Positions 1 to 64,000 of a stretch of 64,000 bases of DNA are shown piece after piece; position 1 is the stretch's first letter, and each line of letters opens with the position of its first letter. Origin of the DNA: Macrostomum lignano (lineage: Eukaryota). The DNA is taken from positions 62,001-126,000 of the forward strand of contig NIVC01002522.1 of NCBI GenBank assembly GCA_002269645.1, given 5' to 3'. A model generated the notes under the pieces. The model was not told where the DNA came from. It did no database searches and saw only the letters and a program-made list of their open reading frames with translations. The translations under genes were made by a program, and so were the position numbers.

Positions 1-155
1 TGCTAAGTCAAGTTGAACCTCGACGCTCTTGCTACATGCGGCACTCTCCGCACACCGACTTGTCACAGCACTTTTTGTTGGCTTACAAGCTTTTTTAGTT
101 ATCATTTATACTAGCGTTGATGTTAAATGCATCTTTTCATGTACACTTCTCCAGT

Positions 156-1392
156 CTCCTCAGGTTGTTCCCCTGAATCTTCTCAGGTTGTTCCCCTGAA
201 TCTCCTCAGCTTGTTCCCCTGAATCTCCTCAGCTTGTTCCCCTGAATCTCCTCAGCTTGTTCCCCTGAATCTCCTCAGCTTGTTCCCCTGAATCTCCTCA
301 GCTTGTTCCCCTGAATCTCCTCAGCTTGTTCCTCTGAATCTCTTCAGGTTGTCCCCTGAATCTTCTCAGGTTGTTCCCCTGAATCTCCTCAGCTTGTTCC
401 CCTGAATCTCTTCAGGTTGTTCCCCTGAATCTCCTCAGCTTGTTCCCCTGAATCTCTTCAGGTTGTTCCCCTGAATCTTCTCAGATTGTTCCCCTGAATC
501 TCCTCAGGTTGTTCCCCTGAATCTCCTCAGCTTGTTCCCCTGAATCTCCTCAGCTTGTTCCCCTGAATCTCCTCAGCTTGTTCCTCTGAATCTCTTCAGG
601 TTGTCCCCTGAATCTTCTCAGGTTGTTCCCCTGAATCTCCTCAGCTTGTTCCCCTGAATCTCTTCAGGTTGTTCCCCTGAATCTCCTCAGCTTGTTCCCC
701 TGAATCTCTTCAGGTTGTTCCCCTGAATCTCCTCAGCTTGTTCCCCTGAATCTCCTCAGGTTGTTCCCCTGAATCTCCTCAGCTTGTTCCCCTGAATCTC
801 TTCAGGTTGTTCCCCTGGATCTTCTCAGATTGTTCCCCTGAATCTTCTCAGGTAGTTCCCCTGCATCTTCTCAGATTGTTCCCCTGAATCTTCTCAGGTA
901 GTTCCCCTGCATCTCCTCAGGTTGTTCTCCTGGATCTTCTCAGATTGTTCCCCTGAATCTTCTCAGGTTGTTACCCTGAATCTCCTCGGGTTGTTCCTTG
1001 AATCTCCTCAGGTTGTTTCCTGAATCTCCTCAGGTTGTTCCTTTGAGTCTCCTCAGATTGTTCCTCTGAATCTCCTCAGGTTGTTCCCCTGAATCTCCTC
1101 AGGTTTTTCCCCTGAATCTCCTCAGGTTGTTCCCCTGAATCTCCTCAGGTTATTCCCCTGAATCTCCTCAGGTTATTCCTTTGAATCTCCTCAGATTGTT
1201 CCCCTGAATCTCCACAGGTTATTCCTTTGAATCTCCTCAGATTGTTCCCCTGAATCTATACAGGTTGTTCCTCTGAATCTCCTCAGGTTATTCATTTGAA
1301 TCTCCTCGGGTTGTTCCCTGAATCTTCTCAGGTTGTTCCCTGAATCTCCTCAGGTTGTTCCCCTGAATTTCCTCAGGTTCCCCTGAATCTCT
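156..1392. repeat. 23-bp minisatellite (CTCCTCAGGTTGTTCCCCTGAAT)n
   Basis: Directly visible tandem units with scattered variants. Confidence 0.95.
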
Positions 1393-1507
1393 AATACTCC
1401 GCTTCTCCTTTCTTCCCCTTTTCTCCTTTCCTTTCCGCTCAGTCTCACTCCTGTACTACCCAATCTCATCGTGGTCTCCCCAAATTAAAAAAAGTTGCAA
1501 AACTCAC

Positions 1508-1737
1508 GCATCAGCTGGCAGGTCGCCGCCATGCCGCAGGCCCAGCCGCTGTCGCTGCCGCAGGTGCGGCTCCTCATCCCGCATGCCGGTGAAGGCCAGA
1601 TCAACCGCACGGCCGCACCTGCCGCTGCCGCTGCTGCAGTCGGAGTTCGAGTCGGAGTCTGACTCCTTTCGGAAGCAGCTCAGCGGTCGCAGCAGCTTGC
1701 CCAGTCCTCCACGCTTCTGAGTTGCTGCCGTGTGCAT
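1508..1737 (-). CDS. Candidate coding exon of an unidentified minus-strand gene (MHTAATQKRGGLGKLLRPLSCFRK...)
   Basis: GC-rich island. ACTCTTGCAG acceptor-like site just before the ATG and GTGAGT donor at 1507-1502. No recognisable domain. Confidence 0.3.
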
Positions 1738-2060
1738 TTGGGCTGCAAGAGTCTTTCAATAGCGTGGGAATGCAGTTAATACATTTTGGCTGCATGTGTC
1801 TTGGCCGCCCTATATTTAAAGCGCAGTTTGCTACTGTGACAGCCCGATTGGCTCCCAGTGCTCTGGGCCAATTCGAGAATTGTCTTTTGTGTTCTATTTT
1901 TAGAATCAACGTCATTTCCCGCCCCAAGCTACTTCTGTTCCGTATGCGATTGTTATAGTAGTCAGCTTTATTTGGCCAAAGAGTACCAGACCAAGTAGTC
2001 TGAGCTGGAGATCTCTCCCAAATCAATGAGAATTGATTGTACTGAATGAACCATCTTAAA

Positions 2061-2251
2061 CAATCTAGACACATTCACAATCTAGACACATTCACAATCT
2101 AGACACATTCACAATCTAGACATATTCACAATCTAGACACATTCACAATCTAGACACATTCACAATCTAGACACATTCACAATCTGTAAAAAATCACAAT
2201 CTAGACACATTCACAATCTGTAAAAAATCACAATCTAGACACATTCACAAT
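2061..2251. repeat. 17-bp tandem repeat (CAATCTAGACACATTCA)n
   Basis: Visible tandem units. Confidence 0.9.
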
Positions 2252-2784
2252 CCACTCCAGATGTTTTATCTCGAACTCCATGGCAGAGCTTATCGGGGTA
2301 ACTTGAAATGCAAACTTTTACAGTCCGGGGTAAATGAGTCATCTATTGATTCGTGATCTTGTTTAGTTGGGCTTACAGAAGTGGGACACAAATTTTACGA
2401 TTAATGCTAACTTTTATAGGGCCAGTGGGTGCAGTGCAAAATGCTGGTAGACAAGCAGGTGAGGAGCTTGGGTTCATAGCTGATCCTCAACTGCGATCCC
2501 TATCTGAGGATTCATGTAGATTCCCACTGCGTCGGGATTTTTGATAAGGTGGAAATGGGATTGGGGTTCAGGCACAGGTTGGGCCATCGATACAGACAGG
2601 TGAATGAATGCTATTTCGAACTTGCTTTGGTTATCAATTGTATGAAGCAGACTCGTTGCTGTTCGAAGCTGGGGACAGAGTGGGGAAAAAAGAAAGACTT
2701 TTAAGAAAGAAGAGAAAGAGAAAGAAGAGAAATAAAAATACTGATGATATCAAACTCAGCGGGGGGCACACTAGGGGATTTGTG

Positions 2785-3706
2785 AAGAGGAGAGGGAGAA
2801 GAGGAGAGGAGAGGAGAGGGAGAAGAGGAGAGGAGAGGAGAGGGAGGAGAGGAGAGGAGAGGGAGAAGAGGAGAGGAAAGGGAGAAGAGGAGAGGAGAGG
2901 AGAGGGAGAAAAGGAGAGGAGAGGAGAGGGAGAAGAGGAGAGGAGAGGGAGAAGATGAGAGGAGAGGGAGAAGAGGAGAGGAGAGGGAGAAGAGGAGAGG
3001 AGAGAGAGAAGAGGGAGAAGTGGATAGGAGGGAGAAAAGAAGAGGAGAGGAGAGGGAGAAGATGAGAGGAGAGGGAGAAGAGGAGAGGAGAGGAGAGGGA
3101 GAAGAGGAGAGGAGAGGGAGAAGATGAGAGGAGAGGGAGAAGAGGAGAGGAGAGGGAGAAGAGGAGAGGAGAGAGAGAAGAGGAGAGGAGAGGGAGAAGA
3201 GGAGAGGAGAGGGAGGAGAGGAGAGGAGAGGAGAGGAGAGGGAGAAGAGGAGAGGAGAGGGAGAAGAGGAGAGGAGAGGGAGAAGAGGAGAGGAGAGGGA
3301 GAAGAGGAGAGGAGAGGGAGAAGAGGAGAGGAGAGGGAGAAGAGGAGAGGAGAGGGAGAAGAGGAGAGGAGAGGGAGAAGAGGAGAGGGAGAAGAGGAGA
3401 GGAGAGGGAGAAGAGGAGAGGGAGAAGAGGAGAGGAGAGGGAGAAGAGGAGAGGAGAGGGAGAAGAGGAGAGGAGAGGGAGAAGAGGAGAGGAGAGGGAG
3501 AAGAGGAGAGGAGAGGGAGAAGAGGAGAGGAGAGGGAGAAGAGGAGAGGGGAGGGAGAAGAGGAGAGGAGAGAGAGAAGAGGAGAGGAGAGGGAGAAAAG
3601 GAGAGGAGAGGAGAGGGAGAAGAGGAGAGGAGGGAGAAAAGGAGAGGAGAGGAGAGGGAGAAGAGGAGAGGAGGGAGAAAAGGAGAGGAGAGGAGAGGGA
3701 GAAGAC
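2785..3706. repeat. GA-rich low-complexity tandem array
   Basis: Almost purely G/A, with (GAGAGGAGAGGGAGAAGAG)-like units. Confidence 0.95.
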
Positions 3707-4064
3707 CTTGCAAGGAACTTGTGCCCATGCTTGTGATTAGCTTGCTGAATTCCATACGATCTGATTGAGGTCTTTGCGAAAGTCAGGAATGCCATAATTT
3801 GAAGGCTTGAAAATGCAAAAACAGATGCAGAAGCTCTTTCATTAAGTGGAGCAGGTGCATTGTCAGGATTAGATACAGCTATTTATTCAAGCTCGTTCTT
3901 TCTTTCGTAGAAAACTTGATGTATATGTACGAGCGTATGATGAATTGATCATTCGAGAATCTTGAGTACTGCAATGTTTCTTTACAGAAACGTTGGTACC
4001 TTTCTAACGGAGAATGCTGAGATACCGATAAAATGCTAAATGAGAGTTTATAAGAAAGAGAATA

Positions 4065-4489
4065 GAGGAGTGACAAGGAGAGTGGAGTGACACGAAGTGA
4101 GGAGTGACACGAAGAGAGGAGTGACACGAAGAGAGGAGTGACACGAAAAGAGGAGTGACACGGAGTGAGGAGTGACATGGAGAGAGGAGTGACAAGGAGA
4201 GAGGAGTGACACGGAGTGAGGAGTGACACGAAGAGAGGAGTGACACGGAGTGAGGAGTGACAAGGAGAGAGGAGTGACACGGAGAGAGGAGTGACAAGGA
4301 GAGAGGAGTGACACGAAGAGAGGAGTGACAAGGAGAGAGGAGTGACACGGAGTGAGGAGTGACACGAAGAGAGGAGTGACACGGAGTGAGGAGTGACACG
4401 GAGTGAGGAGTGACACGAAGAGAGGAGTGACAAGGAGAGAGGAGTGACAAGGAGAGAGGAGTGACAAGGAGAGAGGAGTGACACGAAGA
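4065..4489. repeat. 17-bp minisatellite (GAGGAGTGACACGAAGA and variants), left part, interrupted by the LTR element
   Basis: The same units resume at 9018. Confidence 0.92.
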
Positions 4490-4540
4490 TGTTGTGTATT
4501 GCAAAGGCATGCGATGCGTAGGGGTAGTTCGGGGACAGCG

Positions 4541-4617
4541 TTTCTAGAAACTTCCACCGCGGACTTGTTTACGCATAGTTCCAGAAGTTTCCTTCCCCGG
4601 TCTTTCTAGAACTTTCC
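4541..4617 (+). promoter_or_regulatory. Three perfect heat-shock elements (nTTCnnGAAnnTTCn) in the 5' LTR
   Basis: tTTCtaGAAacTTCc 4541-4555, gTTCcaGAAgtTTCc 4578-4592, tTTCtaGAActTTCc 4603-4617; all match the HSF consensus of inverted nGAAn pentamers. Confidence 0.85.
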
Positions 4618-4628
4618 TTCCCCGCGTG

Positions 4629-4638
4629 CATAAATATA
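4629..4638 (+). promoter_or_regulatory. TATA-like box of the LTR promoter
   Basis: CATAAATATA 11 bp after the proximal HSE. Confidence 0.6.
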
Positions 4639-4738
4639 CGAGCCGCCCTCCTATTGGCCAACCCCCTCTTTTGGTGCCACGAGCGCCCGGATAATTATCT
4701 ATCTTGTTTCTGCGTTCGTTAATTCAACAACAGAACAT

Positions 4739-4753
4739 TGGCGACGAGGATGG
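4739..4753 (+). other. Primer-binding site complementary to the tRNA-Ser(GCU) 3' end
   Basis: TGGCGACGAGGATGG is the reverse complement of CCATCCTCGTCGCCA, the recalled 3' end of animal tRNA-Ser(GCU); starts 1 nt after the LTR. Confidence 0.8.
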
Positions 4754-7700
4754 CGGCTAGCATCCCTGCACCCACGCCCTTCCTGGCGAACTGCGGATCA
4801 CCGACAGTACCATGGAGCCGATGGATTGAGGCCTTTGAATTTTATTACGAGGCGGCCCAATTCAAGGAGCCCGAAGGGAAGGAAGAGGCGAAACCGCTGA
4901 AGAGGAGCCTTCTGCTCCATCTGCTTGGATTTGAAGGTCAGCGGGTTGCTCGAGCACGCCAAGCAATCAAGGAGAACGACACGTTCGCAGCAACTAAGGC
5001 GGAGCTCGAGAAGATCTTCGGCGAGAAGCCCAACGTGATGGTAGCCAGATATCGCTTCCGCCAGCGCCAGCAGCTACCCGGCGAGGACGTCAAGACCTTC
5101 GTGGCAGCCCTGAGGGAGCTGACGGAGCTGTGCAACTACGGCGCGATACAGGACGATCTCATCAGAGACCAGCTGGCTGAGAAGACCAGTAACCCCAGAA
5201 TCCGAGAGAGGCTGCTGACGGAGAAGGTGGAGGACCTCAACCTGGCGAAAGCGCTCAGCATCGCGGTCTCCATCGAGGAAGCCTCCAAAGAAGCCAAGGC
5301 GATGGCGCCATCAACCTCGAGCACGGCAGCCGTCCAATCGATCCGACAGCCGAGGGGCCAGAAGGTCGCTGCAAAGGGGAGGCACCGCCCAGCACCAGCT
5401 GGCAGGACGGCCAAACCCGGTGGCGCCTGCACGCGCTGTGGGCGAGACCACGGACCGACGACCCCCTGTCCGGCCAAGGGCAAGACATGCGACGCCTGTG
5501 GCAAGAAGAACCACTTCCGGAGTTGCTGTCGCAGCCAGCAGGCTGCTGTCAATGCCGCGGACGAGGTGATCACAGTCTACGCAGTGCCGGGTGGCGACAG
5601 GGAGGTCCGGGCGACGCTGGAACTCGGACCGGACAGGACTGCTGTCAGCCTGATGGTGGACTGCGGCGCAAGGGTGTCGCTGCTGTCCCGACAGACCGCC
5701 GACCGGATCTCAGGTGCAGTCACCTCTCCCACCACGACGAAGCTGCGTGCCTACGGTGGACTGCCGATCCAGCTAAGTGGTGTCACCGAGCTGGAGGTGC
5801 GCTACGGCGACAAGGCGATGCAGCACCGGTTCTTCGTTGCGCCAGGCGGCGACAACATCGTCGGTAGAGACCTGATGGAGAAGCTGGGCTTCCGAGTCGA
5901 CCTTAGCGGGCAGCCGCCCGGAATCGCGGAGGTCAGCGACTTGACGGCGGACTTGCAGGCGCGGTACCCAACGACCTTCAGCGGTGCGATAGGATGCTGC
6001 GCCGGCGCTGTACACCAGCCCAAGGTCGACCCAGCAGCGCGACCCGTCCAGCAGCCACTCCGCCGCCTGCCCCTCATGCGACAGGAGCAGGTCGGTGCCG
6101 AACTCGACAAGATGGAGAAGGACGGCATCATCGAGCGAGTCAACGCTAGCGAGTGGGTCTCCAATCTAGTGGTGACGGCGAAGAAGGATGGCAGCATCCG
6201 AATCTGCGTCGACGTTCGCGGGCCGAACAAGGCACTGATCGTCGACAAGCACCCGATGCCACAGCTGGACGAGATTGCCTCGAAGATCAAGAAAGGCCGT
6301 GGCCGAGTGTTCAGCAAGATTGATCTGAAGTCGGGCTACATGCAGATGCAGCTGCATGAATCGAGCCGCAATCTGACAGCCTTCATCACGCACAAGGGGC
6401 TCTTCCGCTATCGTCGAGTTCCCTTCGGCCTGGCATCGGCACCAGCTGCTTTCCAGCGCATGCTCGACGATCAGGCCGCCGACCTCGACGGAGTGGAGCA
6501 CATCCTGGATGACTTCATCGTGTACGGGCGCAGCGAGGAGGAGCATGATCGACGACTGGAGAAGTTGCTCCAGCGCCTCGAGGACAAGGGCATGACGGTG
6601 AACAAGCAGAAGTGCGCCTTCAAGCAGAAAGAGGTCGAATTCTTCGGATTCGTGATCTCGGAGGCCGGCATCCGGCCAACGGAGTCAGCCACAGCGGCCA
6701 TCAGGGACATCCGGCAGCCCGGAGATCAGAAGGCGTTGAAGTCATTCCTAGGCGCCGCTAACTTCCTGATGCGCTTCGTGCCGCACTACGCCGACATCAC
6801 AGAGCCGCTTCGAAGGCTCCTGAAGGCCGACTCCAACTTCGACTGGACGCCGGAGTGCCAACGGGCGTTCGAAGCAGTGAAGGACGCCATCAGCAAGGCA
6901 CCGACGCTCGCCCACTTCGACCCGAAGGCCGACACTATCGTCACCACGGACGCCAGCGCCAAGGCCATCGGAGCCCAGCTGTCGCAGATCCAGGACGGCG
7001 TCGAGCGACCGGTCGCCTTCGCCGCCCGAGCGCTGACGACGACGGAACAGCGCTACGCCGCGAACGAGCGCGAGGCACTGGCTAGCCTCTGGGCGATGGA
7101 GAAGTGGCATTTCTACCTCTACGGTCGCCACTTCGAGCTGCGCACAGATCATCAGGCGCTGCAGCAGCTGCTTCTGGGACCGACCGGCACGGGACACCGG
7201 CCACTGCAGATTCAAAGGTGGTGCGACCGGCGGCTGCAGTACGACTTCCACGTGCGCTACCTGCCAGGAAACAGCAACTACGTTGCCGATCTGCTTTCCC
7301 GGTGGAGCAGCGGATCGGAGCTAAACCTGATCCACCTGCCCGACACTCCAGGCCCGAGAGTCAAGGCGGTCACACTGGAAGCACTTACCGCAGGGACCGC
7401 AGCCGACGAGACACTGAGGACAGCCATCAGGAGCGTCATTAGCGGCCGGTGGCCAGCTGACATCGACGACGTCGAGCTGCGGGCGCTCTGGAAGGTGCGC
7501 GAACAGCTAAGCGTCTGGAACAACGGCGAATGCCTTGCCTTCCAGGAGAGAGCGGTCATCCCGGAGTCTCTCCGCGGCCATCTTCTCGAGCAGGCTCACG
7601 AAGGGCACCAGGGCATCGTGCGCACCAAGCAGGCGCTCCGCGACTCAGTCTGGTGGCCCGCCATGGACAAGGCGGTCGAGACCTTCGTGCGACACTGCGT

Positions 7701-8274
7701 AGCGTGCGAAACAGCCGAGAAGAACTTTAAGGTCAGTCCGGCCCCGCTCAAGACCATACGCTGGCCAGATTCACCATGGGCAGAGATCGCCGTGGACATC
7801 GTCGGAGAACTGCAGGCGGCGCCGGCCTCTAGCAGGTACCTCATCGTCGTGACGGACCTGCACAGCAAGTGGCCGGAGGTCATCCCGACGGCCAGCATCA
7901 CCACGGAGACCATCTGCCGTGCGATGCGCAGCCTGTTCGCAAGGTGGGGGCTGTGCGAGAAGGTGCTGACGGACAACGGCCCGCAGTTTGGCAGCGAGTT
8001 CTCAGACTTCTTGGCCGAGCAGGGCATCCGGCACGTCAAGACCAGCCTCTACCATCCGCAAACCAACGGCCAGACGGAGCGTCTCAATCGGTCGCTACTC
8101 GCCAGCATCAGAGCGGCCATGGTGGAGAACAGGCCGTTTCAAGACGCCGTGACCAACTTCTTGTCTGCCTACCGGAGCTCCAAGCACAGCCTGACGGGCA
8201 AGTCACCGGCCGAGCTCATGCTGGGTCGGAAGTGGCGCACCGCGATCACCATGCTGTCTCCCGGAGGGGAATGA
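4750..8274 (+). CDS. Gag-Pol polyprotein (1174 aa from ATG 4750)
   Basis: Two CCHC knuckles (CTRCGRDHGPTTPC, CDACGKKNHFRSCC); protease VDCGA; RT RICVD / KIDLKSGY / PFGL / ILDD; RNase H TTDAS...RTDH; integrase H-H-C-C (AHEGHQG...CVAC) and core DIVG / TDNG / ERLNR. Confidence 0.96.
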   Translation: MAASIPAPTPFLANCGSPTVPWSRWIEAFEFYYEAAQFKEPEGKEEAKPLKRSLLLHLLGFEGQRVARARQAIKENDTFAATKAELEKIFGEKPNVMVARYRFRQRQQLPGEDVKTFVAALRELTELCNYGAIQDDLIRDQLAEKTSNPRIRERLLTEKVEDLNLAKALSIAVSIEEASKEAKAMAPSTSSTAAVQSIRQPRGQKVAAKGRHRPAPAGRTAKPGGACTRCGRDHGPTTPCPAKGKTCDACGKKNHFRSCCRSQQAAVNAADEVITVYAVPGGDREVRATLELGPDRTAVSLMVDCGARVSLLSRQTADRISGAVTSPTTTKLRAYGGLPIQLSGVTELEVRYGDKAMQHRFFVAPGGDNIVGRDLMEKLGFRVDLSGQPPGIAEVSDLTADLQARYPTTFSGAIGCCAGAVHQPKVDPAARPVQQPLRRLPLMRQEQVGAELDKMEKDGIIERVNASEWVSNLVVTAKKDGSIRICVDVRGPNKALIVDKHPMPQLDEIASKIKKGRGRVFSKIDLKSGYMQMQLHESSRNLTAFITHKGLFRYRRVPFGLASAPAAFQRMLDDQAADLDGVEHILDDFIVYGRSEEEHDRRLEKLLQRLEDKGMTVNKQKCAFKQKEVEFFGFVISEAGIRPTESATAAIRDIRQPGDQKALKSFLGAANFLMRFVPHYADITEPLRRLLKADSNFDWTPECQRAFEAVKDAISKAPTLAHFDPKADTIVTTDASAKAIGAQLSQIQDGVERPVAFAARALTTTEQRYAANEREALASLWAMEKWHFYLYGRHFELRTDHQALQQLLLGPTGTGHRPLQIQRWCDRRLQYDFHVRYLPGNSNYVADLLSRWSSGSELNLIHLPDTPGPRVKAVTLEALTAGTAADETLRTAIRSVISGRWPADIDDVELRALWKVREQLSVWNNGECLAFQERAVIPESLRGHLLEQAHEGHQGIVRTKQALRDSVWWPAMDKAVETFVRHCVACETAEKNFKVSPAPLKTIRWPDSPWAEIAVDIVGELQAAPASSRYLIVVTDLHSKWPEVIPTASITTETICRAMRSLFARWGLCEKVLTDNGPQFGSEFSDFLAEQGIRHVKTSLYHPQTNGQTERLNRSLLASIRAAMVENRPFQDAVTNFLSAYRSSKHSLTGKSPAELMLGRKWRTAITMLSPGGE

Positions 8275-8720
8275 CAACGACCGAGGCGACGCCTCAGGCA
8301 CTGCGGCAGCAAATCGAGGCGCGGCAGCAGCGGATCAAGGCCTACACGGATGCCAGACGAAGGGCCCGCCCCGAGACGTTCCACCCCGGCGATTGGGTGA
8401 GAATCCGACGGCCCACCAAGAAGGGCAAGCTGGGTACCCGCCTCTCACGGCCACTACAAGTGCTCCGTCAGGCGGGACACCACGCGGTCGAGCTCAGCGA
8501 CGGCACCAGATGGAACCAGCAGCGGCTGATCCGAACGCCGCACCCGGCGCAGCCGAGAGAGCGGTTCGACCCACTGGTGGACTCGGCGCCAACGACCGGA
8601 GCCGGCACGGCGGCACCGGCGGCACCGGCGGCGGAGCCTCCGGCAAGAACAGCAGCGCCCCGCCGATCTGAGCGAGCCAGGCACCCGCCGATACGCTACA
8701 TGAACTGCCGCTGGGACTGA
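8271..8720 (+). CDS. Integrase C-terminal region in the -1 frame (149 aa from ATG 8271)
   Basis: FHPGDWVRIRR and RRSERARHPPIRY motifs typical of gypsy integrase tails; its ATG overlaps the pol stop as ATGA (8271-8274). Confidence 0.75.
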   Translation: MTTTEATPQALRQQIEARQQRIKAYTDARRRARPETFHPGDWVRIRRPTKKGKLGTRLSRPLQVLRQAGHHAVELSDGTRWNQQRLIRTPHPAQPRERFDPLVDSAPTTGAGTAAPAAPAAEPPARTAAPRRSERARHPPIRYMNCRWD

Positions 8721-8753
8721 TTAAAGTGAAGCTTGGGGACTGTTGGACTCCTT

Positions 8754-8768
8754 GAAGGAGGGGAAGAA
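8754..8768 (+). other. Polypurine tract
   Basis: GAAGGAGGGGAAGAA abutting the 3' LTR. Confidence 0.9.
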
Positions 8769-9017
8769 TGTTGTGTATTGCAAAGGCATGCGATGCGTAG
8801 GGGTAGTTCGGGGACAGCGTTTCTAGAAACTTCCACCGCGGACTTGTTTACGCATAGTTCCAGAAGTTTCCTTCCCCGGTCTTTCTAGAACTTTCCTTCC
8901 CCGCGTGCATAAATATACGAGCCGCCCTCCTATTGGCCAACCCCCTCTTTTGGTGCCACCGAGCGCCCGGATAATTATCTATCTTGTTTCTGCGTTCGTT
9001 AATTCAACAACAGAACA
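8769..9017 (+). repeat. 3' LTR (249 bp) with the same three HSEs (8820-8834, 8857-8871, 8882-8896)
   Basis: Identical to the 5' LTR except for one extra C (GCCACCGAG vs GCCACGAG). Confidence 0.97.
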
Positions 9018-9156
9018 GAAGAGAGGAGTGACAAGGAGAGAGGAGTGACACGGAGTGAGGAGTGACACGAAGAGAGGAGTGACACGGAGTGAGGAGTGAC
9101 AAGGAGAGAGGAGTGACACGGAGAGAGGAGTGACACGAAGAGAGGAGTGACGAAGA
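9018..9156. repeat. 17-bp minisatellite, right part
   Basis: Continuation of the 4065-4489 array. Confidence 0.9.
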
Positions 9157-9789
9157 GACAGTAGTCATGAGAAGACTCAAGAGACAGACACCTCAGCTGA
9201 AAGGGTCAGGCAGTTCAGCTACAGTTCAAATTCACTTACCTCGAAAACAAAGCAAGTATGGACTCGAGCTGACAGGCAGCGCAGAGAGCAGCTCCAAGCT
9301 GAAATTCCTGACCACAAAGAAAAGATGGCAGGCAACTGCAGCAGAGGTCGGCGTTGATTAATAGCAAATAAAACTGTCAGCTCAGCTCGGAGTCAGAAAG
9401 ACAGAGTGAGGGTCAGGGTGCTCTCATTCCTCTCAAACCCAAGATTTCACTGTTAGGGGGGCTTAGTGAGGTGGGCTTGATGGAACACTTTGAGCTCTAG
9501 TAGATCATGACTGCTTCTAGTAGCTTTTGTGCCAGAGAACTGGCAACACGAGCTCAACAAAAAGCAGAGACCGCTGCGCCAAGCTAACTGGCCTGAAGTG
9601 GCGCAGTTTGACTCAATAGAAACTGTTTTTAACTTCGAGTATTTGACCTGCTTGCATTGCATAATGGGCCGCACTGCTTGCACCTGCCCAACTGCTGGAA
9701 ATGAGAGGAGGATAAACTAGCATGAGCCCCGAAATTTAACTTCATGACAATGCTCTTGTGAACATTTCTATGTCACTATACTGTATACC

Positions 9790-11010
9790 ATCTCCTCTCT
9801 CTTCTCCTCTCCTCTCTCTCCTCTTTCTCCTCTCTAATCTAATCTTCTCTTCTCTCTCTCTCTTCTCCTCCTCTCCTCTCCATCCTCTCTCTCCCTTCTC
9901 TTTCTCCTCTCCCTCCTCTTTCTCCTCTCTAATCTAATCTCCTCTTCTCTCTCTCTCTTCTCCTCCTCTCCTCTCCATCCTCTCTCTCCCTTCTCTTTCT
10001 CCTCTCCCTCCTCTTTCTCCTCTCTAATCTAATCTCCTCTTCTCTCTCTCTCCTCTCCTCCTCTCCTCTCCCTCCTCTCTCTCCCTTCTCTTTCTCCTCT
10101 CCCTCCTCTTTCTCCTCTCTAATCTAATCTCCTCTTCTCTCTCTCTCTTCTCCTCCTCTCCTCTCCATCCTCTCTCTCCCTTCTCTTTCTCCTCTCCTCC
10201 TCTTTCTCCTCTCTAATCTAATCTCCTCTTCTCTCTCTCTCCTCTCCTCCTCTCCTCTCCCTCCTCTCTCTCCCTTCTCTTTCTCCTTTCTCCTCTCTAA
10301 TCTAATCTCCTCTTCTCTCTCTCTCCTCTCCTCCTCTCCTCTCCCTCCTCTTTCTCCTCTCCCACCTCTCTCTCCTCTCTAATCTAATCTCCTCTTCTCT
10401 CTCTCCTCTCTCTCCTCTCTAATCTAATCTCCTCTTCTCTCTCTCCTCTCCTCCTCTCCTCTCCCTCCTCTCTCTCCCTTCTCTTTCTCCTCTCCCTCCT
10501 CTTTCTCCTCTCTAATCTAATCTCCTCTTCTCTCTCTCTCTTCTCCTCCTCTCCTCTCCATCCTCTCTCTCCCTTCTCTTTCTCCTCTCCCTCCTCTTTC
10601 TCCTCTCTAATCTAATCTCCTCTTCTCTCTCTCTCCTCTCCTCCTCTCCTCTCCCTCCTCTCTCTCCCTTCTCTTTCTCCTTTCTCCTCTCTAATCTAAT
10701 CTCCTCTTCTCTCTCTCTCCTCTCCTCCTCTCCTCTCCCTCCTCTTTCTCCTCTCCCACCTCTCTCTCCTCTCTAATCTAATCTCCTCTTCTCTCTCTCC
10801 TCTCTCTCCTCTCTAATCTAATCTCCTCTTCTCTCTCTCCTCTCCTCCTCTCCTCTCCCTCCTCTCTCTCTCCTCTCTCCTCTCTCCTCTCTCCTCCTCT
10901 CTCTCCTCTTTCCTCTCTCTCCTCTCCTCGTCTCTCTCCTCTCTTCGCTCCTCTCCTCCTGTCTCTCCTCTCCTCTCTCTCCTCTCATCCTCTCCCACCT
11001 TTCTCTCTTT
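9790..11010. repeat. CT-rich array punctuated by CTAATCTAAT
   Basis: Visible low-complexity higher-order repeat. Confidence 0.92.
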
Positions 11011-11537
11011 TCCCTCCGCTCCCTCCTACCCCCCCCCCCTGCTCACACTCCTCTCCTCAGCTGCCTGATCCCAGCCACTATTCTGCAATCGGCAAGGAGC
11101 TGACGCAAGTGCTATAGCATGCCCCTCCCGCATAATTTGATCCATAATTGCAGGACAAAGAGTTTACAGCTCTCCATCTCAAAGTTGAGCGGGACGCACC
11201 TGCCGCAAGGTTTGCTGGTCTCTGCTAGTGCATCATCAAGCAGGCGGATCTGCCTTCAAGTCAAAGAAGCCGACAGCTGATTGGCTTATTAATTATTTTT
11301 TACAGAATTAATTGTCATACATTGCACTCAAATTGAGCTCCACATTATCCTCCGTATTAGCCTGCGCGGATTAGTCTTTGTTCCCAGCCTAGCGGGCTTG
11401 AAGGAATAGAGCTTGATTCTACACTGCAATGACCTTGCAGTGACCCTGGCCTACCAATCAACCAGACCTGCAAAGCCTATAATAACTCTGAGTCTTTGTT
11501 CCAGAATCATCCGCGTGCGTTATTATATAATTAGAGC

Positions 11538-12510
11538 ATGTCCCATTCTATCTCATTGCATGTCCCATTCTATCTCATTGCATGTCCCATTCTATCTCAT
11601 TCCATGTCCCATTCTATCTCATTGCATGTCCCATTCTATCTCATTGCATGTCCCATTCTATCTCATTGCATGTCCCATTCTATCTCATTCCATGTCCCAT
11701 TCTATCTCATTGCATGTCCCATTCTATCTCATTGCATGTCCCATTCTATCTCATTGCATGTCCCATTCTATCTCATTCCATGTCCCATTCTATCTCATTG
11801 CATGTCCCATTCTATCTCATTCCATGTCCCATTCTATCTCATTCCATGTCCCATTCTATCTCATTGCATGTCCCATTCTATCTCATTGCATGTCCCATTC
11901 TATCTTATTCCATGTCCCATCATATCTCACTCCATGTCCCATTCTATCTCATTGCATGTCCCATTCTATCTCATTCCATGTCCCATTCTATCTCATTGCA
12001 TGTCCCATTCTATCTCATTGCATGTCCCATTCTATCTCATTGCATGTCCCATTCTATCTCATTCCATGTCCCATTCTATCTCATTGCATGTCCCATTCTA
12101 TCTCATTCCATGTCCCATTCTATCTCATTCCATGTCCCATTCTATCTCATTGCATGTCCCATTCTATCTTATTCCATGTCCCATTCTATCTCATTCCAGT
12201 TCCCATCATATCTCACTCCATTTCCCATTCTATCTCACTCCATGTCCCATCATATCTCATTCCATTTCCCATTCTATCTCACTCCATGTCCCATCATATC
12301 TCATTCCAGTTCCCATTCGATCTCACTCCATTTCCCATTCTATCTCATTCCATGTCCCATCATATCTCACTCCATTTCCCATTCTATCTCACTCCATGTC
12401 CCATCATATCTCATTCCATTTCCCATTCTATCTCACTCCATGTCCCATCATATCTCATTCCAGTTCCCATTCGATCTCATTCCAGTTCCCATTCTATCTC
12501 ATTCCATTCC
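11538..12510. repeat. 22-bp minisatellite (CATGTCCCATTCTATCTCATTG/C)n
   Basis: Visible tandem units, more degenerate at the 3' end. Confidence 0.95.
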
Positions 12511-13189
12511 TACTTGGCATTGATGCGGATCAATGTCTTACCTCACGCTTGGCAACGCATACACAATGACAGATGCAATGCTTCAACGCTGTGACCTCAT
12601 CCATTTGTGCTACGAGTTAAAAGCCCATCAAAGCATCGATAAGACCTCCATGAACTCGATTCGGCATGCTTTCGGATAATCATCTGTGGCATTCTCGAGT
12701 TGATGCCAAATCTAGCCCAGACTCTTTTTGTTCTGAGCCACTCGACTGACAGAATTAGAGTTCCTTTGTTTTCGGGGAGCACTTGGGGGGTGGGGGGTTA
12801 GGAGGGGAGGACATAAAGAAGTCACAACTGACAGAGAGAAAGTGGCTTCTCACTATCTCACTATTACGTAATCCTCAGATTTATTCAAGCCGATGTGGTT
12901 GCCGTAAAGCCCACGAAATCTCCCATTGATGGCATGCATCCAGACTGGGATTAAAAAAAGCAAGTAAAGCGAAAAAACATAACTCAATGCACCCTGTGAG
13001 TCACGTGGCATTAAAGACATTTAGAAACCGCTGACACTCATATGACAATCTCTGGGGGAATGAGGTGGTGCAGAGGGATGAGAATAGCTAAAATAGAACA
13101 ATGAGCCCCTGGGAGTGCTGCAGTGGGACAACCATGGATGAGAAGGGATCATACAGCTCCGGTAACAAGAGAAAAGAGGAAAAGAGAAA

Positions 13190-14000
13190 AGATGGGAGAG
13201 GAAACAGGAGAGAGTGGGAGAGGACACAGGAGAGAGAGGGAGAGGACACAGGAGAGAGAGGGAGAGGACACAGGAGAGAGAGGGAGAGGACACTGGAGAG
13301 AGTGGGAGAGGACACAGGAGAGAGAGGGAGAGGACACAGGAGAGAGAGGGAGAGGACACAGGAGAGAGTGGGAGAGGACACAGGAGAGAGTGGGAGAGGA
13401 CACAGGAGAGAGAGGGAGAGGACACAGGAGAGAGAGGGAGAGGACACTGGAGAGAGTGGGAGAGGACACAGGAGAGAGTGGGAGAGGACACAGGAGAGAG
13501 TGGGAGAGGACACAGGAGAGAGTGGGAGAGGACACAGGAGAGTGGGAGAGGACACAGGAGAGAGTGGGAGAGGACACAGGAGAGAGTGGGAGAGGACACA
13601 GGAGAGAGTGGGAGAGGACACAAGAGAGAGTGGGAGAGGACACAAGAGAGAGTGGGAGAGGACACAAGAGAGAGTGGGAGAGGACACAAGAGAGAGTGGG
13701 AGAGGACACAAGAGAGAGTGGGAGAGGACACAGGAGAGAGTGGGAGAGGACACAGGAGAGAGTGGGAGAGGACACAAGAGAGAGTGGGAGAGGACACAAG
13801 AGAGAGTGGGAGAGGACACAAGAGAGAGTGGGAGAGGACACAGGAGAGAGTGGGAGAGGACACAGGAGAGAGTGGGAGAGGACACAGGAGAGAGTGGGAG
13901 AGGACACATGAGAAAGAGGGAGAGGACACAGGAGAAAGAGGGAGAGGACACAGGAGAAAGAGGGAGAGGACACAGGAGAGAGTGGAAGAGGACACAGGAG
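13190..14000. repeat. 22-bp minisatellite (GAGAGGACACAGGAGAGAGTGG)n
   Basis: Visible tandem units. Confidence 0.95.
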
Positions 14001-14859
14001 AGATCAGACACAGAATGGATGGAGATATATAAGTCACAGACACTCAGCAAGCGGTTCACAGCAGCCAGAAAAGAATATTTACAAGCAGACACAAAGCAAG
14101 TTTCCTAAGACTGTTGTAACGCAAGCAGGTATCAAGCCATATTGATTGCTTGACTTCGTGAGCGGACCAACCCCAGAGGAGATTAACAATAGCAACTTAT
14201 TAGACAGCTTATCTGCCGGCAGTTATTGCACAACCGCAACTGTGGCAGATGAGTAAGAGCATTAAGCCACAGATATTTGCAATCACACGCAATCAGAGAC
14301 GTGCGCCATTGAGCAACCGACTCACCCAAAATTACAGTTCGCAGCCTTAGTAACTAAAATTCTAGCTCGGAACTGTCTATAAGCTTTGAACAAATAAGCC
14401 TACTCAAGCCAGCTCACGATTGAATCTGAAAGTTGAGCAATCAGCTTATCAGCTGGGGCAGCCCCAACCTCTGGCTCTAACTTCCTGATTGCAGCACAGA
14501 ATTTATCAGCTGAGAGTATTTAGCCAGGCGATTTGCTACTTAGATAAAGAGTTGACTGAAATTGTGGTTGTAAAACTGCCATTTGAATTCGTATTCAGTT
14601 TCTTTCTGATCGCTTAGAAAATACGCGAATAATTTCATTACTCCGCTGTCAGTAGAGCGCAGCGAATGAGAATGCTAAATTTAGGTCTGTCTCAAGGTTA
14701 TAATTAGCAGTGATAGGAGCTGTAATGGAGAATGAACATGTGTTAGATGTTCCAGAAAGATTCATAAAAATCGCTGGCAGAGTATCGCCCTCCCAAGAGA
14801 TCGCCATTCGACCTCCCATAGAGGGTCGCTCCAAGAAATCCAATGTACGATCGCCCTCC

Positions 14860-15186
14860 ATAAAAACGCCCCTCCCAGAAAATCGCCCACCAAAAATCGC
14901 CCTCCTTAAAATCGCCCCTCCCTTAGAAAATCGCCCTCCAGAAAATCGCCCTCCAGAAAATCGCCCGTCCCTTAGAAAATCGCCCTCCAGAAAATCGCCC
15001 TCCTGAAAATCGCCCCTCCCTTAGAAAATCGCCCTCCAGAAAATCGCCCTCCAGAAAATCGCCCTCCAGAAAATCGCCCTCCAGAAAATCGCCCTCCAGA
15101 AAATCGCCCTCCAGAAAATCGCCCTCCTGAAAATCGCCCTCCAGAAAATCGCCCTCCAGAAAATCGCCCTCCAGAAAATCGCCCCA
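14860..15186. repeat. 15-bp tandem repeat (GAAAATCGCCCTCCA)n
   Basis: Visible tandem units. Confidence 0.92.
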
Positions 15187-15734
15187 GAACCGTCAGAACC
15201 CCTAGTGGACTGCAGTATATCTGCTGGGTGACCTTGGCAAGATTTGCAAGCCCGGATGCTAAAGATTTTGGCAGTGCATTTCCTACACAAACAACTACAC
15301 TGCGCAGGTGTGTATAGCAGGGGGTTTCTGTTTTTGCAGCTAGTCAGTTTCCAATGGCAACCGCATAAAATTAACCGGGCTGCCTGAATTCAGGCAAACA
15401 GGTCTAAATAAATAGAAGTTAAAAGCCAGGCTCGCACATGCAGTCACCTTTTTTTCTCGAGTTGTCACAGATACTACAGAGAAGTCTGAGGGAATGTCTC
15501 TATGGCAACCGTGGCCGCGGCCGGGGCCGGCATCTGCTTGCAGCCTGCTCGACTTGAGTCACCTGGGCCCAAGTTCGAAGCGGCGCTTCCCAGTGGCGCC
15601 GGATGGTTCGAGTTCCTTTGAATATTTGTACTCTTATAAGTGGCTAATTCGAGATATAAAGTTGTGCATTCAATAAAGTGTACATTCATTAGGTTACGGA
15701 AAGTGTTTATGCTGTGTACATTTAAAATCTACGG

Positions 15735-16030
15735 AGGGTGTACATTGTCAAGTGTACATTCAAAAAGCAACAGAGAGTGTACATTGTCAAGTTGAATTCA
15801 AAAAGCAACAGAGAGTGTACATTGTCAAGTGTACATTCAAAAAGCAACAGAGAGTGTACATTGTCAAGTGTACATTTAAAAAGCAACAGAGAGTGTACAT
15901 TGTCAAGTGTACATTCAAAAAGCAACAGAGAGTGTACATTGTCAAGTGTACATTCAAAAAGCAACAGAGAGTGTACATTGTCAAGTGTACATTCAAAAAT
16001 GCAACAGAGGGTGTACATTGCGCAATGTAC
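15735..16030. repeat. 39-bp tandem repeat (GTGTACATTGTCAAGTGTACATTCAAAAAGCAACAGAGA)n
   Basis: About 7 visible copies. Confidence 0.92.
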
Positions 16031-16237
16031 ATTTACCTAGTACAGCTAGGATGTGCAGCACATCGCGCAGTGTACGAGCTACATTTATTACATTCAACAA
16101 AGTACACTTGTACGCTCGTATGTAGGAATGTGCATCATTTAATGTACACTCAACAAACTATAGTGAGGTGCACATTTCTACATTTAAAAAGCTACCGAGA
16201 TTGTTTGTATTTTATTGTATACATGTACATTCTGATG

Positions 16238-16440
16238 AGGGGGTTGTAGCCTAGAGGTTAGAGTGTCGGACTCGTGACCGACAGGTTGTGGGTTCGAATC
16301 TCGGCCCACTTGGAACAATTTGTCCTTGAGCAAGACACTTAACTCTGCATAGCTTCAGTTCACCCAGCTGTAAAATGGGTGCCAGCATTAGCTGGGATAA
16401 TGGAGGCTGTGTGTGGCGACCCCTCCCCCATTCCTTGGAC
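16238..16440 (+). mobile_element. tRNA-derived SINE with a CORE-like central domain
   Basis: Box A TAGCCTAGAGG (16247-16257), box B GGTTCGAATCT (16291-16301), then TGTCCTTGAGCAAGACACTTAAC...CAGCTGTAAAATGGG (16321-16379), which resembles the recalled MIR CORE. 3' end uncertain. Confidence 0.75.
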
Positions 16441-16464
16441 ATTCAAACAACCTGTCTCCCGCAG

Positions 16465-16540
16465 GTCACATTCCGAACTCCATCGTGAGAGCAGTATACG
16501 AACCGTTTGATTCCACGGCAACTATCGATGAGAAGACTGA
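16465..16540 (+). CDS. Candidate internal coding exon (GHIPNSIVRAVYEPFDSTATIDEKTE)
   Basis: Strong acceptor CTGTCTCCCGCAG, open frame, GTGAAT donor in phase 0. Confidence 0.4.
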
Positions 16541-16587
16541 GGTGAATTCAAATCGGCGCATTATACATGTACGCTATATCTAAAAAG

Positions 16588-16608
16588 TGACGTCATTGGC
16601 TATAAATA
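16588..16608 (+). promoter_or_regulatory. CRE plus TATA core promoter
   Basis: TGACGTCA (16588-16595) immediately followed by TTGGC TATAAATA (16601-16608); ATG 39 nt downstream at 16647. Confidence 0.6.
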
Positions 16609-16646
16609 GCAACCCGATATTTATTTGAAAACCGAAGGACCCAACT

Positions 16647-19600
16647 ATGGCGGCCCTGCGCCGACGCCTGATGCAGGCCCGCGCCGACGCGGCCGCCGAT
16701 GCCGCCGCCACCGCCGCCAAGGAAGACGACGACTCGTTCGACGAATTGATCAGCCGATGGAGCTGGGCCGACGATGACGAGGATAAAGACAAAGACAACG
16801 ACAACGACAAGGACAACGAAGACAGAAGAAGCAAATACTGGGAGAAAGTCGATGTCTCAGAGAAAGTCGAGGCGAAGGCGGAGTTGCGACCGCTCGGAGT
16901 CGATTTAATCAGCGCGTTGCCAAGCGCCACTGGCGATCGCGGAAGCGCCGCCAGCCACGCAGTTTGGTTCGAGAAGCCGGTTGCTAGGCAACAGCCCAAG
17001 CTGCCTGACACTGATGAGGCGCCTGCGGCCAAGGCCAAGGCTGAGAACGGAGAGGGGCTCATTCGAGTGGTGAGTTGTTCTCAACTGTCTCACTCTCACC
17101 TGTCTCACTCTCACCTGTCTCACTCTCACCTGTCTCACTCTCACCTATCTCACTCTCACCTATCTCACTCTCACCCGTATAACTCTCACCTGTCTCACTC
17201 TCACCTGTCTCACTCTCACCTGTCTCACTCTCACCTGTCTCACTCTCACCCGTATAACTCTCACCTGTCTCACTCTCACCCGTAATCACTCTCACCTGTC
17301 TCACTCTCACCCGTAATCACTCTCACCTGTCTCACTCTCGCCTGTCTCACTCTCGCCTGTCTCACTCTCACCTGTCTCATTCTCACCTGTCTCACTCTCA
17401 CTCGTATCACTCTCACCTGTCTCACTCTCGCCTGTCTCACTCTCGCCTGTCTCACTCTCGCCTGTCTTACTCTCGCCTGTCTCACTCTCACCTGTCTCAC
17501 TCTCACCTGTCCTCACTCTCACCTGTCTCACTCTCACCTATCTCACTCTTAACTATCTAACTCTCACCTATCTCACTCTCACCTATCTCACTCTCACCTG
17601 TCTCACTCTCACCTGTCTCACTCTCACCTGTCTCACTCTCACCTGTCTCACTCTCACGTATCTCACTCTCACCTGTCTCACTCTCACCCGTAATCACTCT
17701 CACCTGTCTCACTCTCACTCGTATCACTCTCACCTGTCTCACTCTCGCCTGTCTCACTCTCACCTGTCTCACTCTCGCCTGTCTCACTCTCACCTGTCTC
17801 ACTCTCACCCGTAATCACTCTCACCTGTCTCACTCTCACTCGTATCACTCTCGCCTGTCTCACTCTCGCCTGTCTCACTCTCACCTGTCTCACTCTCACC
17901 TGTCTCACTCTCACCCGTAATCACTCTCAATTGTCTCACTCTCGCCTGTCTCACTCTCGCCTGTCTCACTCTCGCCTGTCTCACTCTCGCCTGTCTCACT
18001 CTCACATGCTGTTTTCACAAATCACTCTTAAAGTGATTCAATCAAACCATTCTCAACTTTGGTCACCCTCACGTGAAAGCTTAATCTGTGTAACATTATA
18101 TTCAATACTACTCCTGGCTATTAGTACATACGAATGACACAATCTTCATCACAGGAGGGTTCGAAACGGGCAATAGAAGACAACGGAGCCGTACCGAAGA
18201 CCGCCGACACCATCAGGACTGTCCAGGATGGCGGCGCGTCAGCTGACCTTCTGTCAGACTCCGCCACAGCTTCCGCAACCGTCAAAGCGGCCTCATCAAC
18301 CACAGACGACGACCGCGACTGGCACGGCGGCGTTGTTGGAGTCGAAGTTCGCTACGGCGGCGGCGCTGGAGTCCAGGTGGACGGCAATCTCGACGACTGG
18401 GAGCTGCGGCTGGTGGCTGAGGCCGCTGAACCGGGCCTCAATGAAGCTGGCGACGAGAGGGACGGCTCGAGTTTTGCTGGGCTGGTGCGTGAGAAAACAA
18501 ACTGACTGACTGACTGACTGACTGACTGACTGACTGACTGACTGACTGACTGACTGACTGACTGACTGACTGACTGACTGACTGACTGACTGACTGACTG
18601 ACTGACTGACTGACTGACTGACTGACTGACTGACTGACTGACTGACTGACTGACTGACTGACTGACTGACTGACTGACTGACTGACTGACTGACTGACTG
18701 ACTGACTGACTGACTGACTGACTGACTGACTGACTGACTGACTGACTGACTGACTGACTGACTGACTGACTGACTGACTGACTGACTGACTGACTGACTG
18801 ACTGACTGACTGACTGACTGACTGACTGACTGACTGACTGACTGACTGACTGACTGACTGACTGACTGACTGACTGACTGACTGACTGACTGACTAACTG
18901 ACTGACTGACTGACTGACTGACTGACTGACTGACTGACTGACTGACTGACTGACTGACTGACTGACTGACTGACTAGCCAACTAACTAGCTAACTAGCTA
19001 AAAAAGTTGCGATTGAAAAACCAGCAAGTCATTAATAAATGCTTGAACTTGATGTTTATCCAGTCAGGGCCAGTGTCCGCAGCAGTGGCCGACCTACAAG
19101 ACGAATTTTGTGCTCCAGTGGACTCAACAGCGGGATTCCCGCCGCCACCGACTTCTCAACGGGGCTCGGCTCAGCGGGTGACTTCGCGCCCAAGCCAGCG
19201 ACCCGCTCGAGTGTCTGGAGGCTCGGCTGTCCCAGTAGCCGGCATGTACGAGTAAGATTAAATTAGTTTATTCCTAATTAGTATCTCCAACTGCTTGTAC
19301 AGTGCTTGCACCTGCCCTGCCGACAGTCTGATGGGCGACCACCGGCTCAAGAAGCTGCTGCTGAGTCTGCCGAAAATCCGACCGCCGGACCTGCGGGCGA
19401 TTGCGGCTCGACTTTTGAGGGCTAGGGACAGACGCAGGATCAGGTGACACGGGAAGGGGGGAAATGGGTACTCAGCCTCAGTCACCACTCAAGCAGAGAG
19501 TCTGGAGGTCAGTAACCCCACTCACCTATAGAGCCTGGAGGTCAGTGACCCCACTCACCTGGAGAGCCTGGAGGACAATGACCCCACTCACCTATAGAGC

Positions 19601-20894
19601 CTGGAGGTCAGTGACCCCACTCACCTAGAGAGCCTTGAGGTCAGTGACCCCACTCACTTATAGAGCCTGGAGGTCAGTGACCCCACTCACCTATAGAGCC
19701 TGGAGGACAATGACCCCACTCACCTAGAGAGCCTGGAGGTCAGTGACCCCACTCACCTAGAGAGCCTTGAGGTCAGTGACCCCACTCACCTATAGAGCCT
19801 GGAGGTCAGTGACCCCACTCACCTGGAGAGCCTGGAGGTCAGTGACCCCACTCACCTATAGAGCCTGGAGGACAATGACCCCACTCACCTAGAGGGCCTG
19901 GAGGTCAGTGACCCCACTCACCTATAGAGCCTGGAGGTCAGTGACCCCACTCACCTGGAGAGCCTGGAGGACAATGACCCCACTCACCTGGAGAGCCTGG
20001 AGGTCAGTGACCCCACTCACCTAGAGAGCCTTGAGGTCAGTGACCCCACTCACCTATAGAGCCTGGAGGTCAGTGACCCCACTCACCTGGAGAGCCTGGA
20101 GGTCAGTGACCCCACTCACCTATAGAGCCTGGAGGTCAGTGACCCCACTCACCTGGAGAGCCTGGAGGTCAGTGACCCCACTCACCTATAGAGCCTGGAG
20201 GTCAGTGACCCCACTCACCTGGAGAGCCTGGAGGTCAGTGACCCCACTCACCTATAGAGCCTGGAGGACAATGACCCCACTCACCTAGAGAGCCTGGAGG
20301 TCAGTGACCCCACTCACCTATAGAGCCTGGAGGTCAGTGACCCCACTCACCTGGAGAGCCTGGAGGACAATGACCCCACTCACCTGGAGAGCCTGGAGGA
20401 CAGGGACAAAAAACTCACCCGAAAGTCTCTCGGAGATCCAACCAGTGTAGAAACCCCAACGGCAAAAAGATCAAAGGCAGCTTCCTTGTCCCCAAGGCAA
20501 TGCATTGAGAAGATCTGTGATCACCTCCGCTTTCTGCAGCCGCGCCTCTCAGACTGGCTCGTCGCCGCCGCACTTGGCGAGTGCTTCGGACTTGTCAGTC
20601 GGCCTTGATGACGGCTTTCGACTCTCCCGAAAACGCCTGCCGGCTGCTGCTCAGGAATTCGCCGAAGCGGCAACGTCAAGAACTTCAGTGACGGCGGCGC
20701 CCGCCTGCGGCGTCTGGGACGATTGGCACCGCGCATCGGCCGGCTGGCCCGGACACTGTCCGATGGAGCGGCTGGCCAGGCGAGGCCTGAACCGGACAGT
20801 CGGTCTGTCGCCGGTGCCGCACCTGGCGCGAGAGCAGCTGCTGCGCCGGCTGCAGATGCAGCTGGCCGCGTCAGCGACTGCCGGGCGGTGGTAG
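16647..20894 (+). CDS. Five-exon gene, 478-aa low-complexity protein of unknown function
   Basis: Exons 16647-17069, 18155-18484, 19064-19251, 19303-19443, 20540-20894. All introns are GT-AG with matching phases 0,0,2,2. Total 1437 nt, open to TAG. Confidence 0.65.
17085..18005. repeat. 15-bp minisatellite (TCTCACTCTCACCTG)n in intron 1
   Basis: Visible tandem units. Confidence 0.95.
18501..18975. repeat. (ACTG)n microsatellite in intron 2
   Basis: Near-perfect tetranucleotide run. Confidence 0.98.
19495..20400. repeat. 33-bp minisatellite (AGAGCCTGGAGGTCAGTGACCCCACTCACCTAT)n in intron 4
   Basis: Visible tandem units. Confidence 0.95.
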
Positions 20895-20899
20895 CTGAG

Positions 20900-21100
20900 G
20901 AGATGGCGGCTCAGGTGGCGGTGATGGCGGCTCAGGTGGCGGTGATGGCGGCTCAGGTGGCGGTGATGGCGGCTCAGGTGGCGGAGGAGGCACGCAGTGA
21001 AGATGGCGGAGGAGGCACGCAGTGAAGATGGCAGAGGAGGCAGTGAAGATGGCAGAGGAGGCAGTGAAGATGGCAGAGGAGGCAGTGAAGATGGCGGACT
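20900..21100. repeat. Two short 21-bp GC-rich tandem repeats just after the stop codon
   Basis: (GATGGCGGCTCAGGTGGCGGT)n then (GATGGCAGAGGAGGCAGTGAA)n. Confidence 0.85.
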
Positions 21101-21469
21101 GCAGTGAAATGTCTTAAAAATGCTACAATGGCTTCATTGCAGAGCAACATGTTTAGGTGCAAGAAATGACCTTCAGATGCTCTGTTGACCTTAATATTTA
21201 TTTACTTCCTATTTATATCTTGATTATAGCTTCAATATTTCAGTCTCCTGTTTCCGACCTCGCCGTTACCCTTATGCACGCCTGTTCTAGCAACTGATGC
21301 AGCAATGGTATTTTAATTACTGTGCACCTGTAATTGCATGCTGTAGCTACGGAGGAGAGAGAGACTGCTACGAGACTGATTGTTATTTGTAGACCTCTGC
21401 AAAGCATAGGCGAGAGGGTCAACAAAAAGTGTTAAATATAGGGAGTGAGGCCCCTCAACTAAATCAGTG

Positions 21470-22240
21470 TTATTCACCTAAATCATTGTCACTCACCTAA
21501 ATCCTCTAAATCAGTGTCACTCCCCTTAATCACTGTTACTCAACTACGAGAATCAGTGTCTCTCTCACCTAAATCAGTGTCTCTCTCACCCCAATCAGTG
21601 TCACTATCACCTCAATCAGTGTCACTATCACCTCAATCAGTGTCTCTCAACTAAATCAGTGTCACTCCCCTAAATCACTGTTACTCACCTACGAGAATCA
21701 GTGTCTCTCTCACCTAAATCAGTGTCTCTCTCACCTCAATCAGTGTCACTCAACTAAATCAGTGTCACTCTCCTAAACCACTGTTACTCAATTACGAGAA
21801 TCAGTGTCTCTCTCACCTCATTCAGTGTCTCTCTCACCTCAATCAGTGTCTCTCTCTCACTTAAATCAGTGTCTCTCTCACCCCAATCAGTGTCTCTCTC
21901 ACCTCAATCAGTGTCTCTCTCACCTCAATCAGTGTCTCTCTCACCTCGATCAGTGTCTCTCTCACCTCAATCAGTGTCTCTCTCACCTAAATCAGTGTCA
22001 CTCCCCTAAATCACTGTTACTCACCTACGAGAATCAGTGTCTCTCTCACCTACGAGAATCAGTGTCTCTCTCACCTAAATCAGTGTCTCTCTCACCCCAA
22101 TCAGTGTCACTATCACCTCAATCAGTGTCTCTCTCACCTAAATTAGTGTCTCTCCCCTAAATCAGTGTCTCTCTCACCTAAACCAGTGTCTCTCTCACCT
22201 CAATCAGTGTCTCTCTCACCTAAATCAGTGTCACTCAACT
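21470..22240. repeat. ~21-bp degenerate minisatellite (AATCAGTGTCTCTCTCACCTC)n
   Basis: Visible tandem units. Confidence 0.9.
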
Positions 22241-23150
22241 ATAGCAGCGTCGATCTTGTCACTAATTTTATTTCAGCGAGAAATAGTGACAGAGCTGTCC
22301 GGCTGTCACTGTGAGCTCACTTGAGCTGTATAGATTGGCAGAGTCACGCACAAAGACAGTGCAAGCTCAGGCAATGGCAACAGAAGTTGCTTGTTAGTCA
22401 AATAAGATACAATTGAGTTGAGAAGATCCTCGCCGGAATCCTGACTAGCCATAAAATATCCCTACTAATTAACTCATCAGAAAATTTGCACACTTTGCAG
22501 ATGTCAGAGAAGAAACACTGTTTGATTGAAAGTTTTATTCAACAATCAAGTAAGGCAAGCAGTTAGAAGACAATTTAGCTCAGTTTACTTGATCAGAATT
22601 GCGGCCGATCGCAATTTGAAAGATTTATTTTCATTGAGATGGACAGGCAGTTCCGCTTTTATCAAGCGTTCAGTTTCAAAAACTAAGGAGCAACGGAGAA
22701 GCAAGGGGGGGGGGGAACAGTAGTTAGATGAGAGGAATTTCCCCACTTACAAGCGCATATTCTTTTCTAAAAATAGAAAACTTCTGGCCAATCAGAGTAA
22801 AGCAGGGCATTCCCTGCCTTTTGCATTTTTTAAAAACAGCACGTCCCAGCCAATCAGAGTGAATCGGGGTTTCTCCATTTTAGCCGGTTGCTAAAAATAT
22901 CCCTCCTTGCTTCCTGCGATCTGCTGCACTGCAACGCGATTAAAAGTGCGTCAAATTCTTTTCAAAACTTTTAACTAGCGAACCGCTTGAAACAAGTTTA
23001 GTTAAATTAGACCAAAATCGAGCTCTTTTAATTAGAATTAATTTAAGGGTCAGGGGTCAGATTAGAAATCTGACGGAACGCATTAGGTTTTTCGAATTTC
23101 AGGTGTTATTGTCCCCAGATATCGGCCGAAATGGCAGCTGTTCGGTCAGC

Positions 23151-26099
23151 TTATCGCCCGTAGCAGCTGATTGGGTGCAGGATGCACCGGTAGTCCATGC
23201 GTCGTTTCCGCCGCCGGTCCATCTGCGACTGCAGTCGGTGCTGCCACCAATCCCGGTCTGGCGACGGCGTCTGCTGCGGCTGCTGTCGCTGTTCCAACTC
23301 GGCTGCTGCATCCTTGGCTGCGTCTGCCGAGACTGCCTGCTGGAGTTCATCGTTTCATAATCAGTGACTGAACAGCGAAGTTCGAACAACTTTAAAACTG
23401 CTTGCTTCGGGACCGCCGCTTTTTCTCTTCCGTCTCTCTAAAACTTGCTGCATTTCCCGCTTTGGCTTCCCCTCTCTCCCTGGCTCCCCCTCTCTCCCTG
23501 GCTCCCCCTCTCTCCCTGGCTCCCCCTCTCTCCCTGGCTCCCCCTCTCTCCCTGGCTCCCCCTCTCTCCCTGGCTCCCCTCTCTCCCTGGCTCCCCCTCT
23601 CTCCCTGGCTCCCCCTCTCTCCCTGGCTCCCCCTCTGTCCCTGGCTCCCCCTCTCTCCCTGGCTCCCCCTCTCTCCCTGGCTCCCCCTCTCTCCCTGGCT
23701 CCCCCTCTCTCCCAAGATTGATATTGAATAAGTATCTTAGCTAGCATTATATGTAGCTTCTCCAATAATTAAACATTTTTTTACAGCTAAACAGTGTTTA
23801 AACAGTGCAACATAAGCTTTTTGATTTGATAAAGTATTTTATGCCGTTATAAAAATCAAAGCGTTGTCCTTAAATTAGTTTACAGCTAGAATAGGAGTAA
23901 TTAAATATTGATAACTATTGATATATTGTTAATATACTTGCAAAAAATATACACAAAATACGCTTCAAAATACTGTAAGTGAGTGCATGCAGAGCTGTAG
24001 AGTAGGACGGATAAATACGTAGGTAGGTAGGTAGGCAGGTAGGTAGGTAGATAGGTAGGTAGGTAGGCAGGTAGGTAGGTAGATAGCTAGGTAGGCAGGT
24101 ATGTAGGTAGGTAGGTAGGTAGGTAGATAGGTAGGTCGGTAGGTAGGTAGGCAGGTAGGTAGGTAGGCAGGTAGGTAGGTAGGTAGATAGGTAGGTAGGT
24201 AGGTAGGTAGGCAAGTAGGTAGGTAAGTAGGTAGATAGGTAGCCAGGTAGGTAGGTAAGTAGGTAGGAAGGTAGGTAGATAAGTAGGTAGGTAGGTGATA
24301 GGTAGGTAGGTAAGGTTAGACATTGATAGCATAAACCTTCATCCACCCTATTGAATTCTGATCACCGCAGCTCATCTACTTGAATGGCAGAACTAATTAA
24401 CAGGTAGCACAGAGAGGAGAGAAGCGAGGAAAGCGGAAACAAAGTGAAGACAAGTCGCTCAGTCTTCTAGAAGCAGGAGAGCCAGCCGGACAGAGTCTGA
24501 AACTTATCTGGCAGCATTGCTTTCAATCAGCCAAATTTAGACTTGCAGAAAGAAACATCGGGCTCAAGAAGACAGAAAGCCAGTCTGGAGACGGCCCCTC
24601 AGCCAGCCTCAGTCAGCCAATAAATAACTTTCTTTATACTTCCATTCGGATTTCTGCTTTCGATGAGAAAAGCGCAGTTGATGAGATTTGGAGATGAGCT
24701 CTGGAGCTGACTGAGTCACTCCTTCCTGACTCGACTGCCCGGGAAATAATGGGAAAAAGTCAAGATAGACCAAAATTAGAAAAGTGGTGGATAGGGGGAT
24801 ATTCTCCCATTTGGTGCAAAGTTTATTGTTTGGGAATTCAAGTCTAAGAGATCATTCGGTAATCTATGATGACTGTTCGGTAATCTTTGATGAGACTGTT
24901 CGGTAATCTATGATGAGACTCTTCGGTAATCTTTGATGAGACTGTTCGGTAATCTATGATGAGACTGTTCGGTAATCTATGATGAGACTGTTCGGTAATC
25001 TTTGATGAGACTGTTCGGTAATCTTTGATGAGACTGTTCGGTAATCTATGATGAGACTGTTCGGTAATCTTTGATGAGACTGTTCGGTAATCTATGATGA
25101 GACTGCTCGGTAATCTTTGATGAGACTGTTCGGTAATCTATGATGAGACTGTTCGGTAATCTTTGATGAGACTGTTCGGTAATCTATGATGAGACTGCTC
25201 GGTAATCTTTGATGAGACTGTTCGGTAATCTTTGATGAGACTGCTCGGTAATCTTTGATGAGACTGTTCGGTAATCTATGATGACTGTTCGGTAATCTAT
25301 GATGACTGTTCGGTAATCTATGATGAGACTGTTCGGTAATCTATGATGAGACTGTTCGGTAATCTTTGATGAGACTGTTCGGTAATCTTTGATGAGACTG
25401 TTCGGTAATCTATGATGAGACTGTTCGGTAATCTTTGATGAGACTGTTCGGTAATCTTTGATGAGACTGTTCTGTAATCTTTGATGAGACTGTTCGGTAA
25501 TCTTTGATGAGACTGTTGGGTAATCTTTGATGAGACTGTTCGGTAATCTTTGATGAGACTGTTCGGTAATCTATGATGACTGTTCGGTAATCTATGACGA
25601 GACCGTAGCCCAGTGGTCTGGCGCGGCCCTCCGATGTGCCAGCGGCCCAGGCTCGATTCCAAGTGTAGTCACATTAATTTGGGGCTGAATTGGAATCTCG
25701 GCCTGGCTCTGCTCGTGCAATTAACGCCCCTGATGGCCAACCCCCAAGGCACAGTGAAGTGTACATGCCTAACGATAAATAAAGTCCGGGCCGCTGTACA
25801 CTCCTGTGTGAGTGTGGGCCTGTGCGTATGACTGCGTACCTATCCGCGCTTGTGTGCTGCTCAGGGGAGTCGGCGGAATGGGCAGCAATGCCTCTCGCCG
25901 GTTGTGTGCCTATGTCGCTTAAAGTGCGCCAGGGTGCAAACACAGACATCGAAAACAGAGTCTTGCACAAAAATAGTCAAAGTTCAATTGGCTCTCTCAC
26001 CCAGAAGGACTGCCGAACTCTCCCAGCGGTGCTGGCGGTCCCCGGCTGCTGACTCAGGGCCAGCACGAGTAAAATCAGAAATAGCGCCGTGACCTTCAT
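23151..26099 (-). CDS. AstC: Allatostatin-C-like (PISC / somatostatin-family) neuropeptide precursor
   Basis: Signal-peptide exon 26099-26001 MKVTALFLILLVLALSQQPGTASTAGRVRQSFW (acceptor TCTTCCAG, donor GTGAGA). Terminal exon ends ...QMD-RRRKRR-MDYRCILHPISCY-GR* (peptide 23198-23160, stop 23153-23151), with C-x6-C and PISC as in AstC. Possible middle exon 25909-25840. Last junction unresolved. Confidence 0.8.
23470..23713. repeat. 18-bp tandem repeat (CCCTCTCTCCCTGGCTCC)n
   Basis: Visible tandem units. Confidence 0.93.
24018..24312. repeat. (AGGT)n microsatellite
   Basis: Visible. Confidence 0.95.
24853..25600. repeat. 23-bp minisatellite (CTGTTCGGTAATCTTTGATGAGA)n
   Basis: Visible tandem units. 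Confidence 0.95.
25601..25830 (+). mobile_element. tRNA-headed SINE, family B
   Basis: Box A TAGCCCAGTGG (25606-25616), box B GGCTCGATTCC (25650-25660); 3' segment GTGTACATGCCT...GGCCGCTGTACAC is shared with the 42440-42620 copy. Confidence 0.65.
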
Positions 26100-26867
26100 T
26101 GTCTGGAAGACGATCGTAAGATTAAGTTAAAAATAAAAATATTCTAGTGAAGGAATCCTACTTTACAATCTGTCTCATCAAACAGCAAGCACCGCATGCT
26201 ATGGATATTTTCATTCTTGTGCCTGTACACACCAAAAAATACCGAGCAAAAGTTACATGGACTTTTCTAGCTAAGCATCTGGATTGGAGACAAAAAATGA
26301 CTCGATTTTTTAGCAACATGAGGCCATGGTTTTCAAGCCCAATTGAGTAAGGCAGAACCGATTGTCTATTCATAAGCTTTATCCACCCAGTTTTGACCAT
26401 AAGACTTCTGTTTCATTTAATTAATTTTCTTCTCATCCAGTTTAGTTGATTTCATTTGAGTTCGAATTGCGGGAAATCTATGGCCTCATGTTTTCAAAAC
26501 TCTGGGCAGAGCCTTCCGGTCCAGATGCCAGCTTGAGAAGTCCATGTCTCGGGAATTTAATTCCTGGCCATAGACAGCTCCTCTGCTCGCTGACCGCTGG
26601 CACAAATTTAATTCAAGAAGCAGTTTAAGCCCCAGATTCTATACACCCCAATACACAGCACTGCTGTCTATGGCCAAAAGTCTCTAAATATAGACTACAG
26701 ACGTATCGAATCCATATTGTCTATGGCTACGTTATAGCGAGTATCACGAGACGGAGTCCTAACCAAAATTTGTGCCTTGACAACGAATTGAGCACTTGAG
26801 TGAGATAATTAAACTGAATGGCTATTTTCGAGTCATACTTCTAAAGCATAGATATGCTATCAGAAAC

Positions 26868-27160
26868 AGTATGTCAGTGTGTCTATGGTTGTTTAATGTC
26901 AATGCAGTATGTCAGTGTGTCTATGGTTGTTTAATGTCAATGCAGTATGTCAGTGTGTCTATGGCTGTTTATTGTCAATGCAGTATGTCAGTGTGTCTAT
27001 GGCTGTTTAATGTCAATGCAGTATGTCAGTGTGTCTATGATTGTTTAATGTCAATGCAGTATGTCAGTGTGTCTTTGATTGTTTAATGTCAATGCAGTAT
27101 GTCAGTGTGTCTATGATTGTTTAATGTCAATGCAGTATGTCAGTGTGTCTATGGTTGTTT
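26868..27160. repeat. 38-bp tandem repeat (CAGTATGTCAGTGTGTCTATGGTTGTTTAATGTCAATG)n
   Basis: About 7 visible copies. Confidence 0.92.
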
Positions 27161-27216
27161 TATGAAAATTCGGAATTTAAAAAATTGAACTTTATTAAAA
27201 GAAGTGACTTCCTCAC

Positions 27217-27288
27217 CTGGAGCCCGTGGGTTGCTGCTTTTGATTGATGCTTAGTACCAGCTAGAACGGTCTGAGTCAAATATTTATA
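27217..27288 (-). promoter_or_regulatory. TATA box and short non-coding first exon, probably of the AstC-like gene
   Basis: Minus-strand TATAAATA at 27288-27281; CCAG/GTGAGG donor at 27216; the next acceptor at 26103 precedes ACA-ATG. Confidence 0.55.
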
Positions 27289-27571
27289 AATTTTTCTGCG
27301 CTTCAGGCCGCCTCGATCGCAGGTTTAGGATATTTCTCCCTCCCTACGCAGAGATAGATGCAGTAGTTATAGGAAATTCCTATTCCTATAGCCAATAGGA
27401 AGGGAGGCTGGGAGCGGCCTTGTGATGAAGAAATATCCTTTGTTGATGAGACGGTAACTCCTTTAAAAATTGGCAAGTCAAGCGGAAATGCCACAGAAAA
27501 TTGGAGTTGCTGATGTTGGCCCAGTGAGCTGTGACAGCCCGAAGATTGGGGCCCATGTGTTCTAAAACCGG

Positions 27572-28332
27572 ATCTTCCCAACCCGAATGTTCCCAACCCG
27601 AATCTTCCCAACCCGAATCTTCCCAACCCGAATCTTCCCGACCCGAATCTTCCCCACCCGAATCTTCCCAACCCGAATGTTCCCAACCCAAATGTTCCCA
27701 ACCCGAATGTTCCCAACCCGAATGTTCCCAACCCGAATGTTCCCAACCCGAATGTTCCCAACCCGAATGTTCCCAACCCGAATGTTCCCAACCCGAATGT
27801 TCCCAACCCGAATGTTCCCAACCCGAATCTTCCTAACCGAATCTTCCCAACCGAATCTTCCCCACCCGAATCTTCCCAACCGAGTCTTCCCAACTGAATC
27901 TTCCCAACCCAATTCTTCCCAACCCGAATCTTCCCGACCCGAATCTTCCCCACCCGAATCTTCCCAACCGAATCTTCCCAACCGAATCTTCCCAACCGAA
28001 TCTTCCCAACCGAATCTTCCCAACCGAATCTTCCCAACCCAATTCTTCCCGACCCGAATCTTCCCGACCCGAATCTTCCCGACCCGAATCTTCCCCACCC
28101 GAATCTTCCCAACCGAATCTTCCCAACCGAATCTTCCCAACCGAATCTTCCCAACCCAATTCTTCCCGACCCGAATCTTCCCGACCCGAATCTTCCCAAC
28201 CGAATCTTCCCAACCGAATCTTCCCAACCGAATCTTCCCAACCGAATCTTCCCAATCAGAATCTTCCCGACCCGAATCTTCCTAACTCGAATCTTCCCAA
28301 CCCGCCCGAATCTTCCCAACCCGAATCTTCGC
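27572..28332. repeat. 14/15-bp minisatellite (CCGAATCTTCCCAAC)n
   Basis: Visible tandem units. Confidence 0.93.
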
Positions 28333-29199
28333 AATGCCTAATTTCCCTCAGCCCGAACCTTAGCTTTCTTAGCATGAAATTTTAAGCAGCGGCTTCTATA
28401 TTAAGAAAGCGTCTTCCTCATTGAATGTCTCGAATCCTGTCAGCAAAGCCGAACTCCACAAGCAGCAAGACGACCTTTTTCACTGCTCCTTCAAACCGGA
28501 AGCTCCAATCAACGGGTGCCACGCACTCGCACTTCCTCTACAAAAGAAGTGGCTGATTCATTCACAAGGCGGTGCTAAAAATGGCCAGAAGAAGTGGGCG
28601 GCGCTCTCTGATGGGGATTATTCCGGCAGTCAAGTGCGGGTTGGGGAGCAGGACTCGGACCGGGCTGATTGCCAGCAGCGGGTCCGGCAAATTGACCAAG
28701 GACGCTGGGGAAGAAGTTCGCACGCAAGCTATTGACAATAATGCCACTAGGCAATAATTATGGCCACATGTGGGCGGTGATGCAGCTGGGCTAGTCACTC
28801 TCACTCAACACTGCTCCTTCATTCTCTTATTACCGTGCCAGTTGGAAATACGGCTCGTAATAAGGCTCTACCCGGGCAAAAACTGGTCCGTGTCAATGCG
28901 GCCAGCGCTGATAATTATTATGATTAGTAGTTGCAACTGCTGGATAGATGGTAGGGGGTTCATGCAACGGGTCAGAAATATCCCCCTCCGCAGTTAATAA
29001 CATCTTCTTTCCCCTTGGTTGCATACTCGATCGGAGGTGCATCCCGTAAAATAATAATAACTCAGGCAGTCGGGGTGCTGCTGTCAGTTGCCCATCTGTT
29101 GGTCGTGCGAGTCACGAAGTTTGTACTTTTCATTTCATTTTTTAGTCTGAGCGCAGTACAGCGTGAACTGCTATTGATGCTATTGATGCAATTATATGA

Positions 29200-29650
29200 G
29201 TGAGGTGGGTGCAGAACTGGGAGTGAGGTGGGTGTAGAACTGGGAGTGAGGTGGGTGTAGAACTGAGAGTGAGGTGGGTGTAGAACTGGGAGTGGGGTGG
29301 GTGTAGAACTGGGAGTGAGGTGGGTGTAGAACTGGGAGTGAGGTGGGTGTGGAACTAGGAGTGAGGTGGGTGTAGAACTGGGAGTGGGGTGGGTGTAGAA
29401 CTGGGAGTGAGGTGGGTGTAGAACTGGGAGTGAGGTGGGTGTAGAACTGAGAGTGAGGTGGGTGTAGAACTGGGAGTGGGGTGGGTGTAGAACCGGGAGT
29501 GAGGTGGGTGTAGAACTGGGAGCGAGGTGGGTGTAGAACTGGGAGTGAGGTGGGTGCAGAACTGGGAGTGATGTGGGTGTAGAACTGGGAGTGAGGTGGG
29601 TGTAGAACTAGGAGTGAGGTGGGTGTGGAACTGGGAGTGAGGTGGGTGTA
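29200..29650. repeat. 23-bp minisatellite (GAGGTGGGTGTAGAACTGGGAGT)n
   Basis: Visible tandem units. Confidence 0.95.
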
Positions 29651-30789
29651 CAATTAGTGGATTTTGGTGGCTCTGGAAAAGCGTAAGCATTGATAGGTTA
29701 CAAAATTTTGATTCAGATTTAAATAGAAACTCTCTTTCTATTTGAAGCAGTTCCTAACGAGACTACTATCAGTAGCACCATAGAGTTTGACCATGGCAAT
29801 GGCATACAAGTTTATGCTTGGCTGCTGCTGTGAGCAGTAAATTATGGCGATAATCCATACTTTACGGCTTCCTCCACCCCTCCTCTCCCGCTCTGTCTTT
29901 GAGAAGATTGTCACGGTGATTGATGGCAGCAGCGCGGGGGACCACCCGGCGGCTCCATTGAAAAAGTTGGCCATGACAGGAAAATTTATTGTCACTTGGG
30001 GCAGGGGCTGAACGGGCCTCCCCCAGTCTGCGATGCAATAAATATAAATATGTGAATATGCAAATCTTTTGTGCTGTGCAGCCCCGTTTTGTTTTGAAAT
30101 TGTCCAAGCTTACGGGCTCTCGCTCTCCCCTCCCTCCCCTCCTCGCTCCCACTCTCTCGCTGCCCCATTGATTCATCGATCTGCCAGAAATCAGCTGGTA
30201 GTTCATGTGAGCTGCCAAACCTTTCTCTCTCTGTTTCTGGTTGCGCGGTGTGTCTTTCACAGTGCCGCCACCGCCTCCAGCGGCTTTTGAGTCGAGGATT
30301 TGAGAAGGCTGAACTGCGAGTCCCCCTGTCCCTCGGAGTCGGCCGGTCTCCCCATTATCCTGGCCTATCAATCACTCCCCGATTTGCTGGGCCGGTGGGG
30401 CCTGGCCGCGGCTCCTTTGACTGAACGACCTTCCAACCCCCCCCCCCTTCACAGGCCTTCGCCGGCCTCCTCACTTGGCCGCGGTCATTCTGCGGAGGCT
30501 GAACTGCCGACAATTTGACGGCTGTCATTGCTAGTGGCTCACCGCGTGGCGGAGAGCAAGAGGGAAGTGGAGAACTCGCGGATGAAGTCCGGTGATTGAT
30601 AGCTCGGCGGTCTGAGAGCGCGGCGAATCGCGCACACTGCATGCTTTGCGGCTGCGGCTAATGCAGAACTTCTGTACGGCAGGCCTGGTGCGGAAAACAA
30701 TATTTACCACTCTGTGATCCGCACTGGTATTTAACAGCATATAGCACTTTTATAGTGCTGTGCTTATGTTGGAAATTTGTTTATAGATT

Positions 30790-31308
<519 letters not shown>

Positions 31309-31879
31309 CACAGACAGTCCCAATGGCTCTCCAGCTGTTAAGAGCCTATAGGTGAGGCCAGTCTGCATGCAGTTCCAAATGCACCTGTCTGCGCACGCCT
31401 GTCTCTTGAGTTATTTTTTATAAAATGAATGGCCCGGCACGCCACACATTTTGATTTACTTCTTCGCTCACAAGAGGCGGCAAACTGTTGCACAGCCCGG
31501 GTAATGTATGCCCAGGGCGCGTGACACTTGCCGACAGGGAGGTGTTGGAGCCGCTTGGCCGGAAACCTTGCCTTTATTTGACTTTTTCTTTGCTAGTAAA
31601 TCATGCTGCAATGAGATTTTGCCGAAGAAAACAAAACAAGCGACAAAGAAACTTCATGCGATATTTGTCTGCAGTATACACTGGTTGTAATCCCACAAAG
31701 TCGAGCAAACAGTGTCTGCTATTGAAGACGTTCTTGAGCACAGTGGATAAGTGATGCTGCATGGATAGATGGTCACTGGGACCATTGGATAGACAGTTTC
31801 TTCTTCCTTTTCAAATCACTGAGAGCTGTGAAGAATCTTACGAGATCAAATATTGCACTGTTTGAGTCTCTCTCTGGTG

Positions 31880-32322
31880 TATCATGGAGGGTTCCTGATT
31901 CTCTGGTTTATCACGGAGGGTTCCTGATTCTCTCTGGTTTATCACGCAGGGTTCCTGATTCTCTCTGGTTTATCACGGAGGGTTCCTGATTCTCTCTCTG
32001 GTTTATCACGGAGGGTTCCTGATTCTCTCTGGTTTATCACGGAGGGTTCCTGATTCTCTCTCTGGTTTATCACGGAGGGTTCCTGATTCTCTCTCTGGTT
32101 TATCACGGAGGGTTCCTGATTCTCTCTGGTTTATCACGGAGGGTTCCTGATTCTCTCTGGTGTATCATGGAGGGTTCCTGATTCTCTCTGGTTTATCACG
32201 GAGGGTTCCTGATTCTCTCTGGTGTATCATGGAGGGTTCCTGATTCTCTCTGGTTTATCACGGAGGGTTCCTGATTCTCTCTGGTGTATCATGGAGGGTT
32301 CCTGATTCTCTCTGGTTTATCA
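31880..32322. repeat. 31-bp minisatellite (GGAGGGTTCCTGATTCTCTCTGGTTTATCAC)n
   Basis: Visible tandem units. Confidence 0.95.
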
Positions 32323-34310
32323 TAACCAACAAAAGCTCTGACCCTGAAGGTTTATTCATCGAGAATCAAACGCTCGTACGCTCGTACGTCGTTCAAAATG
32401 TATAAAAAATACCATCAAAACAAAGTCAGTTAAATTGCTTAACTTAATCCCAAAATCAGTAATTACATATTTATGAATTTACTGAAGTCACTTCAAGCCT
32501 CAGCCCGTCTGCGGTAGGCTAGATGGATGCTGGGCCGCCTCAGCACTGGAATGATGAAGATTTTTGACGGCGGCGAATACTGAAGAAATTTTTTAGTGTC
32601 ATACGTTCTGTGCAGCCATTTTTTAGCTAGACTATCATCACGCGGTAAAAAAATAGGTCCCAGAATCCCAGAAGGCTACGCAGACTTAGAGTATACACTT
32701 ACAAATGGAGATGCAGTGCATTGTAGCAGCTTTCGGCCAAAGCTAAAACAGTTAAAGAATTTTACAGAGACTTCTATTCTGATACTTACCTACACAGCAG
32801 CCATGCACCCGGTGTCTGCCAGTGCAGGCAGTTATTCCTCCCCTTCTTCTGGACCCTAAGGACGAATAACACCATAAACCTTTCCGCGACCCTCTACCCC
32901 CAGTCCTGGAAGCTGGTAAGGCGCGCTACTTTCTTAGAAAACTGCGCAAGGAGGCCTGTGGCTGCAGGCTTGGCCCCGCCTGGTGGCTGTTGTTGAGGCG
33001 GCTCAGTGCTGGTGTGTGGTGTGTTTGGTAGCGTAGACTCTCTTGTCACTTTTATAATGACCATCAATCAAGTGGCTGCGCAGGGGTGGGGGCCCGGCGG
33101 GCGGAAAGAGAGAAAGAGAGAGAGAGGGGGTTATAAATAGGAGTCCCACAGTTTTACACCCATCATGCGCAGACATAAATCAGGTTTCAGACTGACGAAC
33201 GACACAGTCAGTATGCGCCAGGGGCTGAGAGAGAGGCAGGCATCGGACCAGGGAGGGGGAGGGGTAGAAGAGAGGGCGCGACCCCCCTTCTCTGTGATCT
33301 TGCCGCCGATGCGGTCGCCCCATTGGATCACGAGGGTTGGTGGGCGGGGGGTTAGCGGCCCCTACCTCCTCATCCATTCCAAGATCGGGTGGCCATAAAC
33401 TCAGCGCGCGCATGCGTTACAGGCGAATACACGCAACTGCGCTCACAAGCACACAGAGGGGGCAGTCGTTAAATTTTTTAACTCCAAAAAGCCAAAAGCT
33501 CCTGCTGCAAAGCGAGATCAAAGATCCTTAAGCCTTACATGCCCTTACATTGTGTTCAGCGCTTTCGAACTTGACCAAAAAGTAAGTTTGTTTGGCTTGC
33601 TGAACCTTATCTATAGATCTTCATCTGCTCTCAAGCATGTCAATCAAATTATTTAACTGCATGCGATGCCTTTGTAACAAAGAAAAACGAAGGAATTTCC
33701 ATATCGAGTTGGTCTCAGATTCCAGATCATCACTTCCTCCCAGATTCTCCTCAGCTTCATCAACCCCTACCCCCTAATCCAGGTGAAGTGAAGGCATAGC
33801 TAATGTGTGTCTGCTGCAAGCAAGGATGGGGCTATGCAGTAAAGAGACAAGCTGCAGTGCTCAGGGGCGATATTCTCCTCTATATAATAATGCGCACTTT
33901 CTCCTTGCAGCACTTCCCATCTATGCAGCGAGCCTGCTCCATCTTTCACTCTCCCCGATCTCCTCTTTTCTCCCCCTTTCTCTCCTCTCCTCAATTTCTG
34001 CCAGCTCCCCAAACCTACTTATCCATCATCAGGGGTGCCTCTCTCCCCAAAGAACTAGCATATAATATATAGTATTTGCTCTTGTCTGATAGCCTCCGAG
34101 ATTGACAGTTCGCTGATTACATGTCACCGCTGGGAGACCGGGGACGGACTGCCTGGTTCCAACTATTTATAAATATGTATATGATTATGAAGGTTCTCTC
34201 CGGCTCCACTCCCCAGTGCCTCACTCTTCACCTCTTGTCCCAGTCCCCCTTAATCCCTTATACTCGCTGCACCTTTCGGACTCAAACTCGGTTTTGGACT
34301 GCTTACATCA

Positions 34311-34834
34311 ATTTAGACATTGCTGACATCAATTTAGACATTGCTGACATCAATTTAGACATTGCTGACATCAATTTAGACAATGCTGACATCAATTTAG
34401 ACATTGCTGACATCAATTTAGACATTGCTGACATCAATTTAGACATTGCTGACATCAATTTAGACATTGCTGACATCAATTTAGACATTGCTGACATCAA
34501 TTTAGACATTGCTGACATCAATTTAGACATTGCTGACATCAATTTAGACATTGCTGACATCAATTTAGACATTGCTGACATCAATTTAGACATTGCTGAC
34601 ATCAATTTAGACATTGCTGACATCAATTTAGACATTGCTGACATCAATTTAGACATTGCTGACATCAATTTAGACATTGCTGACATCAATTTAGACATTG
34701 CTGACATCAATTTAGACATTGCTGACATCAATTTAGACATTGCTGACATCAATTTAGACATTGCTGACATCAATTTAGACATTGCTGACATCAATTTAGA
34801 CAATGCTGACATCAATTAGAAAATGCTGACATCA
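34311..34834. repeat. Highly homogeneous 21-bp minisatellite (TGCTGACATCAATTTAGACAT)n
   Basis: About 25 nearly identical units. Confidence 0.97.
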
Positions 34835-35144
34835 AAAAATCAATAGAAATCAACCCTAAAATTATTGGAACACGTGAAAAATTCTTTTAGCGACCGAAAT
34901 AATCTTTAATGACATCGGAGCGTCAAGTAGGTCTGGCAATTCAAAAATGTCACGGCTATACTATAATGGTTTGCAGAGAATCAGTTTGGCATTAATCAAG
35001 TGTCTGAGTTGTATTAAGTCGAATTTGCATTTTTACAATCGTATTTAAACCTCAGCGACCTTTGCGAGATCTGGCGGTCGCTCCTTCTGCGCAGAATTGG
35101 CTGAGACCCAAGAGTTTTGGGTCGTAAATCATAGAGTGGTAGAT

Positions 35145-36055
35145 CATATACTCGTAGATCATAGAGAGATAGATCATAGATCATAGAGAGATAGATCATA
35201 GATCATAAAGAGGTAGATCATAGATCATAGAGTGGTAGATCATAGAGAGATAGATTATAGATCATAGATAGAGAGATAGATCATAGAGAGATAGATCATA
35301 GATGATAGAGAGATAGATCATAGATCATAGAGAGATAGATCATAGATCATAGAGTGGTAGATCATAGAGAGATAGATTATAGATCATAGATAGAGAGATA
35401 GATCATAGAGAGATAGATCATAGAGAGATAGATTATAGATCATAGATAGAGAGATAGATTATAGATCATAGAGAGATAGATCATAGAGAGATAGATCATA
35501 GAGAGATAGATCATAGAGAGATAGATCATAGAGAGATAGATCATAGAGAGATAGATCATAGAGAGATAGATCATAGAGAGATAGATCATAGAGAGATAGA
35601 TTATAGATCATAGAGAGATAGATCATAGAGAGATAGATTATAGATCATAGATAGAGAGATAGATCATAGAGAGATAGATCATAGAGAGATAGATTATAGA
35701 TCATAGATAGAGAGATAGATTATAGATCATAGATCATAGAGAGATAGATTATAGATCATAGATAGAGAGATAGATTATAGATCATACAGAGATAGATCAT
35801 AGAGAGATAGATCATAGAGAGATAGATTATAGATCATAGATAGAGAGATAGATTATAGATCATAGAGAGATAGATCATAGAGAGATAGATTATAGATCAT
35901 AGATAGAGAGATAGATCATAGATCATAGAGAGATAGATCATAGAGAGATAGATTATAGATCATAGATAGAGAGATCATAGAGAGATAGATTATAGATCAT
36001 AGATAGAGAGATAGATTATAGATTATAGATAGAGAGATAGATCATAGATCATAGT
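35145..36055. repeat. GATA-derived complex array (AGAGATAGATCATAG)n
   Basis: Visible. Confidence 0.93.
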
Positions 36056-36104
36056 GTTAGAGTGATGAAGTGAGTGGTAGATTAGAAATCAAATAGAGCA
36101 TTTA

Positions 36105-36590
36105 GAAGAGAGACAGAGGCAGAGAGATCGCAGAGCAGCAGAGAGACAGAGGCAGAGAGATCGCAGAGCAGCAGAGAGACAGAGGCAGAGAGACAGTGGC
36201 AGAGAGATCGCAGAGCAGCAGAGAGACAGTGGCAGAGAGATCGCAGAGCAGCAGAGAGACAGAGGCAGAGAGACAGAGGCAGAGAGATCGCAGAGCAGCA
36301 GAGAGACAGAGGCAGAGAGACAGTGGCAGAGAGATCGCAGAGCAGCAGAGAGACAGTGGCAGAGAGATCGCAGAGCAGCAGAGAGACAGAGGCAGAGAGA
36401 CAGAGGCAGAGAGATCGCAGAGCAGCAGAGAGACAGAGGCAGAGAGACAGAGGCAGAGAGATCGCAGAGCAGCAGAGAGACAGAGGCAGAGAGACAGAGG
36501 CAGAGAGATCGCAGAGCAGCAGAGAGACAGAGGCAGAGAGATCGCAGAGCAGCAGAGAGACAGAGGCAGAGAGACAGAGGCAGAGAGACA
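36105..36590. repeat. Tandem array of GCAGAGAGATCGCAGAGCAGCAGAGAGACAGAG-type units
   Basis: Visible. Confidence 0.9.
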
Positions 36591-36729
36591 GTTGTTGGCG
36601 CTAGGCATATGAAATGAAAAAGACAGCAGAAGCAGAACGCACCAACCGACCACTGTTGTGACGGTGGCAGCTGCTGCAGCCACCGCGTAAATGATAAATT
36701 GTATAGCCTATTGAGTACAGCCTACCTTT

Positions 36730-36853
36730 AAAGCCCCCAGTGTCTTAAAGTTTACAACTTTCCGTGGGTTTTTAGCCCCCCCCTTCCTCTAAAGCCCCCA
36801 GTGTCTTAAAGTTTACAACTTTCCGTGGGTTTTTAGCCCCCCCCCCTTCCTCC
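36730..36853. repeat. Tandem duplication of a ~60-bp unit
   Basis: TAAAGCCCCCAGTGTCTTAAAGTTTACAAC...CCCTTCCTC present twice. Confidence 0.9.
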
Positions 36854-37794
36854 CAAGTCTCAGTCTCAGACCGACCGACACCTTTTTAACTGGAGGCCTG
36901 GCCCTGAGGCTTTAGGTAATAGACAGACAGACAGACAGACAGACCGCGCGGTGGAGTGGACGGCGGAGTCAAGAGAGCGAGAGCGGGTGGCTGCGACTGC
37001 AACTGGCAAAGTGACACACCAGTCACATGCACCCAATAGCGGTTATTGTGGGTTACACACAGGAATGAAATGAGCGGGGCAGAGAGAGGGTGCAATAAAA
37101 TTGTCTGAGAATGCCGCCCGCCGCCGTCCGCGGGGCTCATGCATCAAAGTGGCGTTTTACGACCGGCCTGCCCTTGCCCCCCCCCCCCTCCTCCCCCATA
37201 GCTTTTGGTGGCGGGCCGCCTTTGATGCAATGATGCGACTCGTCTGCGCTGACAGATTGATGTCTTTCGAGGAGGCCGGCACGCGAGCCAGCCCTAGAGA
37301 GGGGGGGAGGGGTGGCAGCGACTGCGCAGCGGTTTTGATTTACGGCTGAGGCCCCCGCAACCTTCCAATCCAATTCCAGAGTTTTGGCCGGGGGGCTGCT
37401 GCGGCTGCTAGGGCAGGAAGATAGAGAAAGAAACAGGAAAACATTGAAAGAAAATTTAAAGGTGAGATAGAGGGATAGACCCGGTATTGTCTGGGCCATC
37501 AGTCTCCTAAGTCTGACTTTAGGGAAACCAAACGCAGACTGTGGGGGTCGGCAACTGCCATAATTTTATCTTTGTTTCCGCATTTGCTTTATAGAAGAAA
37601 GGTGGGCCAGCCAGGTTTCTTCTAGGTGCAACGCAAGTAGTGAGGTGAGGCCCGTGCTGTTCCACTTTAAAATGGAATTTACCGGATGACCGAAACTTCA
37701 AACTGGCAATCTTCGTATTAAAATTGGCTCCGTTTGAAAAAAATGACAATCAGAAAGAAGCTACCCAAATACCGGTAAAAATCGCACCCTCAGG

Positions 37795-38235
37795 CCTCAG
37801 ATTAGAAAATGTCACCTCAGAGTAAAAAGGACATTCTCAGAATTAAAATGGCAGTCTCAGATCTAAAAATGGCACCCTCAGATTAAAGAATGGCACCTTT
37901 AGCTCTATAGCCATGGCACCCTCAGATAAAAAATGGCACCCTCAGATAAAAAATGACACCCTCAAATTAAAAAATGGCACCCTCAGATAAAAAATGGCAC
38001 CCTCAGATAAAAAATGCCACCCTCAGATTAAAGAATGGCACCTTTAGATCTATGGCTATGGCACCCTCAGATAAAAAATGGCACCCTCAGATAAAAAATG
38101 GCACCCTCAGACTAAAAACAGAATCTCCAGATTAAAAAGGCATTCTCAGCTTAATAATGGCATTCTCAGATTTAAAAAATGGCACCATCAGATTTGAGAA
38201 TGGCATCCTCAGATTAAAAATGGCATCCTCAGATA
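37795..38235. repeat. ~19-20-bp degenerate repeat (AAAAATGGCACCCTCAGAT)n
   Basis: Visible. Confidence 0.88.
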
Positions 38236-39760
38236 AAGCCAGTTAAAAGTGCCTGCGTGCAGTTGAATTTTATGCGGTAAGATATAAAACCCTTAACACT
38301 TTCACAACGCTTGCCGCAATTCTCTCTCTGAGTTTTATTTATTGCCAACATGCATATCTTCCATGCAGTTTCCAACTTGCTGATTTCTCCTCCTTTCCTA
38401 GAATCTACATTCGAGCCTTTTGAAGTTCAAGCTGCCTCCGCCCATACGTGAAATATAGATATTTATTCACCCCGCGGGGAAAAAGGCTTTCAGCGCCAAG
38501 GCGCAATAATTGTATAGAATTTCGGCTGTCTCCAAGTGAGGTCGTGCCCCCCCCCCCCCTATTTGGCGCTTTGATGCAACTCAAATAGCTCAGAGCTTTG
38601 GCACCAAATTGCTCTGTTTTCAACCTATTGCATATACAGCGGCTTCTGGGCCTTGGCAGTGGGTGGTCGTTATTGCCTTTTTGTAGCACTTCTGCTCTCC
38701 GGCTGGCAAGAAGGCGGAGGGATCAGGTTTGGGGCACTAAATTATGTTTCAGAAATGTTTCAGAAGTTTTCCAGCCGTTAACCCCCCCTCTCTCTCTGCC
38801 TCACCTCAAATCATGCGATATATGCTCGATGGGTTTAGGAGAGCGGAGAGGCTGGCTCGCAGCAGCAGCAGCACCGCAAAAGTTCCGACAGTTTTACAGC
38901 GCCCCTGTCAGGCCCGATTCTTCACTCCTGGTTCTCTCCCGGTTGCCGCTTTGCAGGTAAAAAAGTGGTTAATCGAAAAAATAACAAAATAAACAACACA
39001 AAAAAGTTGCCGACAAAAAAGAGGCCAGACAGACTTCCTCGCAGATCTATCGCATTACTGCATGCAGTCCAGCTGCACTACCGGGCGTGTTTAAGGCGCA
39101 TATTATTAATATGAAGTTGAATAGAGAGGCTGCATATATTCGAGTTCGTGAATGATATATGATGCAGGTCGCTAGTCTGTCACTGAGTCCTCGCGCTAGA
39201 ATATTGGAGCTGAGTTTGTCTAGTTCAAGATGACTCCCCCCAGCAGCCTCGGAGCCTCATCTATTCAGTTTATGGTAGTTCTTGAAATTTATTGCCATTC
39301 AGGCCTGCATTTGATTATGGAAGTTTTTTCTGTCTCTCCGCCTGAGTCACTGACTAGCCCCGGTCCGCTCCAGCAAAACAGATACATTACAGCTCTGCTG
39401 CCTGCTTGCCTCCTCGGCCTCTTAAATCTTATTTCCCCGCGTAGACAAAAATTTGGTTCATTAATTTAGATATATAGATTCGTGCTTTCTTGTTGAAGAG
39501 GAGCGAAGACCGCCGACAATCCCGCATGCACGGGCGGGCGCTGGCTGCTTGGAGGATTGCAAATACGTTTTTACTCGAATCAAATTGTAGCTAATACCGG
39601 AGAGAGAAACTGTTTTAAACTTTTTTTATTTGACAGAATTGGTTCCGCGACAGTTTATGCTGGAAGCATCTTAAACTTAACAAAGAATCATCTTTATTCA
39701 CTTGTGCCCGCCCGCACCTGCATTTCTGCTCTACAGCAGGCATCCGCCCGACTCATCAGG

Positions 39761-41016
39761 ATGTCGTCGCCTACGCCGCAGGGGCAGCAGCAGCAGAAGC
39801 GCTCAGCCAGCGCCGAGCTGCCCTCCGCCTTCAGACCGCCACCAACAGCCTCCGCCACCGCCGCCGCCAGCTCTGTACCGCCGAAGAAGCGGGCCAGAAA
39901 CCATCAGGACGGGGAGCCGGAGCCCGGAGCCGCGTCTCCTCTGGACCTGTCTACACCTGCCAGTTTAAGCCGGAATGCTGCTGCTAACGCTGCGGAACCG
40001 GATGTCGATACCAGCGACGACCCGGAAGCTGTTCGTCACGGTGTGTCTTCGTCTGCCGCAGCTGCAGCGGCGGCCTACATGGCCCGCTGCGCTGAGACAT
40101 TCCGGACGATGAACTCCACAGCATCGGCTGAGGAGCCCGCAGTCACATCAGCTGCCGACTGCTGGACGGCCATGAACCAGTGGCAGGCCTCTTTGCAGGC
40201 TCAGTACCTGTACTATTCGTCTCTGGCCCTCTCCGGCCTGGTGCCACCGCTGCCGCCGCAGCCGCCACCGGCACCGCAGCAGCTCCAATCGACCGCCGCT
40301 GGCCCCAAGCTGCACCACGCCGCAGGCATCTTGTCGCCAGGCTTCAGCAGCCTCTTCTCGTCGCTGCAGATTCCTCCGCCACCGCCGCCACCACCAACGT
40401 CGTTTCCAGCGACGGTGCCACAGGCTTCGAGTCTGGCTGCATCGGCTTTGGCGCAGTCTCAGCGCTCAATTCAAGAGGATTCGCCGAGTCCGTCCAGGCG
40501 GCAGCAGCTGACGCCTCAGCCGAACCCGTCATCGTCATCAGCCTTGACACAGCAGCAGCAGCAGCGCCGCATAAAGGCGACCAGAGCAACACCTGCCGCG
40601 AGCATCCCAGCGCCCGTGATTGCCGCAGCAGCCGCCGCCGCTGCCGCCGCTGCCCCGCCGGGCAGTTCCAAGGCGTCGCCGCCGTCGTCAGTTTTCCCAA
40701 CTACTGAGCGGCAGTCGAGCGGCGAGACCGACTTTCAGTGCTCCTGCGGCCGGGCTTTTGCCAGCCTCATCAGCCTGACGCTGCACCTGAAGGAGACTGG
40801 CCACGGACCGGGAGTCGCCTGCGGCCGCGACCGCGACATCCCCAAGCTGGTGCGCGGCCAGGACATGTGGATCAACTCCGAGACGGAGCAGACCAGAGAG
40901 ATTCTGCGCTGCATCCGCTGCAAGCAGAGCTTCCGCACCCTGCCGGAGCTCACAATGCACATGATGAAGACTCGGCACTATACGGAGATCATCTACACGG
41001 ATTCGGCGCCGTCCCA

Positions 41017-41047
<31 letters not shown>

Positions 41048-42277
41048 CAACAGCAAGCAGGCACTGGGTCTTCTGCAGCGGCTCGATTTCCTTCGGTGGG
41101 TAAGGACGAGCGCCAAGCAGCAGCGGCTGCAGCTGCCGGTAAGGAGCGAGCAGGACAGCAGCAGAGCCGCGGTAGCCGCGCGGAGGTGAAAGAGGCAGAC
41201 TCCGCCACCGATCCCCAGCAGCAGCAGCGAGCGGGCGGCGCTACCAGCACCCTGCAAAAGATGCAGCACTTTGTGGAAGCCAGTCTGCCTAGGCCGGGTC
41301 TCCGGCGGCCGGGCATGTTTCAAGAGGTGCTACAGAGCTCCGTGTTCGACGGCAACGAGCGAAGCGGTGGCACCGGCGCCGGGGCCAGCGGCGGAGACTC
41401 TGACAACGACGACGAGCGCCGGGAAGGTGACAGCGGCGGTCTCGGCGCGGCGGGCAGGGACAGCGTGAGCTATCTGAGCCCGGACAGGCCGACCGAGCAG
41501 AAGGAGAACCCGCTGTCCTCGCTGCAGAAGCTGGTGGACACCGCCGAGAAGCCGTCGGCCGGGTCCGCTGCCGCATCTGCCACATCGGTCGCATCCGCCG
41601 CCGCTGCTCCTGCGATGTCTCCGTCGTTGACGCCACCAGCTTCGGAGATGACATCATCAACAGCCAGACCGGAAAGTCCGGCAGTCTCAGCCGCCGCATC
41701 GGCCGTCAGCAGCAGGCATACGGTGATCATGCTGAGCCCAACGTACATCTACCAGAGCGGCCTGTACCCATCGGGATTCCCCGTTTGCCACCCGTCGGCG
41801 CTGGACCTGTCCAAGCTGCAGCAGCGCTCTGATGAAACTTCGCCGCTGAAAAAGTCTACCGCGGCATCTACTGCTGCCGCTGCCGTCTCCTTGGCGCCTG
41901 TCGCGTCGTCGGGTTCGACAACGGCCGCGTCGCTGCCAGCAACCAGCGGTGCGGAGCCGGCGGCTGCCGACAAGCCGACGAGCGCTTGGCCGGACTCGCT
42001 GATGCAGAAAAAGGCCAAGTGCCACTACTGCAGCAAGCCGTTCGCCAACAAAGGTCAGGTGCGCCTGCACGTCAGCAAGGGCAAGTGCCCCAGCCTGCTG
42101 GCCCGCCTGCCCACCGCCGCGCTGCCGCCGTTCCCCTTCTTCCCGGCGCTGGACTACATCAAAGCGGCAGGTCGCTTCCATGCCGCCGCCGCTGCCGCCG
42201 CCGCGGCCGCCTCCGTGGCATCAGCGACAGCACCTTCGGGCGGCTCAACAGCTGCAGGCAAGGAGTTGCAGGCCTGA
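39761..42277 (+). CDS. tsh: Teashirt/tiptop (TSHZ) family zinc-finger transcription factor, 838 aa in one exon
   Basis: C2H2 fingers FQCSCGRAF...HLKETGH and ILRCIRCKQSFRTLPELTMHMMKTRH joined by the tsh-diagnostic KLVRGQDMW linker; NPLSSLQKLV motif; CtBP-type PLDLS and ALDLS; terminal finger KCHYCSKPFANKG. In-frame acceptor CTCTACAG at 39736 implies an upstream exon. Confidence 0.88.
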
Positions 42278-42439
42278 ACTGTGGTTGGACACTCAGCATA
42301 CCGAGCTCGTTGAGAACTGTGCGGCTTTTGTATTGAATTTTAATCAGTTCCGAACAACTCAAAACAAATCTGAGAGGGTCGTTCAAACCACAATCAGGAT
42401 TGCTCAAACTTTGTGCTTCGATTCATTGGGAGGGGGGGG

Positions 42440-42620
42440 GGCTATCTCGTCCTCCGACTCTCGCGTCATACCCCCTAGTATCCGGGTTCGAGTCCGTGAG
42501 CGGGCAATTTAATTTGGGCTTCCAGGCACATAAATTGACTTAGAAGGTGTCTGCGGAGTGTGTGTGTACATGCCTGGTGATGAAAAGTCAAGGCCGCTGT
42601 ACACCTGCTCTGAGCTCAGG
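42440..42620 (+). mobile_element. Second copy of a family-B-like SINE (box A degenerate)
   Basis: Box B GGTTCGAGTCC 42485-42495; 3' GTGTACATGCCT...AGGCCGCTGTACACC similar to 25760-25800. Confidence 0.5.
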
Positions 42621-42826
42621 GGGACAGTCAGGGCCGCTGTATACACCTGCTCTGAGCTCAGGGGACAGTCAGGGCCGCTGTATACACCTGCTCTGAGCTC
42701 CGGGGACAGTCAGGGCCGCTGTATACACCTGCTCTGAGCTCAGGGGACAGTCAGGGCCGCTGTATACACCTGCTCTGAGCTCAGGGGACAGTCAGGGCCG
42801 CTGTACACACCTGCTCTGAGCTCAGG
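42590..42826. repeat. ~41-bp tandem repeat built from the SINE 3' end
   Basis: (GGGACAGTCAGGGCCGCTGTATACACCTGCTCTGAGCTCAG)n, 5-6 copies. Confidence 0.9.
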
Positions 42827-43629
42827 TGGACGTGACTGTTAACTACTTTTCTGCGGGTCAACTTTCTAGATTGGTTAGTGGTGGCGTGAACGGCCTAGTT
42901 ACCGCTTTAATACCATAGCAACGTCAATTCGAAAAGAGCTCTTGCTGATCTTGTACTGCAGCGATTCCAGTTGAAAAAAAAGTTAAAATGGCGCCCCAGC
43001 TTGTCTCCTGATGGGATTCAGTTCAAGTATTTTGCATAGCGCGCTCTCTTATCGTAGGAAAACAGATTACACATTAAGAAGTATTGTTTTGTAATTATTT
43101 TCACTCAACCCGTACCGCCAATGCTTTTTGTGCACCGCATCGCCTGCTTACCGCTACTACTCATGCCCGTCTGCTGCGTTCTAACAAATTTTAAAAAAAT
43201 CAGATCAAATTGCCGATCGTTGCTCTGGTATACTATATTGCATATTATAGTTTCGAATATTATTTATTGTACAACGTTAAAAAACTTTGCTAAACCTCAG
43301 CGTATAATGCCTTGTTAACACTGTAAACTAACTTCAACGTTCTGGTCACCATAATTGTCCAGATTGCACAAGGCAATCAGTTTTAGGCGAATCTGTCCAT
43401 GGCTTTTTTCTAGCGTCTACCATGGTTAAACTATGCACAATAAATTGAATAAGCTTTTAATCGGATTTCAGTCAGTTGCTTTATAATTATCATATTTGTT
43501 TTCAATTTAAATTTGAAGCAACAATAAAGATGTCAAGTTCTAGTACGTATTTGTATTCGTATGTCCTTGCTTATTTTGGAACTATAGAAACTAATAATTA
43601 TGATATGACATTGATAAAAATATGATGCT

Positions 43630-44530
43630 GTTATTGGTGAGCATCTGATACAACACATGATCCTGCTATTGGTGAGCACCTGACACAGCACATGATCCTG
43701 CTATTGGTGAGCACCTGACACAGCACATGATCCTGCTATTGGTGAGCACCTGACACAGCACATGATCCTGCTATTGGTGAGCACCTGAACACAACACATG
43801 ATCCTGCTATTGGTGAGCATCTGACACAACACATGATCCTGCTATTGGTGAGCATCTGACACAGCACATGATCCTGCTATTGGTGAGCACCTGACACAGC
43901 ACATGATCCTGCTATTGGTGAGCACCTGACACAGCACATGATCCTGCTATTGGTGAGCACCTGAACACAACACATGATCCTGCTATTGGTGAGCACCTGA
44001 CACAGCACATGATCCTGCTATTGGTGAGCACCTGACACAGCACATGATCCTGCTATTGGTGAGAACCTGACACAACACATGATCCTGCTATTGGTGAGCA
44101 CCTGACACAGCACATGATCCTGCTATTGGTGAGCACCTGAACACAACACATGATCCTGCTATTGGTGAGCATCTGACACAGCACATGATCCTGCTATTGG
44201 TGAGCATCTGACACAGCACATGATCCTGCTATTGGTGAGCACCTGACACAGCACATGATCCTGCTATTGGTGAGCACCTGACACAGCACATGATCCTGCT
44301 ATTGGTGAGCACCTGAACACAACACATGATCCTGCTATTGGTGAGCACCTGACACAGCACATGATCCTGCTATTGGTGAGCACCTGACACAGCACATGAT
44401 CCTGCTATTGGTGAGAACCTGACACAACACATGATCCTGCTATTGGTGAGCACCTGACACAGCACATGATCCTGCTATTGGTGAGAACCTGACACAACAC
44501 ATGATCCTGCTATTGGTGAGCACCTGACAC
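43630..44530. repeat. 35-bp minisatellite (ATGATCCTGCTATTGGTGAGCACCTGACACAGCAC)n
   Basis: About 25 contiguous units with no spacers. Confidence 0.96.
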
Positions 44531-45689
44531 CTACATGTACATGTCAGCTGTACTATTGGTATCCTCTCTGACACCTAACACAGGCATTAGCTACAAATCA
44601 ATCAAGGCTATAAACTTTGATAGCAGGTAATTAGGGTCTAAAGCTTGAGACCTGTCAGCCTGGCTTGCTCAGACTCGCACAGACAACTCTAGCCGTGAGA
44701 TACTCAGAGTCGAACCCACTTGAAACAAGCAAATGTTTTGCTAATGCTGAATGCTTTGGAGCTGTTTGCTTGATTAATCAGCCGCTGCCATGACTCCAAC
44801 CAGCTGCACGCCGAGAATTTGTCTTGAGTTATTTCACAGAAAGCTCCCTTCAGTCTCCAGCCAGGCGCACTTGCGGCTCTGATGGATGGCTGCGTAATGG
44901 CTTCGGCGTGCGCCGGAGACCACCTAAGGATCAATTATTGCTGGGGATTTCACTGAGCCCCCCTGATGGAGCGCCTGGGAGATGCTGGGCAGGGTGGCGG
45001 GGCGGGGGGAGAGGAGAGATTTATGGGACAATTATTCGGTTTGAAAATCCATCTGATAAATTATCGCCCCCACCCCGCGAGAGCCTGCGGGCCTTTCCGA
45101 CAGTTTCCTGGAATACTGGAGCGGCCTGGAAGGCCAAAGAGGCCGCCAGCTGTGTGCGTTGGCTTTTGGCTGCTCAAATTTATGTTTGAGAGCGGAGCCC
45201 CGGAGAGTCGGTTCTCAGGGACCAGCAGCATTGCGCATTGATTTATCAGCATCTGGGAGGCTGCAGGAGGAGCGCGCTGCGCTGGCAGGCCGCTGTGAAC
45301 TGCGCTATAAATCTTCAAATTGTGCTTGCTACACTGCGATGGCTGGCTGGGGGGGAGTTGACAAGGCGCGCTCTGGAGGGAGGTGGGGCGCCGGCCTGAT
45401 ACGGCCGGCAGCATCGGGGCAAGCAGCCCGTTGAGACCGGCCGCCGGGAGCAACAACTGAGGAAAACTGCTGGGAAACCATCCCGAGTGACTATTGGTTT
45501 TCAAACTTCTAATTTAAACTGTCGAACTTATATTTCGTCAAGGGGCACTGCCAACCTGCAGTTAGTAATGCTATATTGATTTTGTATTAAAGCGTGTATT
45601 AGATCATTATTCACGGTAATAAAGAAAGGTTGCTCGCTTAATACATAATTTGGAACATATTGGGACCGTAATTGGCACCATAGACTTAC

Positions 45690-46080
45690 AATAGACACCA
45701 TAAACTTACAATAGGGATCATAGATTTACAATTGGGACCATAGACTTACTATTGGGACCATAGACTTACTATTGGGGCCATAGACTTACAATTGGGGCCA
45801 TAGACTTACTATTGGGGCCATAGACTTACTATTGGGGCCATAGACTTACAATTGGGGCCATAGACTTACTATTGGGGCCATAGACTTACTATTGGGGCCA
45901 TAGTAGACTTACTATTGGGACCATAGACTTACTATTGGGGCCATAGACTTACTATTGGGGCCATAGACTTACTATTGGGGCCATAGACTTACTATTGGGG
46001 CCATAGTAGACTTAATATTGGGGCCATAGACTTAATATTGGGGCCATAGACTTACTATTGGGGCCATAGACTTACAATAC
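45690..46080. repeat. 20-bp minisatellite (CCATAGACTTACTATTGGGG)n
   Basis: Visible. Confidence 0.93.
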
Positions 46081-47213
46081 GTCAAGTTCGTCATCAGAAA
46101 CTCATGGTCACCCGTCTAGGAGAGGTCAAGACCCCTGTGACCCCTCTTGGATGCACCACTGGTTGGAAACTATTGTAACAGGACTGACAGGCAGAACAGA
46201 GGGAGGGCAACAGGCGGCATTGTTGTGAACATTGAGCGGCAGACCATCATCGTCCACTGTATTCCCCCAAGGCCTACTTCCTTTTTGATCTGGCCCGCTG
46301 GGGCACTTGCCAGTTGGAGAAGAATTTATATATTGTTCGCCGCTTCCCTTCATCTCTTTGAGCTTCGCTCATCCTTCCATCTCCCGGCCCGGCGCGCGGC
46401 TTCATCAATCAGCGGAATCGGCCCCATCGTTTAACTTGTCAACCTCGCCAGCCTCTCTGGGCCTTGGACGCCTGGTGGCTCTTTTATCGCCGCGGGCTCT
46501 CATAGAGCTTTGCCTATCCGATAGAAGAGGAGAGATGGCTGCCGGGGCCAACGCGCGTGGATCAGTTAATCCTGGGAGCGCTGCCCTCCCCTGAAGCCGA
46601 TTGATTTAGGGCCCACCTCCCCATGCGCCGTTTGCGTCTCCCTCTGTCTGTTGTTAGCCGGCGGTACTGATAGGGGGGGAGAGATATGGGAAGCGGTGCT
46701 GCCGGCCAAGGCTGCCGGGGGTGGGTCTTTATTTTCAAGTGATCTATGGCTTCCTCCGATTCGGTCGGCTATAAGGGGGGGGGCGGCGGACGGACACCGC
46801 AAACAGAATGCGTGTGTGTCGCCACATGTCTGATTTATGGTCACCCGGCACCCCAATCTCCGATCCACGCCAGCTGACCGGGGTCCCGACCGACTCCCAT
46901 CGGAGCATCAGGAGCTACTCGACCGACTAAAAGCAGTTTTAGATGCAAAGTTTTTTAAAACCTATTCGAGCTACAAGGTATTAGCCCGTGTAGCTCCTGG
47001 GTAAAGCTGTAATATCGTAAATCCGGAATTCGATAACAATTTTCTGTCATTTATTGTAGCCTTATGCATTGCTTTGAGAACTTCCGATACTGCTATTCGA
47101 TTTCTTGCGCTAATTTACCCCTTTTTGTGCAGATATGAGCGTGGCATCAACAATACAAACCCACTACTTGCCAAGATCCTACTTCCAGTAGCGACTGAAG
47201 CTACTGTAATGAA

Positions 47214-47950
47214 ACTGACTGACTGACTGACTGACTGACTGACTGACTGACTGACTGACTGACTGACTGACTGACTGACTGACTGACTGACTGACTGACT
47301 GACTGACTGACTGACTGACTGACTGACTGACTGACTGACTGACTGACTGACTGACTGACTGACTGACTGACTGACTGACTGACTGACTGACTGACTGACT
47401 GACTGACTGACTGACTGACTGACTGACTGACTGACTGACTGACTGACTGACTGACTGACTGACTGACTGACTGACTGACTGACTGACTGACTGACTGACT
47501 GACTGACTGACTGACTGACTGACTGACTGACTGACTGACTGACTGACTGACTGACTGACTGACTGACTGACTGACTGACTGACTGACTGACTGACTGACT
47601 GACTGACTGACTGACTGACTGACTGACTGACTGACTGACTGACTGACTGACTGACTGACTGACTGACTGACTGACTGACTGACTGACTGACTGACTGACT
47701 GACTGACTGACTGACTGACTGACTGACTGACTGACTGACTGACTGACTGACTGACTGACTGACTGACTGACTGACTGACTGACTGACTGACTGACTGACT
47801 GACTGACTGACTGACTGACTGACTGACTGACTGACTGACTGACTGACTGACTGACTGACTGACTGACTGACTGACTGACTGACTGACTGACTGACTGACT
47901 GACTGACTGACTGACTGACTGACTGACTGACTGACTGACTGACTGACTGA
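47214..47950. repeat. (GACT)n microsatellite
   Basis: Perfect run of ~735 bp. Confidence 0.98.
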
Positions 47951-48675
47951 GTCCAAGGCCAGTGGCGGCCAGTTCAAAGGAGCGCATAAATGCTTAGCTC
48001 TCAGTTCTTGCGCATCAGAAATTCAGAAGCTGTGAGTTGCTTTTGCAACAAAAAGTTTAATCGAATTAATGCGAAGGTCGCCAAGGAGACGCGGCCACTG
48101 CCAATAGGCGGTCTTGGAGCGACCCGCGTGGGAAATTCCCAAGCTGAGGCCAGCTGATTTGCAGAATATTATTATTGCTCAAAATCTGATTGTGACAAAA
48201 AGCAATCAAGTGAGGAGCTCTGCTTCTCAAAGAACAATCGCTTATTGCGGACGTCTTGGTTGGCATGGCAACGCAGCGGGCCATGATTGAAGCTTTGATT
48301 GACAGGCCAGCTGGCAGCGGCTCAACTGCTGGGCAAACAAGCAGCCGGGCTTGGGCTTAATCACGCTCAAAAACACGGCGTGCATGGATCGATGGAGAGT
48401 GGAATTCGGAGCCGAATCGGAGGAATCAATTACACACCCAGGAGAAAATTTCCACCTGCTTTCTGAATTATTCCTGACTAAAGCATCCAGAGACGGATTG
48501 GGGAGCCACTGGCGCCAACCCGTTTGGGATTAGAGTATAAGGCCTGAGACCTTTTCGAGTCGTCCAATCAGCCTCCATTGCTACTGGCTTGCCAGACAGA
48601 AGAAGCAGTACAAAAATACGTCAGCACAGAAGGTTTCGAGAGCCTGAGAATACTGAGAAGCAGCAGCTAATCGAC

Positions 48676-50262
48676 ATGCCGGAACTGACGGGCGCGAACT
48701 CTGCCGGCGGACGGGCCGTCCAGCCAGCGAATGTCATCAGCCAAAGCCGCAGGCAGGCCTGGTACAACTTCGTTGAAACCACCACCGCGCACGGATTCAG
48801 CAAGTTCAATAGCGGCTCCACCCGACGCAAGACCTTCTGGCTGATTGTGCTCATCCTGGCCAACGTCGGTTTCATCGTCCATCTCAGCTTCCTGGTGATG
48901 CGCTTTTCCGATGTGCCCGTCACCTCGTCGAGAAACGAAGCCCCTGAAGATTTCAAGTTTCCCGACGTGACCTTCTGCCCTAGCAGTCCCGTCAGCGATG
49001 TCAAGATGAGAAACATCTACGTGCCTGACCTCGGCAACCGCAGCCTCAGCGAGGTGGCCAGCCTCCTGGAGCCGGTGTGGCAGCAAATCACCTTGAACGC
49101 TACCGACTACATGGACTACCCGCTGCTGACTCTGCATGCTCGCCTGATCAGGGAGTCGGCGATCTACCTGCCTCCCGAGATGGTCATGATGTGCCAGTTC
49201 TTTGGCTACCCGTGCGACCTGCGCAACTTCACCGGCTACGTGGATCCGCGCCGTCTCGGCTGCGCCACCTTCAGCGCCCCTGACAGCCTGCAGCGCGAGT
49301 CGCCGGGCAGCCTGGTCCGCGGCCTCGGTGTAGTCGGCATCTCCCGGACAGACGACTCCACTCTGTCGGCGCGCTACCAATCGCGCAAGATGGCCCTGTT
49401 CCAGGGCATGACGGTCACAGTGCACGAGCGTGGCACCATGCCAAGCTTTGTGGAGAATACATTTAACAGCCACAATTCCGAGTACTTCGTCATGCGCATG
49501 TCTACCGGAGTTTACCAGGCGATGCAGACGCCGAGCAATCCCTGCCAGAAGGAGCGAGGCAGCATCACGGTGGTGACACCGGGGACGCAGGCCACTGCCA
49601 CTTATCTGGAAACAGAGAACGACTGCGAGGAAGCCTGCCTGCAGGACAGCATCCAGGCTGACTGCAACTGTACGAGCGAGCTGCTTCTGATCACCGCCGC
49701 CCAGGCAGCCCGCAACCTGCCCGGCTGCCATAGGGAGGCTGAGCGCTTCATCAATGCCACGCCGAGCGAAGCAGAACTGGCCGGCATGCGGCAGAGGTGG
49801 CGCTGCCACCGGCGCTGGCTGCTGGCCAGCCGCACCAGCCGGCTGCCCTGCCAGTGCACGGCCTACTGCGACCGGGCTCTCATCGAGGGCAGCGTCAGCA
49901 GCTACGACTTCGCCGACGAAACCACCGGACGGGACTTTGCGCTGCTCACCTTCAACCAGAACCTAGCCCCGGCCTACCAGGCGGCTAGGTCGGCGGCGAA
50001 CTTCAGCTCGCTGGTGAACATCAACGACGTGGTGTTTTACTACGACCCGCTGGTAGAGAACCCGCCGCTAGCCCAGACTGTTACGCAGTTCGAGATCCTG
50101 CCCGAGGTGTCCAAGTCAATGAAGGTCACGGAGTCCAAGACCTACAGTGTTGACGCGTTGTGCTCCGACTTTGGCTCCATAATGGGTCTCTGGCTAGGCA
50201 TGTCAGTGCTGACTGTGTGCGAGTTCCTGGAGATGGCCCTGCGTCTGGTCGCCGCTATCTAA
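48676..50262 (+). CDS. DEG/ENaC (ASIC/amiloride-sensitive sodium channel superfamily) subunit, intronless, 528 aa
   Basis: TTAHG re-entrant loop, TM1, FPDVTFC, 14 extracellular cysteines, TM2 SDFGSIMGLWLGMSVLTVCEF. TATAA at 48536-48540. Confidence 0.92.
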   Translation: MPELTGANSAGGRAVQPANVISQSRRQAWYNFVETTTAHGFSKFNSGSTRRKTFWLIVLILANVGFIVHLSFLVMRFSDVPVTSSRNEAPEDFKFPDVTFCPSSPVSDVKMRNIYVPDLGNRSLSEVASLLEPVWQQITLNATDYMDYPLLTLHARLIRESAIYLPPEMVMMCQFFGYPCDLRNFTGYVDPRRLGCATFSAPDSLQRESPGSLVRGLGVVGISRTDDSTLSARYQSRKMALFQGMTVTVHERGTMPSFVENTFNSHNSEYFVMRMSTGVYQAMQTPSNPCQKERGSITVVTPGTQATATYLETENDCEEACLQDSIQADCNCTSELLLITAAQAARNLPGCHREAERFINATPSEAELAGMRQRWRCHRRWLLASRTSRLPCQCTAYCDRALIEGSVSSYDFADETTGRDFALLTFNQNLAPAYQAARSAANFSSLVNINDVVFYYDPLVENPPLAQTVTQFEILPEVSKSMKVTESKTYSVDALCSDFGSIMGLWLGMSVLTVCEFLEMALRLVAAI

Positions 50263-51549
50263 GAAGCTTCGAAGTGTTCACATAAACAGCCGAGTTTGTC
50301 TGCTGGAACTTTCTTTGGAAGCTACGCTCGTTTTCTATAATACTTGTTGGAATTTACTCGTAAGGCCGGCTATTCGCAAATTTACTTCTTCTTATTGGTT
50401 GTACCTAAAAAGTAATTTTATTTGAGATGTTGACTCTTTTTTGCTGTCGAGATTCAACCTTTAGATTTCACAATCTAACGTAGATGAACTATTAGTGAAC
50501 CAGTCATAAAAGTATAATACCTATCCATATAAGCGCATATAATAATTATGATGCTGTGCCATTACCGATGCACTACTCTACTTAATGTCGCACTGCTTCT
50601 TCTAAAGCCACATGTGCTTTTGCTTGGACACGTCTACCTCGTAAATTTACCTGAAAGTACGCGGTCGCTTGTCCCATTAGTAGTACAACTATAATCCGCT
50701 AAACTTTGCGCCTGCAGCTACTCCGCTGATAATTTAACTATATAGTTTTTAGAGCCGGAGTCTCAGCCTCCCCGCCCACTTCACTTCATCAGTCTAACTC
50801 GCATATGCTCGTCTTATTACATCGGAGGCTTTGACCTAAATAATTGATGAGCTCAGTTAAACTTTTCAGCTGCTCTCCGCAGGCAGTCGCTACCGCTTGT
50901 CAATCTTGCCTGGCTTTTCCTTATTGGTGCTTGATTTCCTATAGCTGGGAAGCGCATCGAGCTTGGCTAAAACTGATGATAGCTAACCAAAGTACATCGT
51001 AGCTTAATGGCTTCTTCACGACTTGTCGATCGCGAGACCCAAGGGTTACAAGAATAGCAGCAGAGCTGCCAATTGCTTCGCGGAGTATTGATCGATTAAC
51101 TGTGCAAGCGAGCTGGAGCCGCTGAGTTAGCGGCTCACCATAAAAAAAGGGTTTGAAGTTTGAACGGGAAATTGCGATTGACGCGAGGCAGAATATTGAG
51201 GGTAAGTCGACTTGCAAGCCAATTAACAAAACTGACTTTAGACCTGTTGGGAAAAGTGGTAATGGGGCCAATTAACTTTCTCCAGTTTAAGATTAAGGCG
51301 TACAAGGACTTGCTACAGTTTCTTGCAGCCTGGAATCAAGTCGACAAAGAGCCCCAGATTATTTAACGAGACTCTTCAGTTTATTTTATACCAGACATGG
51401 GGAGAATGAAGTGAGCAGTGCCGTAAAGTGTATAAGCCACAGATACAAGAATAACAAAATACGAGCTATGTCACTTACAAAATGCAAAATCGCGTTTCTG
51501 TCCTTATAGGAGCTATTGACCTTGTGTCTGACTTCGATCCTCTCTCCTT

Positions 51550-51760
51550 ACTGCTGCTCTCTCATTGGCTGACCTACGAGGTACATTGGGCCTGCCCCCC
51601 CCCCAGGCTGAGTTTCGTCCGTCTGACTTTGCCCTCTACCCTTACTGCTCTCTCATTGGCTGACCAACATTGGGCCTGCCCCCCTAGGCTGAGTTTCGTC
51701 CGTCTGATTTTGCCCTCTATCCTTACTGCTCTCTCATTGGCTGACCTAAATTGGGTCTGG
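51550..51760. repeat. Imperfect tandem duplication of a ~85-bp unit
   Basis: CATTGGGCCTGCCCCCC...GGCTGAGTTTCGTCCGTCTG...CTTACTGCTCTCTCATTGGCTGACC twice plus a partial copy. Confidence 0.85.
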
Positions 51761-52909
51761 TTTTGTCTGTCTTGCATATACGAGTATACTCGTACTTCAG
51801 TATTTGTGTACATCGAGTTGTTCTCGATGCTTATTGTTCATTCCTAAACCCATATGCTCCCGAGGCCGCAAACCCGGAAGGAAAGGAATTTTTTTAGCTG
51901 TCACATTAAATTTAAGTGACACTGCACAGCGAAACTACAAGTAGACGCTACACTTTTTAGACAACTTTGAAAGACATATCTAGTTATTCTACCACGAAGT
52001 AGTATCTGTGAGTACACAGATCTGTCTGTATAACAATTAAGGGTAATTCTAAAGCTGAGAAATTTCCTACATGCGGTATTGGAAAGCAGACAAAAGTTGC
52101 ATTTTTGTGTGCGACCTAACATTGTGATGCGGGAATGTGATCCTAAATTTACAACTTAAAGTAAAACATTTTGAAAGGGCAAGGGCCAATTAATCACATT
52201 GGAGGATTGTGGGTAGACATAACCATGGACACTCCAGCCATTCGACCACAGCTAGGTTAAAAGCAAAAAACTCAGACAAGAAGGCATGATTAAAATGTAT
52301 TTTACTACACTCGGGCAGTGAAATCTGAGTGAAACTTTACGAGTGCAAATTTAACGACCTTCACAACCGGGGTCGTTGTGATGCACATTTATTGTTGCAT
52401 AATTCTAGTATGAATATACATACCTGTGCTAATAATAAATAATAGTACGTATAAAATATGCACAGTACACATTAGTCAATATAACTGTCTGTATTCGGTA
52501 CTAGAAGCTAAGCGTCAGTGTCAGTAGTAATTATTGAAATTTGCTAAAGCTTTTTCAAAAAGACAAATGGTTAAATTGTATTTTCGATGCAAAGGCCTAC
52601 AATGGATTCAGAGTGGGTGGTTAGCACCAGCTAAAATTGAAAAAAATCGACAAACAGGTCAATGCATTCTAACAAGAAAATGTAATTTCTAAATGTTGGT
52701 AAGCAGTGAGCTGGAAGCTTGCAAAAATACAGTAAATTAGCTTGAAAACATGTAAAAACGGTATAAATTTTTGCAGAGAAGGCACTTCAACAAAATTTTC
52801 TAAACTTTCTAACAAGTATTTATCTGATACGTTGTCAGCTTCTTAGCCATATGAGTGACAACAATTATCAAATAATTTTCTTTTATCACAGAAAAACAGG
52901 ACGTGTGTG

Positions 52910-53182
52910 TCTGAGATAGCTGAATCTCACCTATGAGATAGCTGAATCTCACCTATGAGATAGCTGAATCTCAAATATGGGACAGCTTAATCTCACCTAT
53001 GAGATAGCTGAATCTCACCTATGAGATAGCTGAATCTCACCTATGAGATAGCTGAATCTCAAATATGGGATAGCTGAATCTCACTTATGAGATAGCTGAA
53101 TCTCACCTATGAGATAGCTGAATCTCAAATATGGGATAGCTGAATCTCACTTATGAGATAGCTGAATCTCACCTATGAGATA
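52910..53182. repeat. 22-bp minisatellite (GAGATAGCTGAATCTCACCTAT)n
   Basis: Visible. Confidence 0.93.
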
Positions 53183-53637
53183 CATTAAAATCTAGATTTT
53201 TATACTCAGTTTGAAGTAAAAAATAAAACAACAACAGGGATATGTGAGCCAGATAAAAAGATGCATATGTACATAATTAATTGAATATTGATTACTAACT
53301 TAAAAATTACTCTGATTTCCTAAAACCGTATCAGTGTAAAATTAGCAAAACTAATTTGCTAGATACTCCTTTAATGAAAATAGATCCGAAACACCAAAAA
53401 ATTCTTTACACTGCTGTTCGAACGGCAAAAAAAACTTTGCGGGGAAACAAAAAGAGAAGGCACAAATAGAGCAATTGATACTACTTGTTTAGTAGCAACA
53501 TGCAAAAGTTCACAGCTATAAGGACACAAATACAGACAGCAGATGGCACAGCACAGGACTAACAAAAGCAAAAGTCAAAATAAAAGAAGTTAGAAATGAT
53601 AAGAAACAGCACAGGCCCGCTGCAATGGTAGCACTGA

Positions 53638-54419
53638 CTATAAAGCTTGCAGCCTCCGCAGCAATTCATCTATGAAGCGGCGCACCTGCGACTGGGGCGC
53701 CTTGGCCAACTGCAGTTTTTCCTGGAAACGAGGAAGACATTAAAAAAATGCAAAGTAACAATTCGCAGTTTTAAAACAAGCGCAAATTTTTCTACTTTGC
53801 AAACGCGTTTAATCTACTAACAGTAGCTGATAAGTATATTTTATCTAAGCAAGCGACCTACACGAAGACACGCGTCCCGTTCCTGGTCTGTGTCAAGGTC
53901 GAGCAGCTCGTCCAAATCGATGTCGCAGTCGTGATCATCTTCATCGTTCTGCGGGGAAACATCAACCACTGTAGTTCATTACTTATTACTTTAATTAGTT
54001 AACACTATGGGTTGAGACCTTGTCGAGATTAGAGTAAAAACAATACATCAGAAGATCTAGAACTTTGCAAGTCCCAAGGCACAATAATTCACATCAGCAA
54101 CAATGCCCACAGCTAGAAGTTAAATTAAATTATTATGGCAGTACCAATCACATAGTATTGCTAGAAAATATCTCTGCTAAATTAACAACCGTATGCCAAA
54201 ACACAGTATGAGGATTATGAGCTTATTAAGACAAATAGTTATAAAATTAACTCTACTTACCTGACAATTGAATAAAACCCGCAACTCATCATATACAAAG
54301 TCTTCAACTGCTAATCGTTGCTTTATAAGTGACATTGTCTGCTTGTCATATTTGGCAGTCAGAAATTTTGACTTTTTGTCTTGATAGGCATTCGATTTCT
54401 TGAAATTCACCGATGACAT
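53638..54419 (-). CDS. PPP1R14: PP1 inhibitor of the CPI-17/PHI-1 (PPP1R14) family, 109 aa, three coding exons
   Basis: Exons 54419-54261 (..KFLTAKYDKQTMSLIKQRLAVEDFVYDELRVLFNCQ), 53948-53862 (NDEDDHDCDIDLDELLDLDTDQERDACLR), 53721-53638 (EKLQ..RFIDELLRRLQAL*). All GT-AG, phase 0. Matches the family motifs TVKYD, IDxDELLD and FIxxLL. Confidence 0.9.
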
Positions 54420-55921
54420 TCTTCAGCTTGATGCTAAAGTGCATGCATTAAATGAAATAAATTGACAATAAATATATGCTCAAAGTGGCTTTAATTATGC
54501 CTTTAATTTTCACATTTAAAGAAGGAAAACATAGTCATATGGACAAAAAATCTAACAAGTCAAAATATAAATTTATGAGTGGCATTTTCAAATTGAAAAA
54601 TTAGAGTTCCACTGTAGCTACAGATATAGCTATAGAATTATGGATATGGAGGTATTTAAACAGAATATACAGACATATATATGGTTATAAGAACACATAT
54701 TTTCTATATCTAGGCTACTCAATAACTTGGAAGACTTGAGACTTGAAATACCAAGGAACCATTGATTTGATGGCTATGGGTAGAGCAATAGAATTTTCTT
54801 AGAAATGAATGACTGCTACCAATTTCAAAGCTTTTGTGAAACAAGCTTTTTAAGTCTCTAGGGTTGGTAACTCAAGCAATAGAGATTTTTTATGCCATAT
54901 GCATGTTGAAGTTGGGATAGTGGGGGCTTAAGTTCAGATTAATTTTCTACTTCAAATGGTACAGGAGCTCTTAAGTCCTTGGGATTGATCTGCATAGTCA
55001 AGCAGCAGAGTTTTTGATGCCACTGACAAAGAGAGGAGAGAAGGAGAGAGGTGAAAGATAAGAAGGAGAGAAAAGAGGGGAAAGCAGAGAGAAAAGGAGA
55101 AAGGAAAAAGAAAAAGAATAAAGAGAAAAGAGAAAAGCAAAGGAGAGGAAAAAAATAAGTTCCACCATATAGCTATGGATATAGATATAAGGAGTTTTGG
55201 ACACATTGATTTTGGCCTCCAAGTTACAGATATGGATATGCTTATAAGAACAGGAATTTCCCTGATTTTTCCCATATTCTATAGAACCTAATTTTTAGGT
55301 TCTATAGAACTATTGGTGCATATAAAGATCTTTATTGTTTCCAATTACATGTTACAGTAAGGGGAATCAGAGTTTAACAAATGTTGACAAGCTATTGATA
55401 CTTGGACACTCTGAAAGATAGTCTCTTAGTATAAGAAACTAAAAGATCTCTAATAATCTTGCATAGCACAATAGTAAATGCAACAACTTATCTGCAAGTA
55501 AATAGAAATAGTTTTGGGCCAAGTTGCAGAGTGCCCTACAGGATTTTTTGCAATTATAGATATAGATATAGACATAGATAAGGCTACAGGAACTTTTTTA
55601 TATAGATTTGGATACAGATATAGGAAATTTTTAGATGTGGCAGAAATCTAAAAAGAAAAAAAGAGATGAGAAAAAAAGAAAAAATGCAATTTAGTTATTA
55701 TTTAATAGGCATTGAGTGACCAGAAGTCTGAATGCCCTATCTATTTCTCCACAAGTGTTGCTAGTTAATTGCAATTTGAAACTATAGCAAGAAAATTGTA
55801 GGAGGTAAAATAAAATAACTAGCTATGGATATATAGATAATATATTAAGATGATAAATAGCTAAAAAATAAGACAACCTAGGGCCTAGACTAAGTAGGTA
55901 TGATTGTATAAGGCATATTAT

Positions 55922-56321
55922 TAGAGGTTGGATAGGATCCTGGTCCCAAAATCCTGGGATCCCGAGGAAAATTGTATTCCTGCAGGACGAGGATCCTGAC
56001 CTTAAAAAACATAAGAATTGGGAACAGGTCTTTTGATCAAAAGTTTATAGAATTAGTGATTACTTAAATATATTTTGTTTTAACTTGTATTCATTAATTA
56101 TTACTTTGTTTGTTGCAAGACTTTGCATCAATTTTGTTGTGTTTTGATCTTGATCTTTTGATCTTGACATTTTTTGCTAAATTTTGTTTAACTTTATATG
56201 GACCTACAAACTACAATACACTAAAAGACCTGATCCCAATTCCCAATCTTGATCCTGATCCCAAGAAAAAAATATTCCCAATCCCAATCCTGCCGAAGAT
56301 GTTAATCCCATCCGACCTCTA
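55922..56321. mobile_element. hAT-like MITE (400 bp)
   Basis: TIR TAGAGGTTGGAT...ATCCGACCTCTA; exact 8-bp TSD CATATTAT (55914-55921, 56322-56329). Confidence 0.85.
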
Positions 56322-56489
56322 CATATTATCTATATTAACTTTTATATTAGAAATATTCTTTAACTCCCAATTATAACTAAGGCAAATAGTAAAATTTTAA
56401 AGCTTTTAAAATATTCTAGACAAGATATAAATATTCCTCCAAAAATCTATTTCTTGCTTTCTGTCTTATTAACTTGATTTTATTAAAAA

Positions 56490-57201
56490 GGAAGTGTTTA
56501 TCCTCACAGTCCTATGCCAATAATTCCAATTTTATTGACATGGATCCATGTCGATAATTTCCAGCTTATCCCCACAACAGCTTATTGAAATAGCCACTAT
56601 TCAAGTCTATAGGATATGTCAATAATTTGTATTTTATCCACATGGATCCATGTTGATAATTTCCAGCTTATCCCTAGGGCAGCTTATTGAAATAGAGAAT
56701 CTTAAAATGAATCTGTTCAAAAACCGTCTATTTCTTTCACTGTTTTACAAATCTTCCATATAAACTACTGAATACTAAATAGTATCTAGTACTTTGTTAA
56801 AACTTTTTCATCCTTAAAAGGGTTAATTTAATATTTGCTTAGCTGCTGGCTTCACTTAGAATGACCGAACAACCCTAATATTGAGGCAAATAAGACTAGC
56901 AAAATTCAAAGTGTAATATATTTGAATTTGAATAATAATAATAATAATAATAATATCAATTTAACATCAGTACACAAAACTAAACACAAACAACTGCACA
57001 ATCTTAGCCATGGGGATAAGCTGAAAATTATTGACACGGATCCATATGAATAAAATTGGAATTATTGACATAGCCTATAGACTTAAATGTTAGCAGCTAT
57101 TTCAATAAGCTGCCATGGGGATAAGCTGGAAATTATTTGACACAGATCCATGTAGATAAAATTGGAATTATCGGCATGGGACCATGAGGATAAGCACTTC
57201 C
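56490..57201. mobile_element. Mutator-like foldback MITE, family M1 copy 1 (712 bp)
   Basis: ~200-bp TIRs starting GGAAGTG, each made of two ~105-bp subunits; exact 9-bp TSD TATTAAAAA (56481-56489, 57202-57210). Confidence 0.85.
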
Positions 57202-57519
57202 TATTAAAAATGCATTGTCACTATTTTAAACCTGAAAAGTTTAAAGCATTAAAAAGAACAACAGTTACAAAAATTACAAATACAATGATGGTCTGCTAAA
57301 TTAAATTAGTGATTGTATTAAATTTGCTAACACTTGGGTATATTATGCATTTGTTACTAGCACAGGATTTGTTCAAGTTTAGGTTGATAAATTATTTGCA
57401 GTTTTGATAGAATCCTAAATTCGTCTTAAATTATGTAATTAGGAGGCTTAATAAGAGGCTTAAAGCATTTCTAAAAAGTAACCTTCACGACACTACCAAA
57501 ATAATAGTCTAGATATATC

Positions 57520-57711
57520 CAGGGGCGTAGCCAGGAATTTCCTACAGGGGGGATACACCAAGGTGAATTTTCTACGGGGGGGATACACTAAGGTAAAAGT
57601 GCTATGAAAGAGTCACATGGTAGCATATAGCAACAAGGGCAACAAAAAGTTTTGGTCAGGCTCTTCGGGGGGATACATCCCCCCCCCTATCCCCCCTCCC
57701 CTACGCCCCTG
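57520..57711. mobile_element. hAT-like MITE (192 bp)
   Basis: TIR CAGGGGCGTAG...CTACGCCCCTG; exact 8-bp TSD GATATATC. Confidence 0.9.
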
Positions 57712-58193
57712 GATATATCAATTTTACTCGAGTTTATGCATTACCCAGTACCCTGGCAGTATTCAAAATTCAAAGTTGATAAGCTTTGATCATGTCGTTG
57801 ATAAAGAGATAGGCCTAGTTGTTTGTTGCACTGCGTACGTACGTCAGGAGTCCATGATCATGTCATAATAAATTAATAAAATATATATTTTTATGCAGTA
57901 AATTTAAAGGGTGCGTTCGAGTAGCTTAAATGGCTTAAAATAACTTATTATATGAGCATTAATTAGCTTACAGCAATATAGCTTTAAAAAGCTGAAAAAA
58001 AACTGAATTTAAATCTCGCAGAGCAAACTTAAGGATCTGTTAAAAAAATGTTTACATAAAGGCAATAATAATTGACTTAGTACTTTTTTAATCCTAGAAA
58101 GAGCTTTTTAGTAAAATTATTATATTTTTTTTTCTTAGCAAAGAATATTTTGTTTTACTTTCTTAAACACAAAGTTCACCGTTTTTTAAACCG

Positions 58194-58460
58194 GGGCCTT
58201 TTCATATTGCTTGTTCTGGTTCCAGAACCAGAACCAATTTGTGAAGTATAACTTTTTGTCTCCATAACTAGATGGAGATACGTGCTATAAAGTTTTTATT
58301 ATTGAATGACAATCGCCAAGATCGAAGAAAGTGAAAAATTGTGCAAAGTGGGGCTGTTAAGGCAATCAAACATTCAACAGAATTAAATAGTTATACTGCT
58401 GTTTTTCTTGGAAGATCCGAACCGATTCTGATTCTGGAATCGGTAATATGAAAGCCTCCC
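58194..58460. mobile_element. Harbinger-like MITE, older copy, inverted relative to 59095-59355
   Basis: Starts GGGCCTTTTCATATT; internal sequence is the reverse complement of 59095-59355; right end degenerate. Confidence 0.7.
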
Positions 58461-58836
58461 TGTTAAAAGGTTTTTTAAACTTGAAGTTCTTTTATTAATT
58501 ATTTAAAGGCCGACTACTTATTGTTATTTATAATGTTTAACTTTAAGCCTCCATTGCATTGGATATGGCCTAGATTATGAATATCAAAGCTCCTTTCGTC
58601 CGTACATACATCGTGGTTGTCTACATCTGTAGTCTGTTCTGTAGTATGTAGCTAGGCCTATAGCTTTAGCCAGTTAGCCTTTAGGTAGCAGGTAGGTACA
58701 GTCATAGGAGTAGGGCCTATTACTATTAGTAGGGGCCTACAATAGCTGTTGCATTTAGCTTTAAGGTCTTATTTATTAAATATTATTGTTATTCCATGGT
58801 ATAGTGTAGACCTAGTACATGATATTATGGCATGTG

Positions 58837-59747
58837 TAGGGATTCCAAAATCCCGACATTTTACAATCCTGGGATTGAATAGTCCCGAAATCCCGATGCT
58901 GTTGAAATCCCGGGATTCAAAATCCCGGAATCCCGGTGCTTTTGCAATCCCGGGATTAAAAATCCCGGGATTCGATTCCCAAAAAAATCCCGGGATTCAA
59001 ATCCCGGATTTTTGGCCCCAATCCCTAAATTGCTAGACGGACTGTGCGGCGTGCCGCGTGCAGTAGTCATGGTCTCGCGACTCTCAGAGTCTCAGGGCCT
59101 TTTCATATTACCAATTCCAGAACCAGAATCGGTTCAGAATTCGAAGAAAAACAGCAGTATAACTATTAAACTCTGTTAATATTTGACTGCCTTAACAGCC
59201 TCACTTAGCACAATTTTTCACTTTCTTCTTGGCGACTGTCATTCAATAATAAAAACTTTATAGCACGTATCTCCCTCTAGTTATTGAGACAAAAAGTTTA
59301 TACTTCACAAATTGGTTCTTGTTCTGGAACCAGAGCAAGCAATATGAAAAGGCCCTCAGTCTCGTCTCGTGGTAGAAAACGAAAAAAAAGTTAAAATTAT
59401 CTATAATTTACAGTTCACATTAACAATTTTTAGCTCAATTAGGACAGGAGCTTTGCAAATGTTTAACGTTTCATTGAGAAACAGCAAAAACAAATAAATG
59501 TTTTATTATTCAAATAAACGTTTAGACTTTAAATTATCTAATTTAGGCATTGAAAGGTCGTTCTAATCCTGGACCAATCCCGGGATTAAGGCCTTGAAAT
59601 CCCGGGATCCCGATCCTGGTCTTTTGCAATCCCGGGATTAAAAATCCCGGGATTCGATTCCCAAAAAAATCCCGGGATTCAAATCCCAGATTTTTGGCCC
59701 CAATCCCGGGATCCCGGGATCCCGGGATCCCGGGATTGGAATCCCTA
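58837..59747. mobile_element. hAT-like element with AATCCCGGGATT palindromic subterminal repeats
   Basis: TIR TAGGGATTCC...GGAATCCCTA; exact 8-bp TSD GGCATGTG (58829-58836, 59748-59755). Confidence 0.88.
59095..59355. mobile_element. PIF/Harbinger-like MITE (261 bp) nested in the hAT element
   Basis: Perfect 15-bp TIR GGGCCTTTTCATATT; 3-bp TSD TCA. Confidence 0.8.
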
Positions 59748-61993
59748 GGCATGTGAGGGTTTCACGACAGATATTCAGACAGACATTCAAAACGATCGTC
59801 TGTAACTTTAAACAAAATTGACCCGCTTCAACCATCTTTTTGGTAAATATTTACACAAGTGTTGGACGTCGAATAAGCTTTAATTTATTAACTGAAGTAA
59901 AAATCCTTCTGACATACATTGATTTTAAAATTGCTTAGCAACACTCTGATTAGACATTGCTTTACCATTGACTGAAATTGTTTTGATCGTAGCAGCCTAA
60001 AAGCAGATACTGGATTAAAAAATGCTTTGATTTACTCTTTACGCATGTCTCAGCTTTAAAATGACATGTCAGGTGTCGCAAAAGACAGCTTTGATGCTGA
60101 GATATTCGACACTAAATCTCAACATTTGAAACCGTCCTTGAACTATTTCAGAGTTAAGTGAGCTAATGGTATCAAATGGAAGGCTAGTGCTCGTACTCGT
60201 AAGCAAAGCAGGTTCACAATTGAAATGGTTGTATTCATGGCCATGGGATCTAAACTGATCTGTTTCAATGTCACTTGCTTCGGTCTCAGAAGGAGCAGCA
60301 GTTGATGGACTGAGGTGAGAAGAAGATGCGTCACGACTTGAGCTATTTTTAGAAAACATCTTTATCCAATTAAATATTTTTATGCGGTTCCTTAGGTTGT
60401 TCCGTATTCCAAGTCTAGAAGTCAAGACAGAAATAAAGTTGAGAACTGCTACAATAGTCTGTAGGGATTGGAAAGCTTAGCAGTACATTAGAAATCGCCT
60501 GTTCAATCTAAAAAGTATGAAGTACATAGCTATTGGGTTGCAACAAGAGTCAAAAAAATTCTTCCTTTTTATTCCCACCGCTTACCTCATTCCAATTTGG
60601 ATAGCAGAAGCCAAGCAAAAAAAAGTAAAAACATAACAAATAAACTATTTGCTTCATATTAATTGCCATTGACTGTTAATAAAAGCGACATCAATTTCTC
60701 TCAATAACAGTTGGAACATGTTTCTTGTATGCTCGTATATATATTTGAACTGCAAAGCGGTAAAAAAGTCATGATTGGTCTCCATATGTACGAATGTACT
60801 CTCATTGACTCACTGACTTAGGTAGAATCTATGCAAGATAAAGGCAGGAATCTTTAAAAATCAAAAACTGAAGACAGTTTAAGAGAAGTCCAGGTTTAAA
60901 CTGGACATGACTAGAATTTGATGAGATTCTAATGAAAAACAAGGACATGGCAGCTGCACAAATATCGATAAAAATCAGTGAAATTTCTGAATATGAGTTC
61001 GCGCAAAGCAATGTTTAGTGTCGAATATCTCAGCATCAAAGCTGTCTTTTGCGACGCCTGATGTGTCATTTTAAAGCTGAGACATGCGTAAAGAGTAAAT
61101 CAAAGCATTTTTTAATCCAGTATCTGCTTTTAGGCTGCTACGATCAAAACAATTTCAGTCAATGGTAAAGCAATGTCTAATCAGAGTGTTGCTAAGCAAT
61201 TTTAAAATCAATGTATATCAGAAGGTTTTTTACTTTAGTTAATAAATTAAAGCTTATTCGACGCCCAACACTTGCGTAAATATTTGCCAAAAAGATGATT
61301 GAAGCGGGTCAATTTTGTTTAAAGTTACAGACAATCGTTTTGAATGTTTGTCTGAATATCTGTGGTGAAACCCTCACATTATTATGGCAAACATAGTGGC
61401 AAATAGCCTTGCCCTTGGGGAATGACTATCTTAAAAACTTAAAAACATATTTTTAAGTGACTTTGTGTCTTGAATTAACTTAATAATAATAACAAGCCTT
61501 AGCCATTAGGCTTAAGGCCTATAAATATGAAATAAGAGATTTAGCAATAGCATTAAGTACATTTAGATTTAGCTAAAATACAAGCTTGCCTTTCTTTTTT
61601 CCCTATTTCTAAAAAGAAGTGCTTATCCCCATTCCCATAGTCCCGTGCTAACAATTCCAATTTTATCCATATTCCATATGGATCTGTGTCAATAATTTCC
61701 AGCTTATCCCATGGCTAAGCCGCTAAGATTATGCAGATTGTTTGTGTTTAGTTTTGTGTACTGACATTAAATTGATATTGTCATTATTATTTTTAATATT
61801 ATCATTAGGCCTATTAATATATATTAAATTTCAAATTTTGCAAGTCTCATTCACCCTAATCTTTGGGTTGTTTGTTCATTCTAAACAAATCCAGCAGCTA
61901 AGCAAATATAAAAAATTAGGCCCCTAACCCTTTTTAATGTCAAAAGGTTTTTAACAAAGACTGACAAAGTATGCAATATCATTCAGTATTCAA

Positions 61994-62668
61994 CAATGAT
62001 GAGCATGGGCACTAGCGCTGCTAAATTTGAATTCTGCTAAAGCATTGCTAACATTTTGTTAGTGCCACTAATTTTGCTAAATTGAAATTCCAATTAGTGC
62101 GCTTGGCGCTTTCAAAGCACCACTAATATTTTTTGAAAATTGCTAATTGTGCTAAAGTCATTTTTTGTTATAAAACTAAATGGTTAGGCCTAATGACTGT
62201 TTAATACTTAAAATGAGACCCTATTTAAGTAATAAGTTAAAGATTACATAAATCTACCTATATTAAATCTAATGTTTCTAATTTTCTTAGAAATGCTAAA
62301 CAAAATTTGAATTTCTTTTTTTTGCTTTCATTATCAACAATTGATCTTGTTTTTGTTATTGACTTTTAAAAGTTTTCTTACTACTTTTAATTTCTTAGCA
62401 AAGAGTTGTTGATTAATTTAATTTAATTTAAAAATTTAATCAAAGAATTCAACGTTTAACTCAGTTGATATTCTAAGCAATGATGCGAAGCAACAGGCTA
62501 TATCAACAGGGTGATAGTGGGGTTAATAAATCCTATACCACCATTTCAAGCTAATAATCTCGCTATCCTTCTTGAGTATAAGAAGGTATTGCTAATTATT
62601 TTCTTCTATTAGTTAGTGACAGTGCTAATTAGTGGCGTTCAAAATAATTTTAATGGTGCCCATCACTG
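61994..62668. mobile_element. hAT-like element nested in M1 copy 2
   Basis: Ends CAATGATG(AGCAT)GGGCAC...GTGCCCATCACTG; TSD GTATTCAA/GTATTCAG; copy 1 has a single GTATTCAG at the equivalent site. Confidence 0.65.
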
Positions 62669-62774
62669 GTATTCAGTACATGTAGTTTATTTGGAAGATT
62701 TGTAAAACAGTGAAAACAAAAGGATGGTTTTTGAACCAATTCATTTTAATGTTATTTATTCCAATAAGCTGCCA

Positions 62775-63047
62775 CATACATGCGCAACTGCTGGCCGACC
62801 TGGCCGATCTGGCCACTGTAAATTGTTGTGGACCAGGGGTAAGTTGCAAAAATGCCCAGCCTAAAAAATACAGAGGTAGTACTAATTAAATGACGAGGCA
62901 TTTAGCCCTTATAAGACAGTCATAGTTACTCCTGCTGTTTACCCAAAATTGTGTTAGGTTTCTTTTACAGGTAACTTGGTAAGTCGCATTTTTGGTCAAA
63001 AAGTAAGTCGCATGGCCAGTGTAAATCAGGGGGGTTGCGCATGTATG
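62775..63047. mobile_element. hAT-like MITE (273 bp) nested in M1 copy 2
   Basis: Perfect TIR CATACATGCGCAAC...GTTGCGCATGTATG; exact 8-bp TSD AGCTGCCA. Confidence 0.88.
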
Positions 63048-64000
63048 AGCTGCCATGGGGATAAGCTAAAAATTATCAACATGGATCTGTATGGATAAAA
63101 TTGAAATTATTGGCATGGGACTGTGGGGATAAGCATTTCTTTTCTAGAAATCCTTGAATCCCCTTGATTCAATATTAGGCTTAAGCTAAATAGCCAAGTA
63201 GCATTTCAAGCATGCTTAGGCTTAGGCACGAACAACCATAGACCTAGATACCATAATAACTAAGATATTATAGTATCTATAAGCACAATTTCAGGAATCA
63301 CTTGAGCATTTTATTGGCAACACATATGCCCTATTGGAATATATGGACAAAATGTGTCTAACCATTTGTCGCAATTTTGGAATTTTCTAGTAGTCGCATT
63401 GTGGCTAGAGTCATAGCAGGTGGTATTGTAGCATGGTACAGTTTTTGGGTAAATGGCAAGCATAATTATAACTATCTTATTAAGGCTAAATGCCTCATTA
63501 TCTAATTAGTATTACACTTGCATTTAGTATGAAAGTTAATATGTTTTGTGTTATATTGTATTTTAGAACTACAATTTTAGACCCTATGTTATATGTTTAT
63601 AGGTTTTTTACACTTATTCAAATAGGGCAGGACATGTAAGTCACTATTAATATTGAACAAAATAGTAGTCACACAACTGCTCTTAACCAATAGTGACATA
63701 CATATGTTTGTTGCAAATAGAAACAGCTGGCTGATTTCCAAGGTTTCACATGTATGATTTTAAGCAAGTAGTTCTAATAAGCACAGTCATAAAAAGTTTA
63801 AAGTTCTTAGGCCAAATTTAAATTAAAAAATCCAAAAAATCCATATTGTTTAAAATCTAAAAAAGAAAAGCTTTTTTATAACTTAAAATAAAAATGACTC
63901 TAAAGTTAGGTCAACTATGACAATGTATTCTTATGATCTTATATATTGTAACTTTATACTTATCATTACCTTAGGATCAAAGTTTATTTAGGCATTACAT

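Follow-up and report, generated by a model that had tools for sequence, protein, structure and literature searches.

The analysed window, a 64,000-nucleotide stretch of the Macrostomum lignano genome, carries on its minus strand two coding exons (26099-26001 and 23339/23336-23151) that splice over a phase-0 GT-AG intron to encode a precursor of 94 or 95 amino acids. The first coding exon (26001..26102, minus strand) follows the acceptor cttccag/ACA and holds the ATG at 26099 and 33 codons, MKVTALFLILLVLALSQQPGTASTAGRVRQSFW, before the donor TGG/GTGAGA. Between codons 33 and 34 (TGG/GTGAGA ... CAG/) lies the pro-region intron, intron 2 (23340..26000, minus strand), which spans 2.66 kb and is repeat-rich, with three tandem-repeat arrays: a 23-bp unit repeated 33 times (24855-25603), 74 copies of GTAG (24019-24312) and 14 copies of an 18-bp unit (23463-23713). 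A tRNA-like stretch had been suspected in this intron; ARAGORN and Rfam gave zero matches across the whole window. The terminal coding exon (23151..23339, minus strand, stop included) covers the precursor from the spacer through the cleavage site to the peptide. It begins at a tandem NAGNAG acceptor, ccag/cag/, with alternative positions at 23339, which would add Gln34, and at 23336, the acceptor chosen in public gene models. The exon reads (Q)AVSADAAKDAAAELEQRQQPQQTPSPDRDWWQHRLQSQMD-RRRKRR, then MDYRCILHPISCY, then GR and the TAA stop (23153-23151), and a candidate polyadenylation signal, ATTAAA (23027..23032, minus strand), stands 118 nt beyond the stop codon. All the minus-strand sequence features listed in the original prediction were located in place, and the plus-strand ORF at 23103-23360, which it had described as an antisense shadow, is indeed an 85-aa frame with a GTG start that lies antisense to the terminal exon.

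Upstream of the coding exons, the TATA-like motif TTTATAAATA (27281..27290, minus strand) is a putative core promoter, and a putative short non-coding first exon (27217..27255, minus strand) would end at the donor CTCCAG/GTGAGG after 27217. The 5' end of this exon is a guess, set ~25-30 nt past the TATA motif. The motif is identical in two other genomic copies (L001 and L002), with 1 mismatch in the surrounding 159 nt, and the donor GTGAGG is likewise retained in both, where the final exon bases are TAG, not CAG. While the sequence suggests a TATA box with a non-coding first exon, SL trans-splicing at the acceptor 26103/26102, 3 nt before the ATG, is an equally open alternative to that exon. 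The putative intron 1 contains a 38-bp minisatellite of 7.8 copies (26867..27164, no strand given).

From the N-terminus, the precursor runs through a hydrophobic leader, a spacer rich in acidic residues and Gln, and a polybasic site to one C-terminal peptide, after which come Gly-Arg and the stop. A rule-based reading predicts a signal peptide at residues ~1-22 (26034..26099, minus strand) of classical n/h/c layout: the n-region is MK, the hydrophobic core, VTALFLILLVLAL, spans 13 residues with a mean Kyte-Doolittle value of 3.18, and the small residues found at -3 and -1 would fit cleavage after GTA22 or TAS23. The polybasic prohormone-convertase site RRRKRR (23199..23216, minus strand) occupies residues 75-80 of the 95-aa form and directly precedes the predicted mature peptide, MDYRCILHPISCY (23160..23198, minus strand; residues 81-93 of 95). 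Within it, Cys85 and Cys92 are predicted to close a C-x6-C loop, C85-ILHPIS-C92 (23186-23163), and the Gly-Arg tail before the stop (23154..23159, minus strand) is a predicted signal for carboxypeptidase trimming and Gly-directed amidation of MDYRCILHPISCY. From the established neuropeptide processing pathway, we infer that the leader would route the precursor into the secretory pathway and that a prohormone convertase would cleave after RRRKRR. A carboxypeptidase would then trim the terminal Arg, PAM would act on the Gly to leave a C-terminal Tyr-amide, and a disulphide between the two cysteines would close the 13-mer into a ring. The predicted monoisotopic mass of the amidated cyclic 13-mer is 1609.720 Da.

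The original prediction had called this gene hidden. It is missing from a prokaryote-style ORF list, as stated, but is already present in public annotation. The gene itself is thus no discovery, since the exact protein already stands in GenBank, as a hypothetical protein, and in UniProt, where the window's exact 94-aa product is A0A1I8HTR2, named 'Allatostatin', a name that may be automatic in origin. The identification is correct but ordinary. The spliced product is also 97% identical to a 94-aa M. lignano protein that is encoded twice in GCA_002269645.1, with ATG, donor and stop as in the window. Both of these further copies have the same two-exon model in GenBank (PAA75984.1 and PAA80541.1), labelled 'hypothetical protein'. 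These independent models join the exons at 26001 and 23151, as had been predicted, and they are transcriptome-derived: RNA-seq data and assembled transcriptomes underlie the annotation of GCA_002269645.1 (Wudarski 2017, PMC5730564).

Comparison of the copies bears on whether the gene is functional at all. The first coding exon is 100% identical in L001 and L002, and is the annotated CDS start in both. Mismatches among the copies are rarer in the CDS (2/288) than in intron 2 (42/1309; Fisher p=0.016); identity to L001/L002 is 99.3% for the CDS and 93.4-97.5% for the non-repeat parts of intron 2. No copy differs in the signal-peptide or mature-peptide sequence, and the 251 nt downstream of the stop are ~99% identical. 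The locus might still be no more than two ORFs paired by chance, a wrongly assembled transcript or a duplicate in decay: its product is small, both CDS differences among copies are non-synonymous, and it lies in a highly repetitive, partly duplicated genome (PMC5730564). Against this, three genomic copies keep the ORF, the splice sites and the cleavage motifs intact, conservation is higher in the CDS than in the intron, the public models derive from transcripts, and the motif and its position in the precursor together lie far beyond chance. We consider a non-functional locus very improbable, and the chance ORF was rejected on the public gene models, the CDS conservation, and the core-HMM score and random-residue control given below.

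The peptide had been proposed to be an allatostatin-C (AstC)-type Cys-loop peptide, and its loop size, precursor position, cleavage site and intron phase agree with that pattern. Koch et al. 2022 (PMC9048919) give the protostome AstC loop as invariably 6 residues long, with an aliphatic first residue in both molluscs and annelids; they also describe a phase-0 intron in the pro-region as common to AstC and somatostatin-type precursors. The M. lignano precursor has all three traits. Moreover, MDYRCILHPISCY is the single peptide and the last element of the precursor, followed only by GR-stop, which is how all precursors in Suppl. Fig. 1C of Li et al. are laid out. Four residues separate the end of RRRKRR from Cys85; the KR/KKR site of known AstC precursors sits in the corresponding place, with KR 4-6 residues upstream. 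The residue right after the second Cys is aromatic, Tyr93; all molluscs shown have Tyr here, insects and Lingula have Phe, and Platynereis has Trp (PMC8514136). The loop Asn is absent and replaced by His88. This is not disqualifying, since only 'most' AstC peptides have Asn and the family lacks any strictly invariant motif (Koch et al. 2022, PMC9048919), and since its position holds His in the chiton Acanthopleura (CLVHVLSCY) and Trp in Lingula (PMC8514136). The original prediction had regarded the Tyr and His as unusual. This view needs correction, as a terminal Tyr (...ACY) and an aliphatic loop start are standard in molluscs and His occurs in Acanthopleura; given these mollusc precedents, the peptide is odd only beside arthropod AstC. 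Similarly, tails of Gly and basic residues are found in scallop (CY-GKRK) and Lingula (CF-GK) (PMC8514136).

The same traits separate the peptide from other disulphide-loop families. A flatworm orthologue of true somatostatin/urotensin-like (SSRP-like) peptides would share the general design, a C-terminal disulphide-loop peptide with a phase-0 pro-region intron. Protostome SSRP-like genes, however, encode a four-residue loop with a conserved WK and have three exons, with a phase-1 intron inside the mature peptide (PMC9048919), whereas the M. lignano loop has six residues and no WK, its peptide lies wholly in the terminal exon, and the single coding intron is in phase 0. Such an orthologue is thus improbable in the extreme. 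We also weighed membership in CCHamide/excitatory peptide, another C-x6-C family, and judged it highly unlikely. In CCHamides, too, the loop is six residues long and leads into an aromatic residue and Gly, e.g. ...C-x6-C-W/Y-G-x-H-amide, and the M. lignano C-x6-C-Y-G-R resembles this design. However, CCHamide peptides end in a His-amide and sit directly behind the signal peptide, ahead of a long C-terminal pro-region, whereas the M. lignano peptide is the last precursor element, 58 residues past the predicted signal peptide, and ends in Y-G-R. It also has neither GH(S/V)C nor a terminal His, and it matches an AstC profile (only an AstC profile was compared). Loop and motif, together with the place of the peptide in the precursor, led us to reject both the SSRP-like and the CCHamide readings.

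The AstC-like motif exceeds chance. An AstC-core HMM built from 16 known non-flatworm cores (mollusc, annelid, brachiopod and insect) scored MDYRCILHPISCY at 13.9 bits (E=0.005), first among the window's 2612 six-frame segments. As a domain it scored 13.1 bits, and 2x10^7 random residues yielded 12.9 at most. Prompted by the arthropod AstC/CC/CCC cluster, we used the same HMM to search the 64-kb window for a second AstC-like exon or gene; there was none, and the next matches were translated minisatellites. A word-indexed search of the spliced precursor against 5.8x10^9 proteins returned only M. lignano's own protein cluster, an exhaustive phmmer search against 1.84x10^9 representatives gave the self-match with no orthologues or paralogues, and Pfam and NCBIfam held zero relevant families for the precursor. 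A profile of full-length lophotrochozoan AstC precursors placed the candidate at the top, with only 10.2 bits and E=0.29, barely over composition-matched shuffles, and is thus unfit as proof. Whole-precursor searches usually fail for short neuropeptide precursors. Given the phmmer, Pfam and NCBIfam results and the full-length E-value, family membership rests on a motif of 13-20 residues together with the architecture.

These outcomes could also be expected of a Macrostomum-specific secreted Cys-loop peptide (a hormone, a pheromone or a defence peptide) whose AstC-like C-terminus is convergent and which acts on another receptor or on none. The 1.84x10^9 proteins without a detectable homologue, the insignificant full-precursor profile and the absence of the near-universal loop Asn would all suit such a peptide, and short disulphide loops arise readily. 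It would nevertheless have to combine independent traits by coincidence, namely the 6-residue loop, the post-Cys aromatic, the arthropod PIS, and the molluscan aliphatic start and Tyr, in a single copy at the extreme C-terminus behind a basic site, with a phase-0 pro-region intron. Since its motif score was unreached in random residues and failed whole-precursor searches are commonplace, we regard a lineage-specific origin as rather unlikely. Overall, we think it likely that the locus is a spliced minus-strand M. lignano gene encoding a small secreted hormone precursor of the AstC type, as its exons, precursor layout and core motif suggest.

The lophotrochozoan AstC-like precursors of molluscs, Platynereis and Lingula (Li et al. 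2021, PMC8514136) are likewise short (~95-140 aa), with a signal peptide, as predicted for M. lignano, an acidic/Gln-rich, helical-looking spacer and a KR-type site, and a single 13-15-aa peptide ends the precursor. That peptide shares the C-x6-C loop with an aliphatic start, the aromatic residue after the Cys, and a basic tail, sometimes with Gly. In sequence, only 3-5 of the 13 positions agree with any single known peptide core. The M. lignano loop is ILHPIS rather than LVN(L/V)(I/V)A, six basic residues in a row take the place of KR at the cleavage site, and the peptide is without the N-terminal S/G-H motif of the lophotrochozoan AstC-like peptides.

Arthropod AstC (Manduca/Drosophila, ...RQCYFNPISCF) has the same C-x6-C and an identical PISC tetrapeptide, and it too is a single C-terminal copy behind a dibasic site. 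An Arg lies near the first Cys in both, adjacent to it in M. lignano and one residue earlier in arthropods. The arthropod peptide differs in its aromatic Y-F loop start, in Asn at the place of the M. lignano His, and in its terminal Phe. Arthropod AstC proper is not known to be amidated. Veenstra is said to have described in 2016 that the precursor of arthropod AstCCC, a paralogue of AstC, ends in Gly and basic residues and yields an amidated peptide; AstCCC reportedly arose by an arthropod-specific gene triplication, so that its likeness to M. lignano in amidation would be parallel, not orthologous.

Compared with somatostatin, urotensin II and SSRP-like systems (PMC9048919), the gene shares the small precursor, the C-terminal disulphide-loop peptide and the phase-0 pro-region intron, but the peptide has no (F/I/L/V)WK, its loop has 6 residues against 4 (UII/SSRP-like) or 10-15 (SS), and it is without the internal phase-1 intron of SSRP-like genes. 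The original prediction's term 'somatostatin-like' is contested: AstC is argued to be a paralogue, not the orthologue, of somatostatin (Koch et al. 2022, PMC9048919). The receptors of AstC and of somatostatin/SSRP belong to the same rhodopsin-gamma group.

In the literature searched, we found no paper on a flatworm AstC peptide or on the gene id Mlig009589. The somatostatin/AstC scheme of Koch et al. 2022 (PMC9048919) makes no mention of flatworms; in a helminth review of 2022, somatostatin-type peptides are entered as 'unknown'. We lean towards regarding this as the first AstC-type peptide of Platyhelminthes to be recognised comparatively, an amidated 13-mer that would combine the arthropod PISC with the molluscan aliphatic start and Tyr. 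Its value is mild and stems from the fact that the comparative papers searched do not discuss flatworm AstC. If the reading is right, AstC signalling extends to flatworms, a phylum missing from current somatostatin/AstC evolutionary schemes, with a modest bearing on the orthologue-or-paralogue question for AstC and somatostatin and on efforts to find neuropeptide targets in parasitic flatworms. The peptide would be released by neurons or endocrine cells, and its receptor would be a rhodopsin-gamma GPCR from the AstC/somatostatin-receptor group; by analogy with AstC in other animals, it would probably act as an inhibitory modulator. It would also provide a concrete ligand of predicted mass for deorphanising flatworm SSTR/AstC-like GPCRs. 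As M. lignano is tractable by transgenesis and RNAi, function is directly testable. Among planarians, SSTR/AstC-receptor-like (SSTR2-like) GPCRs have been reported in Schmidtea (PMC10725132).

Re-reading of the minus strand recovered every element of the proposed allatostatin-C (AstC)/somatostatin-like neuropeptide gene where the original prediction had placed it, within 23151-27290. At the 5′ end lie a TATA-like motif, TTTATAAATA (27290-27281), and, directly after 27217, a possible donor CAG/GTGAGG of a putative non-coding exon; this putative TATA/non-coding-exon part of the model is plausible. An acceptor, ttccag/ACA, is found 3 nt upstream of the ATG at 26099 and may serve in trans-splicing; the transcripts of about 39% of the genes of M. 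lignano receive a spliced leader (SL) in this way (Wudarski et al. 2017, PMC5730564). The first coding exon, from the ATG to 26001, encodes MKVTALFLILLVLALSQQPGTASTAGRVRQSFW in 33 codons and ends before GTGAGA, placing the coding intron in phase 0. A tandem NAGNAG acceptor, ccag/cag, at 23339/23336 (within 23336-23341), marks the start of the terminal exon. The choice between the two sites would yield isoforms with and without Gln34 (95 and 94 aa; residue numbers follow the former); public models use the downstream site, and the 95-aa form has no entry in the protein collection searched. Between this acceptor and a polybasic site, RRRKRR (23216-23199), the exon encodes an acidic, Gln-rich spacer. 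The predicted peptide, MDYRCILHPISCY (23198-23160), follows, and then Gly-Arg and the stop codon TAA (23153-23151), with a candidate poly(A) signal, ATTAAA, 118 nt downstream of the stop. The plus-strand ORF at 23103-23360 is, as had been proposed, an antisense shadow of the gene, arising mechanically and starting with GTG.

The gene had also been described as hidden. It is indeed absent from the prokaryote-style ORF list, in which its longest unspliced piece is a 48-aa TTG ORF, but public annotation has it. Its spliced product shares 97% identity with the 94-aa “hypothetical protein BOX15_Mlig009589g1/g2” (PAA75984.1, PAA80541.1), encoded on two other contigs of GCA_002269645.1 with the same ATG, donor and stop as the window gene and the 23336-type acceptor. 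Since the GenBank annotation of this assembly was derived from RNA-seq through genome-guided assembly of transcripts (Wudarski et al. 2017, PMC5730564), the exon-exon junction is transcript-supported in those two copies. UniProt A0A1I8HTR2 is identical to the 94-aa product encoded by the window copy, whose spacer has Pro and Thr where the GenBank copies have Leu and Met. The protein is thus already known at the database level, as “Allatostatin” in UniProt and as a hypothetical protein in GenBank.

Both GenBank loci, L001 (NIVC01000575.1) and L002 (NIVC01000851.1), are collinear with the window across the gene. The CDS differs between copies at 2 of 288 nt, both non-synonymous and in the spacer, and the predicted signal peptide and mature peptide are identical, whereas identity falls to 93.4-97.5% in the coding intron outside its repeats (42 mismatches in 1309 nt; Fisher p=0.016 against the CDS). 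The stretch comprising the TATA motif and putative exon 1 differs at 1 of 159 nt. Conservation is just as high (99.3%) in the neighbouring unique part of intron 1, so the near-identity of this stretch does not tell a genuine 5′ exon apart from neutral similarity. Four arrays of tandem repeats lie in the introns, three in the coding intron (18 bp x14, 23463-23713; GTAG x74, 24019-24312; 23 bp x33, 24855-25603) and one in putative intron 1 (38 bp x7.8, 26867-27164). The ATG-to-stop span is 2949 bp in the window, in which the repeats were counted, compared with 3659 and 3579 bp at the two GenBank loci, a difference probably explained by array copy number. L001 and L002 are closer to each other than either is to the window copy, encoding the same protein and sharing the same mismatches against the window, from which they differ by 1-6% across the locus. 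This pattern fits the partial duplication of the genome known for the DV1 line (PMC5730564).

An exhaustive phmmer search of 1.84x10^9 proteins matched only the M. lignano protein itself, and neither Pfam nor NCBIfam held a relevant family for the precursor. Small neuropeptide precursors commonly escape standard homology searches. As these had failed, the AstC reading was tested against published family features and sequences. A core HMM built from 16 published AstC peptide cores, none of them from flatworms, put the candidate at the top of the 2612 segments obtained by six-frame translation of the window, at 13.9 bits (E=0.005). The candidate's domain score, 13.1 bits, was not attained anywhere in 2x10^7 random residues, where the highest score was 12.9. 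Moreover, the match directly follows the polybasic site at the C-terminal end of a small precursor whose leader is hydrophobic; to an order of magnitude, we infer that the probability of motif and position coinciding by chance is no more than about 10^-4 per proteome. Transcript-based models, conservation between copies and these motif statistics together rule out a chance ORF. A full-length profile from six lophotrochozoan AstC precursors, scored against 7612 sequences including 5000 shuffles, also placed the candidate first, but at 10.2 bits (E=0.29) and with only the cleavage site and peptide aligned, so that whole-precursor homology is not demonstrable. The similarity, confined in this profile to site and peptide, could also reflect a convergent, lineage-specific Cys-loop peptide of Macrostomum. 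We regard this as unlikely.

According to Koch et al. 2022 (PMC9048919), AstC peptides of protostomes invariably have a six-residue loop, this loop begins with an aliphatic residue in molluscs and annelids but with an aromatic one in arthropods and nematodes, and a phase-0 intron in the pro-region is common to all genes examined. The candidate agrees on all three points, with a six-residue loop, an aliphatic loop start and a phase-0 pro-region intron. Its layout, RRRKRR-MDYRCILHPISCY-GR, likewise follows the same design as the precursors shown by Li et al. 2021 (PMC8514136, Suppl. Fig. 1C), each of which ends in a single peptide preceded by KR and followed by a short tail: KR-SHYMCLVNLIACY-RKK in gastropods, KR-GHIQCLVNLVACY-GKRK in scallop, KR-QHVACLVHVLSCY-KKRR in chiton, KR-QRIACQVWIVSCF-GK in Lingula, KR-QPVQCLVNIVSCW-KRK in Platynereis and KR-...YRQCYFNPISCF-RK in Drosophila/Tribolium. 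The His in place of Asn and the terminal Tyr, previously called unusual, are so only relative to arthropods and have precedents in this set: the terminal Tyr, like the aliphatic loop start, is usual in molluscs, and the chiton peptide has His at the Asn position. Scallop and Lingula share the Gly plus basic tail, and the flatworm peptide matches the PISC core of insect AstC. The precursor design, the shared family features and the top rank in the core HMM search support the AstC-type reading, and we consider that this is probably an AstC-type prepropeptide gene.

By the general neuropeptide pathway, the signal peptide would be removed after residue 22 or 23, the cleavage sites given by a rule-based reading; a convertase would cut after RRRKRR, a carboxypeptidase would take off Arg95, and Gly94 would give C-terminal amidation. 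With a Cys85-Cys92 disulphide, the product would be cyclic MDYRCILHPISCY-NH2, with a predicted M of 1609.720 Da and an [M+2H]2+ of 805.868, and may act on an AstC-type rhodopsin-gamma GPCR. For the cyclic peptide lacking the amide, the predicted M is 1610.704. In the planarian Schmidtea, SSTR/AstC-receptor-like GPCRs have been reported in a BLAST and neighbour-joining study (PMC10725132). In protostome peptides resembling the somatostatin/urotensin-related peptides (SSRP), the loop has four residues and includes a WK motif, and a phase-1 intron interrupts the peptide (PMC9048919). None of these features is present in the candidate, and an SSRP-like identity was rejected. CCHamide-type peptides have a six-residue loop, adjoin the signal peptide and end in His-amide. 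The candidate has the six-residue loop in common with them, but it is not next to the signal peptide and lacks the His-amide end, and this identity was likewise rejected.

In the searchable literature, we found no discussion of a flatworm AstC peptide and no paper on the gene id Mlig009589. McVeigh et al. 2018 described allatostatin ligands as unreported in flatworms at that time, a 2022 helminth review gives somatostatin-type peptides as “unknown”, and the polyclad list of identified peptides in a 2026 review has AstA without AstC. Koch 2022 (PMC9048919) does not mention flatworms and states that AstC is present in most protostome phyla; a flatworm AstC would therefore not surprise a specialist. 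The residual value lies in a candidate ligand ready for use in a flatworm model that is experimentally tractable, and in a Platyhelminthes data point for the AstC/somatostatin question.

Elsewhere in the window, an uninterrupted 1178-aa plus-strand ORF (4738-8274) with Pfam aspartyl protease, reverse transcriptase, RNase H and integrase domains looks like the intact pol region of a Ty3/gypsy-type LTR retrotransposon. Another uninterrupted plus-strand ORF, of 557 aa (48589-50262), gives a full-length match to amiloride-sensitive sodium channels (DEG/ENaC; Pfam ASC, E=4.6e-46). Some lophotrochozoan DEG/ENaC members are peptide-gated. A 906-aa plus-strand ORF (39557-42277) in a GC-rich stretch (66% GC) has several weak C2H2 zinc-finger matches, all under the Pfam cut-offs. 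At 47115-47987, 18352-18981, 16647-17285, 11413-12594 and other positions, many long “ORFs” look like translated tandem or low-complexity repeats, not genes; their odd Pfam matches (phage Gp5_C, DUF445, Pentapeptide, WhiB) contain zero or scattered significant stretches. A search of the whole 64-kb window for tRNAs and Rfam families detected none. The final ~12 kb of the window (52000-64000) is AT-rich, at 32-37% GC versus 44-66% elsewhere.
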